A DNA stretch of 64,000 bases, from contig CAYOLL010000010.1 in NCBI GenBank assembly GCA_964404765.1, forward strand, positions 159-64,158. The letters run 5' to 3'. Below are positions 1-64,000 of the stretch, in pieces. The position numbers and the translations under genes are program-made. Source of the stretch: an uncultured Gemmatimonadota bacterium (lineage in GTDB: Bacteria > 4572-55). The notes beneath the pieces were generated by a model. It made no database searches. It was given only the letters and a program-made list of their open reading frames with translations, and had not been told where the DNA came from. Positions within the stretch are counted from its first letter, which is position 1. Each line of letters begins with the position of its first letter.

Positions 1-543
1 TTGGTATGTGCTTTCCATTTCATGAATCTTGATCACGGTTTTAAGTCCGGCCCAAAAACCCACGCGCGACTCAACGCCATCACACCCGATAACGACTTTG
101 GCCGCAATATCTTCCACATTTTGTCCGCGCTGGACCTGTACACCACACGTACGCCCGCTATCGTCGCGCAGCAGGCTGACGACCTCGCTGTGTGTCTGCA
201 CTTTTGCGCCGGCCTCGGCGGCTAACTGGGCCAGGTAGCGGTCAAAAATTCGCCGCTCCAGCACATAGCCGACCTCTGGTTCCAGAATATCGACATAGCG
301 GCCATTCGGCGCTACCAGCCGCGCTCCTTTGATCTCGCGCGCCACCCAGCGCGGGTCCGGCTGAACAAACTGGCGCAAACTGCGCCCGCTAATCCCTTCT
401 GCACAGCGCACAGGGGTGCCGATCTCGCGGTCTTTTTCCAGCAGCAAAACCGTGGCGCCGCCCAAAGCAGCCTGACGCGCAGCTGTCGAGCCTGCGGGCC
501 CGGCGCCAACGACGACGACATCATAGCGATTTGTTTTTAGCAT
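1..543 (-). CDS. Geranylgeranyl reductase-family FAD oxidoreductase (DGGGPL-reductase-like); partial, 3' end runs off the window
   Basis: Not in the ORF track (no stop in window). Hand translation from ATG at 543: MLKTNRYDVVVVGAGPAGSTAARQAALGGATVLLLEKDREIGTPVRCAEG...VLERRIFDRYLA...VIGCDGVES; GxGxxG Rossmann motif plus GGR-type PxxCAEG, R..FD..L and DG motifs. Confidence 0.85.
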   Translation of the reverse strand, partial: MLKTNRYDVVVVGAGPAGSTAARQAALGGATVLLLEKDREIGTPVRCAEGISGRSLRQFVQPDPRWVAREIKGARLVAPNGRYVDILEPEVGYVLERRIFDRYLAQLAAEAGAKVQTHSEVVSLLRDDSGRTCGVQVQRGQNVEDIAAKVVIGCDGVESRVGFWAGLKTVIKIHEMESTYQ

Positions 544-718
544 ACAAAGGCTCTCCCAAAGTCAGGCACTCGACCGGGCAAATTTTAACGCAGATATTGC
601 AATCAATGCAGGAGGTTTTGGTATCTAAGGTTTGACTGCGGAGTATGAGGGCATCCACCGGGCAGACAACGACGCAAGCGCCGCATAAGTCGCACACATG
701 GCGATCAACAAAAATCAT
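521..718 (-). CDS. 2x[4Fe-4S] ferredoxin
   Basis: Two CxxCxxCxxxCP motifs (CDLCGACVVVCP, CIDCNICVKICP); overlaps the start of the GGR gene. Confidence 0.9.
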   Translation of the reverse strand: MIFVDRHVCDLCGACVVVCPVDALILRSQTLDTKTSCIDCNICVKICPVECLTLGEPLYAKNKSL

Positions 719-772
719 GAGCGGCCTTTTATAGATATTTTGCAGAAATTAAGCTGGCAGTTTGCGCTTATT

Positions 773-913
773 TGTACTAGTCAACAACCTTTAGAACACT
801 GTCATGCCGGAATGCTTTTATCCGGCATCTTGTTTGCCTGTAAGAAGATTCCGGCCAAAAAAACGCCGGAATGACATCGCGGAAAAGTGTTCTAAAGGTA
901 TTTGACTAGTACA
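773..913. mobile_element. MITE, TGTACTAGTCAA-terminus family, copy 1 (141 bp), with perfect 15-bp target-site duplication
   Basis: TIR TGTACTAGTCAA...TTGACTAGTACA (imperfectly extending to about 28 bp); CAGTTTGCGCTTATT at 758-772 and 914-928; near-identical inverted copy at 35002-35141. Confidence 0.9.
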
Positions 914-923
914 CAGTTTGCGC

Positions 924-2258
924 TTATTCGATAATATTGATGGTCTCAAAGCATTCTTTGGCGTATACATCTTCGGACTGCGGCTGGGCCAGACTATACC
1001 GACCATAGCCCCCTTCGTCGACAAAAACAAAGCGGTGTCCGCATTTGTAATAAATCCAAATTTCATAGGGGCGGGTTTCAGAATCAAATGGATGTCGTTC
1101 GATTTCATCCGGCTCACCAAATTTGATATGAATGCGCCCCATATCCGTGCGCCAACCGGGCATGGCTGATGAAAAGTGTTCAATCGCATATTTATAGCGG
1201 CGATAGTGTTCAACCATTGCTTCATTTTGCGGCGTCCGTTTAACCGGGTCGCGTCTGGCCCAAAAAGCAACCATGAAGGCGCTTCGATCCGCTTCCGGCG
1301 CTTTTTTAAGCTTTTTATAGCTTTTTAGTTCCTGAGGCGTGGCAAGGTACAAAATCTGGTGTAGTGATTCGTCAAAATCACCACCCCAGGTCACCGGCGA
1401 CCATACAACGGTAAAGTCGCCTTCTTTGCTGAGTTTTTGGCTGGTCGCCACGTTGGTCGCATTCAAGCGCAGCCGATATTTGCCATCCGTAAATTTGGAA
1501 ATATCCGCCACGCCTTTGATCGGAGTGATTGGACTCTTAATCGCAATATTTTGCCGGTTATTGATCGAAAGCGAATCCTTGTTGTTCAGAACTTGAAACT
1601 CGACTTCATAGTCACCATAGTTCTTTTCATCAACAAACAACTCGGAATAGAAATAGAAATCCTTCTGATTTTCGCCAAAAGTTCGTGATGTGTTCGGTTC
1701 AATATAAAAGCCGTGTTTGGTGTAGGGGCCGTCGGTACTTTCCGGCAAGATGGATTCTGCAAACTGAATTGAACTAAAACTTACTTGATCTTTCGGGTAA
1801 GCCGGGGTTTGTATTTTAAGCTCGGCGTTTCCGAATTTTTTGTTGTTTAAATCCTCGATTTGGACTTTTATTTTGTACTCGCCTGGCTCAGTGATAAAGC
1901 GAACCTGACTATAAGTATAGGCCGTGCTGATTTCGCCGGGATCTTTAAGCTCGATTGGATATTCCCAGCGATTGCCGGTGACTTGTGAGCCATGCTGATT
2001 ATATAAAACAATGGATAAGTCAAAACGAGCTCTGTAAATATTATTTTTTTTGGTAAATTGAAATTCGCTGTTAGCAATTTTATAGTAAACTTCAATATAG
2101 GACGTCTGCGGATTTTGCCAAAAATTAGCAGCGTCAACGGTAAAATGAAGCTTGCCCTGACTGGATACAACCTGGGTCTGTCCGCTGGGGGGGGTTGCAA
2201 TCAGAAAAACAAGTCCACTCAAAATAATACGCAGGGCAAACCGGCTTCTAAATTTCAT
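924..2258 (-). CDS. GWxTD domain-containing secreted protein
   Basis: Signal-like N-terminus; C-terminal FWARRDP...NEAMVEHYRR...GWRTDMGRIHIKFGEPD motif. Confidence 0.85.
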   Translation of the reverse strand: MKFRSRFALRIILSGLVFLIATPPSGQTQVVSSQGKLHFTVDAANFWQNPQTSYIEVYYKIANSEFQFTKKNNIYRARFDLSIVLYNQHGSQVTGNRWEYPIELKDPGEISTAYTYSQVRFITEPGEYKIKVQIEDLNNKKFGNAELKIQTPAYPKDQVSFSSIQFAESILPESTDGPYTKHGFYIEPNTSRTFGENQKDFYFYSELFVDEKNYGDYEVEFQVLNNKDSLSINNRQNIAIKSPITPIKGVADISKFTDGKYRLRLNATNVATSQKLSKEGDFTVVWSPVTWGGDFDESLHQILYLATPQELKSYKKLKKAPEADRSAFMVAFWARRDPVKRTPQNEAMVEHYRRYKYAIEHFSSAMPGWRTDMGRIHIKFGEPDEIERHPFDSETRPYEIWIYYKCGHRFVFVDEGGYGRYSLAQPQSEDVYAKECFETINIIE

Positions 2259-2280
2259 AAAACCACCTTATTAATAAACT

Positions 2281-2628
2281 TTATAGAATTTCTTCATTCA
2301 AAAAGCGTTGAATCAAGCGTTTATTGGCATCGGAAATGTCGGTAAATTTGATCCCGATTTCAAATTTTTTGCTGTTCGGGATCGGCTCTACTTTTGTGAT
2401 TTTACCCTTAGCCATAATGAGTGTTTCATGCATAGCGACTTGCACATCCATTCGGGTATTAATCTCAAATTTTTGATTGCACTCCAGCATAATACCACCC
2501 TCGCTTAAATCCTTTGTGCGGGCCATATCTTCACAATCTGCGACATCATTTACGTCAAAGTGGGTAAAGTTTACCAGATTGAGGGACATAATACGGGGTT
2601 GGCGACGATCAGAATATTTCCCTTGCAT
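2281..2628 (-). CDS. PilZ domain protein (c-di-GMP receptor family)
   Basis: RxxxR (RRQPR) and DxSxGG (DLSEGG) motifs; 115 aa. Confidence 0.85.
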   Translation of the reverse strand: MQGKYSDRRQPRIMSLNLVNFTHFDVNDVADCEDMARTKDLSEGGIMLECNQKFEINTRMDVQVAMHETLIMAKGKITKVEPIPNSKKFEIGIKFTDISDANKRLIQRFLNEEIL

Positions 2629-2754
2629 GGGTTATTGCTCCTCTTGAATAAGATTTTGACGGCAATTACATTTTTCTTTGGACAAATAACGCAGCAAAAT
2701 GTTTATTGTCAAGCGAAAATTCCAGCGACTTTTTATAACCATTCAAAACCTGAG

Positions 2755-2861
2755 TAGCAAACTTCAGTTTGCAAGTAACGATGTGGTTACGTGAGTCACA
2801 TCAGTTTGCAAGTAACCACTCAGCCTCGGACGACGTGCCCTACGCAAACTGAAGTTTGCTA
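2755..2861. repeat. REP-like element with perfect 18-bp inverted repeats
   Basis: TAGCAAACTTCAGTTTGC (2755-2772) and its reverse complement (2844-2861); internal partial repeat CAGTTTGCAAGTAAC. Confidence 0.75.
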
Positions 2862-2880
2862 TTCCATGCAAAGGCGATTG

Positions 2881-3723
2881 ATGAAAATTGCAATTATTTC
2901 TGATATTCACGGCAACATTCACGCGCTGGAAGCTGTTTTGGCGGATATTGACCGTCAGTGTGTCGATCAAGTTGTGGTCAACGGTGATTTGGTGAATCGC
3001 GGGCCAAATAATCTGGCGGTCATGCGCCGTTTAATCGGGCAGGGCTTTGCCATTACGTTGGGCAACCACGACGATTTAGTGGTGAAATGGGAGAAGCATA
3101 GCCCCGATCTGCCGGAAAAATGGTTCTCCGATCCTTTTTGGGACGCCACCGCCCATACGGTGCAGCAGTTGTTGGATGCCGATTTTATCGACGCGCTGCG
3201 TCATTTGCCCATGACCCACTCCATCAGTGTGCCCGGTGCGCCGGCAGTGCTGATTGCTCACGGCAGCCCGCGTCATTATCGCGAAGGATACGGTAATTTA
3301 ATGACGGAGCAGACGGCGCGCGAAATCAATACGGTTTTCCCGGCCAAAGTCTATGTCGGTTCGCATACCCATGTTACGCTGGAAAAGCGCTTTGGCGATT
3401 TGGTCTTCTGGAACACCGGCGCAATCGGCGCACCTTTTAATCTCGATCCGCGCGCGCAGTATTTAATTCTGGAATTGGTTGACAACGGCTGGCAGGGCCG
3501 CTTTCAAGCCGTGGAATATGACCGGGTCAAAGCCATGGCCGCTTTTGCCGAAACCGGCTATCTGGAAAAAGGCGGCCTGAGCGCCCATATTTTCCGCGAC
3601 GAGCTTTTTTATGCCCGCGTGCTGTTCGATCCCTATTGGCGCTGGATGAATCAGCACAATCAACCCGGAACATGGGAAACATGGGAGGTATTTAAAAGTC
3701 AGCATCCGGATCGCTTTTTGTAA
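2881..3723 (+). CDS. Calcineurin-like metallophosphoesterase (YfcE/MPP_2 type)
   Basis: DIHGN, GDLVNRGP, GNHD, HGSP, GSHTH motifs; start moved to MKIAIISD at 2881 (track start 2791 lies in a repeat). Confidence 0.9.
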   Translation: MKIAIISDIHGNIHALEAVLADIDRQCVDQVVVNGDLVNRGPNNLAVMRRLIGQGFAITLGNHDDLVVKWEKHSPDLPEKWFSDPFWDATAHTVQQLLDADFIDALRHLPMTHSISVPGAPAVLIAHGSPRHYREGYGNLMTEQTAREINTVFPAKVYVGSHTHVTLEKRFGDLVFWNTGAIGAPFNLDPRAQYLILELVDNGWQGRFQAVEYDRVKAMAAFAETGYLEKGGLSAHIFRDELFYARVLFDPYWRWMNQHNQPGTWETWEVFKSQHPDRFL

Positions 3724-3874
3724 AAATGGAAAGCAACATTGGCAATTTAAAACCGTCAATGCTTAATCCGGACAGCCTAATCCCACATGCAAATTTTTGT
3801 GATTTCGTACACGTTCATAAATGTTGTGATGTGCTTTATATAAAAATCTACTTTATAGGGAGTTTAAAAATTTT

Positions 3875-6109
3875 ATGAAAAAAAGATCATTTTGGATATG
3901 GCTGATTCTGGCTGCTTTCCCGGTAAGTCTTTACAGTCAGACAACAAGCTGGCTGGATGTAGACGAACTGAATCTGGAGGCGCTATTGAACACGGAGGTC
4001 ATTACCGCTTCTCGCAAGGCGCAGAAATCAGCCGAGGCGCCGGCTTCGGTCTACGCTATATCCGCCGAGATAATCCGCCAGCGCGGTTATCGCAATCTAT
4101 TGGATTTATTGGAGGATATTCCGGAAGTAGAGGTTCAACACAAGTCGCAGCCGGAGATGTGGGACCCAATCACAATACGTGGCATTGCCGGCAACGAAAA
4201 GTTCATAATCCTGTTAGACGGTGTACGGATTAGCTCGGCCACCGGCGATTGGCACGCCGTTGACAGCAATTATCCATTAGTCAATGTGGAGCGCGTGGAA
4301 GTCATCCTGGGCCCGGCCTCGGCCTTATACGGCGCTGACGCTTTTAGCGGTATTGTGCACATTATTACAAATGCCGATACGACCGGTTTGCAAATGACCG
4401 GCAGCTACGGGCGGTTCGGCACAACCGACAATAGTTTTTCGCTCCGACGCAAAGTAGGTGATTTTTCAGTTCAGGCGACCGGCCATTTTTATCACTCGGA
4501 CGAGCCGTTTATGCCTGAATTTTATCCCAAAGAATTTGCCGGATATGAACGCTATCGACAGGAAGGCAAAATGCCGCTGGGACCCTGGGCGCCGGATGTG
4601 TTGGTAGACGTGCCGATCAAGCCGTATGAGACACCGACCAATTCCCACTTTTTGGACATCCGCGCGCGCCTGGGTGAAAGTTTGATAGGCTACACCCGCA
4701 GTTATCAATCCCATAATACGTCGCTGTCGTACGACCCGTCGTACGCCATGCATATTAAAGACGCACAGTGGAATTTTGCCATTGAAACCCTGTTTGGCAT
4801 CCATAACTATGCGACGGCTGACAATAAACTCAATTTGCGCTCAGGCGTCTCACGGCAGATGTATCAACTGGATCCGGAAACGCACTTTCGCAATCTTTAC
4901 ACCGGCGGATATGCTGCCGGTTACAAGTACTCGCTCAATACCACGATAAAGTTTGAGGAGCAATTGTCAATTACGCTGTCGGAGCGGATGACTTTTGTCG
5001 GCGGCAGCAGTTTTGAAACGGTTTCCTGTCTGCCCAAAACCGGCGATATGCCCCGTCCGTTTGACCCCGATTTAGCCGGTCCTAACCAAAATATGTATTA
5101 TGCCGGCACGAATATCACCGATGCCGACGGTGATACGCTCATCGTCTATCAGGATTTCTACTATTTAAACTTTCGCAACTATGGCTTGTATGGACAACTG
5201 CAAACCCGCTTGACACCAAAAATTGAGCTGACCCTCGGCTCGCGTTGGGATCACAATACGCGCTATGGCTCGACCTTTAACCCACGGTTGGGTTTGACCG
5301 CCGGCCTGACGGATCAAATTAAAGCCAAATTGCTTTATGGAAGGGCCTATCTTTCACCATCGCCCTACAAATCCTATCAGCATTTCGGTTCCTTTTATCC
5401 CACCACCAATGATGCCGGTGAGATTATCGGCCTGGCCAGCGCGTTCTGGCATCTGCCCAATGCCGATCTGAAGCCGGAGATTTTGCAATCCGTCGAAGGC
5501 AGCGTCAGCGCCTATATTACGCCAAGTATCGCTTTTTCGGTCAACGCGTATCATGTGGATATTCAGGACCTGATTGTCAATACCATTGTTTTTGACAGCG
5601 CGTTCAAAGGCATTCCCGTGGCAGTCGTCGAGACGCCGCGTAACAAGGGCAAGTCTGAGTCTTACGGCGGCACGGTTGGCCTGAATATCTTGGCTAAAAC
5701 CGGCAATCTAAAAGCGACAACCCGGTTGTATTACTCTTTTGTGGATGGGGAAATCGACAATAAATCCCTGCTCATGGCGGCCAAGCACACGGTTAAAGGC
5801 GGGTTGGAGCTGAACTATCGCCACTTCACACTGGCGCCACGATTTCTCTATCGCTCCAAATCTTACTCGGCGCGGTCGGATGCCGTCGGCAATCTGGCTT
5901 CTAACCGGCAATTTACCGTCGCAGACTTATTTGCCCGTTATGACCGAATTCGGTTGGGTCAGCGCGGGGAATTGGCGCTTTTTGTTGATATCCGCAACCT
6001 GCTGGACCGGCGTTATTACAATGTCTACGGCACGCCGGATGATGGCGCGTTCCAGGCCACCCCGCAAGATCCGCGACGAATTTCCGGCGGGGTAACGATC
6101 TCATACTAA
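3875..6109 (+). CDS. TonB-dependent receptor
   Basis: Signal peptide; plug motifs (VITASRKAQ, IRGI, VERVEVILGPASALYGADAFSGIVHIIT); barrel end with NLLDRRY and terminal aromatic residue. Confidence 0.9.
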   Translation: MKKRSFWIWLILAAFPVSLYSQTTSWLDVDELNLEALLNTEVITASRKAQKSAEAPASVYAISAEIIRQRGYRNLLDLLEDIPEVEVQHKSQPEMWDPITIRGIAGNEKFIILLDGVRISSATGDWHAVDSNYPLVNVERVEVILGPASALYGADAFSGIVHIITNADTTGLQMTGSYGRFGTTDNSFSLRRKVGDFSVQATGHFYHSDEPFMPEFYPKEFAGYERYRQEGKMPLGPWAPDVLVDVPIKPYETPTNSHFLDIRARLGESLIGYTRSYQSHNTSLSYDPSYAMHIKDAQWNFAIETLFGIHNYATADNKLNLRSGVSRQMYQLDPETHFRNLYTGGYAAGYKYSLNTTIKFEEQLSITLSERMTFVGGSSFETVSCLPKTGDMPRPFDPDLAGPNQNMYYAGTNITDADGDTLIVYQDFYYLNFRNYGLYGQLQTRLTPKIELTLGSRWDHNTRYGSTFNPRLGLTAGLTDQIKAKLLYGRAYLSPSPYKSYQHFGSFYPTTNDAGEIIGLASAFWHLPNADLKPEILQSVEGSVSAYITPSIAFSVNAYHVDIQDLIVNTIVFDSAFKGIPVAVVETPRNKGKSESYGGTVGLNILAKTGNLKATTRLYYSFVDGEIDNKSLLMAAKHTVKGGLELNYRHFTLAPRFLYRSKSYSARSDAVGNLASNRQFTVADLFARYDRIRLGQRGELALFVDIRNLLDRRYYNVYGTPDDGAFQATPQDPRRISGGVTISY

Positions 6110-6268
6110 TTCCAGAGGCTTTAGCGCAAATCAAATGATTGTTGACAACCGGGCAATATTCAATTAGCTTCAATCCGCTCTTCAGTCCAAATCTGCGCTA
6201 AAAGGATTAGAACCCTCCGTAAACTTTGCGCAATGTCTGTAAAATGATACACTCTCAAAGGATTATGC

Positions 6269-7426
6269 GTGCTTATCAAAATACTGTTTAAAAATCTATT
6301 TCGCCATCCGTTGCGAACGGTTTTGACCATTCTTGGCATTGCTGTGGCGATCTGCGCCTTCGCCTTTTTGCGCACCACGGTAACAGCCTGGTATGCCGGC
6401 GTAGAGGCATCCGTTGCCAATCGTTTAGTGATCCGAAACGCCATTTCGATTATTTTTCCGCTGCCATATTCGTATAAAGAGCGGGTGATGCGGATGCCTC
6501 ACGTAACCCATGCTACCTATGCCAATTGGTTTCAAGGCACGTATATCAGCGAGCGGAATTTTTTTGCCCAATTTGCCGTAGAATCCGAGACTTATTTTGA
6601 CGTCTATCCGGAATATAAGATTACGCCGGAAGAATTAAAGGCATTTCAAACTGAGCGAAATGCCTGCATCGTCGGCCAAAAAATAGCCGAAAAATTTAAT
6701 TGGAAAGTCGGCGACTCAATTCGGATGTTAGGCACGATTTACCCCGGCGATTGGGATTTTGTGATTCGCGGCATCTATACCAGCGACCGCCCAAACGTAG
6801 ATTTGACGCAGTTCTTTTTCAACTGGAAATATCTAAACGAAAGTATCGCTAAAACCACTCCCGGTCGTAACGGCGAAATCGGTATCATTCTGTTGCGCAT
6901 CGACGACCCAAATCTCGCTCCCAGCGTCAGTGATATGATAGACAAGGAATTTGCCAACTCCTCCGCCGAAACACTGACCGAAACGGAAAGCGCATTTCAA
7001 GCCAGTTTTGTCGCCATGTCCGGCACAATTATCTCCGGACTAAAAGTCATCTCCGGGGTGATTATTGTCATTGTGCTGCTCGTGCTGGCCAATACGATGG
7101 CCATGTCTATTCGTGAGCGTATGTCGGAATATGCTGTCCTCAAAACACTTGGTTTTGAATCCGGCTTTATTGTGCTGCTGATTGGCGGCGAAGCATTGCT
7201 CATTGCCGCCGTAGGCGGTCTGGTTGGTCTTGGTATTGCATATCCGCTTACCAAAGCTTTTGGCAAAGCCATGAGTAGTTTATTCACCTATGGTTTTGAC
7301 ATCACACCCGGCACCATAGCTTTAGGCGGGTTGTCAATTTTAATTGTGGCGATAGTGTCCGCTTTCTTCCCGACAGCCAATGTCTTGCGTACACGAATTG
7401 TCGATGGCTTACGGCATATCGGCTAA
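6269..7426 (+). CDS. MacB/FtsX-family ABC transporter permease
   Basis: NLFRHPLRTVLTILGI N-terminus, periplasmic loop, ER..EYAVLKTLGF motif, 4 TM helices; no ATPase gene adjacent. Confidence 0.9.
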   Translation: MLIKILFKNLFRHPLRTVLTILGIAVAICAFAFLRTTVTAWYAGVEASVANRLVIRNAISIIFPLPYSYKERVMRMPHVTHATYANWFQGTYISERNFFAQFAVESETYFDVYPEYKITPEELKAFQTERNACIVGQKIAEKFNWKVGDSIRMLGTIYPGDWDFVIRGIYTSDRPNVDLTQFFFNWKYLNESIAKTTPGRNGEIGIILLRIDDPNLAPSVSDMIDKEFANSSAETLTETESAFQASFVAMSGTIISGLKVISGVIIVIVLLVLANTMAMSIRERMSEYAVLKTLGFESGFIVLLIGGEALLIAAVGGLVGLGIAYPLTKAFGKAMSSLFTYGFDITPGTIALGGLSILIVAIVSAFFPTANVLRTRIVDGLRHIG

Positions 7427-7430
7427 TAAA

Positions 7431-7465
7431 GCCATTGCCCATTACCCATTACCCATTATCCATTT
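7431..7465. repeat. Heptamer tandem array (CCCATTA-type, 5 units)
   Basis: GCCATTG CCCATTA CCCATTA CCCATTA TCCATTT just after the permease stop. Confidence 0.8.
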
Positions 7466-7473
7466 AACAAGAT

Positions 7474-7554
7474 AACCTTGCGAAGGTTCGCGCCCGAGAG
7501 TTCAGCGAACCTTGAAAATATTGACTCCGCAGCAAGTTTAACCTTCGCAAGGTT
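7474..7554. repeat. REP-like element, AACCTTGCGAAGGTT family (81 bp)
   Basis: Terminal hairpins AACCTTGCGAAGGTT / AACCTTCGCAAGGTT; related copies at 25264-25344, 25387-25467 and inside the MITE at 24525-24637. Confidence 0.8.
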
Positions 7555-7589
7555 TTCTACATCCATTGCAAATTGTCGAGGCTTAATGT

Positions 7590-8942
7590 ATGAACCCAGC
7601 TATATTTAGACAATACGATATTCGCGGTGTGATTGATACCGATTTGACCTCCGTCGTTGCCGAGTCACTGGGTCGCGCTTTTGGCACGTACGTCCGCAGG
7701 AAAAAGCTCAAAACCGTTGCCGTCGGCGGCGATAATCGGCTGCACACCGATATGCTCAAAGCGCCGTTTATGGCCGGCCTGCAAGCCTGCGGCTGCAAGG
7801 TTATCGACATCGGAACCGTGCCCACACCGACCCTTTATTACGCCCATTTTTCGCTTGATAGCGATGCCGCAGTTCAAATCACCGGCAGTCATAATCCTGC
7901 CGAGTTTAACGGCTTTAAAATGGTCTTGCAGCGGGAATCCTTTTACGGCGATCAAATTCAGGAATTAGCTCGGATTTGCCGGGAAAATAACTTTGTCAGC
8001 GGCAGCGGCTCTTATCGGCAGGAATCCATGTTATCCGCCTATCATGACATGATTGTCGATAAAATAAAGCTGGCCCGCCCGTTGAAAGTTGTTCTCGATG
8101 CCGGCAATGGCACCGCCGGTTTCATTGCGCCACAGATTATGCGCTCGCTTGGCTGTGAAGTGGTCGAATTGTACTGTGAACCGGATGGGCGTTTCCCCAA
8201 CCACCATCCCGATCCGACTGTGCCGGAAAATTTGCGCGATTTAATCGCGAAAGTGCGCGAAACCGGGGCAGATGCCGGCATAGCCTATGATGGCGACTCC
8301 GACCGACTTGGCGTAGTCAACGAACACGGCGAGATTTTGTGGGGTGATCAATTGTTAGCCCTTTATGCCCGCGAAATTTTGCAAGAAGGCCCGGCGCCGA
8401 TCATCTTTGAAGTCAAATGCTCGACCGCCCTGATCGAGGATATCCGCAAGCATGGCGGCGAACCGGTTATGTGGCGAACCGGTCACTCGCTCATTAAAAA
8501 GAAGATGAAAGAATTAAACTCACCTTTGGCCGGCGAAATGAGCGGCCACATCTTTTTTAAGCACGAATACTTTGGCTTTGATGACGCCATATACGCCACT
8601 GCCCGTCTGCTGCGTATCCTGTCCAAATCCAATGAGCCGCTATCCGGTCTGCTCAGTGACTTGCCGAGTTATCCGTCCACCCCGGAAATTCGCTTCGACT
8701 GCCCCGACGACATCAAGTTCAAAGCCGTGGCCAAGCTAAAAGAAGTCTTTACCGGCGATTTTGAGCTGATTGATGTGGATGGTATGCGCGTGGTCTATCC
8801 CGATGGCGCGTGGGGTCTGGTGCGCGCCTCTAATACCCAGCCCGTGCTGGTCATGCGCTTCGAAGCCCGCACCATCGAGCGCATGGAAGCAATCAAGCAC
8901 GAAATGGAAACCAAGCTGCGGGAAGTGATCACCCGGCTTTAG
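7590..8942 (+). CDS. Phosphomannomutase/phosphoglucomutase
   Basis: FRQYDIRG, catalytic TGSHNP, metal-binding DGDSDR, GEMSGH, RASNTQP motifs. Confidence 0.95.
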   Translation: MNPAIFRQYDIRGVIDTDLTSVVAESLGRAFGTYVRRKKLKTVAVGGDNRLHTDMLKAPFMAGLQACGCKVIDIGTVPTPTLYYAHFSLDSDAAVQITGSHNPAEFNGFKMVLQRESFYGDQIQELARICRENNFVSGSGSYRQESMLSAYHDMIVDKIKLARPLKVVLDAGNGTAGFIAPQIMRSLGCEVVELYCEPDGRFPNHHPDPTVPENLRDLIAKVRETGADAGIAYDGDSDRLGVVNEHGEILWGDQLLALYAREILQEGPAPIIFEVKCSTALIEDIRKHGGEPVMWRTGHSLIKKKMKELNSPLAGEMSGHIFFKHEYFGFDDAIYATARLLRILSKSNEPLSGLLSDLPSYPSTPEIRFDCPDDIKFKAVAKLKEVFTGDFELIDVDGMRVVYPDGAWGLVRASNTQPVLVMRFEARTIERMEAIKHEMETKLREVITRL

Positions 8943-8992
8943 ATTTAACTGCTAGAAAAATTCATGAGGGGTTTAAACAAATAGAGAAATCC

Positions 8993-9298
8993 ATGAATGC
9001 AAAAAAGAAACTAACGATGCAAACATTTCAGGAACTGTTGAACAAACATCAGTTGCTGGAAAAGTATGAATTGAACCAAATTGGCATTTTCGGCTCGCTG
9101 GCCCGCGGCGAAACCGCCCGCGATGTGGACATTTTAATTGAGCAGTTTCAGGATTACCGGCAATTGTTGGCATTTAAAGCCGACTTAGAAAAGCGCCTGC
9201 ACAAGCCGGTGGATATTGTCATTAAAAAATTTGCCAATCCCATCATTTTGCATCGCGCCCAAAAGGATTTGATTTATGTCACCCGCCCTGCAAAATGA
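8993..9298 (+). CDS. Minimal nucleotidyltransferase (MntA-like antitoxin)
   Basis: GIFGSLARGE...DVDILIE (GSx10DxD-type); about 100 aa. Confidence 0.85.
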   Translation: MNAKKKLTMQTFQELLNKHQLLEKYELNQIGIFGSLARGETARDVDILIEQFQDYRQLLAFKADLEKRLHKPVDIVIKKFANPIILHRAQKDLIYVTRPAK

Positions 9299-9525
9299 CC
9301 TGGTGCATATACCCCAGCCTCGACATCTATGTCGTCTTCGAACGTATTACGGATCAACTAAGTGTCCTGCATCCGCAACTCATCAGCGCAGTTGCCGGCG
9401 AATTGCGTAGCGGCGCTTTTTCATCTCAAGAATATAGCGCTGCCAAAAGCAGCTATTACTATCGCCACATAAATTTTACCAAAATAGAGCAAGAATTAAT
9501 CTCTCAAAGACTTTCAAAACCTTGA
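9276..9525 (+). pseudogene. Internally deleted/frameshifted HepT (DUF86-like) toxin remnant
   Basis: ATG at 9276 overlapping the MNT end reads MSPALQNDLVHI (HepT-like start); another frame gives LDIYVVFERITDQL...EYSAAKSSYYYRHINF (HepT-like C-terminus); no RxxxxH catalytic motif remains. Confidence 0.55.
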
Positions 9526-9574
9526 GATTTGGAAACAGTCTGGTCGCAAAACCTTTATAGTACATACATATACC

Positions 9575-10708
9575 ATGATTAAATTCACCATCCGCTCCCT
9601 AAAAAATCTCCACGAAATTCTGACCAGCGGCCTGACCTTGACCGAAATCGAACGCCTGGTAACCGTCGATGCCCCCAATATGTACGAGTACTATATGCGG
9701 GGCTCGAACGCGCCGGTCAAAGGCGGCAGGCTCAAAAAGTTTTTGATCTTTCTCAAGAATCTGTTTTTTGCCTTTCTGCTTAAGCTGTCGCCGGCGCGCC
9801 GGTTGGTTTATGTCATTTCGCTGATTTTTGTCGGCTTGGCCTGGTGGAAAACCGACTGGCATTTTGCCTTGTACGCTTTTATCATCGCCAACTTTTTAAT
9901 CGCGCTGGAACTGGCTGATAAGTTGATCACCCGCGACGAATTGGCCGTGGCCCGGGAAATTCAGCGCAGCCTGCTGCCGCTTCAGTCTAACGCACCACCC
10001 GGTTATGAAACCGCTTTTTTTTGTGATCCGGCCCGCATCGTCGGCGGCGATTACTATGACTTTATTCCCCTGCCGGATGGACGCTTGCTCGGTGTCGTCG
10101 GCGATGTCTCCGGCAAAGGCATATCCGCCGCGCTTTACATGGTCAAAGTCCAAACCATGCTGCACATCTATGCCCAATTTAACCAGAATTTGACCGAGAT
10201 TGTCGCCCGGCTTAATGATTACCTTTTCGATCAGCTTCATCGGAATTACTTCTTGACCATGACCCTGTTTTGCATCCGACCGGACGGCCGGATAGAACTC
10301 TGCCGGGCCGGCCATACGCCTATCCTGTTCTACAGCAATCTGCAGCGTTCGTATCAAATTCTGCAGCCGAAAGGGATTGGCCTGGGCATCATTCCTTCAA
10401 ATAATCACAAAAAAAATGGCGCCCCGTACACATTACAAAACAAAGACTTTACCCAACTTTTAGAAACCCATCAGCAAGACCTGCAGATTGGCGATACCCT
10501 TTTTTTCTACACCGACGGCCTGACCGAAGCTTTTAACGCGCATCAGGAAGAATACGGCGAAGAACGCTTGCTTGAATTGCTCAATCGCTACCAAAACGCA
10601 CCGCCCGAAACAATGAAAAGCGTGATTCTGCGCGAGCTGTCGGATTTTCGCGGACGGGCCGAGCCAAACGATGACACAACTTTTGTCGTGCTGCAGCGCC
10701 AGGCCTGA
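9575..10708 (+). CDS. PP2C/SpoIIE (RsbU-like) Ser/Thr phosphatase with N-terminal TM segments
   Basis: AREIQRSLLP, VGGDYYD, GDVSGKG, RAGH, YTDGLTEA, DDTT motifs. Confidence 0.92.
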   Translation: MIKFTIRSLKNLHEILTSGLTLTEIERLVTVDAPNMYEYYMRGSNAPVKGGRLKKFLIFLKNLFFAFLLKLSPARRLVYVISLIFVGLAWWKTDWHFALYAFIIANFLIALELADKLITRDELAVAREIQRSLLPLQSNAPPGYETAFFCDPARIVGGDYYDFIPLPDGRLLGVVGDVSGKGISAALYMVKVQTMLHIYAQFNQNLTEIVARLNDYLFDQLHRNYFLTMTLFCIRPDGRIELCRAGHTPILFYSNLQRSYQILQPKGIGLGIIPSNNHKKNGAPYTLQNKDFTQLLETHQQDLQIGDTLFFYTDGLTEAFNAHQEEYGEERLLELLNRYQNAPPETMKSVILRELSDFRGRAEPNDDTTFVVLQRQA

Positions 10709-10780
10709 GACCGAATCAGCCTTAATCCGGGTCAATCTGTAGATGTGCATGAAAAATCCCGCTTATTTGCGACTTTATGC

Positions 10781-10809
10781 TTGACAAAATTGCCGAAAAA
10801 GTTTAGGAT
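10781..10809 (+). promoter_or_regulatory. Sigma70-type promoter upstream of tricorn protease
   Basis: TTGACA (10781-10786), 17-bp spacer, TAGGAT (10804-10809). Confidence 0.55.
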
Positions 10810-10971
10810 TCTACGGGTTTCGCTTCCAGAAATTGCGATTGTAATTGCCGCTTTTATTGGGATTGCGCTCCGGTCAATATTATCATGACCTACCGATTTT
10901 TCACTTCCCCCATAGAACTTGACATTTTCGGCGCTCATTCAGTTGTTAACCTTAACAAGTCCGGAGGATTA

Positions 10972-13900
10972 ATGTCCACAGGCTACTATCGTTTTCCGAC
11001 CATCCACAACGAGACCGTTGCTTTTGTCTGCGAGGATGATTTATGGACAGTTTCCGCTGCGGGTGGTGTAGCCCGTCGTTTGACGGCCAACCGGGGTGAA
11101 GCGCGGGGACCGGTTATCTCACCGGACGGCAAGCACATTGCCTTCGTCGGCCAGGATGAAGGCCACTCCGAAATCTATTGCATGCCCGTCGAGGGCGGCA
11201 GTGATCGTCGTCTGACCTATCAGGGAAGTTTTGCTACGGTCGTCGGGTGGACGCCGGACAGCCGGGAAATCATTTATGCCGGCGATAGCGGGCAGCCGTT
11301 CAGCAAAATTATGATGTTGTGGAAAATCAATCCCGACGGCGGTTTTCCGGAAAAACTGTCCTACGGCCCGGCGCGAATGATCGCCTTTGGGCCAAAAAGC
11401 GCCGTTGTCATTGCCCGCAACATGCGGGACTCGGCGTATTGGAAACGTTATCGCGGCGGCACCGCCGGCGACTTGTGGATTGATCCGAACGGCAAGGGGC
11501 AGTTCCGCCGTTTGATTTCGCTTAAAGGTAATTTGGGTTCGCCGATGTGGCTGGACGGACGGATTTATTTTCTGTCCGATCATGAGGGCATCGGCAATAT
11601 CTATTCGTGTCAGGCCAACGGCAAAGATTTGCAGCGGCACACCCACCAGGCGGAATTTTACGTCCGTCACCCCGGCAGCGACGGTCGCCGGATCGTCTAC
11701 CAGGCCGGCGCAGATATTTACATCTACGACCCGAAAAAAGATAAAGATCAAAAAGTCGCCATCACTTTTCATAGCTCACAGACGCAGCGTGATCGCCGTT
11801 TTGTCAGCGCCACATCTTATCTGGAAGACTATTCGCTGCACCCGGACGGTCACTCGGTGGCCATAAATACGCGGGGCCGCGTGTTTACCATGGGCTTGTG
11901 GGAAGGCGCGGTCACGCAATCCGGCGAGCGTGATGGCGTGCGCTATCGTCTGAGCCGCTGGTCCAGTGACGGCAAGTCGCTCATCACTGTATCCGATGCC
12001 GACGGCGAAGAAGCGCTGGAAATCCATCCGATTGACAAAAAAAGCCTGCCCAAGCGCCTGAGCCAATTAGACATCGGCCGCCCGGTTCAAATGGCGCTGA
12101 ATCCATTAGCCGACCGGCAGCAGGTTGTATTATCCAATCATCGCTACGAACTGATTTTTGTCGACCTGGACAAAGGCGAGCTTAAAGTTCTGGATCGCAG
12201 CAAATTTGGCCGCATCGCCGGGCTGGCCTGGTCGCCGGATGGCGAATGGGTCGCCTACGGTCTGCCCGTGTCCTCCCACACCTCCGTCCTTAAACTGGCT
12301 AAAATTGCGACCGGAGAAACCTTCTCAATCACCCGGCCGGACTTTTATGATATGTCGCCGGCCTTTGATCCCGAAGGCAAGTACCTCTATTTCATCTCAA
12401 CGCGTATCTTTAATCCCGTTTATGACCGAATCTATTTTGATTTAAACTTTCCGCACGGCATGAAGCCCTTCTTAATCACCTTGCAAAAAGATCTGAAATC
12501 ACCCTTTGTACCGGAGCCAAAAGCGCCGTCCAAGAACAAACCGGAAGAAGATGACGACGCGAAAGACGGTAAGGACGATAAAAACGGCAAGGAAAATAAG
12601 GACGAAAAAGAGGCCGCCGCCGACGCCTCGGCTAAAGAGGATAAAGCCGCCGGAAAAGAGAAAAAAGACAAAACAAAGCAGACCCAAATTGACCTGGAAG
12701 GGATCGAAAACCGCGTCCTGGCTTTTCCGGTCGAAGAAGGCATTTACGGCGGCATCCGCGGCATCAAAGGCAAGGTTTTATTTTCCGTCTTTCCGGCCAA
12801 GGGCAGCTTTCCCGATGAACCGCATCCTGCGGATGACGATGAGCCGGATGACGGTGTGCTCATGATGTATGATTTTGAAGATCAGGAGGATTCGGTCGTC
12901 GCGCGCGGCATTACCGGATTTAAACTGTCCCGCGATGCCAAAGCCTTGATTTATCAGGCCGGCGACAGACTGCGAGTTTGGAAAGCCGGTCAAACCATCC
13001 GCGGCGAAGGCAGCAAGGGCTGCAATCGCAGCAGTGGTTGGCTGGACTTGAGCCGCATCCGCGTCTCAGTCAATCCGCCGGCGGAATGGAAGCAGATGTA
13101 TGACGAAGCCTGGCGTTTGCAGCGCGATCAGTTCTGGTCCGAAGATATGTCCGGCGTCGATTGGCAGACGGTTTACAAACGCTACGCGCCCTTACTGGAT
13201 CGGGTTGGCACGCGCAGCGAAATGTCCGATGTCATCTGGGAAATGCAGGGTGAACTGGGCACATCCCATTGTTATGAAATGGGCGGCGATTATCGGCGAT
13301 CCCCGCACTATCGTATCGGCTTGCTTGGCGCGGATTTGGTTTTTGACAAGCAGGCAAAAGTCTGGAAAATCGCCCATCTGGTTCGCGGCGACTCTTGGTT
13401 GAAAAATGAAGACTCTCCTCTACACGCGCCGGGTTTGAACATCAAGGAAGGCGATATTATCCTGGCCGTCGGCGGTTATGCTGCGGACGAAACGATTTCG
13501 CCACCCGAACTGCTGGTCAACTTAGCCGGTCAGGAAGTGACACTGACGCTCAAGGCCGATAACCCGGACGGGCAGCGCACCGTCACCGTCAAGACCTTGC
13601 GCGGCGAACAATCCGCCCGTTACCGCGAATGGGTGGAAACGAACCGCAGCTACGTTTACGAAAAGACCAAAGGCCGTGTCGGCTATGTGCATATCCCGAA
13701 CATGGGCCCGTGGGGTTACGCCGAGTTTCATCGCTATTACCTATCGGAATTTCAGCGCGAAGGCTTGATTGTCGATGTGCGCTTCAACGGCGGCGGGCAT
13801 GTTTCGCAACTGATCCTGCAAAAGTTGGCTCAAAAACGGCTTGGCTATGACATTGAGCGTTGGGGCACGCCGCAGCCGTATCCGGCCTACACGGTGCTGG

Positions 13901-14292
13901 GGCCGATTGTGGCGCTGACCAACGAGTTAGCTGGCTCCGACGGCGATATCTTCAGCCATTGCTTCAAACTGCTGAAGCTGGGAACTTTAATCGGCAAGCG
14001 CACCTGGGGCGGCGTGGTCGGCATTCACCCGAGACATAACCTGGTGGATGGCACCATGACCACGCAGCCGGAATTTTCCTTCTGGTTTAAAGACGTGGCC
14101 TGGAACGTGGAAAACTACGGCACCGACCCGGACATCGACGTGGACATTACGCCGCAGGACTATGCCGCCGGCAAAGACCCGCAAATGGAGAAAGCCCTTG
14201 AGGTCATTCTGCGGCAGATGCAGGAGAATCCGCCGCAAGTGCCGGATTTTTCCAACCGGCCCAAATTGACGCTGCCAAAATTACCCAAATAA
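10972..14292 (+). CDS. Tricorn protease homolog (S41 peptidase, beta-propellers, PDZ)
   Basis: GYYRFPTIH start after GGAGG RBS; YRGGTAGDLW; DVRFNGGG; catalytic GSDGDIF; GKRTWGGV; no signal peptide. Confidence 0.93.
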   Translation: MSTGYYRFPTIHNETVAFVCEDDLWTVSAAGGVARRLTANRGEARGPVISPDGKHIAFVGQDEGHSEIYCMPVEGGSDRRLTYQGSFATVVGWTPDSREIIYAGDSGQPFSKIMMLWKINPDGGFPEKLSYGPARMIAFGPKSAVVIARNMRDSAYWKRYRGGTAGDLWIDPNGKGQFRRLISLKGNLGSPMWLDGRIYFLSDHEGIGNIYSCQANGKDLQRHTHQAEFYVRHPGSDGRRIVYQAGADIYIYDPKKDKDQKVAITFHSSQTQRDRRFVSATSYLEDYSLHPDGHSVAINTRGRVFTMGLWEGAVTQSGERDGVRYRLSRWSSDGKSLITVSDADGEEALEIHPIDKKSLPKRLSQLDIGRPVQMALNPLADRQQVVLSNHRYELIFVDLDKGELKVLDRSKFGRIAGLAWSPDGEWVAYGLPVSSHTSVLKLAKIATGETFSITRPDFYDMSPAFDPEGKYLYFISTRIFNPVYDRIYFDLNFPHGMKPFLITLQKDLKSPFVPEPKAPSKNKPEEDDDAKDGKDDKNGKENKDEKEAAADASAKEDKAAGKEKKDKTKQTQIDLEGIENRVLAFPVEEGIYGGIRGIKGKVLFSVFPAKGSFPDEPHPADDDEPDDGVLMMYDFEDQEDSVVARGITGFKLSRDAKALIYQAGDRLRVWKAGQTIRGEGSKGCNRSSGWLDLSRIRVSVNPPAEWKQMYDEAWRLQRDQFWSEDMSGVDWQTVYKRYAPLLDRVGTRSEMSDVIWEMQGELGTSHCYEMGGDYRRSPHYRIGLLGADLVFDKQAKVWKIAHLVRGDSWLKNEDSPLHAPGLNIKEGDIILAVGGYAADETISPPELLVNLAGQEVTLTLKADNPDGQRTVTVKTLRGEQSARYREWVETNRSYVYEKTKGRVGYVHIPNMGPWGYAEFHRYYLSEFQREGLIVDVRFNGGGHVSQLILQKLAQKRLGYDIERWGTPQPYPAYTVLGPIVALTNELAGSDGDIFSHCFKLLKLGTLIGKRTWGGVVGIHPRHNLVDGTMTTQPEFSFWFKDVAWNVENYGTDPDIDVDITPQDYAAGKDPQMEKALEVILRQMQENPPQVPDFSNRPKLTLPKLPK

Positions 14293-14487
14293 AATTGCAT
14301 CACGATTGGTCATAACCGTTTTATTTCATTCAAAAATTTTTAGCTTGAAAAATTTATGCGTAGCATAATGGCGCAATGACACAAAGCATCATCAGGCTTC
14401 TTCAACAGCTTGTGACTTTTTGAGTCCTTGTGATTTTATGGCGTATGAGTAATTCAGGTTAAGCATTAACCCAAAGGAGAAAATGCG

Positions 14488-15219
14488 ATGCGTCGAGAAA
14501 TTCATCAATGGTGGAGTCCCAGCCTGGGACAAGATATGCCGGTTGTATGCTATGGCCATCATGGCATAGCGCTGCTGATGTTCCCCACAGCGGCAGCCGA
14601 TTATCTGGAATACGAACGTTTTCACATGATCGATTTTATCACACCCTATATTGAAATGGGCAAAATAAGAGTTTATTCGATCAACAGCATTAACGCCGAA
14701 AGCTGGATGAACGGCGACATGCACCCGGCTCACAAAGCCATTCGCCATCAGGAGTACAACAATTATATCTACAACGAAGTTGTCCCGTTTATCTGGCATG
14801 ATAGCGGCGAACGCTGCTCCATCATCACCACCGGCATCAGCATGGGCACGCTGCACGCCGGAAACGTCATCTTCCAACGCCCCGACCTGTTTGACGGCGG
14901 CATCTTGATGAGCGGCTCGTTTGACCTGAAACGCTATACCGATGGTCATTGGGACGAGAACGTCTATTATAACAGCCCGGTTGATTATCTCAACAACCTG
15001 AATAGCGGCTGGCAGTTAGACATGCTGCGCCAAAAACAGCATATTCATATCGTCACCGGTCAGGGAGCCTATGAGGCGCCGGACCGTTCCATTGAATTGG
15101 CCTATTTACTGCGCCGCATTGGCGTCCCATGTGAGCTGGACCTGTGGGGACATGACATGCGCCACGACTGGCCGACCTGGTACAAAATGCTGCCCTATTA
15201 CTTAGACACCCGTTTCTGA
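14488..15219 (+). CDS. Putative esterase (alpha/beta hydrolase)
   Basis: WWSPSLG..M, GISMG nucleophile elbow, HDWPTW. Confidence 0.85.
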   Translation: MRREIHQWWSPSLGQDMPVVCYGHHGIALLMFPTAAADYLEYERFHMIDFITPYIEMGKIRVYSINSINAESWMNGDMHPAHKAIRHQEYNNYIYNEVVPFIWHDSGERCSIITTGISMGTLHAGNVIFQRPDLFDGGILMSGSFDLKRYTDGHWDENVYYNSPVDYLNNLNSGWQLDMLRQKQHIHIVTGQGAYEAPDRSIELAYLLRRIGVPCELDLWGHDMRHDWPTWYKMLPYYLDTRF

Positions 15220-15341
15220 ATCCAACCCGCCCGCCTGGTCTATCCCGACAGTCGGGCGCTTCCCAAATCGGCAAGCAGCCGTTCCGGCCCAAACCGACCG
15301 CAACCCGGTCTGTTTCTCAGAAAACCTTACGGCTAAGACGC

Positions 15342-15383
15342 AAAAAGCGAAGCAATATTTATATTGCTTCGTTTTTTTTTTTT
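15342..15383. terminator. Intrinsic terminator, possibly bidirectional
   Basis: AAAAAG-CGAAGCAATAT-TT-ATATTGCTTCG followed by T12. Confidence 0.75.
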
Positions 15384-15481
15384 GCTCTGGATTATTCATC
15401 ACTTCATCCCGGAGCAGCAAGCTTCCAGCTTGCCCCCCAAGCCAACAAATTTGAATGTAAGCATTTGTCTAACCCCATGGA

Positions 15482-15605
15482 CTCGTTCCAAAACTCTGTT
15501 TTGGAACGCAATTGTCTGGGAAACTCTGTTTTCTCTTCCTCATTCCTGCAAGATGAAACAGAGTTTCGCCTGCAAGTGCGCTCCCAATCAGAGATTGGGA
15601 ACGAG
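15482..15605. repeat. REP-like element, CTCGTTCC...GGGAACGAG family
   Basis: Terminal hairpins and GAAACTCTGTTT/GAAACAGAGTTTC inner repeats; relatives at 32335-32473 (in frame in a CDS), 57864-57995 and partial at about 44105-44130. Confidence 0.8.
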
Positions 15606-15654
15606 AGGCTGGCCCGCCAACGTGGTGGGACTAATACTTACTTTGAAATTTTCA

Positions 15655-15825
15655 AGCCCCATCGGGGCGGCTTGTTTGTAGCAGACCGGGGCTGGAAAGA
15701 ACCTTACAGCCCCATCGGGGCGACCCGTTTAATGGGTACGATTTTTTTGCGTCTCACAAGTCGCCCCGATGGGGCTAATTCGGATGTGGTTCGCTTTCTA
15801 CAAACAGGCCGCCCTTACAGGGCTT
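15655..15825. repeat. REP-like element, GCCCC(ATC)GGGGCG / TTTGTAG..CTACAAA family
   Basis: Repeated GCCCCATCGGGGCG hairpins bounded by TGTTTGTAG/CTACAAACA; related copy at 24692-24863. Confidence 0.75.
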
Positions 15826-16157
15826 GAGAACAGGTCAATCGTCCAAATGCGGAAGTTATTTAATACGCAAGTCCTAAGCAAGCGCTCATCGGCGCCGTGC
15901 TTATTGGGCAACAGCCCTGATATCGAGCGCAAAAGCCTTTGCGCGGCAATTTTAGACCAACCCGGCCATTTTCTTACCTGTTGATATGAAAGACGCCAAA
16001 TTTCAATTGAATATTGTCTCGAAAAGCTGTATGATTTACAGGACCTGAATTATTCATGAAATGACCACGAAGTACTCGAAATACACGAAAATAAAGGATT
16101 GCAGCGCGTGACGCCAAAATTTTGAATTTTATCTGTCTGAGCTACGCAACGCTTTAA

Positions 16158-16318
16158 TTGGCTGAAAGACACGATTTTGTGTAACAAATTCGCCAATACC
16201 TGACCACAAATGGATACTTGTAAAATTTTATGAATTACCCCTTCCTCGAATTTCACATCTCGCGCAAGTCCCGCGACCGCTACAAATTCGATCTGAGCCT
16301 GTTTGCGACCAACGGCAA
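16158..16318 (+). repeat. 161-bp direct repeat, copy 1 (HEPN 3' end + amylase 5' end); copy 2 at 16966-17126
   Basis: Colinear match at offset 808 bp, no indels seen; differences in the amylase part are mostly third-codon positions. Confidence 0.9.
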
Positions 16319-16334
16319 GGTGAAGAGAATATGA
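16230..16334 (+). pseudogene. Truncated duplicate of the amylase N-terminus (34 aa), ATGA-coupled to the MNT gene
   Basis: MNYPFLEFHISRKSRDRYKFDLSLFATNGKVKRI* versus amylase MTYPFLEFHVSRKARDRYKFDLSLFATNGKV; stop TGA 16332-16334 overlaps ATG 16331. Confidence 0.8.
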
Positions 16335-16648
16335 CCGCTATTCAACCCATTCTTAAAAATGTGCGCGCACAACTTAACGAACTGTACGGGAAGCGTTTAA
16401 GCCGAATTATTTTATATGGCTCATACGCTCGCGGTGACGCAACCGAACAATCGGATATCGATTTGCTGATCGTGCTCAAAAAAATGACTCGGCCCGGCGC
16501 AGAAATTGATCGCATGGGCGCTCTGATCACCGATATCAATCTTGACCAAGATGTTTTGATTTCAATTTATCCTATTTTGGAATCGGACTATCAATCACTC
16601 AACAGCCCACTGTTAATTAATGTCCGTCGGGAGGGGGTTGTGGTATGA
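16331..16648 (+). CDS. Minimal nucleotidyltransferase (MNT) antitoxin-like
   Basis: ILYGSYARGDATEQSDIDLLIV. Confidence 0.9.
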   Translation: MTAIQPILKNVRAQLNELYGKRLSRIILYGSYARGDATEQSDIDLLIVLKKMTRPGAEIDRMGALITDINLDQDVLISIYPILESDYQSLNSPLLINVRREGVVV

Positions 16649-17031
16649 AAGAAGTTCAAACGCTCATGGCGCGGGCAGACAAATACCTGAAAAGCGCTAA
16701 GTTGCTCATCGACGAGGACGATAACGAATCGGCGGTATCGCGGGCATACTACGCCATGTTTTACGCCGCTGAAGCCGTTTTGTTGACTAAAGGTTTGGCA
16801 TCCGATTCGCACAAAGGCATTATATCCATATTTGGTGAGCATTTTATCAAAACCGGCGTGTTTCCAAAAAATTTAGGTCGGTACTTGAATCAAGCGTTTA
16901 ACAAGCGTCAAGTCGGCGACTATTCGCATGATTTTGTCTTTGTGGAAGTCGAGGCCGAGCAAGTCTTGGCCGAAGGACATGATTTTGTGAAACAAATTCG
17001 CCAATACCTGACCACAAACGGATACTTGTAA
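16645..17031 (+). CDS. HEPN domain protein (MNT-HEPN pair)
   Basis: SRAYYAMFYAA, SHKG, RQVGDY motifs; ATGA overlap with the MNT gene. Confidence 0.88.
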   Translation: MKEVQTLMARADKYLKSAKLLIDEDDNESAVSRAYYAMFYAAEAVLLTKGLASDSHKGIISIFGEHFIKTGVFPKNLGRYLNQAFNKRQVGDYSHDFVFVEVEAEQVLAEGHDFVKQIRQYLTTNGYL

Positions 17032-17037
17032 AATTTT

Positions 17038-20000
17038 ATGACCTACCCCTTCCTCGAATTTCATGTGTCACGCAAAGCCCGTGACCGCTACAAGTTCGAC
17101 CTGAGCCTGTTTGCCACCAACGGCAAAGTCATCTTGACCAATTTTTCGGCGTCGCGTCAGTTCGCCCACAAAATGAACGAAGTGCGCGATGTGGTGGCCT
17201 TCCCCGAAGAAGCCGTCAAAGCCAGCGAAATCAACGCCATGGGCCTGATCGACGAGATGCTGCATTTTATGATCCATCTCTACCGGCAGCATGTCAACGC
17301 TAGTGTCATCGAAGGCGCCTTGCGCTGGCTGCAGGATCGTTACACGCCGGATGAGATTGACGAGACGCTGCTGACATTTGTGGAAGAATTTCCGCCGATT
17401 GGCGTCTATCGCGGCAAGATGACCGCCGCCCAATATCTCAAGGGCAAAAGCAACGATATCCCCAACCGCTATCTGGCGCTGGAAGAAATGTTCATCCTGT
17501 GGATCGAAAACAGCAATCCCGCCTTTGCCCGCTATCAGGAATTGATTGACGACAGCGCACTGGAAAAAAAGAGCATTTACACCGAAATTATCGCCCAAAC
17601 CACCAATTATTTTGAACATCAACCGCCACCGATGACCGGCCATCGCACGTTGCTGGACTTGCTGTTCGAGCCGGCCAAGCTGCACCCGCATTCGCTGACC
17701 GATCAATTGGAAGCGCTGCGCCAATATCTCGTCAAGACGCAAGACAACTGGAAGCGCGAGCAAACCGAAAAAATCAAGGAAGAGTTCCGCCAAAAAAATC
17801 AGCCGCTGCCGGAAACTTTTCATATTCCGGATTTGGTGGATGTCAAGCTGCTGCATCGGCCATTAACGGCCATTGATTTCATCAAAGAAGAGGCGGAAAA
17901 GCCCGTCTTTCAGGGCGCACTCAAAGCCGAAACACTGGTCAAAAGTTTTTGGGGTGAAGAACGCGAGCCGGAAGGCTACACCAACGACCTGGACTGGATG
18001 CCCGGCTGTATTTTGATCGCCAAAAATACGTATGTCTGGCTGGAGCAAATGAGCAAGAAATACGACCGGAAAATCAGCAAGCTGGACCAAATCCCCGATG
18101 AAGAATTGGACACCCTGGCCCGCTGGGGCGTCAACGGACTGTGGCTGATTGGCCTGTGGGAACGCAGCCACGCTTCCAAGAAAATCAAGCAATTGTGCGG
18201 CAATCCGGACGCGGAGGCCTCGGCCTATGCCCTGCTGGATTATGCCATCGCCAAAGACCTGGGCGGCAAAAAGGCTTTTGGAAAGCTGAGCAAACGCGCC
18301 AAAAAACGCGGCATCCATTTAGCCGGCGACATGGTGCCAAACCACATGGCGATGGACTCCAAATGGGTCTTGGATCATCCGGAATGGTTTCTCCAATCGG
18401 ATACCCCGCCCTATCCCAGCTACACATTTGAAGGCCCAAACGTCGGACGCACCAAAAAAATGCGCATCTATCTTGAAGATAAATACTACAGCCGCAAGGA
18501 CGCCGCCGTCGTCTTCAAACGGGTAGACGCCAAAACCGAAAAGGCCGCCTACATCTATCACGGCAACGACGGCACCAACATGCCCTGGAACGATACCGCC
18601 CAACTCAACTTTTTGCTGCCGGAAGTGCGCGAGGCCGTGATCAAAGCCATCATCCATACAGCGGATTTTTTCTCGATCATTCGCTTTGACGCGGCCATGG
18701 TGCTGGCCAAAAAGCACTATCAGCGGTTGTGGTTTCCACAGCCGGGCACAGGCGGAGCCATAGCTTCACGCTCGGCGTACAGCATGACCCAGGAAGAATT
18801 TGACGCCCAAATTCCAGCCGAATTCTGGCGCGAAGTCGTAGACCGCATGGCCAAGGAGCGGCCAAATACGCTGCTGCTGGCCGAAGCCTTCTGGCTCATG
18901 GAAGGCTACTTTGTGCGGACATTAGGCATGCATCGCGTTTACAACAGCGCCTTTATGAACATGCTGCGCAACGAGGAAAACGCCAAATACCGCCAGACCA
19001 TCAAAAACATTCTGGAGTTCGATCCCGACATCATGAAACGCCACGTCAACTTTATGAGCAATCCCGACGAAGAAACGGCCCTCCGTCAGTTCGGTAAAGA
19101 GAGTAAGTACTTCGGCGTATGTATGTTGATGGTGACGACGCCGGGCCTGCCCATGTTCGGACACGGCCAGGTAGAGGGTTTTCACGAGAAATACGGCATG
19201 GAATACCGCCGCGCCAAACACCATGAAACGCCCGACGACCATTTGATTCATCGGCATGAGCGCGAAATCTTCCCGCTGCTGAAAAAACGGCGCATGTTTG
19301 CCGATGTCGAAAACTTTTGCCTGTACGATTTTGTGATGGAAAACGGTCATGTCTACGAGGATGTCATTGTCCAATCGAATGCGCACGACGGCGATCGGGC
19401 GCTGGTTGTTTTTCTGAATAGTCCCGGCAAAGTCAAAGGCTGGATTCGGACTTCGGCCCGCTATTTGATCAAAGGCGAAGTGGCGGCGCGAAATGTGGAC
19501 GGCGAGTGGGTGGAAGCGGAAGAATTGGAAATTAAGAATGAGGAATTAGGAATTAAAAAAACGTCTTTGCAGGATAAAGACGTAGCTTCGAAATCAAACA
19601 AAACGTCTTTGCAGGATGTCGGGACGGCTAAAATATCGGATAAAGTGGCTTCACAAAAAAGCAATGTCGTGAAACAAGCGGACAAAGTTGAAATCGCGAA
19701 ACCAACAGTTGTTGAAGCGCCTAAAAAAGCGACAAAAGCAGCGGCGGATACCGGAAAACCAGGCGCAGAGACTCCTGCGCCTGAAGATACGGAACCTTCG
19801 CCGGAATCCAATCTGGTGATTCGCGAACGAGGAAAGTTTGAGCGCAAACTGCTGGTAGACGGCCTGCAGATCAAACCGGCGGATGACGTTTACTGCGCCT
19901 ATCGTGACCACATCACCGGCCTGGAATACATCGTCAGCAGCCAAACGCTGGCCGTCAAAGGTTTCTACGTCGAACTGGAAGCCTACGACTACCATCTTTA

Positions 20001-21171
20001 TATGAACTTTCGGGAGATTAAAGATAATGCCGAGCAGCATTACAAACAACTGACAACCTATCTGAACGGACGAGGCGTCGCCAGCATTGATCTGACTTTG
20101 CTGGAACTTGTCGCCAAGCCCGTCCACCTGCCGTTCCGCCGCCTGATTAACCAAAACATGCTGGAACGCCTGTTTGCCGGACGCCAAAAAACCCGCAAAA
20201 AAGTTGACCCGGAGCTGGTAAAGGAAATCGTCATACTGCACACCGACTTGCTGACAGCGGCCAAAGAATTTGCCCAGACGCCCGGTAAACCGACCAAAAT
20301 CACCGGCGCGATGAAACGGACATTAACGGCGACGCTGCAACTGCCCCAGCTCAAAGCAAAGTTGGGTGGCAAGAAGATCAAAAGAGACCTGAAAACTGCG
20401 GTAGCCAGAATTGAAACACGATTGGACGGCGATCTCCTGAATTGGGCCACCCTCTTTTCATGGATATTCGTGCGCGATTTTGGCAAGCTAAAAAGCGACA
20501 AAACCGGCTATGAAGAAATCGGTCGCGACTGGCTTGACGAGTGGACTTTGAATAAAGTTCTGGAAAATATATTGCAACCGTTTGGCCAGACCGCTGACGA
20601 CATTCCGGGCCGGATCAATTTAATCAAAACACTGATGCTGCATCAAAACCGGTTTAAAAATCTGACTCCGCCGACCAAACCAGCGCGAAAAAAATCGTCG
20701 GCCAAACCCGCGGCAAAAAACATTCCCTTGCCGACTGCCGCGCTGAAAAATGAAAAGCCGGCCTATCAATTTATCACCGCATTATTGAAAGATACGGACG
20801 CCCGCAACTACATCCGGGTCAATCGGTTCCAGGAAGTGCTGTGGTTTGGCAAGGAACTTTTTGATGATTTAATCGACTGGCTGTACATCATCTCCATTGT
20901 CGAACTGCTGGCCAGACCGAAGCTGAAAAAGGCCGACCTGGCGCAGGAAATTTTGCGCTGCAACGCGTTGATAGCCGAAATTCACACCGCCGGCGACCAA
21001 TCCGAGTATCAGATCGAAAAATTAGTCAACATTTTGCAAAAACCCGCCAAAAAAGCGCAGGTAAGACACAAGCTGAACCGAAAACCCGCCGCGAAAAAAG
21101 CAAAGCCACCCAAAACTAAAAAGCCGAAAACCCGCGTCAGGCCTAAAGCTGCACGGATCAACAAGACCTAA
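17038..21171 (+). CDS. GH13 alpha-amylase-family protein with low-complexity insertion and Lys/Pro/Ala-rich tail
   Basis: GH13 regions DMVPNH, RFDAAM, AEAFW, NPDE; PWNDTAQL. Confidence 0.88.
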   Translation: MTYPFLEFHVSRKARDRYKFDLSLFATNGKVILTNFSASRQFAHKMNEVRDVVAFPEEAVKASEINAMGLIDEMLHFMIHLYRQHVNASVIEGALRWLQDRYTPDEIDETLLTFVEEFPPIGVYRGKMTAAQYLKGKSNDIPNRYLALEEMFILWIENSNPAFARYQELIDDSALEKKSIYTEIIAQTTNYFEHQPPPMTGHRTLLDLLFEPAKLHPHSLTDQLEALRQYLVKTQDNWKREQTEKIKEEFRQKNQPLPETFHIPDLVDVKLLHRPLTAIDFIKEEAEKPVFQGALKAETLVKSFWGEEREPEGYTNDLDWMPGCILIAKNTYVWLEQMSKKYDRKISKLDQIPDEELDTLARWGVNGLWLIGLWERSHASKKIKQLCGNPDAEASAYALLDYAIAKDLGGKKAFGKLSKRAKKRGIHLAGDMVPNHMAMDSKWVLDHPEWFLQSDTPPYPSYTFEGPNVGRTKKMRIYLEDKYYSRKDAAVVFKRVDAKTEKAAYIYHGNDGTNMPWNDTAQLNFLLPEVREAVIKAIIHTADFFSIIRFDAAMVLAKKHYQRLWFPQPGTGGAIASRSAYSMTQEEFDAQIPAEFWREVVDRMAKERPNTLLLAEAFWLMEGYFVRTLGMHRVYNSAFMNMLRNEENAKYRQTIKNILEFDPDIMKRHVNFMSNPDEETALRQFGKESKYFGVCMLMVTTPGLPMFGHGQVEGFHEKYGMEYRRAKHHETPDDHLIHRHEREIFPLLKKRRMFADVENFCLYDFVMENGHVYEDVIVQSNAHDGDRALVVFLNSPGKVKGWIRTSARYLIKGEVAARNVDGEWVEAEELEIKNEELGIKKTSLQDKDVASKSNKTSLQDVGTAKISDKVASQKSNVVKQADKVEIAKPTVVEAPKKATKAAADTGKPGAETPAPEDTEPSPESNLVIRERGKFERKLLVDGLQIKPADDVYCAYRDHITGLEYIVSSQTLAVKGFYVELEAYDYHLYMNFREIKDNAEQHYKQLTTYLNGRGVASIDLTLLELVAKPVHLPFRRLINQNMLERLFAGRQKTRKKVDPELVKEIVILHTDLLTAAKEFAQTPGKPTKITGAMKRTLTATLQLPQLKAKLGGKKIKRDLKTAVARIETRLDGDLLNWATLFSWIFVRDFGKLKSDKTGYEEIGRDWLDEWTLNKVLENILQPFGQTADDIPGRINLIKTLMLHQNRFKNLTPPTKPARKKSSAKPAAKNIPLPTAALKNEKPAYQFITALLKDTDARNYIRVNRFQEVLWFGKELFDDLIDWLYIISIVELLARPKLKKADLAQEILRCNALIAEIHTAGDQSEYQIEKLVNILQKPAKKAQVRHKLNRKPAAKKAKPPKTKKPKTRVRPKAARINKT

Positions 21172-21197
21172 CCCGAGCAAGCCGCAACCAAAAAGCT

Positions 21198-21262
21198 CTC
21201 ACGCAAAGGCGCCAAGCCGCAAAGCAAATAATTTTCTTGGCTTCTATGCGACTTTGCGTGAG
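21198..21262. repeat. CACGCAAAG...CTTTGCGTG palindromic repeat
   Basis: 11-bp IR CTCACGCAAAG/CTTTGCGTGAG; same style as 37534-37662 and 39655-39782. Confidence 0.7.
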
Positions 21263-21372
21263 GGTATTTTCTCGATCTTCGGATCGTTTTTTTTTGTTTA
21301 CAAGCCTGACGTTTTCGGTTATGATAATGACCTTACCTCCCGGAAATCCATCCACATGTCTTCTATAGCGAC

Positions 21373-23685
21373 ATGTGGAGAAATGTCATTTTTCAAGAGT
21401 TCATCGCACATTTTCAAGTAATTACACACTCAAAAATGACCTTTCTTGGACTTTATCACACCTCCTATATGCTTGCTGAAGCCATGATTTTTCTTTTTTG
21501 CATTTTCGTGCTAATGTTGCCGGCTACGCTGCGGGCCGACAATGCCGATTGCGTTATAGCCCTAACGGACGGCCCGACCCGGCTGGCGTTGGGGCGGCAT
21601 CTGCAATATGTCGAAGACCCGACCGGTCGGCTGACCTTTGCCGATATTCGTTGTCGCGACTTCGATGACAACTGGATTGCGTCCAAATCCGATGTGCCGA
21701 ACTTTGGCTTTTCAAATTCGGCTTATTGGGTGCGGCTGCCATTCAAAAATCAGTCTGAAAAGTCACTTCCTCTTCTTTTGGAATACGGCGTGTCGTCCAT
21801 ACGCGAGGCGGATTTTTATACGACGGACGGGCGAGTTTATCGGGCCGGTTATGATCAACCTTTTTCCCAACGCCAAATCAACTACCGCAACGCCGTCCTT
21901 CCTTTTGAATTTGGCCCGCTTCAAGCGGATACGCTTTATGTGCGGGTTCGATCTTATGTGGCGGTGCATTTGCCATTTTCGGTGTATACCCAGGCAAAGT
22001 TTATGGAGGTCAGTCAACAAGCCCAATTCGGTTGGGGGCTGTATTTTGGGCTGATGATCATCATGGCCTTGTACAACCTGTTTCTTTTCTTTGGGTTACG
22101 GGACATCAACTACCTGTATTATACGGCTTGCGTTATAACGATGGGATTGTTTCAGTTCAGCTTTGAAGGGTTTGCCTTTCAATACCTTTGGCGCGAGAGT
22201 CTGTGGTGGAACTCACAAAGCATTTCGACTTTTGTAGCATCGCTTGGGTTTTTTGTCCATGCTTTTTGCCAGTCATTCCTGAATACCAAAGCGTACTTGC
22301 CCAGGATGCATAGACTGTTGACCGTTCTTAAATGGATTATCGCTTTTATCGGCATCGGCGGGCTATTTGCCCCGTTTTACATCAGCGGGTTTTTAATGCT
22401 GATCTTTGCCCTGTTCGCCGTCTGCGTCATGATCCTGACCGGGCTGATCCGGTTATGGCAAGGTTTTGCGGCGGCCAAGTTTTTTGTGTTGGGCTGGATC
22501 GCCTTGCCGGTCGGGGGGTTGGTCACAACCTTATGGCTATTGGGCGTCATTCCGGAAACGCCGCTTGTCGCCCATTCCGGGGTCATCGGAAGCGCCCTGG
22601 AGGTTTGGCTGCTGTCGCTGGCCTTAGCCGATCGCTACCGGGTCATCAAGCTGGAAAAAGAGGCGGCCCAGGCCGAAGCCCTGCGGTTGCAGCAGCAGAC
22701 CGGCGCGGATTTGGAACGGCAGGTGACCGAGCGCACGTCCCAACTGCAAGCCGCCAACGAAAAGCTGGTGGAGTTGGATCAATTTAAGCAGGGCATGTTG
22801 GGGATGATCGTCCACGACCTGAAAAATCCACTGAGCGTCATGATTACGGCGTTGGATTCCCATTCTCTCAGGTCCCAGCTTGATATTCTAAAGCAAGCCA
22901 CGCGGCAAATGGTCCATTTAGTGCAAAACATCCTCGACGTGCAAAAATTTGAAGACGCCCATATTGATCTAAAAACAAAATCGTGCCCGCTTCATACGCT
23001 GGTGGACGACGCGCTCCGGCAAGTGCGTTTTGTGGCCGATGCAAATCGCACACAGTTTGCGGTGAATATCCCGGAGCGGTTTATTGTGCAGGTGGATGGC
23101 GACATGATTGTGCGGGTGCTGGTGAATCTGCTGACGAATGCCGTTAAATTTACGCCCGACGGCGGTCGGATTACGGTTCAGGCCGAACCGATGTCATCCG
23201 ATTGGGTCACAGTGCGAGTTGTGGACACCGGCGCCGGCATTGCCCCGGAAAATTTGGCGACCGTCTTCAATAAATTCCGTCAGGCCGAGGCGCGGGATTC
23301 CGGCATCATGCCCTCAACCGGTTTGGGTCTGTCATTTTGCAAGCTGGCGGTGGAGACGCACGGCGGCCAGATCGGGGTTGAGTCCACGCCGGGTCAAGGC
23401 AGCGTCTTCCGGTTTACCGTGCCGGGCGGGTTGGAATCGGCCTCGCCCGGCGCGCTGGAGAAACCGCACCCTCAAGTTCAACTGTCGGCGTCCGAGCATG
23501 CGTATCTGGCAGTGTTTATCACTCAACTCCGGCAGCTTGAAATAGATGAATTTTCTGAGCAGCGGGCAATATTGAGGCAGATTCAACCGGATGCCGGTCC
23601 AAATATCCGGGAATGGCTGAAAGCTTTACAACTTGCATTGGATACGGAAGATGACGACTTGTACAAGGAGTTGCTATGCCGATAA
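21373..23685 (+). CDS. 7TM-DISM sensor histidine kinase; true start probably somewhat downstream (ATGs at about 21436-21486)
   Basis: 7TMR-DISM-like ectodomain (PNFGFSNSAYWVRL), 7 TM, H-box IVHDLKNPL, NLLTNAVKF, DTGAGI, GLGLSFC, GQGSVF. Confidence 0.88.
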   Translation: MWRNVIFQEFIAHFQVITHSKMTFLGLYHTSYMLAEAMIFLFCIFVLMLPATLRADNADCVIALTDGPTRLALGRHLQYVEDPTGRLTFADIRCRDFDDNWIASKSDVPNFGFSNSAYWVRLPFKNQSEKSLPLLLEYGVSSIREADFYTTDGRVYRAGYDQPFSQRQINYRNAVLPFEFGPLQADTLYVRVRSYVAVHLPFSVYTQAKFMEVSQQAQFGWGLYFGLMIIMALYNLFLFFGLRDINYLYYTACVITMGLFQFSFEGFAFQYLWRESLWWNSQSISTFVASLGFFVHAFCQSFLNTKAYLPRMHRLLTVLKWIIAFIGIGGLFAPFYISGFLMLIFALFAVCVMILTGLIRLWQGFAAAKFFVLGWIALPVGGLVTTLWLLGVIPETPLVAHSGVIGSALEVWLLSLALADRYRVIKLEKEAAQAEALRLQQQTGADLERQVTERTSQLQAANEKLVELDQFKQGMLGMIVHDLKNPLSVMITALDSHSLRSQLDILKQATRQMVHLVQNILDVQKFEDAHIDLKTKSCPLHTLVDDALRQVRFVADANRTQFAVNIPERFIVQVDGDMIVRVLVNLLTNAVKFTPDGGRITVQAEPMSSDWVTVRVVDTGAGIAPENLATVFNKFRQAEARDSGIMPSTGLGLSFCKLAVETHGGQIGVESTPGQGSVFRFTVPGGLESASPGALEKPHPQVQLSASEHAYLAVFITQLRQLEIDEFSEQRAILRQIQPDAGPNIREWLKALQLALDTEDDDLYKELLCR

Positions 23686-24524
23686 AAAAGGACGTAATTC
23701 TGTTGGTGGATGACGAAGTCGCCTATCTGCATAGCATGGCGGAAGCTTTTGAGGCGGCCAATCTGCCCTACAAAATTCATAAGACGATCAAGCCGTTTAA
23801 GGCGGTAGAAATTGCTCGCGCCTTGCAGCCGGATTTGATTATTACCGATTGGGATATGCCCAAAATGACCGGTATCCAACTGATTCTGGCCTTAAAGGAT
23901 TACGAGGAAACCCGCGATATTCCGATCATCATGTGCACCGGCATTCGCATCGAATCTACTGACCTGGCCGAAGCGCTGCGCGCCGGGGCGGTGGATTTTA
24001 TCCGCAAGCCCATTGATACGGTGGAGCTGCTGGCCCGAACGCGCATGATGCTGCATCTGGGTCAAAGTACTCGCCAAATAAAGCAGCAGAATCAGCAATT
24101 GGCCCGCCATATCGAAATTCAGCAAAAGCGGCTTTTGGAAATTGCCGAAACCGTTGCCGACAAAAACAAAATGATCGCCGAACTGCAAGCGCGCCTGCCG
24201 GAAACGCCCGCCGAAGAGTTAGCGCTTAAAACCATCACCGAGCTGCGCGCGCTTTTGGATAAAGAAAAGGATTGGGCCACCTTTGAAGCCCACTTTGACA
24301 TCAATTATCCCCAGTTTTTAATGCGCCTAATGGCAGCCTTCCCCCAGTTATCCAAACAAGAATTGCGTATCTGTATGCTGATCAAGGTCGGTATGAGTTC
24401 GACTCAAATAGCGAACCTGCTCTTTTTAGCCAAACGCAGCATTGATTCCCACCGCCACAATATCCGCAAAAAAGTCGGCCTCGATGTGGAGCAGGAATTG
24501 TCTCTGTTTTTGGAGACGATTTAA
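23676..24524 (+). CDS. Response regulator, REC + LuxR-type HTH
   Basis: LLVDD, IITDWDMP (phospho-Asp), FIRKP; C-terminal LSKQELRIC...IDSHRHNIRKK. Confidence 0.92.
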   Translation: MPIKKDVILLVDDEVAYLHSMAEAFEAANLPYKIHKTIKPFKAVEIARALQPDLIITDWDMPKMTGIQLILALKDYEETRDIPIIMCTGIRIESTDLAEALRAGAVDFIRKPIDTVELLARTRMMLHLGQSTRQIKQQNQQLARHIEIQQKRLLEIAETVADKNKMIAELQARLPETPAEELALKTITELRALLDKEKDWATFEAHFDINYPQFLMRLMAAFPQLSKQELRICMLIKVGMSSTQIANLLFLAKRSIDSHRHNIRKKVGLDVEQELSLFLETI

Positions 24525-24637
24525 GTAATTGCTCAAAAAGTGGTGGTAAACCTAACCTTGCGAAGGCTTCAGTGCACGACTTCACAAGTTTTGCAGTAAA
24601 GCCTTCGCAAGGTTACCCACGCTTTTTGAGCAATTAC
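24525..24637. mobile_element. MITE (113 bp) with perfect 16-bp TIR and 8-bp target-site duplication
   Basis: GTAATTGCTCAAAAAG (24525-24540) / CTTTTTGAGCAATTAC (24622-24637); CGATTTAA at 24517-24524 and 24638-24645; interior is an AACCTTGCGAAGG REP pair. Confidence 0.88.
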
Positions 24638-24691
24638 CGATTTAATTGCCAAGGTGGCGTCTATCTATATTTTAGTGATATGTAAGATTTC

Positions 24692-24863
24692 AGCCCCAGC
24701 GGGGCGATCCGTTTGTAGAAACAAGCGCCAAATATAGAATTGATAAGCCCCGGAAGGGCGACCCATTCATCCGGGCAGTCGTTGACAGGTCACCCCTAAC
24801 GGGGTTAATTCGGATAATATTTGGAGCAATTTCTGCTACAAACAGTCCACCCCTAACGGGGTG
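24692..24863. repeat. REP-like element, GCCCC..GGGGCG family, copy 2
   Basis: GCCCCAGCGGGGCG, GTTTGTAG/CTACAAAC and CACCCCTAACGGGGT hairpins. Confidence 0.7.
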
Positions 24864-25240
24864 AAAAGCGAAGCATGATTGCATAACCTATTTTATAACA
24901 ACACGTTGACGGCGTACATTCAAATCTTAGTAACATTGGGCTTTAGCCATTTTTTCGACCTGGTAAAAAATGAAAGATTATGCCCATTGCCAGTATAAAT
25001 TTATCGAAAAAATTCCGTACCAAATAAATTTCTTTCCGTACTGCGTATTTCCTATTTTCCCCTAAATTGTCCCATGTCGCCAAAGTTGTCTGTTTACGGT
25101 TGGATTGACTGACCGGCTGAAAGGGTCGGCGACGCCCCAAACAGACGGGCCGGGCAGCCGGATTCTTCCGGGCGAAACGGCAGCATCATCAACGGATTCC
25201 GTCACTTACGGGAGGCGGAATCCGTCCATCTTGCCTTCAA

Positions 25241-25480
25241 TTTTATTCATTCATTTTAAGAATAACCTTGCGAAGGTTCACGCTGGGGAGTTCGGTGATC
25301 CATGAAAGTATTGACTCCGCAACAAGTTTAACCTTCGCAAGGTTACTTGCATCAGCATTCCATTTTATTCATTCATTTTTAAGAATAACCTTGCGCAGGT
25401 TCACGCTGGGGAGTTCGGTGAACCTTGAAAGTCTTGACTCCGCAACAAGTTTAATCTTCGCAAGGTTACCTGCATCCATT
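25241..25480. repeat. Tandem duplication (about 123-bp period) of an AACCTTGCGAAGGTT REP unit
   Basis: Units at 25264-25344 and 25387-25467, each preceded by TTTTATTCATTCATTTT(T)AAGAAT. Confidence 0.85.
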
Positions 25481-25496
25481 TAAAAGGAGGCGTCTC

Positions 25497-27224
25497 ATGA
25501 AACGATTCACCTTATCCATCACGGTTCTGTTTACCCTGCTGTTGACGACCCAATTGCTGTGGGCCCAATCGGCCAAGATCAGCTTCCAGGGCGTGCTGCG
25601 CGACAATGTCGGCCGCTCCGTGGCCGACGGCACGTACGCGCTGACCTTCAAGTTCTACACCGCCGCTACCGGCGGGACGCAAGTCGGCTCCAACATCGCC
25701 AAGAACGTGACCGTCGAAAACGGCGTCTATTCGGTCATCTTAGACAGCACGGATTTGACCGGCATTCCGTTCAACGCCGATTATTTTGTGGCCGTGGTCT
25801 ATAACGGCGTGGAGTTCCCGACCCGCGGCGATCTGACCGCATCGCCCTATGCCATGTCGCTGCTTGGCACCAGCAACATTTTTCCCGGTAGTGGCAGTGT
25901 GGGCATCGGTATCACCAACCCGACTTTTGACCTGTGTATTGGTGACAATGACACGGGTATTGATCAGCTCAGCGACGGCGTTTTGGCTATCAAGACCAAT
26001 AATACCCAGCGGATCCGCATCAACTCCAACGGCAATGTGGCCATCGGCGCAAACACCACGCCGGCCATTGATCTGGCTATCGGCGATGACAACTCCGGTT
26101 TGAATTTTACCTCCAACGACAGTCTGGGCATTTATACCAACGGCGTGGAGCGGATGCGCTTTGACAGCAGCGGTAAGGTTGGTATTGGCACAAATGCCCC
26201 ATCCACTCGGCTGCACTTTAAAGGCACGACAGCCACCGACGCCGTATTCTTTCTGGAGCCGGGTGATTGGAACGGCGCCGGCGATTATGCCGAAATCCGC
26301 TTTGGCGATACCTCGCATTACATTCGCGCCGAGCATAGCACCGGCATGACTTTTCACGACACGGATCGGTTTTATTTTAGCGGCTCCCGTGTGGGCATCG
26401 GCACCAACGATCCCCAGGCGATGCTTGATGTGCGGGGTACCAACGTCAATTGGAATCATGGTGCAAATGCCGACCAGTATTATTACGACGGTCAATCCAA
26501 CGATAATAACGCGAGTACAAATGTGGTAGCTTATTTTGATAACTGGATTATGATCAAAAACGGTCTGATTGCCGCTCAATCCCCAACCCTATCCGATGCT
26601 AGGGCCAAGGTGATTATCGGGCAAAGCCATTCGGATGCCGATTTGAAAAAACTGCAGCAAATTAAGGTCACGGATTTTCGCTGGATTGATAAATCCCTTT
26701 GCGGCGACAAGGTTCAAAAGAAGGTCATTGCTCAAGAGTTGAAAGAAGTCTATCCCGAAGCGATTACGTATGTCGAGAAGGCCATTCCGAATGTATATGA
26801 AAATGCCGCCGATTTTCAGTATAACGCGGACAACCGGCTGCTGACGATCACGACAACCAAGCGGCACGGGTTTGTTGCCGGGGACTTTGTTGACATCTAT
26901 GTTGACGCCGGCGATTTGAGCAAGACCGAAGTTAAAGAAATCATCTCCGAAAACACCTTTGCCGTCTCGTGCGAACACAAGCCAAAAGGCGTCTTCGTCT
27001 ATGGCAAATGGGTCAATGACTTTCACATCGTTGATTACGACGCCATTGCCATGCTCAACGTCAGCGCCACGCAGGAGCTGGCCCGCGAGAATGAAGCGCT
27101 CAAGGCCAAAGTCACTGCGCTGGAAGCGAAAGTGGCCGAACTGGAGCAACTGAAGACGCGCTTTGCCCAAGTCGAAGCCATGTTGAAACAGCAACCCGCT
27201 GTTAAACAAACCAGCCTCCACTAA
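25497..27224 (+). CDS. Secreted tail-fibre-like protein 1 with peptidase S74/ICA autochaperone and C-terminal coiled coil
   Basis: Sec-type signal peptide; ISFQGVLRD...PYAMSL N-domain; repeated G(S/N/K)V(G/A)IG units; SDARAK Ser-x4-Lys site (Ser codon 26592); DYDAIAMLNVSATQEL; heptad-rich tail. Confidence 0.85.
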   Translation: MKRFTLSITVLFTLLLTTQLLWAQSAKISFQGVLRDNVGRSVADGTYALTFKFYTAATGGTQVGSNIAKNVTVENGVYSVILDSTDLTGIPFNADYFVAVVYNGVEFPTRGDLTASPYAMSLLGTSNIFPGSGSVGIGITNPTFDLCIGDNDTGIDQLSDGVLAIKTNNTQRIRINSNGNVAIGANTTPAIDLAIGDDNSGLNFTSNDSLGIYTNGVERMRFDSSGKVGIGTNAPSTRLHFKGTTATDAVFFLEPGDWNGAGDYAEIRFGDTSHYIRAEHSTGMTFHDTDRFYFSGSRVGIGTNDPQAMLDVRGTNVNWNHGANADQYYYDGQSNDNNASTNVVAYFDNWIMIKNGLIAAQSPTLSDARAKVIIGQSHSDADLKKLQQIKVTDFRWIDKSLCGDKVQKKVIAQELKEVYPEAITYVEKAIPNVYENAADFQYNADNRLLTITTTKRHGFVAGDFVDIYVDAGDLSKTEVKEIISENTFAVSCEHKPKGVFVYGKWVNDFHIVDYDAIAMLNVSATQELARENEALKAKVTALEAKVAELEQLKTRFAQVEAMLKQQPAVKQTSLH

Positions 27225-27256
27225 GAAATGACATTTCTCCAAGAAATGTCATTTCT
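27224..27256. repeat. 33-bp double palindrome AGAAATGACATTTCT-CCA-AGAAATGTCATTTCT, intergenic copy
   Basis: Identical to 32480-32512 and 53025-53057. Confidence 0.92.
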
Positions 27257-27280
27257 ACCACCCCTAAAACGGAGGTTAGC

Positions 27281-37662: not shown

Positions 37663-37732
37663 AAACCCGTTCATTCGAGGTGACTGTGTGCTCAGCCATA
37701 CAGGTCTGTTTTTTAATTCAGCATGTTTTTTC

Positions 37733-37761
37733 TTGACAGCGATACCGCATTTTTTTATTAT
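37733..37761 (+). promoter_or_regulatory. Near-consensus sigma70 promoter of module 2
   Basis: TTGACA (37733-37738), 17 bp, TATTAT (37756-37761). Confidence 0.7.
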
Positions 37762-37767
37762 TAAAAA

Positions 37768-37879
37768 ATGGTGCGCCCGGAAACCGATGTGGCGGCCCAA
37801 TTTCTAAATTTCTCTATTTGGCGACTCTTGCACAAGAGTTGCGCCAATTGAATAGATCGATTGGCGCAACTCTTTTTTT
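37768..37879 (+). promoter_or_regulatory. Candidate attenuator in the module-2 leader (terminator, competing antiterminator, 27-codon uORF)
   Basis: 15-bp perfect stem 37834-37848/37860-37874 plus T tract; alternative pairing 37818-37830 with 37833-37847; uORF 37768-37851. Confidence 0.6.
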
Positions 37880-37965
37880 ATTCCTATAAAAAGCCTTCGC
37901 TGGCAAAAATTTCATCGCTTATTCATGCTGCATTTTATCACCTCGATCCGGAAAGGAATCCAAAA

Positions 37966-39642
37966 ATGAAACGATTGTCCCTGTTACTCGCAATTCTGGC
38001 TTTACTCATCCCCGCTGCGCCGTCATTGGCAGTGGCGCCCCATGCCCAGCTTAACTTTCAGGGCGTGCTGCGCGACGATGATAATAAGGCGGTAACCAAC
38101 GGAACGTACAGTCTCACCTTTAAGCTGTACATTGACGCCATCGGAACGCCGACGACCCCGGCCTGGCAAGAAACTCAGTCCGCCGTGGTCGAAGACGGCG
38201 TGTTTAGCGTCAACCTGGGTTCGGTGACGCCTTTTACCGTCGGCTTTGATCAGCAGTATTGGGTCGGCATTACTCTGGCCGGCGAGAGCGAGATGACCCC
38301 GCGGATTAAACTGACCACCGCACCCTACGCCATGTCCTTAGTCGGCACGAGCAATCTGTTCCCGTCGGCAGGCAATGTGGGCGTCGGCACGGTTAGTCCG
38401 ACCTTTGATTTGTGTATTGGTGATACCGATACCGGTTTGGATCAGATCACCGACGGCATCCTGGCGGTCAAAACCAATGGCGTCGAAAGAATGCGGATTA
38501 ATGCGAGCGGCAATGTGGGCATCGGCACGACCGCCCCGACTGTGCCATTGGAAGTAGTCGGCAACGTCAAAGTGGACGGCACGACCTTTAATGTGGACGC
38601 AGCCAACAACCGCGTCGGTATCGGCACGGCCGCCCCGACGGTCGCATTCGATGTGGTGGGCTCGGCAAAATTTGACACCACGACGTTTTTTGTGGACGCG
38701 ACGAATAACCGGGTCGGCATCGGCACGACCGCCCCACTCGCGCCGCTGCATGTAGTAAAAAGCGGCTATGTAAGTGGAAACCAAAGCGGAAATATAGCAG
38801 GGGCGGGGAATATATACTTGGGGGCTAACGGCGGTATAGCGAGTATAAACGGACCTAGTGCGACTACCGGAGATAATACGACGATCGTCGGCAGCGCTAT
38901 TGCCGCTATTTTTGACGGTAACACAATCTGTAAGGATTTCATGTGGCTCGGAGATCAAGTTGTTTCGGCCTCAGACCGTCGCGCCAAGCATATTTTCAAT
39001 CAAAGCGATGGCCAGGCGGATTTAAAGACGCTGCGCCAACTGAAGATTACGAATTATGAGTGGATTGATCAAGCGCTGGATAACCATCGCCCCCAAAAGA
39101 AACTCATCGCCCAGGAGTTAGAAGAGGTCTATCCGCAGGCGGTGACCATCGCCCCCATACCGATGGCGATCCCCAACGTCTATCAACCGGCGGCGGCTTT
39201 TGCTTACGATGCGACCGCCCAAAAGCTGACCGTGACCACGAGCAAGCCCCACGACTTTAAGGCCGGCGATAAGATTGATCTCTACACCGACCGGACCGAT
39301 CTCAAGGACATTGCCGTCGAAGCCATTCTGTCCGACCGGCAGTTCACGGTCGCCTGCGCGCAGGAGCCGGCAAAACTCTTTGTCTATGGCAAATACGTAA
39401 CCGACTATCACGGCGTGGATTATGACGCCGTGGCCATGCTCAATGTCAGCGCCACGCAGGAATTGGCTAAGCAAGTGGAAACGCTGCAAACGGCCAATGC
39501 CGCCTTGCAAACAACCAACGCCGCGCTGCAAGCCCAACTCCGGACGGTGATCGGGCAAATGACCGCGCTGCAAGCCCAGGTCAATAAGCTATCGCCAGTC
39601 GAAGTGAAGACCACCAGCGCCGACAAGGCCGACGCCCGGTAA
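37966..39642 (+). CDS. Secreted tail-fibre-like protein 2 with S74/ICA autochaperone
   Basis: Start moved to AAGGA-N8-ATG at 37966 (MKRLSLL signal peptide); LNFQGVLRD N-domain; (N/R)VGIGT repeats; SDRRAK (Ser codon 38971); DYDAVAMLNVSATQEL; coiled-coil tail. Confidence 0.85.
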   Translation: MKRLSLLLAILALLIPAAPSLAVAPHAQLNFQGVLRDDDNKAVTNGTYSLTFKLYIDAIGTPTTPAWQETQSAVVEDGVFSVNLGSVTPFTVGFDQQYWVGITLAGESEMTPRIKLTTAPYAMSLVGTSNLFPSAGNVGVGTVSPTFDLCIGDTDTGLDQITDGILAVKTNGVERMRINASGNVGIGTTAPTVPLEVVGNVKVDGTTFNVDAANNRVGIGTAAPTVAFDVVGSAKFDTTTFFVDATNNRVGIGTTAPLAPLHVVKSGYVSGNQSGNIAGAGNIYLGANGGIASINGPSATTGDNTTIVGSAIAAIFDGNTICKDFMWLGDQVVSASDRRAKHIFNQSDGQADLKTLRQLKITNYEWIDQALDNHRPQKKLIAQELEEVYPQAVTIAPIPMAIPNVYQPAAAFAYDATAQKLTVTTSKPHDFKAGDKIDLYTDRTDLKDIAVEAILSDRQFTVACAQEPAKLFVYGKYVTDYHGVDYDAVAMLNVSATQELAKQVETLQTANAALQTTNAALQAQLRTVIGQMTALQAQVNKLSPVEVKTTSADKADAR

Positions 39643-39798
39643 GTCCGACTTGAATCGCGAAAAGCTTTACCGCAGAGTAACGCAAAGGTTGGCGCAGAGT
39701 TACGCCAAGGAAACTCAGCGAAACTCTGCGATAAACTTTGCGCGACTCTGCGGTAAAAAACAGCCTTTACAGCGCATATCTCACACCGAGGTGATCCA

Positions 39799-42700
39799 AT
39801 GACAAATAGCTACAATTTAGACAATGACGATCGAAATCGGGCCGCCAAAACGCCCCCTTTTCGGCTGTTGCTGTTAATTTTTTCGCTCCTCCTGCTCGTT
39901 TTGCCGGAATTGGGTCGGGTGGAGGCCGCCGGTATCTCGCAGGGTTTATTTACCTACGGCGCGACCATGCCCAAAACAAAGTCGCAAAGCACGGAAGGGC
40001 ATCGCATCATCGGCACCTTCGGGCAAACGCTGGACGGCGAGAGTCAGGCCGTCTCCCAGACGGTTGCCGGCGATAAACTGCACTCTATCTTTTTCGGCTT
40101 ATGGGGCTTTTACAAACTGCCGCCGCTGAGTCCCTTTGTGACCGCCAGCGACGGCGACCATGCCGATCGGATTGTCATCACCTGGAAGTTTGACGTCCTG
40201 AGTTCGCCGCCGACGCAGGGCTATAAAGTCTATCGCAATAACACGTTGCTGATCGGCTTGCCGGCCGGGGAAAATTTCTTTAACGATGTCAATGTCTATC
40301 CCGGCCAGGTCTATAACTACGGCGTTACCGGCATCAGCCTGACCGGCGAGGGCGGGGTAGGCAGCGATCCCGGCTTTGTCAACCCCAACGGCACGATCAC
40401 CGGCCATATCCAGACCAGTCAGCAGCGCCCGGTCATCGGGGCCGATGTGGGCATCACGCCCAACCTCGGCCAGGCCCTGGTCTTTGACGGGGCGGATGAC
40501 TATGCCGTATTGAGCAAAACGGTTGCGTTAAACGGTTCCTCGTTCACGGTCGAGTTCTGGGCCAAACGGGCCGCCGCCGGTACCGCCGATAATGTCATCG
40601 GTTTGGGCGATGTCGCCACTACCCGTCAAGCCTTGACGATCGGCTTTCAGAGCAATAATAAATTTGTGTTTAGCTTTTTGGGCGACTCGTTGGTGACGAC
40701 GGCGGCCTATACCGAGACCGATTGGCATCATTGGGCAGTCACCTACAATAAAACGACCAAAGCCCGCGCCATCTACCGCGACGGCCGGCCGGTGGCGACC
40801 AATACCGCCGGGAATCACTTTGCCGGTTCGGGCGATCTGTGGCTGGGCAAGGCCCGCGGCGGCGGCTACTTCGGCGGCAGCATTGACGATGTGCGCATCT
40901 GGAGCAAGACTCGCAGCGAGGCGGAACTCACCTTAGATATGAACCGCGCCAAGCAAGGCAACGAAGACAGCTTGACCGCCTATTGGAAGTTAGACGAAGG
41001 CAACAGCAGCTTCGTCTTTGACCTGACCGCCCATAATCACGACGGCAAGGTCTATGACGGCGGCAGCTTAAGCGCCGTCTGGAGCGCCGATATCGCCCCG
41101 GTGCGCAACACCGGCTTTACTAACACCGACGGCAACTACATCATCAACGGCATCTACTACGGCACGGGCACGACCTTTACCGTCACGCCCAAAATGGATG
41201 TGCCGGTTGACACGACGCTTTTTAGCCATGAATTTTCGCCCGGCTCCCGGATCGTCACGCTGAACACCAGCAATACCGCCACCGACGGCGTGGACTTTAC
41301 CGACATCTCGCTGATTCCGGTCAGTGGCTTTGTCCAATACGCCAATACGCTCTGCTTTCCCGATAGTGTGGAGATTCTGGTTAACGGCGAGTCGCAAATC
41401 CCCAAAGTCTATACCAACACACAGGGCGCATTCACCGTAGAGCTGAATCCGGGCGGCGATTATCGCCTGACGCCCGTCTATAAGGATCATTCGTTCGCGC
41501 CGGTTTTTCAGGATGTGCTGAGTTTGGTCTCGCCGCAGGCCGGGCTGGCCTTTGTTGATACCAAAGTGCGGACGCTGACCGTGCGGGTCTATGGCGGCCC
41601 GACATCGTGTATGTCCTCGATCCGCCCGACCTCCGGGACGATGAGCGTAACCTTTGCCAGCACGGACGGCTGCTATACCCGGACGGAAAACATCACCTCC
41701 GGCAACAATCTAACCCTGACGAATCTGCCGCCCTTGAATTACGCCCTGACCCTGAACCATCCGGCGGCATTATCGGTGGACGGCGTGACCGTTTCGCTCA
41801 AGGATACGACCGGTATCACCCGCGACCTCGTCTATCGTAAATCCATGACGGTGAATGTTACCGGCCTGCCGACGCCGGATCCCGCCTGCGCGGCCGGTTA
41901 TACCCTGCCATTGGACGGTGGCACGACCCTCAATAACCTGTCAATCTTGACCCAATTGAATTCATACAGCGCCAATGTTGATGTGTATGAGAGTTACACC
42001 GAATTTTCCGGCGGCGTCACCTGCGCCATCGATACCGGTTATGTGACCATTTATAATGCAATTGGCGACAGCGTTCAACCGGCGGTCCGACCGCTGAGAA
42101 AGGTGAATGCCAACACAAGCCGTCTGGTTACGCCTTACACCTTCAAAGCGGGTCGGCCCAACTTTACCTCCGGCGGGCAATATCCCTACGCCAAATCGTT
42201 GGAAGTAGGCGTGCGCGAGTTGCTCCCCAATCTCGACCCGGAGACGGCCGAGGATACGCCCTTTTTGGACGGGCGCGAAGGCTCCGGCATCACCCGCGCC
42301 TACGTGTTGGGTATCCGCAAGCGCGATGGCGGCTTTACCACGCTGCTGCAAAATCCGATCCTGCCGCTCTACATCCTGCGCGATCCGCCCGGCGACGCCA
42401 GCTTTGCCACGATGTCAAACGAGACCCAATTTTCAACCCGTTATAAAGTTTCTTTTTCTAACGGATTTGAAGCCGGGTTGGATTTGAATTTTGGCGGCGA
42501 CACCAAAGTGACAACCTGTGCCGGTATCGGCGTTGCGGTATGCACCATGACGTTGGATACCCAGTTCTCGCAGACGATTCACCTGATCGACCTTAAAGTT
42601 GAGCATACCACCTTGAAAGAAATGCAGATTACGTCCACTTTTTCCGAGAGCTTTTCCACGCTGGCGGAAGAATACCGGGTGGGCGAGGACATGGATTTGT

Positions 42701-45700
42701 ATGTGGGTCTGGGTTCGAATATTCGCATCGCTCAGGCCGATGAACTGAAGCTGTCGGGCTGCGCCTTGCAGATCGGCACAGCCATTGTCGCCGATTCGCT
42801 GGGTATCGAGTCCACATATCTCTATACCGATCATCACATCCGCAACGTTCTGCTGCCCGAACTGACGGCGCTGCTCGTCGCCTCTAGGGATTCGGTAAGG
42901 GCGGGCCAGACCCAATTTGCAGCAGATACACTACGCTATTTCAGATCTATCCGGAACTGGACAGCTATTGTGGATACCAATGCGGCGCTCAAAGCCATGG
43001 CGGTTGAAGATCCCAACCGGCTGACGCAATCGCTCTCCTTTGACAGTAACTTCGGCGGCTACACCATTACCAATACCCGGAATGAGACCCACTCCCAAAC
43101 GTACGAGCATATGCTTTACGATGAGAATGGCGTCGAATTTGATCTTCGTATCAAGCTTTTTGGGGTCGTCCTGCCGGGCCCGGGTCATATTAAAGCGCTG
43201 TATACTCATAGTGAAACGGTCAGCCAGAACCTGAGTACGGGAGCCCTCCCGGGCCCGTTTCCAAATGGAAACTCCGGCGGCTACGACTCCACCTGGACGC
43301 GCACCACCAGCGTCACCTTAGCCGATAACGACCCGGATGACTATTTTTGGATCCAGATTTACGATGACGGCGTCTATGGCAATGTCTATAAACTCGTCGG
43401 CGGGGCCACGACCTGTCCGTGGGAGCCGGGTACGCTGCCACGCCAGGGTACCCAGGTGGAGATGATCGGCTCCACCTCCGGCGGCTACAACGAGATCAAC
43501 ATCCCGCCCGATCAAGCGGCGATCTATAAGCTGATTTTAGTAAATACCAGTCAGACCTTTGAAGATTGGTATTACGATGTGTCAATTTCGCAGGATGTGA
43601 ACCCAGAGGGCGCGATCCAAAAGATTAACGGCTACGATCCGGCGGCGATTGTCTCCGTCTTAGTGCCGGGTCAATTTGGCAACAACACCCTGGAAATGAT
43701 GCTGACCGTCGAACGCGGCCCCATCGCCTACGATTATGAGGATTTAGAAGCGGGCTTAGAGTCCACTTGTGAGGTCGATATCGCGGAAATTCAGCTCGGT
43801 GAAACGGTGCAGTGCGGCCCCGGCGGCGGCCCCGATGAACCGTGCGCGCATTGGTTTCAATATTTGACCCAATACGATGTTCACTTCCTTAAGCCGTGCA
43901 GCGACGTGCGCATTACCGCGCCCAACGATAACATCACGATGACCGCCGCCAGCGATAGCCTGAAGCTGACCCTGGCCGGATATGACCGGAACAATACGGA
44001 TTTTAAAGAAATCCAATTGCAATACAGGCCCGCGCCGCCCGGCCCCAGCCGCGCTGCAATGGGCAATGGACAATGGGCCATGGGCAATTCGCAATTAAGC
44101 TCATCTCGTTCTCAGGTTGCACTTGGGAACGCAGATGCTAAAACGGAAATTGCTAATTCTCAATTGACTTCTCCGAATGAAGCTGCTGTTGAAGCGCGGC
44201 CTGCGTCGGCGAAACAACCCATGATGGGCGTCAGACGAGCCAATGACCGGATCGAGTGGATTCCAATTGCGCCGTACGAAGAGACATACGCGCAAGTGAT
44301 GCGCGAAAACGAGCCGCCTTCGACCCAAAGCGACTGGATTACCTTTGACACCATTAGCCGGAGCGACATCCCCGCGTCGCCGGGCTACCTGATTCATCCT
44401 TGGTACATCAAGGACCTGGCCGATGGCAAATATGAAGTGCGGGCGGTGGCCGCCTGCAACAATCTGGACAACCTGAAAGGCTATTCCCGGACGCTGCACT
44501 TTACGCAGGAGCGCAAACGTCCGGCGGTGATCGCCACCGAGCCGGGCGACCAGGTTTTGCAGTTGGGCGATGCCATCTCCGTTACCTTCGACGAGGCTCT
44601 GGATTGCAGCCGCATTATTGAGGCCAACAGCCTGTTTTTGAACAACATCGGCTTGTACAATACGGAGAATAGCAGCCTGGTGAATATTGCCATTTCTTGT
44701 TTGGATAATCAAATTTTTGCGCAGGTGGAAAATCCGGAGGCCGTCTACCCGTTCCTGGAAAATAAAACCGTGCGGCTCAAGCTGGCCCAGATCAAAGACC
44801 TGGCCGGAAACATTATGGACGCCAATCCGAGTTCTGCGCCGGTGGATACGGTTTACAACTTTGAGTTTTATGTGAATCGCAATCCGATTGCCTGGGAAGG
44901 CGGCGATGTCACTGCCGTCAAGTATGATGACGAAGTCGCCACCATCACTCGGAAATTGATCAACAACGGCGCGTCACCGATGGACTTTAGCTTTATGGAT
45001 TTGACCCCCAATCCGGGCCGCGACACCTTGCGTGTGCCGAGTTGGATGACGGTAACGCCCATGAGCGGGACGGTCAACCCGGGCACGGCCAAAATCATCT
45101 CCCTGACCTTTGACGCCGATTTGATCGGCGGTAATTATGCGCATGAACTCAGGGCCAGAACCACGATGGGCGACGAGCCGATGCTGGTTGATCTGCAAAA
45201 TCTGTGTCATCCGCCGGACTGGCCGCTGGCTCTGTACGAGTATGAGTTCAACATGACCATTGCCGGAAAAATCGTATCCACGGAGTATCCGGTCTCGGAA
45301 TTCCTGACCATTGCGGCCTTTGTGGGTTCGGAAGTTCGCGGCAAGGCGGTTATTGAATTTGACAGTGTGGTCAACGACACCTTGTTCTACATGGTCGTCG
45401 GCAGCGACTCCATTTCCGGCGAGCCGGTTACGCTGCGGGTCTGGGACGGCCTGGTGTGCGTCGAAGTCGGCAGTTCGATTGGCGCGTTTACCTTTGCCGC
45501 CAATAGCGAGATCGGCAGCCCAAGCAATCCGCACGTCTTTGACATCACCGGTCAGTCGGCGGCGGAAGTCCGCTTTAACCCCGGCTGGAACTGGTTTTCG
45601 ATCAACATGGCGATGACCGACCTGGGCATCAACACCGTGCTGGAAGGTCTTTCGCCGGCCTCAGGCGACTTGATTAAGAGTCAAAGCCAATTTAGCCAAT

Positions 45701-46785
45701 ACGTGGCCGGGCTGGGTTGGGTCGGTTCTCTGAGCACGCTGAACAACAAGGCCATGTACATGCTCAAACTGACCGCAGCGGACAACATGAATATTTTCGG
45801 CACGCCGATCAAGCTGGCCCTGAACACCATTCCGATTCAACCTGGTTGGAATTGGATCAGCTACCAGCCCGTGCGGGCGCAGCCGATCAATGTGTCGTTA
45901 GCGTCCTTAACCACCGTTGCCAATGGTGATTTGATCAAAAATCAGTATGCTTTTGCCCAGTATGTAGCCGGTCTGGGCTGGGTGGGCAACCTGGATTATT
46001 TGGAACCGAGCATGGGCTACATGCTCAAAGCCGCCAACCCGGGAACATTGAGCTTTCCGTGGCCGCCTCCGCTGGCATTGATGGCGGCTGCGACGGTTTC
46101 GACCGCCGCTGAAATTGGCAATTCTCAATTGGCCATTGCCAATTGGCAATTCGATCCGGCCCAATTTGAGCACAACATGACCGTCACCGGGGAAATCTCG
46201 CAATCTTCAATCCCCAATCCGCAATGGGCGGTTGGCGCTTTTGTCGGCGACGAATGCCGCGGCACGGCCGAGCCGGTCTACATCGAATCACTGCAAAAAA
46301 CGCTTTTCTTTTTGCTGATTCATAGTAATCAGGCCTCCGGCGAGACGGTGGAATTTCGTCTGCTCGATCAAGGCGACGCAAGCGAATATGCTGCCGATCA
46401 AATTGTCAAGTTTGAAGCCAACGCTTCGCTTGGCGACATCGAATCGTCCTTCGTCTGGACGGCAAGGCCTTTGGATGCGGAAAGCAAGCCCGATGCTCTG
46501 CCGATGCACTTTGCGCTGGCCCAAAACCGGCCCAATCCTTTTGCCGCTTTTACGACCATTCAATACGCCCTGCCAAAGGATGCGAATGTAGAACTCTCTA
46601 TCTACAACGTGGCCGGCCAAAAGGTGCGGACGCTGGTGAATGAGCGGCAAGCGGCGGGTTATCGCAGCGTGAATTGGGACGGCAAGAATGATACGGGCGA
46701 GGCGGTCAACGCGGGCGTGTATTTTTATCGCCTGAAGACGGACGCGGGGTTTGAGGCGACGCGGAAGTTGTTGCTTGTTAAATAA
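39799..46785 (+). CDS. Giant secreted protein 2 (2328 aa), paralog of giant 1 with one LamG domain and FlgD-Ig/T9SS-type CTD
   Basis: Shared GFVNPNGT, RDPPGD, DND..D.FW...Y.DG..G..(F/Y)KLV.G...CPWE.GT, VNRNP.AW.GGDVT and CTD motifs. Confidence 0.85.
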   Translation: MTNSYNLDNDDRNRAAKTPPFRLLLLIFSLLLLVLPELGRVEAAGISQGLFTYGATMPKTKSQSTEGHRIIGTFGQTLDGESQAVSQTVAGDKLHSIFFGLWGFYKLPPLSPFVTASDGDHADRIVITWKFDVLSSPPTQGYKVYRNNTLLIGLPAGENFFNDVNVYPGQVYNYGVTGISLTGEGGVGSDPGFVNPNGTITGHIQTSQQRPVIGADVGITPNLGQALVFDGADDYAVLSKTVALNGSSFTVEFWAKRAAAGTADNVIGLGDVATTRQALTIGFQSNNKFVFSFLGDSLVTTAAYTETDWHHWAVTYNKTTKARAIYRDGRPVATNTAGNHFAGSGDLWLGKARGGGYFGGSIDDVRIWSKTRSEAELTLDMNRAKQGNEDSLTAYWKLDEGNSSFVFDLTAHNHDGKVYDGGSLSAVWSADIAPVRNTGFTNTDGNYIINGIYYGTGTTFTVTPKMDVPVDTTLFSHEFSPGSRIVTLNTSNTATDGVDFTDISLIPVSGFVQYANTLCFPDSVEILVNGESQIPKVYTNTQGAFTVELNPGGDYRLTPVYKDHSFAPVFQDVLSLVSPQAGLAFVDTKVRTLTVRVYGGPTSCMSSIRPTSGTMSVTFASTDGCYTRTENITSGNNLTLTNLPPLNYALTLNHPAALSVDGVTVSLKDTTGITRDLVYRKSMTVNVTGLPTPDPACAAGYTLPLDGGTTLNNLSILTQLNSYSANVDVYESYTEFSGGVTCAIDTGYVTIYNAIGDSVQPAVRPLRKVNANTSRLVTPYTFKAGRPNFTSGGQYPYAKSLEVGVRELLPNLDPETAEDTPFLDGREGSGITRAYVLGIRKRDGGFTTLLQNPILPLYILRDPPGDASFATMSNETQFSTRYKVSFSNGFEAGLDLNFGGDTKVTTCAGIGVAVCTMTLDTQFSQTIHLIDLKVEHTTLKEMQITSTFSESFSTLAEEYRVGEDMDLYVGLGSNIRIAQADELKLSGCALQIGTAIVADSLGIESTYLYTDHHIRNVLLPELTALLVASRDSVRAGQTQFAADTLRYFRSIRNWTAIVDTNAALKAMAVEDPNRLTQSLSFDSNFGGYTITNTRNETHSQTYEHMLYDENGVEFDLRIKLFGVVLPGPGHIKALYTHSETVSQNLSTGALPGPFPNGNSGGYDSTWTRTTSVTLADNDPDDYFWIQIYDDGVYGNVYKLVGGATTCPWEPGTLPRQGTQVEMIGSTSGGYNEINIPPDQAAIYKLILVNTSQTFEDWYYDVSISQDVNPEGAIQKINGYDPAAIVSVLVPGQFGNNTLEMMLTVERGPIAYDYEDLEAGLESTCEVDIAEIQLGETVQCGPGGGPDEPCAHWFQYLTQYDVHFLKPCSDVRITAPNDNITMTAASDSLKLTLAGYDRNNTDFKEIQLQYRPAPPGPSRAAMGNGQWAMGNSQLSSSRSQVALGNADAKTEIANSQLTSPNEAAVEARPASAKQPMMGVRRANDRIEWIPIAPYEETYAQVMRENEPPSTQSDWITFDTISRSDIPASPGYLIHPWYIKDLADGKYEVRAVAACNNLDNLKGYSRTLHFTQERKRPAVIATEPGDQVLQLGDAISVTFDEALDCSRIIEANSLFLNNIGLYNTENSSLVNIAISCLDNQIFAQVENPEAVYPFLENKTVRLKLAQIKDLAGNIMDANPSSAPVDTVYNFEFYVNRNPIAWEGGDVTAVKYDDEVATITRKLINNGASPMDFSFMDLTPNPGRDTLRVPSWMTVTPMSGTVNPGTAKIISLTFDADLIGGNYAHELRARTTMGDEPMLVDLQNLCHPPDWPLALYEYEFNMTIAGKIVSTEYPVSEFLTIAAFVGSEVRGKAVIEFDSVVNDTLFYMVVGSDSISGEPVTLRVWDGLVCVEVGSSIGAFTFAANSEIGSPSNPHVFDITGQSAAEVRFNPGWNWFSINMAMTDLGINTVLEGLSPASGDLIKSQSQFSQYVAGLGWVGSLSTLNNKAMYMLKLTAADNMNIFGTPIKLALNTIPIQPGWNWISYQPVRAQPINVSLASLTTVANGDLIKNQYAFAQYVAGLGWVGNLDYLEPSMGYMLKAANPGTLSFPWPPPLALMAAATVSTAAEIGNSQLAIANWQFDPAQFEHNMTVTGEISQSSIPNPQWAVGAFVGDECRGTAEPVYIESLQKTLFFLLIHSNQASGETVEFRLLDQGDASEYAADQIVKFEANASLGDIESSFVWTARPLDAESKPDALPMHFALAQNRPNPFAAFTTIQYALPKDANVELSIYNVAGQKVRTLVNERQAAGYRSVNWDGKNDTGEAVNAGVYFYRLKTDAGFEATRKLLLVK

Positions 46786-46810
46786 TCCATAATCCATGCT
46801 AAGATGATTA

Positions 46811-46853
46811 AATGGGCGGGAGACGCGATAGTGATCTTCCGCCCATTCTTTTT
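46811..46853 (+). terminator. Terminator-like hairpin just inside the island's left end
   Basis: AATGGGCGGGA...TTCCGCCCATT followed by CTTTTT. Confidence 0.6.
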
Positions 46854-47079
46854 CGACAAAATATGTGCCATGAAATTCATACTGACGAAGACGGAAATTC
46901 ATGGTGCACCTCCGGGGCATGGATTATTCAACTCTTTTTACAGAGGTTTTACGCTTCAAAATGCCGATAGTTTGAACCATCATTTCAAACAAAACAATTG
47001 GCAAACTGCTTTTAGTGCCATATCTTAACGATCGCTTTTAACTAATCCAAACATTAACCTCCCTTCAAAAAAGGTCACG

Positions 47080-50000
47080 ATGACTCAGCTAAAACCCGGC
47101 ATGATTATCGAAGGACCATTCTGGCCCGAATTCGTCGAGATTCGACAAATCGAAGAATTGGGTGACTATTATCAGATTTCCGGCTTGACGAAGAACACCC
47201 ACCAGCATGTTGATCAACTCCTTTCGCAAAGCGACATGGCCAAAATCAGAGTGATTGGGGTGGATCGGCTTTTTGCCGAAGATGCCTGGAAAGTTTTTTT
47301 GGCGTTAGAGACCATCCGTTTCCGTTATGCTTCGTTGTATGATCCGTTGTTGGCCATGAATACCTCCAAAATTGACCCTTTACCTCACCAAATTGAAGCG
47401 GTTTACGGCTATGTGCTGCAATTACCTCGAATTCGCTTTTTGATTGCCGACGATCCGGGCGCCGGTAAAACAATTATGGCCGGATTGATCATCAAAGAGC
47501 TTAAAATTCGACACATGGCCAAGCGCATTTTGATTGTTGCGCCGGGGCATTTAAAAGACCAGTGGCAGCGCGAAATGCGCGAGCGTTTCTCCGAAAATTT
47601 TGTCGTGGTGGATCGTGGCTTTGTGGATGGATTTTATGGCGAAAATGTTTGGGCCAGAGAAAATCAATTAGTCACTTCCATAGATTTTGCTAAACGGGAT
47701 GAAGTGTTGCCGGCCATTTCGGCGGCCCGCTTTGATTTGATCATTGTGGATGAAGCGCATAAGATGAGCGCTTATCGTTACGGCGATAAAATTGACCGCA
47801 CCAGTCGCTACAAGTTGGGTGAAGTTTTATCCAAAAGCACCGAGCACCTATTGTTTTTGACGGCCACGCCGCATCGGGGTGATCAGGAGAATTTCCGCTT
47901 GTTTTTGGATCTGCTCGTGCCGGGCTTCTTTGCCACCAAACAGCAATTGGAAAAATCCGCTCAAGATAAGGATAACCCGCTTTTTATTCGCCGGGTCAAG
48001 GAAGATTTGAAAGATTTTGAGGGTAAACCCTTGTTTTTGCCGCGTCATGTCACCACCAAAGCCTTCAATCTGCGTAGCGAATCCCCAACTGAGCAAGACT
48101 TGTATAATGATCTTTCCAAATATGTGGTAGAGCAATACAACAAAGCCTTAACGAGGGACAAAAAGCGCAATGTCGCCTTTGCTCTGGTCATTCTGCAGCG
48201 CCGCTTGGCTTCTAGCACATACGCGGTTTTAAAGTCGTTGGAACGACGCAAAAAACGTCTTGAGGATATGTTAGAAGGCGCATCACAATTTGAAAAGCCC
48301 GGATTTGATGCCGATGTGGACGCAACTGATGACATGAACGAAGAAGAGCGTTGGAAAGAGGAAGAACTTTGGGAAACATTGAGTGTGGCCGAAAATCGGG
48401 AAGAATTAAAGAAAGAAGTAACCATTATTGAAAGTTTGATCCAAAAAGCCAAAAGTATCATCCACAACGAAGAAGAAATCAAACTTAAGCATTTTAGAGA
48501 TGCGTTAAAATCACTGCATGAACGGGTGACCGATCCGAAAGAACGGAAAATTCTTGTTTTTACAGAATCAAAGGATACGCTGGAATATCTGGAGAAAAAA
48601 GTCAACGAATGGGGTTATCGAATCAACACCATTCACGGCAGCATGAAATTGGATGAGCGGGTCAAGGCTGAGAGCGTTTTCAAGAATGAAACGGATGTGA
48701 TGATTGCCACGGAAGCCGCCGGCGAAGGCATTAACCTGCAATTCTGCCATTTGATGATCAATTACGATCTGCCCTGGAATCCAAACCGACTCGAACAGCG
48801 GATGGGTCGGATTCATCGCTATGGTCAAACGAAAGAAGTACAGATTGTCAATTTGGTCGCGGAAGATACCCGCGAAGGCGCGGTCATGTGCCGGCTGTTT
48901 CAAAAGCTGGATGAAATCCGGCAGGCGATGGGCAACGACAAAGTTTTTGATATGATTGGCAACATACTCTACGAAAAGAATTTGTCCCAATTGTTGGTTG
49001 AAGCAGCCGCTAATGCCCGTAGCATGGATGAAATTTTAAAAGACATGAATATTGTCGTCGACGAAGAGTATATTAGCAAAATAAAAATCAGTCTGGATGA
49101 AAGCTTAGCTACACACTTTATCGACTATACCCGCATCGCTGACATGGCCCAAAAAGCCCGCGAATATCGTTTGATTCCTGAGTACACTGAAGCATTTTTC
49201 ATAAAAGCCTTTTCACGGGCTGGCGGCAAATTCAGGTTATTGAAAAACGGCTTTATTGTCATTGACAGCATTCCCTTAGTCATTCGTCAGATTACCGGTA
49301 ATTTCAATTTTATCAAAACTTACGGCAAGTTGGACAAATACAACCGCATTACCTTCGACAAGGAGGTGGCTTTTAAAAATCCCGATGCCGAATTTGTCAC
49401 CTTTGGTCATCCGCTTTTTGAAGCAGTCATGCGCTGGATTGAAACCACTTTTGCCGAAACCGTTTTGAACGGCGCAACTTTTATTGATCCCGATGGCCGC
49501 ATGGATGGCTATTTGCTGTATTACGAGGCAGAAATCAAAGACGGCGCTAACACTATCGCCGGAAAAAGACTGTTTACGCTCTATGCCACTGCCACAGAAG
49601 TTATTCCTGTTTTTCCGGCCATTATTTGGGATTTGCAAGAAGCCACATCTCCCCAAATTGAAACCCTTGATCTGGAAGCGCTGAAAAAGCAAACTTTCGC
49701 TAAAGTCATTCCCATCCTGGAAGCCTATAAAGGCGAACTCTTAAAAGAACGGCAACGGCAGGCCGGGATAAAAGAAAAATACGGTATTACGTCCCTGAAT
49801 CATCTGATTTACGAGCTGGAAGAAGACTTGATCAAATTGAACGAGCGCAAGCTTCAGGGCGAAGCCATTGACTTGCCCATCCGCAATAAGGAAGAGCAAA
49901 AAGCCCGCTATTTGTACGCCCTGGAAAGCTTGAAAAAGCAGATTGAGCAGGAAAAAAATCTGGCTATGACCCGCCCGCGTTTTGTGGGCGCGCTGCGCGT

Positions 50001-50409
50001 TGTGCCCAATACAACGACGGATGCCGAAATGACCGAAAGCGTAGAAATCGAACACATCGGCATGGCCGAGGCCATGCGCTACGAGCGGGAGCAAGGCCGC
50101 GAACCCGAGGATGTTTCGGCGGAAAATTTGGGATTTGATATTCGTTCCAGAGAGAAAAACGGCGTCACCCGCTATATCGAAGTCAAAGCCCGCGCTGCTA
50201 CCGGGGCCGTCATACTGACGCAAAACGAGTGGTTCAAGGCCAAACGGTTTCAGCGGGATTATTATTTGTACGCCGTCCTAAACGCAGCCACCACACCGCA
50301 ACTGTATCTCGTCCAAAATCCGGCGCACAGCCTCAAACCCCAGGAGATTGCCGAATCCGTGCGTTATCTGATACCGTATCAAGAAATCCTCAACAACCGG
50401 CTGGCATAA
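47080..50409 (+). CDS. SNF2-family helicase with C-terminal DUF3883-like (PD-(D/E)xK) nuclease domain
   Basis: LPHQIEAV, ADDPGAGKT, IVDEAHK, LTATPH, ATEAAGEGINLQ, WNPNRLEQRMGRIHRYGQ; C-terminal GFDIRS...YIEVKAR. Confidence 0.92.
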   Translation: MTQLKPGMIIEGPFWPEFVEIRQIEELGDYYQISGLTKNTHQHVDQLLSQSDMAKIRVIGVDRLFAEDAWKVFLALETIRFRYASLYDPLLAMNTSKIDPLPHQIEAVYGYVLQLPRIRFLIADDPGAGKTIMAGLIIKELKIRHMAKRILIVAPGHLKDQWQREMRERFSENFVVVDRGFVDGFYGENVWARENQLVTSIDFAKRDEVLPAISAARFDLIIVDEAHKMSAYRYGDKIDRTSRYKLGEVLSKSTEHLLFLTATPHRGDQENFRLFLDLLVPGFFATKQQLEKSAQDKDNPLFIRRVKEDLKDFEGKPLFLPRHVTTKAFNLRSESPTEQDLYNDLSKYVVEQYNKALTRDKKRNVAFALVILQRRLASSTYAVLKSLERRKKRLEDMLEGASQFEKPGFDADVDATDDMNEEERWKEEELWETLSVAENREELKKEVTIIESLIQKAKSIIHNEEEIKLKHFRDALKSLHERVTDPKERKILVFTESKDTLEYLEKKVNEWGYRINTIHGSMKLDERVKAESVFKNETDVMIATEAAGEGINLQFCHLMINYDLPWNPNRLEQRMGRIHRYGQTKEVQIVNLVAEDTREGAVMCRLFQKLDEIRQAMGNDKVFDMIGNILYEKNLSQLLVEAAANARSMDEILKDMNIVVDEEYISKIKISLDESLATHFIDYTRIADMAQKAREYRLIPEYTEAFFIKAFSRAGGKFRLLKNGFIVIDSIPLVIRQITGNFNFIKTYGKLDKYNRITFDKEVAFKNPDAEFVTFGHPLFEAVMRWIETTFAETVLNGATFIDPDGRMDGYLLYYEAEIKDGANTIAGKRLFTLYATATEVIPVFPAIIWDLQEATSPQIETLDLEALKKQTFAKVIPILEAYKGELLKERQRQAGIKEKYGITSLNHLIYELEEDLIKLNERKLQGEAIDLPIRNKEEQKARYLYALESLKKQIEQEKNLAMTRPRFVGALRVVPNTTTDAEMTESVEIEHIGMAEAMRYEREQGREPEDVSAENLGFDIRSREKNGVTRYIEVKARAATGAVILTQNEWFKAKRFQRDYYLYAVLNAATTPQLYLVQNPAHSLKPQEIAESVRYLIPYQEILNNRLA

Positions 50410-50419
50410 GGAGAATAAT

Positions 50420-52135
50420 GTGCTGTCGCATGTGAGTATCCGAAATTTCAAACGCTTTGAATACATTGAAGTTGACCTGAATAACGCCGTCGTCTTTATC
50501 GGGCCGAATAATTGCGGTAAAACATCCGCCTTGCAAGCTTTGGCCTTGTGGGAATTGGGCGTCCGACGCTGGACCGAAAAGCGCGGTTTAAATGCGCCAT
50601 CGGCTAAACGCTCCGGGGTAGCCTTAAACCGGAACGATCTTCTTGCCATTCCCATTCCGACGACAAATTTGTTGTGGCGCGATCTCCATGTTCGTTCTAT
50701 CAAAAACCCCGGCGCTCGCGAAACAAAACCGCAAAACATCCGCATCGAAATTAAGGTGGACGGCGTGACGGAAGACAAAATCTGGTCGTGCGGACTGGAA
50801 TTTGACTACGCCAATGAAGAATCCCTTTACTGCCGCCCGCTCAATTCCGCCGAGCACGGACGAATCGGCGTTCCCCCGGAAGCGACAAATATTCGGGTCG
50901 CTTTTTTGCCGCCCATGTCCGGCCTGGCCGCCATTGAACCCAAATGGGAACCGGGCCGCATCAAGGTGCTGTTGGGCGAGGGTCAAACCGCGCAAGTGCT
51001 GCGAAACTTATGCTGGCAGGTTTATGAAAAGCGCACCGACGATTGGGCGGAAATAACCGGCCTGATTCAGCGCTATTTTGGTGTGGAATTACTGCCTCCC
51101 GAACACATCGGCGAGCGCGGCGAAATTCGCATGGCCTATCGGGAAGCAACCGGTACGCGCCTGGATTTATCCTCCGCCGGACGAGGTTTGCAACAAACGC
51201 TGTTATTGCTAACCCATTTATACGCCAATCCCCAAACCGTTCTACTGCTGGATGAACCCGATGCTCATCTGGAAATTTTGCGTCAGCGACATCTCTATCA
51301 AATGTTGACGGAAACCGCCGGACGGCAAAGTTCGCAAGTCATTATCGCCAGTCATTCCGAGGTCATTTTAAACGAAGCCGCCGGACGGGATATGGTGATT
51401 GCCTTTGTCGGGCAACCGCATCGGCTGAACGACCGGGGCAGTCAACTTCTCAAATCTCTGCGCGACATCAGTTTCGATCATTATTATCAGGCCGAACAAA
51501 CCGGCTGGGTGCTGTATCTGGAAGGCTCGACCGATCTGGCCGTTTTGCAAACCCTGGCCAAACAATTGAACCATCCCGCAGCGAGCCTGTTGGAACGCCC
51601 GTTTGTGCATTACGTGGCCAATCAGCCGCAAAAAGCCAGAGATCATTTCTTCGGCTTGCGCGAGGCTAAAAAAGACCTGGTGGGCCTGGCTTTGTTTGAT
51701 CGCTTAGAGAAAACCGTCCCAACGGACTCGTCCTTAGTTGAATTGACCTGGCGGCGACGCGAACTGGAAAACTACCTCTGCTCCGAAGCCGTGCTGCTGG
51801 CCTACGCCCGCCACGATCAACCCTTCGATCTGTTTGGCGCGGCGGAAGCCAATCGCCGTGAGCAGACCATGCGCGAGGCAATCAACGAAATGACCGCCGC
51901 TTTAAAAGTCCTGCGCAAGTTGGAGCCGTGGTCCCCGGACGTTAAAGCGTCCGATGACTTTTTGGATCGGCTTTTTGAAATCTACTTTGAAAAATTACAA
52001 CTGCCCAATCTCATGCGCAAAACCGACTATCACGTTCTGGCCCGTTTTGTGCCCGCAGATCAAATTGATCCGGAAATCACCGAAAAATTAGACGCCATCG
52101 TCGCTATCGCCCAAAAAGCCCAACCATGCCAATAA
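50420..52135 (+). CDS. OLD-like ABC/AAA ATPase with C-terminal TOPRIM-type domain
   Basis: IRNFKRF, Walker A GPNNCGKT, signature-like SSAGRG, Walker B LLLDEPDAH, ASHS, TOPRIM-like YLEGSTD and RELENY. Confidence 0.8.
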   Translation: MLSHVSIRNFKRFEYIEVDLNNAVVFIGPNNCGKTSALQALALWELGVRRWTEKRGLNAPSAKRSGVALNRNDLLAIPIPTTNLLWRDLHVRSIKNPGARETKPQNIRIEIKVDGVTEDKIWSCGLEFDYANEESLYCRPLNSAEHGRIGVPPEATNIRVAFLPPMSGLAAIEPKWEPGRIKVLLGEGQTAQVLRNLCWQVYEKRTDDWAEITGLIQRYFGVELLPPEHIGERGEIRMAYREATGTRLDLSSAGRGLQQTLLLLTHLYANPQTVLLLDEPDAHLEILRQRHLYQMLTETAGRQSSQVIIASHSEVILNEAAGRDMVIAFVGQPHRLNDRGSQLLKSLRDISFDHYYQAEQTGWVLYLEGSTDLAVLQTLAKQLNHPAASLLERPFVHYVANQPQKARDHFFGLREAKKDLVGLALFDRLEKTVPTDSSLVELTWRRRELENYLCSEAVLLAYARHDQPFDLFGAAEANRREQTMREAINEMTAALKVLRKLEPWSPDVKASDDFLDRLFEIYFEKLQLPNLMRKTDYHVLARFVPADQIDPEITEKLDAIVAIAQKAQPCQ

Positions 52136-52175
52136 GGAGTAGCAAATTTTAATTTGCCCGCTTGCCCGCGCCAAG

Positions 52176-52204
52176 AGATTCCATCTTTTGAAAAGATGGA
52201 GTCT
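52176..52204. repeat. 29-bp hairpin AGATTCCATCTTTT-G-AAAAGATGGAGTCT between ATPase and methylase
   Basis: 14-bp stem with one G-T pair. Confidence 0.6.
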
Positions 52205-52226
52205 GAATTTTCAATAAGGAATTATA

Positions 52227-55136
52227 ATGAACCCCAAACACAAACGCTTTATCGAAGAAACCTTCCCGGTCAAAGAAGTCAGCGAAGCCTCGGCCAAAGA
52301 GAAGAACATCCGGCACGGCCATATCTCCACGCTGCATATCTGGTGGGCCCGCCGTCCGCTGGCCGCCTCGCGAGCCACGGCTTACGCAGCCTTGACGCCC
52401 GCGCCCAAAAACGAGCAGGAACGCATCGAAAAGAAAAAGTTCATTGCCGAACTGGCCCAATGGGAAAACTCGCTCAACCCGGAACTGCTGGCCAAAGCCC
52501 GGCAGGACATTCTGGACGCCAATGGCGGTGTGCCGCCCCGCGTGCTCGACCCATTTGGTGGCGGTGGGTCTATTCCATTGGAGGCTTTGCGCCTGGGCTG
52601 CGAAACTTATTCCAATGACCTGAACCCGGTGGCCGTGCTGATCCAAAAATGCACCCTGGAATATCCGCAAAAATACGGCCAACCGATTCCCCGCAGCCAA
52701 TATATGGCCGAACGCCCCTGGCTCGGTTCCAGCCCGGAAAAATCCAAAAAGAAAAGTCGCCAGACCGATTTGCAGCAGGAGGAAACGGTCAACCCGTTGC
52801 TGGAAGATGTGAAATATTGGGGCAATTGGGTTCTTCAGGAGGCCAAAAAAGAACTGGCGCAATTTTATCCGGCTGATGCGGATGGCGGCGTGCCGGTCGG
52901 CTATATCTGGGCGCGGACCATTCCCTGCCAAAACCCGGCCTGCGGCGCGAAAATTCCGCTGATGCGTCAGTTCTGGTTAGCCAAAAAGGACAAGAAAAAA
53001 GTCTCTCTTTTTCCCTACGTGGAAAGAAATGACATTTCTCCAAGAAATGTCATTTCTAAAGTTTTGTTTAAAATTGTTGGCGATGGCTACGCCGACTGGC
53101 CGGCCGGTTTTGACCCGGAAGATGGCACCGTAGCCCGGGCCGTGGCCGTATGCCCATGCTGCGGCGGCACAACCGCCGATAAGGATACCCGCCGCCTGTT
53201 CCGCGAAGGACAGGCCGGACAGCGGATGATTGCCGTCGTGTTGAATCCTGCTGTAAAGGTGGCCGGGGAGAGGACAAAAGGCAAGCGTTACCGCCTGGCC
53301 ACCGCCGACGACATGGTCGTGTTTAACCGGGCCGCCGCCTATTTGCAGGAAAAGCGCGAACGGCTGATGGCCGAATGGGGCATGGACCCGGTGCCGGATG
53401 AAGAAACCCCGGAAGGCAAAGGACGTGGTGCTGAACGAGCTTTTTCAATACGAAATTACGGCATGTTGAAATGGGGTGATCTGTTCAATCCCCGCCAACA
53501 ATTGGCTGTGATCTCCTTTGCCGATGCGGTTCGCCGCGCACATCCCAAAATGATCGCACAAAGCTGCGAGGCGGAATATGCTAAGGCGATTGTGAGTTAT
53601 TTAGGATTAACTATTGATAGGCTTATAACGAGAAATTCAAACATTTGTGTATGGCATAATGGATCAGAAAATGTTGAAAAAGTTTATGCTATACAGGTAC
53701 TCCCTATGAAGTGGGAGTACCCTGAAAGTAATCCAATTATTGGAGAAAATGTCACAGCTTTCATGGGAAATTTGAATTCAGTTCTAAATGTGATTGATGA
53801 TTTATCAAAAATTGCTTCTGAAAATTTGGAAAATATTAATATTAAAAACACTTCCGCCACTAATCTACATTACTCTGACAATTTTTTTAGCGCCGTTTTA
53901 ACCGATCCGCCTTATTATGACAATGTGCCGTATTCCTATTTATCCGACTTTTTCTATGTTTGGCTCAAGCGCACATTGGGAACTGTCCATCCTGATCTTT
54001 TTTCCACGCCGCTAACGCCCAAAAAGAATGAGATTGTCGCCTATTCCAACATCGAAGGCGGTTTTGAAGCCGGTAAACAATTCTTTGAGACGATGCTCAA
54101 AAAATCCTTTCAGGAAATGCACCGCGTCCTCAAGCCTAACGGTATCGCCATTATTGTTTATGCTCATAAATCCACCGAAGGCTGGGAAACGCTGATCAAT
54201 TCTTTGCTGGATTCTGGTTTGATCGTCACCGGGGCGTATCCAATTCATACGGAAATGCAAAGCCGCTTGCGGGCCAGTGAATCGGCAGCTTTAGCCTCGT
54301 CCATCTACCTCATCGCCCGCAAAATGGATCGTCGGCCCACCGGCTTTTATGACGACATCCGCCGCGACCTGAAAACCCATCTGGATCAAAAATTGGATAT
54401 GCTGTGGAACGAAGGCATCGGCGGGGCCGACTTCTTTATCGCTGCCATCGGCTCGGCCATCGAGGTCTTTGGTCAATACGAAAAAGTCATGGACGATAGC
54501 GGGGCCATCATCCGCGCCAACACTTTGCTGGCCGATGTGCGCAAGTTGGTCACCGACTATGCCGTCAAAAAAATCCTGCGCAACGGCTTTGCCGGGGAAG
54601 TGACCAATATCACCCGTTTCTACGTGCTCTATCGCTGGAGCCTCGGCGCGGCCAAAGCCCCCTTTGACGATGCTCACAAACTGGCCCAGAGTTGCAGCGT
54701 GGAACTCAAGGACGTGTGGAACAGCAGCGGTTTTGTGGTCAAGGACAAGGAATTTGTCAAAGTCCTCGGCCCGCACGAGCGCAAGCTGGAGGACATCAAG
54801 AGCGATTCGGGCGAATTAATTGATGCGTTGCATTTGGTTTTAAATCTATGGGAAAAGAGTCGGCGCGACGACCTGGTGGCGGTCTTGCAGCAGAGCGGCT
54901 TTGGCCGCAGCGAAGCCTTTTATCGCGTGGCCCAGGCCATCTCCGAAACGCTGCCCAACGACAGCAAGGAGAAAAAGCTGCTGGACGGCTTTTTGGCCGG
55001 ACGCGCCCGCGTGGAAAAAGAGGTCAAGGAACTGAAAGTCGGCCCGTATCAAACGGGCAAGAAGAAAAGCAAAGAAGCATCCCCCGATCAAATGGAATTG
55101 GGTTTAACAGTGCAAGAAGGAGGTCAAGACGAATGA
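52227..55136 (+). CDS. DUF1156 adenine-specific DNA methyltransferase
   Basis: [17 protein letters not shown]-binding [11 protein letters not shown], Zn-finger CxxC pairs, catalytic TDPPYYDN. Confidence 0.9.
53025..53057. repeat. 33-bp double palindrome in frame in the methylase
   Basis: Encodes [11 protein letters not shown] in FPYVE|[11 protein letters not shown]|KVLFKIVG; identical to 27224-27256 and 32480-32512. Confidence 0.92.
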
Positions 55137-57706
55137 AACCGTTTCATACTGTAGCTGTGCCGCATGACGATGTGGCGCAAGGCAATTTCTCATTAGATGT
55201 CTACGCCGCTAATTTATGGGATGTGCGGCTGAATACCGGCGTAGAAGAATATCGGGACGCCGAGCGTTTCTTTAAAAAAACGCATATGACAATTGGATTA
55301 AATAACCTTTTGGTTGATGTGGAAAACCGATTGTGCGGACGCGGCGGCGATCCGGTCATTCAATTGCAAACACCTTTTGGCGGCGGCAAAACCCACGCCC
55401 TGATTGCCATGTATCACAAGGCAAAACTATGGGGCGCCAAGCCGGTGGCCATCGTCGGCGAAAAGCTCAATACGGGCTCCAAGGTGACGGATTTTGATAC
55501 TTTTTGGGGACAAATGGAAGAGCAGCTCACCGGGGGACGGGCAGAGTTTTCGAGTCATGTGCCGCCCGGCGGGGATCAGATTCGCCGGTTTCTGGAGAAA
55601 CATCAACCGGTCTTGATTTTGATTGATGAACCCATTCCGTATTTGAATACAGCCGATGCGGTCGCGGTGGGCAACGCGCCTTTAACCACATTGACGTTGA
55701 CATTTATTCAGAATTTGACCAACGTCGCAAGCGAAATGTCCGGCGTTGCATTAGCCCTGACAACCACGCCGAGCAATCCGTATAATAATACCGAGCGCGG
55801 GTCCTGGATTGCCCAACAGCTTCAGAGTATCACAGGTCGTCGAGAGATTATTAAGTCACCTGTTCAGGACGACGAGGTGCAGCATATTATCCGTAAACGA
55901 CTTTTTAAACCATTTGAGGACGCGGAGATCAAACCGATTGTTACTGCGTTTGTAGATTATGCCGACAAAAACGGCATTTTGCCGGGCAATGTTCAACCGG
56001 GTGAATACCGGGATCGTTTTATGGCTTCTTATCCGTTTTTGCCGGAGGTCGTTGATGTACTTTATCATCGCTGGGGCACATTTCCAAAATTTCAGCGGAC
56101 GCGGGGGGTATTGCGTTTTCTTTCGCTGATTGTTCACACCTTAGCCAAGTCAAAAAGCGACTACATCAGTCTGGCGGATGTGGATTTGAGTGTTCAGGAA
56201 ATTCGACAAGAATTGATCAAACACATTGGCATAGAATATAACAGCGTTATTGCGGCAGACATTACCAATCCCAACTCCGGCAGCAAGCGGGTTGATGAGA
56301 ATCTGGGCAGTTCCTATCGCGGTCTGAAGTTAGGCGTCCGGGCGGCCACCACGATTTTTATGTATTCATTTTCCGGGGCGATGGGCGAGCCGGGCGTTAC
56401 ATCCGGGGAAATCAAGCGGCAAGCCACCACGCTGGATAATCCGGCCAGCATCGTCACCGAAGCGTTGGAGCAGTTCAAGACGCGGCTGTTCTATCTGCAA
56501 AATCCGGGCGACAAATACTATTTCAAAAATCAGTCCAACTTAAATTTGGTCTTGCTCAATCGCATGGAAAACGTGCGGGAAGAGGACATGCGCCAACGCG
56601 AGCATGATTTGATCAAACAGAATTGTCAGGGCAAAGTTTTTGAGCCGTATCTCTGGAAAGAAAATCCGGCTGATGTGGCTGATAACGAACGGTTTAAGCT
56701 GGTGATCTTGCGCCAGAAAAATGAGTCAATCATGCAGGCCATTTTAAAGAACAAGGGCCAGTCGCCACGTATTTACACCAATACCATTTTCTTTCTATGT
56801 TCGCAGGATACGGCGCACACGGGTTTTCTCAACCAACTCAAGCGGGCGCTGGCTTATGAAAGCATTGAGCGTGACGCGGCTTCGCTGCAACTCTCCGAGG
56901 AGCAGAAAAAACAGGTGCGGGATGATTTGAAAAAGGCCAAGAATGATTTAACCGACGCCATTCGCGGTTTATATCGTCTGATTGTTTATGCAGATAAAAA
57001 CGGTTTGGAGACGATTGACATGGGCAACCCTACCTACGGTTCCTATCGCGGCATGGATGCGGAAGTATTCGAAGCGCTCAAATCAAAAGGCCGTATTCTG
57101 GACAGGTTAGCGCCGATTGTCCTGAAAGAAAAGTATCTGACTCAAAATTCGTATGTTGAAACTGAGAAATTGTATAATGCCTCGCTCAATACGCCCGGCG
57201 AGAAGTGCTTCAGTGTCCCGCGTGTGTTGGAAGATTGCATTCGGGAAGGCGTCAAAAACGGACTTTTCGGCCTGGGCGAGTTAGAGAACGGCGAGGTTAA
57301 GTGTCGGTTCTATCCAAAAGATAATCCCACAGTTTCTTTAGCCGGAAGTGAGATTATTATTGCGGAATATCTGTGCATCAAACCGAAGCCCGCAGAAGTG
57401 GAAAAGCCGTATGATATACCAGCCCCGGAAGGCAGCCTTGCCAAAGAACCGGAGCACAAGAAAGAAATCGTTGCCCCGACCGGACGAAATCAACTCCAGC
57501 TACGGTTTGAAATTCCACGCGGAAAAGTATCGAACATGATGGGCATTCTGAATTATCTTCATTCAAAATTTGGGAAGTTGGAGCTTAGCGTAACGGCTAC
57601 AAATGGCAGCGTGACGGATCAGGAGTTTGAGGATAAAGTGGCGGAAGCGTTCCGGCAGTTGGGCATTGAGCCTGAGGAATCGCCTAAAGACGGACGCGGG
57701 GTTTGA
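55133..57706 (+). CDS. DUF499 AAA+ ATPase
   Basis: Start moved to ATG 55133 (ATGA overlap, GGAGG RBS); FFKKTHMT, Walker [31 protein letters not shown]; stop TGA lies inside the right att-like repeat. Confidence 0.88.
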
Positions 57707-57765
57707 GGCAACGCGGAAGCTGCTGTTGATCAAATAACCCGGAGCGTCATAGAAGTGCCTGACAG

Positions 57766-57807
57766 GCGGTCGTATGAAAGGTAACTTTCGTACAACCGCT
57801 TTTTTTT
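57766..57807 (+). terminator. Terminator homologous to 35165-35206 (displaced module terminator)
   Basis: GCGGTCGTATGAAAG-GTAA-CTTTCGTACAACCGC plus T8. Confidence 0.85.
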
Positions 57808-57835
57808 GATATGGAGGATGCCATGCGTTTTTTTA

Positions 57836-58053
57836 ACAGGACTTGGTAGGTTAATGCACAATCCTCGTTCCCAAATTCTATTTTGGAACGCTTTTGCAGA
57901 CGGAATTGTGCTTCGTGTCTTGTTAATTTGGTTGAAGATAGGCGGAGACAGAGTTTCCGTGGCAAGTGCATTTCCAATCAGAGATTGGGAATGAGGTCCG
58001 TCGCTCAAATTCAAGTCAGACGGGCATTGCTAAAATAATCTTCCAAGTCCTGT
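57836..58053. mobile_element. 218-bp MITE-like element, ACAGGACTTGG family, copy 2, carrying a CTCGTTCCC REP (57864-57995)
   Basis: ACAGGACTTGGTAGGTTA / TAATCTTCCAAGTCCTGT termini; same length as 35777-35994 but unrelated interior; no TSD seen. Confidence 0.68.
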
Positions 58054-58076
58054 ATGGAAGCCTTCTTGAAGTAAAA

Positions 58077-58109
58077 AGCCTCTCGGCCTTCGGGTCGAGG
58101 GCTTTTTTT
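58077..58109 (+). terminator. Intrinsic terminator with UUCG loop
   Basis: AGCCTCTCGGCC-TTCG-GGTCGAGGGC followed by T7. Confidence 0.7.
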
Positions 58110-58373
58110 ATTGGCATTTAGGAGCTTGAATAATATCTTTGAACTCTGAGTCGGACAAACTGAAAAAGCATGGAATGCGGAAGAAGCAACTCTGCAGGAT
58201 TAACCCGGATCAAGATTCGTTCTCTTAGGCATTTACAGCCCGTTGAGCGAACTCGAACAAGAGAAAACCGTTTATTATTCCGTAGGAATAGGAATCTACA
58301 GCATTTATAGCTATAACTGAGAATCCATTTGAAACTCAAGACGGACGCTGGGAATGAGGGAGGACATATCGTG

Positions 58374-59264
58374 ATGAGAATTTTTTTGATAAGCCAATTA
58401 ATGGTTGTTTTTCTGGGCGCGCTGCAAGCGCAATCATTTGCCGATAGCACGATGGTCTATATTTACAACGCGCCGGAATCCGTGCTTGATCGTCGCTATG
58501 ATTATCAATGGGAAATATTAAAAACGGCCCTGGAAAAAACAACGGCTAAATACGGCGGCTATCGTTTGGAGCCGGCTGTTTCAATGTCGGAAGCGCGCCA
58601 GGCGCATGAGCTGAAAAATGTGACCGGCAGACTGACGGTGATGTATTTGGATACAAATCCGGAATTTGAAAAAACGCTTCTTCCGGTGCGGATTCCCGTT
58701 GATAAAAACCTGGTTGGCTTCCGTGTTTTTCTCATTCGCAAGGAAGATCAGCCCAAATTTCAGGCCATAAAGACACTGGATGATCTGCGGAAGTTTTCCA
58801 TTGGCGCGGGATCGGATTGGGCGGATGTGGCTATCCTCCGCAAAAGTGGTTTTACCGTGGTCACCGGCTCAGCTTATGACGGGCTGTTCGATATGCTGCA
58901 CAACAAGCGCTTTGATATTTTTTCGAGAGGAGCTGTTGAAATCATTGATGAATACGAGCAGCGCAAGGAAAAAATGCCCGATCTGCATATTGAGGAAACC
59001 ATTCTGCTTTATTACCCGTTGCCAATGTACTTTTGGTTTTCCAACACGCCGGCAGGCGCGCGTTTGGCCGAACGAGCCAAAGCCGGAATGCTGATGATGA
59101 TTGATGATGGAACGTACGACGCCATTTTTTTGAAATATCACCGGAAAGACATCAAAAAACTCAACTTGAAGGGCCGGAAAATATTTAAGATCGAAAACCC
59201 GCTCCTGGCGCCGGAGACCCCTTTTGATAACAAGCGTCTGTGGTATGATCCGTTGAAAAATTAA
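58374..59264 (+). CDS. Periplasmic substrate-binding protein (PBP2 / family 3-like)
   Basis: GGAGGA RBS then GTG/ATG (58371/58374); signal-like N-terminus; PVRIPVDKNLVGFRVFLI, LFDMLHNKRFDIFSRG, YYPLPMYFW. Confidence 0.75.
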   Translation: MRIFLISQLMVVFLGALQAQSFADSTMVYIYNAPESVLDRRYDYQWEILKTALEKTTAKYGGYRLEPAVSMSEARQAHELKNVTGRLTVMYLDTNPEFEKTLLPVRIPVDKNLVGFRVFLIRKEDQPKFQAIKTLDDLRKFSIGAGSDWADVAILRKSGFTVVTGSAYDGLFDMLHNKRFDIFSRGAVEIIDEYEQRKEKMPDLHIEETILLYYPLPMYFWFSNTPAGARLAERAKAGMLMMIDDGTYDAIFLKYHRKDIKKLNLKGRKIFKIENPLLAPETPFDNKRLWYDPLKN

Positions 59265-59316
59265 CAAGCTATTGCGCCCTTGCGAAGCTTCGCCAGGATA
59301 ACCAAAGGAGCGACCC

Positions 59317-60147
59317 ATGACATCTATTCGTTCTATTCACAGAAAAAAATTTTTGATCTTTTGCCTGTGTCTGATGGGGGCCGCGTTAGCGCCAGCGCCG
59401 GGTTTTAGCGCCGCGCCGGACACGCTCGTCATCGTCGTTGAGGATGATGCCGCGCCCTGGTCGCAACCGGATGGCGCCGGATTTGCGAACGAAGCCGTCA
59501 TTGCGGCTTTTAAAGCAAGCGGTGTGACGGCTAAACTGCAAGTTGTGCCCTATGCCCGCTGCAAGCGAATGGTCATTGAGGGCGATGCCGCGGCGTGTTT
59601 TAGCATGTCGCCCGCCCCGGAGCTGGCCGAAACCGTGGTTATGTCGAACCAGCCGTTGTTTGTTTGTTATGCCGATTATTTCTATAACGCAAGCAATCCC
59701 CCCAAAGTCCATACCCAGGCGGATCTGCCGCCGAAAACAACGGTGGGCACGGTCATTGGCTACGAATATCCGCCGGCTTTCGAACAACTGAAGCAAAAAG
59801 GAATTATCACGCTTGATGAATCCCCATCGGAAGAGATGAACCTTAAAAAGCTGGTCCGCGGCCGGGTAAACCTGGCGATCGTGAATTATAACGACATAAA
59901 ATCGGCGGAATACATCATGACCCGGGCGGGCGTGACCGGTCAGGTAAAAGTCGGCTTTCGCGCCGGGGTCTTGAATTCTTACATCGGTTTCAGCAAAAAA
60001 CATTCTCACGGGCTTTGGGCGTTGGGTCGGTTTAATGCCGGCTTTCAGATCATCACTGCTAACGGCGAGTTACGACGCATCGAAAAAGCGTGGATAGAAA
60101 AGATGAAAGTGAAAACAGCCACGCAACTGCCTGAGAAGAATAAATAG
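59317..60147 (+). CDS. Substrate-binding protein, family 3-like
   Basis: Signal peptide; EDDAAPWS..DGAGFA, VPYARC, GTVIGYEY, NLKKLVRGRV, FNAGFQII. Confidence 0.8.
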   Translation: MTSIRSIHRKKFLIFCLCLMGAALAPAPGFSAAPDTLVIVVEDDAAPWSQPDGAGFANEAVIAAFKASGVTAKLQVVPYARCKRMVIEGDAAACFSMSPAPELAETVVMSNQPLFVCYADYFYNASNPPKVHTQADLPPKTTVGTVIGYEYPPAFEQLKQKGIITLDESPSEEMNLKKLVRGRVNLAIVNYNDIKSAEYIMTRAGVTGQVKVGFRAGVLNSYIGFSKKHSHGLWALGRFNAGFQIITANGELRRIEKAWIEKMKVKTATQLPEKNK

Positions 60148-60178
60148 ACAGCTTTGAGAAACCATTGGACCTGAAACT

Positions 60179-62377
60179 ATGAGAACGCTATCAACAATTT
60201 CGGCTCGAATTCTGCTTACGGTTGCGCTGACGGTCATCGGCGTCATCGGATTTTCAAGCATCATCGAGTTGTATTTTATCCATCAGCGGGAAAAGGCTAA
60301 TTTCCAGCAAAGAATCAACATCACTTCAAATCGGATCACCAACGGCCTTTCCTATCCGCTATGGAATCTAAACCGGGCCGAAGCCGAAAAAGCCCTTATC
60401 AACGAAATGGGATCGCCCGATATCCTGGCCGCACTGGTGTTTGATGAACATAACCGCCTCTATGTCGGCCTGATAAAAGACCCGGCCAACACGCTCAAAG
60501 CCCGTGACAGCCTGGAAGGGGTGGATTATGATCTTCTGAGCGCCGCCGTTGATTCGATCACCCAGGAAATTGTTCATAAAGAAGCCGTTATCGGCGCGGC
60601 TAAGCTTTACTTTACCGACGCTTATCTGCGCGCCCAAATCCGAGAATTACGCCTAAGTGTGATATTTCGAATACTGTCGCTGATCGTTACGCTATCGCTG
60701 GTCATGTTCATCGCCTTGCAGAAACTTATCGTCCGTCCGCTCAACGTGCTTAAAAAATGGGTGGAATCTATGCCGGTCCGGAGCGCCGCGCCGCCGCAAT
60801 TTAAGCGCTCGCTGGAAATAAACGCCCTGGCTCAGGCATTTGGCGACATGTCGCTAAAGCTGCAACATAAACGAGATGAACTGGAAATAGAGCGGGCAAA
60901 TCTGGAATTACGTGTGGTACAACGAACAGAAGAATTACAAGCGGAAGTTAAGGAGCATCAGCAAACTGGGCAAAATCTGGAGAAGGCCAAAATTGCCGCG
61001 GAAGCGGCCAATCAGGCCAAGAGCGCTTTTTTGGCAAACATGAGCCACGAACTGCGCACCCCGCTCAACGGCATTTTGGGTTTTGCCCAAATCTTACACC
61101 GGGACGCCACTTTAACCGCCGAGCAGAAAAACGGTCTGCGCATCATCGAAAAAAGCGGCGAGCACCTGCTAACGCTGATCAACGACATTCTGGACCTGTC
61201 CAAAATCGAAGCCGACAGACTGGAGCTGCAAACGGACGTCTTTAACTTAAACGTCTTTTTGGAGAACATTCTGGAAATGACGCGGCCGCGCGCCAACAGC
61301 AAGACGCTCGAACTTGTTGTTCAAAAATCGACGGCTTTGCCGGTCTTTGTCCGTGGTGATGAACGCCGGCTGCGCCAGGTAATGCTCAATTTGTTGGGCA
61401 ACGCCGTCAAGTTTACCAAACAGGGCCGAGTGACTTTCATCATCGAGCCTGAGTCTGCCGGCCACATCCGCTTCAGTATCCAGGACACCGGCGTCGGTAT
61501 CCCGGCTGACAGAATTGACCGCCTGTTTGAGCCTTTTTTGCGGATTGACACGCCGGGCCAATATGTGGAAGGTTCGGGCTTGGGTCTGGCCATCAGCCGG
61601 CGGCTGACGCGCTTGATGGGCGGCGATTTGACGATTCAAAGCGCGCCGGGCCAGGGCAGCGTATTTACGGTGACGGCGCCGCTGCCGGAGACCGATCAAC
61701 TGTCGACAACTCCTGCGCCGACGGAGACGCGACCCGTCGTTGGCTACCAGGGTGAACGCCGCCGGATTTTGATTGTGGACGACAAGTCCGATAACCGGCT
61801 GCTGTTGCTCAATCTGCTTACGTCGCTGGGGTTTGAGACGCTGGAGGCCGACAACGGTCAGGCGGGAATTGAGCAGGCGCTGGCTGGCAAACCGGACGCG
61901 ATTCTGATGGATTTGGTGATGCCGATATTGGACGGTTACCAGACTACGCGACGGCTGAGAGAAAACACTGTGACCAGAGATATGGTGATTATCGCCGTTT
62001 CGGCCAGCGCCTTTGAGCATGACCGGCAGAGTAGTCTGGCGGCCGGCTGCACCGACTTTCTGCCCAAGCCGATTCAAATAAACGATTTGCTGGAACAACT
62101 GCGGCGCTATCTTCGACTGGAATGGGTTTATGAAGAAGCGCCTGTAGAATTGATTGTGCCGGTTGGGGCAGCGATGGTTCACCCGCCTAAAAAACGCCTG
62201 GATTTTTTGTGGCAATTGGCTGCGGGCGGCGACGTGATGGGTATTGATAATCAGTTGACGGAACTCGAACATGAGGACGCCGTGTTTATGCCGTTCATCA
62301 CCAAAATTCGGGCCATGACTGCCGATTTTGATATGAAGCGTATCCGCGAGTTTTTGGAAAATACGCCTGCAAGCTAA
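60179..62377 (+). CDS. Hybrid sensor histidine kinase (2 TM, HAMP-like, HisKA, HATPase, REC)
   Basis: FLANMSHELRTPLNGI, NLLGNAVKFT, DTGVGI, GSGLGLAIS, ILIVDD, ILMDLVMP. Confidence 0.93.
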   Translation: MRTLSTISARILLTVALTVIGVIGFSSIIELYFIHQREKANFQQRINITSNRITNGLSYPLWNLNRAEAEKALINEMGSPDILAALVFDEHNRLYVGLIKDPANTLKARDSLEGVDYDLLSAAVDSITQEIVHKEAVIGAAKLYFTDAYLRAQIRELRLSVIFRILSLIVTLSLVMFIALQKLIVRPLNVLKKWVESMPVRSAAPPQFKRSLEINALAQAFGDMSLKLQHKRDELEIERANLELRVVQRTEELQAEVKEHQQTGQNLEKAKIAAEAANQAKSAFLANMSHELRTPLNGILGFAQILHRDATLTAEQKNGLRIIEKSGEHLLTLINDILDLSKIEADRLELQTDVFNLNVFLENILEMTRPRANSKTLELVVQKSTALPVFVRGDERRLRQVMLNLLGNAVKFTKQGRVTFIIEPESAGHIRFSIQDTGVGIPADRIDRLFEPFLRIDTPGQYVEGSGLGLAISRRLTRLMGGDLTIQSAPGQGSVFTVTAPLPETDQLSTTPAPTETRPVVGYQGERRRILIVDDKSDNRLLLLNLLTSLGFETLEADNGQAGIEQALAGKPDAILMDLVMPILDGYQTTRRLRENTVTRDMVIIAVSASAFEHDRQSSLAAGCTDFLPKPIQINDLLEQLRRYLRLEWVYEEAPVELIVPVGAAMVHPPKKRLDFLWQLAAGGDVMGIDNQLTELEHEDAVFMPFITKIRAMTADFDMKRIREFLENTPAS

Positions 62378-62412
62378 AAAATAACAAATTACCGGAAAAA
62401 TTTACGATTGCT

Positions 62413-64000
62413 ATGACGCACAGCCACGATCTTGATCACATCCGTGACCGTCTGGTCAACATGACCTTGCTGACGTTTACGCTATTTATCCTGCCGACCT
62501 TGGCCGCCTCTTTGAGCCGAGCCAGGGACATCGGCTGGCAGCCGGTGCATTTGCTGCATATCTTGTTGACTTCCATGCTCATCTTGTGCTATTTCCTCCG
62601 CAACAAATTGCCGCTGCGCTGGAAAATTCACACCGTTCTGGCGGCGTTTTTTTTAGTCGGCGCAGGCGGGACCTATTCGTTAGGCTTGTCTGGGGCCCCC
62701 GTCGTTTTCGTCGTCTGCAGTGCGTTGGCGACTATTTATTCCGGCCGTCGGGCCGGCATATTATATCTTGTCGGCGGGCTTGTTTTTTGTATTTCCATTG
62801 GTCTTGGATATATGACCGGCGCGTTGACGCCAATGACAGACCTGAATCGCTACAACACCTTGCCCACAGCCTGGGTCACCCACCTTATGAGCATTGCCTT
62901 CTTTTCGACAATCCTGATCGCTTCCATTGGCCTATTCCATACTTTTTTGCTGAATTCCGTCAATAATTTGCAGAAAATGGCCGCCGAGTTTAAGGAAAGC
63001 GAGGAGCGTTTCCGTCTGATTGCCGATTATGCTCTTGACTGGGAAGTCTATCGTGATAAAGATGGGAAAATAGTATATATCAACCCGGCTTTTGAGCGGA
63101 TCACCGGCTATCCGGTGGCGGAATATTCGGATGAGTTGCTGTGGAAAATCATCCACCCGGACGATGTGGACGAGGCGATAAAAGCATTTCAGCAGACCGT
63201 GGCGGGCGAGGCTGTCACGGATTATGCGGTAAGAATCCTTCATAAAAGCGGTCACATCCGGCACGTCAGCGCTTCGACCCAACCCGTTATTTTGCCCGAC
63301 GGCTCCTACGCCGGTTACCGCGCCAATTTGCGAGATGTCAGCGAGCAAAAACAGGCGGCGGATTTGTTATGGGAAAGCAGCGAACTCTTAACCGCGTTGA
63401 ATCATGCTCTGGCGCTTTATTTGGGCGCTGCCGATTTACGCTCGTCATTTGACGAACTCCTGCGCGTTTTATTGGAGGTTACCCACAGTGAGTTTGGCTT
63501 TATTGGGGAAGCGCTGCTTAAAGATGACAAGCCCTATCTCAAGACGTATGCGATTACCAACATTGCCTGGGACGATGCAACCCGCAAATTTTATGACGAG
63601 AATGCGCCGAAGGGCATGGAATTTTTGAACCTCAATACGCTGTTTGGCGCTGTCATGACCGGCGGACAACCGGTCATTGCCAACGATCCGGCCAACGACC
63701 CGCGACGCGGCGGCCTGCCCGCGGGTCATCCGGGCATGCGCGCTTTTTTGGGAGTGCCGCTTTATTATGCCGGTCAGATGGTCGGCATGATCGGGGTCGC
63801 CAATCGCCCGGGTGGTTACAACCAGGCTATTGTCGAAAAATTAAGCCCCTTCCTGCGCACTTGCGGTTTGCTGATCCACGTCTGGCGCAATGAAAACAGT
63901 CGCCGGCAGGCGGAAGAAGCTCTGCGTCGCAGCGAGGAGGAAGTCCGCCGCCTGAACGCCGGTTTGGAAGACCGGGTGATGGAACGCACCCGGCAGTTGC
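62413..64000 (+). CDS. Membrane sensor protein with PAS and GAF domains; partial, runs off the window (probably a kinase)
   Basis: Not in the ORF track (no stop). From ATG 62413: several TM helices, ESEERFRLIA, INPAFERITGY, IHPDD (PAS), GAF segment ANDPRRGGLPAGHPGMRAFLGVPL, coiled coil LEDRVMERTRQL. Confidence 0.85.
   Translation, partial: MTHSHDLDHIRDRLVNMTLLTFTLFILPTLAASLSRARDIGWQPVHLLHILLTSMLILCYFLRNKLPLRWKIHTVLAAFFLVGAGGTYSLGLSGAPVVFVVCSALATIYSGRRAGILYLVGGLVFCISIGLGYMTGALTPMTDLNRYNTLPTAWVTHLMSIAFFSTILIASIGLFHTFLLNSVNNLQKMAAEFKESEERFRLIADYALDWEVYRDKDGKIVYINPAFERITGYPVAEYSDELLWKIIHPDDVDEAIKAFQQTVAGEAVTDYAVRILHKSGHIRHVSASTQPVILPDGSYAGYRANLRDVSEQKQAADLLWESSELLTALNHALALYLGAADLRSSFDELLRVLLEVTHSEFGFIGEALLKDDKPYLKTYAITNIAWDDATRKFYDENAPKGMEFLNLNTLFGAVMTGGQPVIANDPANDPRRGGLPAGHPGMRAFLGVPLYYAGQMVGMIGVANRPGGYNQAIVEKLSPFLRTCGLLIHVWRNENSRRQAEEALRRSEEEVRRLNAGLEDRVMERTRQL

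Follow-up and report, generated by a model that had tools for sequence, protein, structure and literature searches.

The window, a 64,000-nucleotide stretch of DNA, contains two old paralogous copies of one conserved operon in which the gene for a secreted fibre is followed by the gene for a giant T9SS cargo protein. We propose, with a probability of roughly 0.6, that this operon builds a two-part surface appendage in which the fibre would be docked on the T9SS-exported giant. Both the docking and the adhesive role are read from comparative sequence data.

Two copies of a fibre-giant operon

The features of the window are:

21373-23685, + strand: 7TMR-DISM histidine kinase (Pfam)
23676-24524, + strand: LuxR/GerE response regulator (Pfam)
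25497-27224, + strand: fibre 1 gene, 575 aa (ORF and Pfam Peptidase_S74)
Fibre 1 residues ~1-25, + strand: Sec-type signal peptide
25572-25880, + strand: fibre 1 MAT-type N-domain, residues ~26-128 (the family N-domain matches NF053851)
Fibre 1 residues 129-365, + strand: beta-helical stalk with G.VGIGT loops (the family stalk matches Bd2133, 8OND)
26592-26594, + strand: predicted S74 catalytic Ser366 of fibre 1, by codon arithmetic, with Lys371 as partner residue
Fibre 1 residues 366-575, + strand: chaperone part and terminal coiled coil, matching MyRF and predicted to be cleaved off
27225-27257, no strand: perfect palindrome of 33 nt that immediately follows the stop codon of fibre 1, within the fibre 1-giant 1 gap
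27281-34981, + strand: giant 1 gene, 2566 aa (ORF, Pfam and TIGR04183)
Giant 1 residues 1-29, + strand: signal peptide
27398-27880, + strand: giant 1 N-terminal module gN, residues 40-200, a GQP...GFW segment and then an FN3-like domain
27458-27520, + strand: GQ...G(F/L)W motif of giant 1 (GQP...GFW)
Giant 1 residues ~200-640, + strand: LamG region (Laminin_G_3)
Giant 1 residues ~700-1950, + strand: conserved uncharacterised core
Giant 1 residues 1950-2470, + strand: repeated GWNW domains
34727-34969, + strand: type A T9SS CTD of giant 1, residues 2483-2563 (TIGR04183)
35163-35200, + strand: strong terminator-like hairpin (17-bp stem and T-run) after giant 1, at the end of module 1
36007-36180, + strand: third-fibre remnant, 5' piece, a signal peptide fused straight onto PYALSFVGTNNIFPS
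36215-36613, + strand: intact dgkA, 132 aa (Pfam DAGK_prokar, E 1.5e-20)
36889-37500, + strand: third-fibre remnant, 3' piece, stalk repeats and then a non-S74 tip of ~100 aa
37966-39642, + strand: fibre 2 gene, 558 aa (ORF and Pfam Peptidase_S74)
Fibre 2 residues ~1-24, + strand: Sec-type signal peptide
38047-38358, + strand: fibre 2 N-domain, residues ~28-131, with the stalk next
38971-38973, + strand: predicted S74 Ser336 of fibre 2, by codon arithmetic
Fibre 2 C-terminal region, + strand: chaperone part with coiled coil (sequence)
39799-46785, + strand: giant 2 gene, 2328 aa, with signal peptide (representative P0222)
40021-40104, + strand: GQ...GLW segment of giant 2
Giant 2 domain order, + strand: FN3-like, one LamG, conserved core, GWNW repeats
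46531-46773, + strand: type A CTD of giant 2, residues 2245-2325 (TIGR04183)

The preliminary description had placed the gene pair here twice with a degenerate third fibre between, and had listed the features of the fibre (signal peptide, N-domain, GxVGIGT repeats, S74 site, no CTD) and of the giant (signal peptide, GQ...G(F/L)W motif, LamG, CTD); all of these were found, at the positions it gave.

The two fibres are 40% identical and have in common the FQGVLRD...PYAMSL N-domain and the G.VGIGT repeats. Both score above the Pfam Peptidase_S74 gathering score of 22 (36.3 bits for fibre 1 and 36.8 bits for fibre 2), and S366, D367, R369 and K371 of fibre 1 are invariant in an alignment of 10 homologues. 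A profile search for a T9SS CTD gave no match in either fibre. As members of their family the fibres would trimerise, and self-cleavage of the S74 chaperone is expected at Ser366 in fibre 1 and Ser336 in fibre 2.

Identity between the giants is 47% in the C-terminal 1190 aa and 33% in the N-terminal part. Both carry Laminin_G_3 (E 1e-43 and 3e-23) and a type A sorting domain, scoring 35.7 and 37.5 bits with TIGR04183 (cut-off 23), which marks them as predicted T9SS cargo and suggests export and anchoring by that route; the T9SS core genes are absent from the 64-kb window. Residues 880-1950 of giant 1 are modelled as beta-sandwich arrays (AlphaFold2 and Foldseek), with no specific Foldseek match. 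The GQ...G(F/L)W motif is kept in giants on other contigs. A delivery apparatus had been entertained as a function, but nothing points there, and a search of the giant for a toxin or enzymatic domain found none.

Fibre and giant genes lie on the same strand, 56 nt apart in module 1 and 156 nt apart in module 2, and no terminator-like site was found between fibre and giant in the window. The palindrome at 27225 has identical copies at 32481 and 53026 and no T-run behind it; that it sets the relative expression of fibre 1 and giant 1 is speculation. A related copy of the 35163 hairpin is found at 57760-57807. The two-component pair upstream of module 1 (21373-24524) is a possible regulator, and kinase and LuxR regulator pairs also adjoin homologous modules at two other loci (L001 and L005).

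The third fibre is a pseudogene in two pieces separated by the intact dgkA. Because the signal peptide of the 5' piece joins directly to PYALSFVGTNNIFPS, the N-domain has been deleted. The 3' piece has a stop codon immediately upstream and no signal peptide; its stalk repeats match PHROG and are 71% identical to residues 178-264 of fibre 2, and its tip matched no Pfam family. The best reading of the third fibre is a decayed first member of the module 2 fibre array, comparable to other loci where a giant is preceded by two or three fibres.

Identity of the fibre

The fibre is of a known kind: we place it with the MAT (mosaic adhesive trimer) fibres, a superfamily that Caulton et al. (2024, PMC10769870) described from Bdellovibrio. 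The N-domains of 28 of 35 relatives match NF053851 (Bdello_MAT_N; best E 4.4e-8), at scores below the model's curated cut-off of 60 bits. Among solved structures the fibre profile matched Bd2133 best (8OND, E 2e-17), together with four other Bdellovibrio MAT structures, and its chaperone part matched MyRF. Members from the FCB group (Fibrobacterota-Chlorobiota-Bacteroidota) are already present in Supplementary Table S3 of the MAT study, and the MAT N-domain presumably binds a surface element, as yet unidentified (PMC10769870). Hence the suggestion that the system is undescribed falls for the fibre, which is already known (PMC10769870), whereas its coupling to the giant appears new.

The Bdellovibrio MAT fibres (Bd3182, S74 type; Bd2133, non-S74) have the same order of signal peptide and beta-rich N-domain, the same predicted trimeric beta-helix stalk with V-G-x-G-T..P...L capping loops, and the same exchangeable tips in S74 and non-S74 subgroups. 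They differ in length (~1000 aa, against 510-850 aa for the fibres here and ~290-520 aa for many paired fibres elsewhere), and relative to them the N-domain here is a distant subtype, under the NF053851 cut-off. Furthermore, the fibre genes here are joined in their operon by the gene for a giant T9SS cargo, whereas no such partner is reported for the Bdellovibrio fibres (PMC10769870).

The S74 phage tailspikes and tail fibres (K1F endosialidase, T5 pb1) and eukaryotic MyRF also have the S-D-x3-K motif with a beta-helical part ahead of it, and by homology to them trimerisation and then self-cleavage are expected. In contrast to the phage fibres, the N-terminus here is a secreted bacterial beta-sandwich and not a virion-attachment domain, and the genes are chromosomal with no phage genes adjoining. 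The AlphaFold2 model of the N-domain is a beta-sandwich (pLDDT 82) whose Foldseek matches are generic beta-sandwiches only, and tblastn of the N-domain against 50,697 phage records gave zero matches. PHROG matches are confined to the stalk and S74 part, those to tail fibres starting at about residue 134 of fibre 1. The N-domain (~105 aa) is therefore not of phage origin, and the stalk is phage-type.

These matches of stalk and S74 part to phage tail-fibre PHROGs (E down to 5e-25), and the public annotation of relatives as 'tail fiber domain-containing protein', are what would be seen if the region were a prophage, tailocin or phage-tail-like remnant with ordinary tail fibres. However, the large ORFs of the window include no phage structural genes, in agreement with the preliminary description, and no capsid, tail tube, sheath, baseplate, terminase or integrase gene is present in the window or in the homologous loci looked up. 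The fibres have signal peptides, their N-domain is absent from the phage records, and their conserved partner is a T9SS cargo, so that we regard a phage remnant as extremely improbable.

Conservation of the pairing and its probable coupled parts

Viewed from the fibre side, a giant lies directly downstream of an N-domain fibre in 29 of 32 decidable genome loci (gaps 13-366 nt); three loci were without a giant and a further seven stopped at a contig edge. In the opposite view, centred on the giant, one to three fibres immediately precede it in 74-75 of 75 decidable metagenome loci. The pairing is far beyond chance, and the conservation that the preliminary description had proposed to look for among N-domain homologues is borne out. 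Of the S74-end fibres whose N-domain match is weak or missing, 37 had no giant and two had one, both of the latter being fibres cut by the contig start. Most paired fibres elsewhere are non-S74, with tips that include Lcl_C or unknown types, and at L090 two fibres with Collar/Gp10_C tips precede a giant. Judged from sequence, the pairing tracks the fibre N-domain and is independent of tip type, and the S74 end does not define the system.

All pairings may descend from a single ancestral operon, in which case the loci are not independent events, and synteny by itself shows a functional link, not contact. Fibres that match the N-domain strongly but have no adjoining giant were seen in Saprospiraceae (L028, L030 and L052), Betaproteobacteria (L043) and Zixibacteria (L092), and MAT fibres are also found in phyla without T9SS; the giant is therefore not a universal anchor.

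Fibre and giant might be separate adhesins that do not touch, with the fibre anchored by another route, as for MAT fibres without T9SS, and the two genes co-transcribed because both proteins serve the same process (attachment or predation). The occurrence of MAT-like fibres without a giant in Verrucomicrobiota, Betaproteobacteria, Zixibacteria and Bdellovibrio (PMC10769870) and of several Saprospiraceae fibres with no giant adjoining is consistent with this, and fibre-giant contact is so far something that we infer. We nevertheless consider it unlikely, given that the giant-side link is close to obligate (74-75/75 loci) and tracks a single N-domain subtype and a single segment of the giant. 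In 7 of 8 verrucomicrobial loci the fibre has a different conserved neighbour, ~600 aa long, which suggests that each lineage generally has a partner of its own.

Co-variation also argues against separate adhesins. Across 71 non-redundant loci the fibre N-domain co-varied more with the motif segment (r 0.61) than with the FN3 domain (r 0.47) or the giant core (r 0.43), although part of this could come from two fast-evolving segments of similar dynamic range. The partial Mantel correlation of N-domain and motif given the core was 0.51 (p 0.001), against 0.17 for the reverse partial in the same 71 loci. For the N-domain, co-variation with the motif segment also exceeds that with the C-terminal part of the fibre itself, and in an earlier set of 26 loci the fibre C-domain followed the giant poorly (r 0.33-0.45).

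Among the best representative matches, the motif-bearing gN was seen only in this giant family. In 40 of 44 it comes immediately behind the signal peptide, and in a few giants (L019, L023 and L105) it is internal, after extra LamG domains. Relatives of the giant core that lack the GQP...GFW segment are T9SS cargo of 1600-1790 aa with TSP_3 and CarboxypepD_reg, for example P0145 of Labilibaculum antarcticum, which is annotated 'thrombospondin type 3 repeat-containing protein'. They have in common with the giants the core gMid1-3 (E 1e-50 to 1e-80), FN3-like domains and the type A CTD, but have another N-terminal module, mostly lack the GWNW repeats and had no adjacent fibre (0 of 3 loci looked up). 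The preliminary description had proposed that the fibre N-domain is coupled to the motif at the N-terminus of the giant, and three comparative lines agree with that reading: the pairing tracks the N-domain and not the S74 end, the three motif-less relatives looked up had no adjoining fibre, and co-variation of the N-domain was strongest with the motif segment.

The same pairing and co-variation would be seen if the giant were an export vehicle or assembly platform only, the fibre riding the T9SS translocon and then being handed to another anchor or released, so that no stable fibre-on-giant appendage results. The fibre's signal peptide and lack of a CTD would suit such a role, as would the service of up to three fibres by one giant. 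Yet ~2300 aa of LamG, core and repeat domains conserved across phyla are then left unexplained, no second anchor gene is conserved across the loci, and the frequent third gene is itself T9SS cargo. We consider a transient role of this kind very unlikely.

The proposed appendage

In the docked appendage that we favour, the fibre, without a sorting domain of its own, would bind the giant's N-terminal module through its N-domain, the docking site being the GQP...GFW segment ahead of the first FN3-like domain. The fibre would be either exported along with the giant or captured on it; a precedent for T9SS export of a CTD-less partner was not found in the literature. In this window the S74 intramolecular chaperone would help to form the fibre tip and then cleave itself off. 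The giant, a 2300-2600-aa multidomain protein with LamG lectin-like and many beta-sandwich domains and a type A sorting domain, would show exchangeable tips at its free end, where they may bind prey, particles or surfaces.

SprB of Flavobacterium johnsoniae and GhpA of Aureispira are likewise cargo of very large size, with a Sec signal peptide, a beta-sandwich repeat build and a C-terminal T9SS sorting domain, and SprB and the GhpA grappling hooks extend outward from the cells of Bacteroidota, predatory relatives of Saprospiraceae among them (bioRxiv 10.1101/2024.01.29.577165). The fibre-giant module is also present in Aureispira (L036) and Ekhidna (L034). The giants are smaller (2140-2600 aa with a type A CTD, against 5898 aa for GhpA and 6497 aa for SprB), and putative GhpA homologues are described in the Ekhidna paper as type B CTD proteins. 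GhpA forms the whole appendage as a homo-heptamer, with PorP and PorE homologues encoded alongside (bioRxiv 10.1101/2024.01.29.577165), whereas the giants had no PorP or PorE neighbour in the loci looked up and are partnered by a fibre that has its own gene.

Where two or three different fibres precede a giant, the locus would offer alternative tips on a single platform, and the giant is a concrete candidate for the element that anchors MAT-like fibres at the surface.

Two fibre-giant modules and their surroundings

The window carries two gene pairs, each made up of a gene for a secreted phage-fibre-like protein (fibre) and, downstream, one for a very large partner (giant) with LamG domains and a T9SS C-terminal sorting domain (CTD). 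The features described for these modules in the preliminary description were confirmed in every detail by the ORF map, the domain matches and the codon positions.

Genes of the two modules (lengths from the ORF map)
25497-27224, +, fibre 1, 575 aa
27281-34981, +, giant 1, 2566 aa
36007-36180 and 36889-37500, third-fibre pseudogene in two pieces
36215-36613, intact dgkA (diacylglycerol kinase)
37966-39642, +, fibre 2, 558 aa (mechanical ORF start 37861, start used 37966)
39799-46785, +, giant 2, 2328 aa

Fibre and giant lie on the same strand with gaps of 56 nt (pair 1) and 156 nt (pair 2), and no terminator-like site was found between them in either pair of the window. Both pairs look to be single transcription units. 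Full-length identity between the fibres is 40%; between the giants it is 47% across the C-terminal 1190 residues and 33% in the N-terminal part. The modules are old paralogues rather than a recent duplication. Genes for a two-component kinase and a LuxR-type regulator lie just 5′ of module 1, and similar sensor genes adjoin several homologous loci, which suggests regulated expression of the module.

The interval separating giant 1 from fibre 2 holds short ORFs in the ORF map. A degenerate third fibre had been reported there, and it is indeed present as a pseudogene that has lost its N-domain and ends in a non-S74 tip. The dgkA gene sits exactly between the two pieces, breaking the ancestral fibre frame between ...NNIFPS and AGNVGVGT.... 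Because tandem, non-S74 fibres precede giants elsewhere, this decayed fibre (36007-37500) looks like the former first member of a two-fibre array before giant 2.

Repeats, signals and other genes in the window
924-2258, -, GWxTD-domain protein (TIGR04514, E 4e-31)
7472-7567, third copy of the 115-nt element (85-88%), intergenic, before a phosphoglucosamine mutase-like gene
25240-25353 and 25362-25476, 115-nt tandem duplication, 94% identity, immediately 5′ of the fibre 1 start codon
27225-27257, 32481-32513 and 53026-53058, 33-nt perfect palindrome, three copies, no mismatch
35002-35142 and 913-772 (- strand), 142-nt interspersed repeat, 95% identity
35163-35200, strong terminator-like hairpin 3′ of giant 1
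35159-35206 and 57760-57807, the two copies of this hairpin
37534-37655 and 39655-39775, 122-nt repeat, 85% identity, rich in GCGCAGAGT-type sub-repeats, 5′ of fibre 2 and in the fibre 2-giant 2 gap
37733-37761, sigma-70-like promoter match (11-of-12) before fibre 2
37834-37874, strong hairpin with a T-run before fibre 2
47080-50409, DISARM DrmD-like SNF2 helicase with a NOV_C domain
50420-52135, AAA ATPase
52227-55136, anti-phage-associated DUF1156 methylase-like protein
54848-57706, DUF499 protein (ORF overlap with the DUF1156 gene about 290 nt as called)

The last four genes form an anti-phage defence island (47080-57706) directly 3′ of giant 2. The palindrome, GAAATGACATTTC-TCCAA-GAAATGTCATTTC, would be expected by chance in no copies. 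One copy abuts the fibre 1 stop codon. Giant 1 and the DUF1156 gene each contain a further copy within their coding sequence, in both cases in frame and translated into an identical 11-residue peptide, which in giant 1 falls in a weakly conserved linker. By analogy with the Rickettsia palindromic elements, the palindrome has the look of a small mobile element whose in-frame insertion is tolerated. The 115-nt element may be a family of repeats or else a regulatory element that is shared, and short REP- or MITE-like elements seem to be abundant in the genome. Rfam and tRNA scans across the window found nothing. The GWxTD-domain protein, taken with the FlgD_ig-like type A CTDs, indicates an organism of the FCB group.

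The fibre and the giant

As read from the sequence, both fibres start with a signal peptide, after which comes an N-domain of about 105 aa. N-domains of 35 homologues were scanned singly against NCBIfam, and 28 matched NF053851 (Bdello_MAT_N), the model for the N-domain of the mosaic adhesive trimer (MAT) fibres of Bdellovibrio, with a best E of 4.4e-8 and all scores below the curated cut-off of 60 bits; among the window fibres alone, fibre 2 gave a weak match (E 0.003) and fibre 1 none. Scores below the cut-off support MAT homology at the superfamily level, not membership of the Bdellovibrio subfamily. Pfam has no family for this N-domain.

A full-length profile built from ten fibres found Bd2133 (8OND) as the best solved structure (E 2.3e-17), together with the MAT structures 8OML, 8OJN, 8OL4 and 8ON4, and its chaperone part matched MyRF (7DC3, E 1e-14). 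The stalk contains repeated G.VGIGT..P...L motifs in the window fibres and in the alignment, as in MAT stalks, and one and the same N-domain carries S74, Collar/Gp10_C, Lectin_C, Lcl_C or unassigned tips, as in the MAT mosaic. Published MAT proteins have a signal peptide, a β-rich N-domain, a trimeric β-helix with capping loops and S74 or non-S74 tips; the paper describing them (PMC10769870) states that the N-domain has no PDB homologue, and its Supplementary Table S3 already lists FCB-group members from Saprospiraceae, Salinivirga, Kordia and Dokdonia. The Bdellovibrio N-domain is longer, at about 130 aa, than that of the window fibres. Since the superfamily-level N-domain matches, the solved MAT stalks and the published architecture agree, the fibre is best classed as a new member of the known MAT kind. 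The modules had been put forward as an undescribed surface fibre system; that does not hold for the fibre or for the secretion signal, both of known kinds, but the obligate coupling to a giant appears to be new.

Both fibres match Peptidase_S74 (PF13884) with 36.3 and 36.8 bits against a gathering score of 22. S366 and K371 of the S-D-x3-K site are invariant in the fibre alignment, and the serine codons named beforehand, 26592 and 38971, are the exact positions of the two S-D-x3-K serines. From the family, self-cleavage at this Ser would be expected to follow trimer assembly. The fibres had been called CTD-less, and neither gives a match to the T9SS sorting-domain models TIGR04183, PF18962 or PF13585; the C-terminus is a coiled coil. 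Isolated FlgD_ig matches raised the idea that the N-domain is itself a T9SS-CTD-like sorting domain. These matches are very weak (E ~0.04-0.09), the domain also occurs in phyla that lack a T9SS, and the idea was rejected.

Matches to PHROG tail fibres begin at about residue 134, and the phage-like portion is confined to the stalk and the S74 region. A tblastn search of the N-domain against 50,697 phage records gave no match. AlphaFold2 models the N-domain as a confident β-sandwich (pLDDT >90 for residues 10-90), for which nothing significant was found in the PDB (best E 0.01) and only marginal, generic matches among viral models (BFVD). A prophage or phage-tail-like element was also considered for the whole module and rejected: the reported absence of phage structural genes extends from the window to the looked-up homologous loci, none of which contains capsid, tail, baseplate or terminase genes.

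An end-to-end alignment of seven giants reveals a common architecture: a signal peptide, an N-terminal module (gN) and a CarboxypepD_reg-like domain, then between one and three LamG domains, a conserved core of about 1200 aa, 'GWNW' repeats and a type A CTD. The gN module comprises a (T/V)(I/V)GQP...G(F/L)(W/Y) motif segment and an FN3-like domain, and the core contains the motifs ILRDPPGD.SYSYL and SSCPWE.GT.PREG. In the window, both giants have Laminin_G_3 domains and TIGR04183 matches (35.7 and 37.5 bits, cut-off 23), the last 80 residues also match Por_Secre_tail, FlgD_ig and CHU_C of Pfam, and signal peptides are read from the sequence. By signal peptide and sorting domain, the giants are predicted type A T9SS cargo. 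Core T9SS genes (SprA/Sov, PorK-N, PorU/V) were not found within the 64-kb window.

Neither the core nor gN has an explanatory match in Pfam (searched with overlapping segments), NCBIfam or PDB sequences. An AlphaFold2 model of giant residues 880-1950 (mean pLDDT 66.5) shows confident β-sandwich arrays and a poorly modelled middle part, and Foldseek returned only generic multi-Ig and macroglobulin-like arrays (TM ~0.1). Because none of these searches gave the giant an enzymatic, toxin or pore-forming assignment, the suggestion that the system is a delivery apparatus was dropped. We also considered a grappling hook of the GhpA type. GhpA has about 5900 aa and is encoded next to PorP and PorE homologues. 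The giants, at 2328 and 2566 aa and with a type A CTD, are shorter and have no adjacent PorP or PorE gene, and this identification was rejected.

Searching proteins with the gN profile or the giant core yielded nothing but fragments and sequences below ~1900 aa; the giants came from the homologous loci and from a representative search. In the latter, the gN profile gave 146 new top hits among 1.84 billion representative proteins, 44 of them with a motif-bearing gN, which directly follows the signal peptide in 40. About 25 are complete giants of 2139-2605 aa. Since every motif-bearing representative of sufficient length also has the giant core and repeats, the motif-bearing module is essentially private to one giant family. 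A few giants have additional LamG domains ahead of gN, which implies that a free N-terminus is not needed.

Relatives of parts of the giant occur in other settings. At L088 (13542-15270 and 2333-3253), a motif-less relative of the giant core (P0147) has CsgG/LpoB/DUF5683-like genes and a sigma-54 two-component pair on its flanks, which puts the core in another genomic setting. At many homologous loci (among them L002 18838-, L004 18778-, L001 18215- and L091 9974-) a third gene follows 3′ of the giant. Its product is a T9SS cargo (700-1400 aa) that carries HYR and MopE-like repeats and has the C-terminal 'GWNW' repeat domain in common with the giant (E 1e-13 to 1e-40). This third gene is absent from the window.

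Pairing in other genomes and the parts that are coupled

In the first look-ups of fibre homologues, all five had a LamG and CTD giant of about 2280 aa directly downstream. A scan with the full-length fibre alignment, at one genome per species, then yielded 80 loci, which were sorted using HMMs for the fibre N-domain, the whole fibre and five giant segments.

Fibre-side scan, counts per locus
Strong N-domain match: giant downstream 29 (gaps 13-366 nt), no giant 3, contig end 7
Same S74 end, weak or no N-domain match: giant 2 (both cut by the contig start), no giant 37, contig end 6

The pair-bearing taxa were Saprospiraceae, Lewinellaceae, Aureispira, Cyclobacteriaceae, Ekhidna, other Bacteroidota, Ignavibacteriota and Gemmatimonadaceae. 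Later look-ups found a giant at L091 and, in a Zhuqueibacterota locus (L090), two non-S74 fibres with Collar/Gp10_C tips and a gN gene 34 nt further on; the Zixibacteria fibre locus looked up had no giant.

For the reverse direction, the gN alignment was scanned against metagenomes, giving 80 giant-centred loci, five of which begin too near the giant to decide. The scripted call placed a fibre directly upstream in 71 of the 80. Inspection of four apparent exceptions revealed three fibres missed by the ORF rule and one truncated fibre, and at least one fibre thus precedes the giant in 74-75 of the 75 decidable loci. Tandem arrays comprise three fibres in 12 loci and two in 3. Most giant-side fibres are short (~290-520 aa) with non-S74 tips, such as Lcl_C and several unassigned folds; hence S74 is incidental to the system, with the N-domain and the giant as its constant features.

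The pairing seen in this DNA extends well beyond it, to 29 fibre-side loci and nearly all decidable giant-side ones, and the module is a widespread operon of one or more MAT-type fibres and a dedicated T9SS giant. We found no description of the pairing in the open-access literature on T9SS together with S74 or tail fibres. Both the obligate coupling and the assignment of it to two specific modules appear to be new.

Some loci carry the fibre N-domain and no giant (L028, L030, L052, L043 and L092). Verrucomicrobial MAT-like S74 fibres have instead a conserved secreted neighbour of about 600 aa, unrelated to the giant, in seven of eight loci (L013 5298-7178, L016 5799-7655, L031, L037, L047, L054 and L066), with the motifs L.PGWN..YL and HTYHPDHDN; this protein may be a second, lineage-specific fibre partner. 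Because giant-less fibres exist and the verrucomicrobial ones have another neighbour, the giant is a lineage-specific partner, not a universal MAT anchor. On a betaproteobacterial contig, the giant-less locus L043 encodes, directly 5′ of a fibre whose N-domain matches strongly, a 210-aa secreted protein (6023-6655) that contains two dockerin-like repeats and an S.SYKL.SSVGD...LAPGFW segment. Its similarity to the motif of the giants is not statistically detectable; it might be an independent case, and we keep it only as an anecdote.

Three observations point to the fibre N-domain and the motif segment of the giant as the coupled parts. The first is that the N-domain stays constant across paired fibres while their tips vary freely. 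The second comes from a sister family of T9SS cargo (1600-1790 aa) that has the giant core, but whose match to the gN model starts only at about position 49, so that the GQP...GFW segment is absent; a fibre neighbour was found for none of the three members looked up. The third is co-variation of pairwise distances over 71 non-redundant loci, in which the fibre N-domain correlates with the motif segment at r 0.61, with the FN3-like part at 0.47 and with the core at 0.43. Given the core, the partial correlation with the motif is 0.51 (p 0.001); given the motif, that with the core is 0.17. The fibre C-terminal domain correlates poorly with all giant parts (0.33-0.45, earlier 26-locus set). Correlation between two fast-evolving segments can also arise from evolutionary rate, and the loci counted may derive from one ancestral operon.

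Proposed assembly and its implications

S74 fibres trimerise and then remove their own chaperone. Type A CTD cargo is passed across the outer membrane by the T9SS, and its new C-terminus commonly serves to attach it to the surface, leaving the N-terminus free; MAT fibres are found at the cell surface with the N-domain proximal. Taken with the pairing and coupling data, these expectations make docking and display the best reading. A fibre that has no sorting domain of its own would dock via its N-domain on the N-terminal module of the giant and would then be displayed at the distal end of the giant, one platform serving one to three alternative tips. The complex could form either before export, the fibre hitch-hiking on its partner, or after. 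In its most specific form, to which we give about one chance in four, the CTD-less trimeric fibre would bind gN in the periplasm, cross the SprA translocon as a complex with the giant and stay on the giant as an exchangeable tip.

Saprospiraceae, Lewinellaceae, Aureispira, Ekhidna and Cyclobacteriaceae commonly carry the module, which is also present in Ignavibacteriota, Gemmatimonadota and Zhuqueibacterota. Predatory or algicidal habits are known or suspected in several of these lineages. By analogy with the swapping of receptor-binding proteins in phages, one to three differently tipped fibres in front of a single giant look like a cassette for host or prey range. In public databases the two proteins are at present labelled only 'tail fiber domain-containing protein' and 'LamG domain-containing protein'.

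Since a large fibre subfamily has a nearly obligate genetic partner, with the coupling mapped to the N-domain and a short segment, the surface partner of the MAT N-domain, an open question since 2024, now has a specific and testable candidate. If the most specific form of the model is correct, the giant would be the first identified surface anchor of MAT-type fibres, and the pair the first two-protein, T9SS-assembled appendage with cassette-like swappable tips. Such coupling would also show that a partner lacking any sorting signal can use a T9SS cargo as its platform.

Follow-up and report, generated by a model that had tools for sequence, protein, structure and literature searches.

Elements that integrate at a gene's 3′ end leave a recognizable signature, namely an intact gene with a variant tail, the cargo, and an orphan tail followed by the usual terminator of the gene family. 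Among att-flanked elements, those that have lost their integrase are known as CIMEs (PMC5704250). Orphaned tips are also left by C-terminal displacement at Rhs, CDI and T6SS effector loci (PMC5361080, PMC3150448, PMC3240628); at Rhs and T6SS effector loci, orphaned 3′ tips follow the homology-facilitated illegitimate uptake of foreign DNA (PMC5361080, PMC3240628). Hma defence systems have been described as well (PMC8565338 (2021); bioRxiv 10.1101/2024.01.29.577857), and a 2024 survey found embedded genes in 62.7% of them, with ABC ATPases the commonest embedded family (bioRxiv 10.1101/2024.01.29.577857). Here we compare with these systems a predicted Hma locus that lies between two copies of a gene tail.

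The window, that is, the whole stretch of DNA that was analysed, covers 64,000 bases, and the contig to which it belongs has a recorded length of 65,579 bp (Table 1). A first, sequence-only reading had called the 11-kb segment downstream of the second giant gene a defence island, and strong PADLOC matches to HmaA, HmaB and HmaC bear this out: the segment is a predicted Hma (helicase-methylase-ATPase) anti-phage system, a known kind. Each hma gene occurs once, on the + strand, as an intact ORF with no pseudogene, and a single gene is embedded between hmaA and hmaB, where PADLOC allows up to three between adjacent hma genes. The DUF499 gene, hmaC, does not start at 54848; it begins at an ATG at 55133 that overlaps the hmaB stop, giving a full-length protein (857 aa, compared with 838-866 aa in homologues). 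GC3 is 0.53 in hmaA and 0.55 in hmaC versus 0.68-0.69 in the giants and 0.59-0.64 in other host genes, and the nearest relatives of the island genes are only 54% identical and occur in unrelated phyla, a combination that fits horizontal acquisition.

Table 1. Positions of the giant modules, tail repeats, terminators, island genes and small elements in the window
Feature	Position	Strand	Remarks
S74-1, first gene of giant module 1	25497..27224	+	Peptidase_S74 (endosialidase chaperone) domain, PF13884 E=7e-9
Giant 1, LamG/Big_5 surface protein	27281..34981	+	2566 aa; T9SS type A C-terminal sorting domain
CTD-tail copy 1, end of giant 1	34923-34981	+	Repeat family of three same-strand copies
140-bp MITE between giant 1 stop and terminator	35002..35141	.	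TIRs TGTACTAGTCA/TGACTAGTACA
Terminator M, after giant 1	35148..35206	+	17-bp stem, T8; -29.6 kcal/mol, z -6.2
Third S74-like gene, fragments	36013..37151	+	~77-82% identical to S74-2
S74-2, first gene of giant module 2	37861..39642	+	Pfam PF13884 E=5e-9
Giant 2, intact	39799..46785	+	2328 aa; T9SS type A sorting domain
CTD-tail copy 2 (left repeat), end of giant 2	46727-46785	+	
Terminator L, after giant 2	46811..46853	+	Hairpin and T-run; -27.8 kcal/mol, z -4.6
HmaA, SNF2/DEAD helicase with NOV_C domain	47080..50409	+	PADLOC E=1.4e-203; Pfam
Embedded ABC-type ATPase	50420..52135	+	AAA_15/AAA_21
HmaB, DUF1156 DNA methyltransferase	52227..55136	+	PADLOC E=1.7e-131
33-nt double palindrome, in frame within HmaB	53025..53057	+	Identical copy at 27224-27256
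HmaC, DUF499 ATPase	55133..57706	+	857 aa; PADLOC E=3.5e-110
Orphan CTD tail (right repeat)	57679-57737	+	57/59 to giant 1, 51/59 to giant 2
Terminator M′, after orphan	57749..57807	+	53/59 identical to terminator M
Element with inverted repeats	57836..58053	.	ACAGGACTTGG...CCAAGTCCTGT; REP-like palindromes inside
Degenerate fourth core	58338-58360	+	19/23; without flanking CTD homology
First gene past island, putative periplasmic-binding-like protein	58374..59264	+	No Pfam hit

The T9SS-type sorting signal that had been noted at the end of giant 2 is supported by TIGR04183 (39.8 bits; cutoff, 23), and the C terminus of giant 1 scores 40.2 bits against the same cutoff. Both matches cover model positions 3-70 of 72, so both proteins carry the sorting domain; PF18962 alone falls below its Pfam cutoff (23.4 versus 27), whereas FlgD_ig lies above. 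No T9SS core genes (PorU/V/K/L/M/N, Sov) were found within the 64-kb window. The giants share 63-82% nucleotide identity in patches and ~71% over their last 1.2 kb, with longest exact matches of 35, 35 and 26 bp, and their homology ends just past the stop codon (last aligned base, 46786). They are old paralogues. Between giant 2 and giant 1, the CTD-coding sequence that precedes the tail diverges as a mosaic (65-95% identity per 60 nt) and the tails differ by six synonymous-type changes and one conservative I/V. Because its tail departs from that of giant 1 almost only at synonymous sites, giant 2 seems to have kept its native end. Between the modules, fragments of a third S74-like gene flank a diacylglycerol-kinase gene (36215-36613), which shows that modules were duplicated and decayed in this region.

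The island is bounded by a repeat that had been taken to mark an integration site in giant 2, and the description of this repeat holds. The last 59 bp of giant 2 recur at the orphan with 51/59 positions identical (~86%), and of the eight differences only an I/V change alters the peptide; one, a synonymous CTG/CTA, lies 5′ of an exact 23-bp core and the other seven lie 3′ of it. This core, AAGACGGACGCGGGGTTTGAGGC, occurs exactly three times in the window against 0.00 expected from 100 shuffles. Among the window genes its carriers are the two giants only, which falls short of the many paralogous genes that had been proposed as a landing pad. The orphan is, however, closer to giant 1. Positions 57687-57737 equal 34931-34981 at 51/51 positions, as previously reported, and the whole tails differ at two sites, both in the first 8 bp, beside the junction, one of which agrees with giant 2. 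Accordingly, the left 8 bp of the orphan match giant 2 at 7/8 and giant 1 at 6/8 positions, and the right 51 bp are of the giant 1 type. CTD homology at the orphan begins abruptly at 57679/57680, against hmaC sequence, with no CTD coding sequence upstream. The repeat forms neither a palindrome nor a hairpin (z ~0), and the core shows no significant fold or palindrome (z 0.13 and -0.79) and lacks dyad symmetry of the recombinase type; by eye, its only sign of symmetry is a weak, imperfect inverted repeat (7/8) whose arms are ~13 bp apart. The degenerate fourth core sits just 5′ of the next gene's ribosome-binding site and ATG, and 0 of 30 shuffles yielded a match with four or fewer mismatches.

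The likeness to giant 1 extends into non-coding DNA. Terminators M, M′ and L all fold far better than shuffles (for M′, hairpin and T8 span 57764-57807; z -4.5), and, as the sequence-only reading had it, the terminator after the orphan resembles that of giant 1 whereas terminator L is unrelated to M. An 11-bp inverted repeat (46789-46799 / 46917-46927) frames the stretch that holds terminator L. The end of giant 1 and the orphan share 59 bp of coding sequence and 70 bp of non-coding sequence through the T-run, a unit of 129 bp with 117/129 positions identical (~91%; ~86% over the non-coding 70 bp). The perfect 51-bp match reported earlier between these loci stands, but the shared unit is longer and includes the terminator. 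Homology stops at the T-run, and the sequence further 3′ differs. In the giant 1 copy the unit is split by the MITE, which has a target duplication TTTTATAGAA at 34989 and 35144 and sister copies at 773-913 and 36757-36896, and the orphan locus keeps the uninterrupted site. The inverted-repeat element downstream of the orphan also has a second member, at 35777-35994.

These comparisons indicate that the orphan is specifically related to the end of giant 1, including its non-coding terminator. Since it is closer to giant 1 and the giants are old paralogues, the 85% 'direct repeat' with giant 2 looks like ordinary paralogy, most likely that of a strongly conserved T9SS sorting motif, and not like an attL/attR pair. 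The proposed att site is weakened here, as the orphan has no specific relationship to the tail of giant 2 (51/59, the ordinary paralogue level), and so is the idea of an element-borne replacement tail in giant 2, which diverges as a native paralogue would, by synonymous changes and a conservative one.

As had been recognized, hmaC takes its stop codon from the right repeat: the TGA (57704-57706) lies inside the core, and the last 8-9 codons are also within the orphan. Homologues of HmaC have 1-10 residues after an FRQLGI motif (mode 5), and given this tolerance the 'precise' junction is a modest coincidence only. We estimate that a junction within 1-2 codons of the modal HmaC stop represents a coincidence of roughly 5-20%; a junction in the last few codons or in intergenic DNA would leave a working hmaC. 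The stump adds eight or nine residues to the end of HmaC and brings its stop codon; it also appears to bring a working terminator, M′, which is predicted to terminate the Hma operon.

The island had been described as lacking an integrase, and we found no recombinase among its genes or among the recombinase-size window ORFs tested, which were those unexplained by a longer opposite-strand gene. No recombinase remnant was detected in the 294-bp left spacer, and the island has no tRNA and no terminal inverted repeats. The 23-bp core was absent from 2.9 million viral contigs, a metagenome collection and 185,579 genomes. No related genomes were present in the collections searched, the best protein identities being 56% for the phosphoglucomutase/phosphomannomutase, 63% for the gene downstream of the island (in Rhodospirillaceae MAGs), 36% for the giant C terminus and 54% for HmaC. 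Other giant or S74 remnants were not found in 46786-47090 or 57738-58380, nor were flanking direct repeats at two sampled Hma loci elsewhere.

With a confidence that we set at about even, we favour a history in which the Hma system was acquired horizontally and the orphan is the stump of a giant-1-like end, joined at one illegitimate junction, and in which the repeats are probably not an att pair. The system, with its embedded ABC-ATPase gene, would have arrived by horizontal transfer and become resident. The right repeat and its terminator (129 bp) would be the remaining 3′ tip of a giant-1-like gene end, which may derive from a third giant paralogue since lost or from a gene that resided at this position earlier. 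One illegitimate junction, non-homologous or based on microhomology, would have fused this tip to the final codons of hmaC; it would have formed either through deletion of a downstream module or as the resident gene was displaced by incoming DNA with hmaC at its end ('3′-end displacement'). Displacement could have proceeded by homology-facilitated illegitimate recombination, with a left anchor in the giant/CTD and an illegitimate join on the right, and the tail of giant 2 would be its own. Whereas the anatomy and the identities are observed, as are the assignment to Hma, a full-length HmaC and the lack of a recombinase, the order and mechanism of these events we infer.

Several observations support such a leftover tip. 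Nowhere is giant 2 nearly as close to giant 1 as the orphan is to the end of giant 1, the S74-like fragments leave the region with a record of module duplication and decay, and the locus is without an integrase, a tRNA, terminal inverted repeats or secondary structure in the repeat. The features expected of 3′-end displacement are present: an orphan 3′ fragment lies in the same orientation, with non-family DNA between it and the intact member, and one junction (57679/57680, against hmaC) is non-homologous. On the other hand, this history has to assume either one more gene copy that was lost or the replacement of a large segment, where 3′-end integration takes one insertion; the junction lies close to the modal HmaC stop, and around the island nothing remains of a third giant or S74 gene. 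The differences in the first 8 bp of the orphan would also suit a crossover inside the core (post-hoc p ~0.016), and the isolated fourth core hints that the 23-mer may recur at boundaries.

We regard it as unlikely that a CIME-like cassette (10.95 kb) without an integrase entered giant 2 at the 23-bp core, served by a recombinase encoded elsewhere, whether through site-specific recombination or a Campbell-type single crossover of a circular copy. The left repeat (attL) would then be an element-borne replacement tail followed by terminator L, and the right repeat (attR) the original tail of giant 2 followed by its original terminator. The classical 3′-end integration anatomy would result from a single event, with the family terminator absent from giant 2 and present at the orphan, but the orphan and its non-coding terminator are ~91% identical to the end of giant 1, although the giants are ~71% identical and unalignable outside coding sequence. 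To be the displaced native end of giant 2, the orphan would require gene conversion by giant 1 with the edge of the tract at the insertion point, and the supposedly imported tail shows the near-synonymous divergence of a native paralogue. The mosaic of the orphan (left 8 bp giant-2-like, right 51 bp of giant 1 type) is what a crossover in the core should produce, and with its stop inside the core hmaC would end identically in the circular form. A fourth core-like site lies 600 bp downstream and CIMEs are an established category (PMC5704250); yet the core lacks dyad symmetry, structure and copies in the three public collections, it is confined within the window to the two giants, and neither a recombinase in the window nor a remnant in the left spacer was found.

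A wider form of this reading, to which we likewise give little credence, is that the core is a genuine att site in an unsampled FCB-group lineage, in which integrase-less cassettes with their own tail copy move among paralogous secreted-protein genes, using a recombinase encoded elsewhere or Campbell-type crossover and restoring the sorting signal, the fourth core being a relic. If true, the sorting signal of many paralogous genes would form a multi-copy landing pad for defence cassettes, a new route by which islands could spread within a genome without an integrase of their own. Two alternatives that the sequence-only reading itself had raised, the remnant of a further giant gene and a larger repeat-bounded segment, fit the sequence at least as well.

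Such a segment, a still less likely explanation in our view, would be bounded by the end of giant 1 and the orphan (129 bp each), the relevant pair in this case, and would span 22.7 kb (35207-57678), including the diacylglycerol-kinase gene, the S74 fragments, module 2 and the Hma genes. Tandem duplication from giant 1 position -59 to hmaC, with the second copy mostly deleted later, is one route. Paralogue arrays commonly undergo such duplication and then collapse, but at least two events are needed, the second a deletion starting exactly after the terminator. Alternatively, a composite segment carrying a copy of the end may have inserted into the 3′ end of giant 1, with a giant module and a housekeeping-type kinase as cargo and no mobility genes. 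Of the repeat pairs this is the longest and most similar (51 bp exact, 117/129), and on the right it stops where the transcription unit ends. With the MITE in one copy only, the copies would have diverged independently since, and a divergence of ~9% makes the event old; the hmaC/tail junction is explained no better than in the other models.

Very improbable is an assembly artefact, in which a chimeric path through the 51-bp repeat or the 23-bp core of a metagenomic assembly joined the true downstream sequence of hmaC to a strain variant of the end of giant 1: the sequence does contain exact repeats (23-51 bp) and numerous MITE/REP-like ones, and the orphan locus resembles a MITE-free allele of the giant 1 end, but CTD homology starts 8 bp before the exact stretch, abutting unique hmaC sequence, so that an orphan core after hmaC exists in some molecule, the genome-specific 33-nt palindrome of HmaB also occurs near giant 1, which assigns the island to this genome, its artificial insertion would take two mis-joins independent of each other, and the sequence 3′ of the orphan terminator differs from that 3′ of giant 1's.

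On present evidence, the locus is probably the more ordinary thing, a tandem array of giant T9SS genes in decay that houses a divergent Hma system and its embedded ATPase, and in which an orphaned gene tip appears to have been co-opted as the stop codon and terminator of the Hma operon. These findings suggest caution: in paralogue arrays with conserved 3′ motifs, leftover tips will mimic att repeats beside a neighbouring paralogue, and what decides is the paralogue nearest to the orphan and, above all, to its non-coding flank.

Among known systems, integron cassettes likewise have a site-like repeat at or over the stop of the last ORF and tandem units in one orientation, but here the repeat has no attC-like fold (z ~0), there is no integron integrase or attI, and each unit holds several genes and may reach 11 kb. 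The unstructured repeat and the missing integrase argue against an integron cassette array. With CIMEs and other 3′-end integrative elements the locus shares an imperfect direct repeat that takes in the end of an intact gene at its left and an orphan copy at its right, what could be read as a replacement 3′ end that keeps the gene whole, defence cargo and the lack of an integrase. It differs in that the orphan matches the other paralogue, giant 1, and not the supposed target, and in that the core has no recognizable recombinase-binding symmetry; we know of no integrase of matching specificity.

Parallels are also found in the orphaned tips of Rhs, CDI and T6SS loci, where an intact family member is likewise followed, across acquired DNA, by a co-oriented conserved 3′ fragment, and where one side is homologous, one junction is non-homologous and no recombinase is needed. 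In those loci variable toxin and immunity modules sit on the displaced tips and the toxin is diversified, whereas the stump here is 59 bp of secretion signal plus a terminator, the cargo is an unrelated defence system and the displacement is a proposed one. As an Hma system, the island has the expected three co-oriented genes, with an ABC-ATPase gene nested between hmaA and hmaB, and sampled relatives share its gene order, one of them having AAA_15 and Schlafen-like embedded genes. It stands apart in the distance of its nearest HmaC (54% identity), in its embedded ATPase, of which the N-terminal half is OLD/GajA/AriA-like and the C-terminal 250 residues match no family, in the in-frame 33-nt palindromic insertion in HmaB, which homologues do not carry, and in a C-terminal extension of HmaC, 8-9 residues long, that is read from a fragment of a T9SS tail.

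Between the end of giant 2, the second of two giant secreted-protein genes, and the orphan, a downstream copy of the 59-bp tail that encodes the last part of the T9SS C-terminal sorting domain (CTD) of such genes, lie four co-oriented genes (46786-57678). PADLOC matched three of their products to HmaA, HmaB and HmaC, bearing out the sequence-only reading of a defence island between the repeats, and by these matches the island is an Hma defence system in which a single gene is embedded. The embedded ABC ATPase was tested for a TOPRIM or nuclease domain in its C-terminal half and none could be assigned, and its C-terminal ~250 residues had no Pfam family match; the GC content of its gene (0.53) is above that of hmaA (0.46) and hmaC (0.49).

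Two tandem modules are present in the window, each composed of a Peptidase_S74-domain gene followed by a giant gene for a LamG/Ig-repeat protein. Both giants carry a T9SS type A sorting domain at the C-terminal end (TIGR04183, 40.2 bits for giant 1 and 39.8 bits for giant 2, against a cutoff of 23 bits). The placement of a gene with a phage tail-fibre-type intramolecular chaperone domain ahead of each giant T9SS protein is an unusual pairing. A third S74-like gene survives as fragments at 36013-37151, 77-82% identical to S74-2 (the Peptidase_S74 gene of module 2) and lying around a diacylglycerol-kinase gene, so module gain and decay in this region are clear. A 196-aa ORF in the same region (36910-37500) could be a short paralogue or the remnant of a pseudogene.

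Coordinates of the tail copies, terminators, genes and 33-nt palindromes in the window
Feature	Position	Strand	Match or remark
CTD tail, end of giant 1	34923-34981	+	
CTD tail, end of giant 2	46727-46785	+	
CTD tail, orphan	57679-57737	+	No CTD coding sequence upstream
Terminator L, 3' of giant 2	46811-46853		Hairpin and T-run
Terminator M', 3' of orphan	57764-57807		Hairpin and T-run
Terminator M, 3' of giant 1	35148-35206		
HmaA	47080-50409		SNF2/DEAD helicase with NOV_C domain; PADLOC E=1.4e-203
Embedded ABC-type ATPase	50420-52135		AAA_15/AAA_21, OLD/GajA/AriA-like
HmaB	52227-55136		DUF1156 methyltransferase; PADLOC E=1.7e-131
HmaC	ATG at 55133		DUF499 ATPase, 857 aa; overlaps hmaB stop; PADLOC E=3.5e-110
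S74-1, module 1	25497-27224		Peptidase_S74 chaperone domain
Giant 1, module 1	27281-34981		2566 aa; LamG/Ig-repeat; T9SS type A sorting domain
S74-2, module 2	37861-39642		Peptidase_S74 chaperone domain
Giant 2, module 2	39799-46785		2328 aa; LamG/Ig-repeat; T9SS type A sorting domain
Diacylglycerol-kinase gene	36215-36613		Splits the S74-like fragments
33-nt palindrome	27224-27256		Between S74-1 and giant 1
33-nt palindrome	32480-32512		Within giant 1, in frame
33-nt palindrome	53025-53057		Within hmaB, in frame

The 59-bp tail occurs in three copies on the + strand of the window, and the exact 23-bp core within it, AAGACGGACGCGGGGTTTGAGGC, has exactly three occurrences (0.00 expected). As had been noted from the sequence, the last 59 bp of giant 2 recur at the orphan (51/59 identical); alignment confirmed that the eight differences spare the peptide apart from I/V. 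Also upheld were the identity of the orphan to the end of giant 1 over 51 consecutive bases (57/59 across the whole tail) and the presence of different terminators, each a hairpin with a T-run, after giant 2 and the orphan. All three terminators folded far better than shuffled controls, and those following the orphan and giant 1 (M' and M) are 53/59 identical. Folding of the 59-bp repeat itself revealed no attC-like or other structure and no dyad symmetry.

The unit common to the orphan and giant 1 is longer than the tail: 129 bp, starting at position -59 of the coding sequence, taking in the stop codon and terminator and ending with the T-run, are 117/129 identical (57/59 in the coding part and about 86% in the non-coding part), with giant 1's copy broken by a 140-bp MITE that has a TTTTATAGAA target duplication. 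The orphan locus keeps the empty site of this MITE. When compared by blastn, giants 1 and 2 align only in patches of 63-82% identity (71% over the last 1.2 kb), their longest stretches of exact identity measure 35, 35 and 26 bp, and their homology ends at 46786, just past the giant 2 stop codon; these alignments identify them as old paralogues. Judged by sequence, the specific kinship of the orphan is with giant 1, so the 86% 'direct repeat' formed by the giant 2 tail and the orphan is at the level that any family tail would show.

Two claims about the tails are weakened by this comparison. The first, that the orphan is giant 2's original end, conflicts with its 117/129 match to the end of giant 1, terminator included: were it giant 2's displaced end, the last 59 bp and terminator of giant 2 would previously have been overwritten by those of giant 1, with the edge of the conversion tract falling just where the island later inserted. 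The second, that giant 2's present tail was imported, is likewise disfavoured, as six changes of synonymous type and a single conservative one separate this tail from that of giant 1. The CTD-coding sequence before the tail is a mosaic between the two giants (65-95% identity per 60 nt), and because the divergence of the tail lies within that range, nothing marks it as foreign. A sharp drop in identity at the core, sought between giants 1 and 2 as a sign of import, was not seen (tail 87%).

Most simply, the orphan tail is a gene stump co-opted as a stop codon and terminator. The orphan and its terminator would be what is left of a giant-1-like gene end; the source would be a third paralogue that lay 3' of the Hma genes, or else a gene that once stood at this position, and one illegitimate junction would have joined this stump to the last hmaC codons. 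That junction could have formed by deletion, or when DNA whose end was hmaC was taken up, anchored by homology in giant/CTD sequence and joined illegitimately on its right side. The latter route would be homology-facilitated illegitimate recombination, a process proposed to explain series of orphaned 3' ends at Rhs and T6SS effector loci (PMC5361080, PMC3240628). We give this history as a whole, whose mechanism and order of events we infer, about an even chance of being correct.

The C terminus of HmaC bears on the position of the junction. The DUF499 gene does take its stop codon from the right repeat, as proposed, and is read from the orphan from a serine onward, including the TGA. HmaC is complete; its homologues are 832-866 aa long and 49-54% identical (n=119, among the matches listed) and, among those matches, stop modally 5 residues past a conserved FRQLGI motif (range mostly 1-10), compared with 12 residues for HmaC in the window (EPEE, then SPKDGRGV). 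These tail lengths place the junction within one or two codons of the usual hmaC stop. As variable HmaC C termini are tolerated, a junction at any point in the last codons or the spacer that follows would leave the operon working, and its precision is therefore only a modest coincidence (roughly 5-20%, by our own estimate).

The sequence-only reading instead proposed site-specific (att-type) insertion of the island at the 3' end of giant 2, which has the classical anatomy of integration into a gene end and needs a single event. Consistent with such insertion, the core contains the hmaC stop codon, and the family terminator is absent after giant 2 and present after the orphan. Moreover, the sole two differences between the orphan and giant 1 within the 59 bp fall in the first 8 bp, beside the junction, and at one of these two sites the orphan agrees with giant 2, a mosaic expected from a crossover at the core (p about 0.016, post hoc). 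An isolated fourth, degenerate copy of the core (19/23, same orientation) also lies at 58338-58360, 600 bp downstream of the orphan, with no CTD homology on either side; none of 30 shuffles yielded a match at this level, and by our own estimate ~0.001 would be expected per window. This copy extends over the leader and ribosome-binding site of the following gene and is in frame with that gene's longest ORF. Against insertion of this kind stands the clear affinity of the orphan to the other paralogue, giant 1, which weakens the case for a T9SS sorting-signal tail as an att site and makes that role doubtful. Pfam and NCBIfam searches agreed with the earlier remark that the island has no integrase, and found no recombinase among its genes or among window ORFs of recombinase size without a longer opposite-strand gene. 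No tRNA genes or Rfam families were found in the window, a search for inverted repeats at the island's termini gave only chance-level pairs, and tblastn searches of the spacers 46786-47090 and 57738-58380 for giant, S74 and integrase pseudogene remnants returned only REP-like matches. The repeat's lack of structure and dyad symmetry, and the absence of direct repeats flanking two other sampled Hma loci, also argue against att-type insertion. Because CIMEs, which are flanked by att sites and lack an integrase, are an established class of element (PMC5704250), we retain such insertion as an unlikely explanation. Slightly less likely is a 22.7-kb segment whose repeat pair is the end of giant 1 and the orphan and which arose through insertion, or through a tandem duplication that later collapsed.

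Exact searches for the core gave 0 matches in 185,579 representative genomes, JGI metagenome contigs and IMG/VR viral contigs. The exact HmaC sequence was found on no other contig, its 90% cluster contains itself alone, and its closest identity is 54% at most; in a 5.8-billion-protein collection, neither HmaC nor the giant 2 C terminus had close relatives (best identity 36% for the C-terminal 800 aa of giant 2). The neighbouring genes gave similarly distant results: generic matches only (<=51%) for the histidine kinase downstream of the island, 63% at best (Rhodospirillaceae) for the downstream binding-protein-like gene, and 56% at most for a phosphoglucomutase/phosphomannomutase gene (unclassified, Calditrichota, Bacteroidota and Cloacimonadota MAGs). 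Among these protein-search matches, the island's neighbours led to no syntenic relative that could reveal an empty site. Such identities indicate that the genome is a member of an unsampled lineage; the zero core matches are thus uninformative about mobility, and the failure to find an empty site is no evidence either way.

Repeats within the island speak to its residence. A 33-nt double palindrome, AGAAATGACATTTCT-CCA-AGAAATGTCATTTCT, has one intergenic copy and two copies inside the unrelated ORFs giant 1 and hmaB, where both are translated in one frame as the same 11-residue stretch; two HmaB homologues are gapped by 9 residues opposite it. Colonisation of hmaB by this resident repeat means that the island has been in this genome long enough to acquire it, and argues against an assembly chimera. 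GC3 is 0.53 in hmaA, 0.55 in hmaC and 0.59-0.60 in the embedded ATPase gene and hmaB, compared with 0.68-0.69 in the giants and 0.59-0.64 in other host genes, a pattern that fits mosaic, horizontally acquired DNA.

Other repeats are scattered through the window. A cluster of REP-like palindromes (for example, CGTTCCCAAACTCTGTTTGGGAACG) lies in frame within giant 1 (32290-32515), with related copies at 57863-57995 and 15482-15605, and the MITE family of ~140 bp (773-913, 35002-35141 and 36757-36896) has the terminal inverted repeats TGTACTAGTCA/TGACTAGTACA. Two ~220-bp elements (35777-35994 and 57836-58053), each 3' of a module terminator, are bounded by ACAGGACTTGG...CCAAGTCCTGT, have unlike interiors and gave no Rfam match. 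A ~130-bp self-complementary repeat rich in CGCAAAG/CTCTGCG, found upstream of S74-2 (37534-37667) and of giant 2 (39655-39787) in ~85% identical copies, is probably one more palindromic element, mobile or regulatory. Directly upstream of S74-1 is a 100-nt tandem pair (25254-25353 and 25377-25476, 94% identical) with an inverted repeat, AACCTTGCGAAGGTT..., in each unit. Elsewhere in the window, a nucleotidyltransferase gene is paired with a HEPN gene (16331-17031) in what is likely an MNT-HEPN toxin-antitoxin module, and another nucleotidyltransferase gene stands alone (8993-9298).

The in-frame 33-nt palindromes resemble the in-frame palindromic elements (RPEs) of Rickettsia. An Hma system with an embedded gene has precedent: 62.7% of 1,485 Hma systems contain such genes, with ABC ATPases the most frequent (bioRxiv 10.1101/2024.01.29.577857), and in relatives retrieved from other phyla the genes run in the same order as in the window, with AAA_15 and Schlafen-like genes embedded in one of them. 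The island is a new and divergent representative of an already known defence system.
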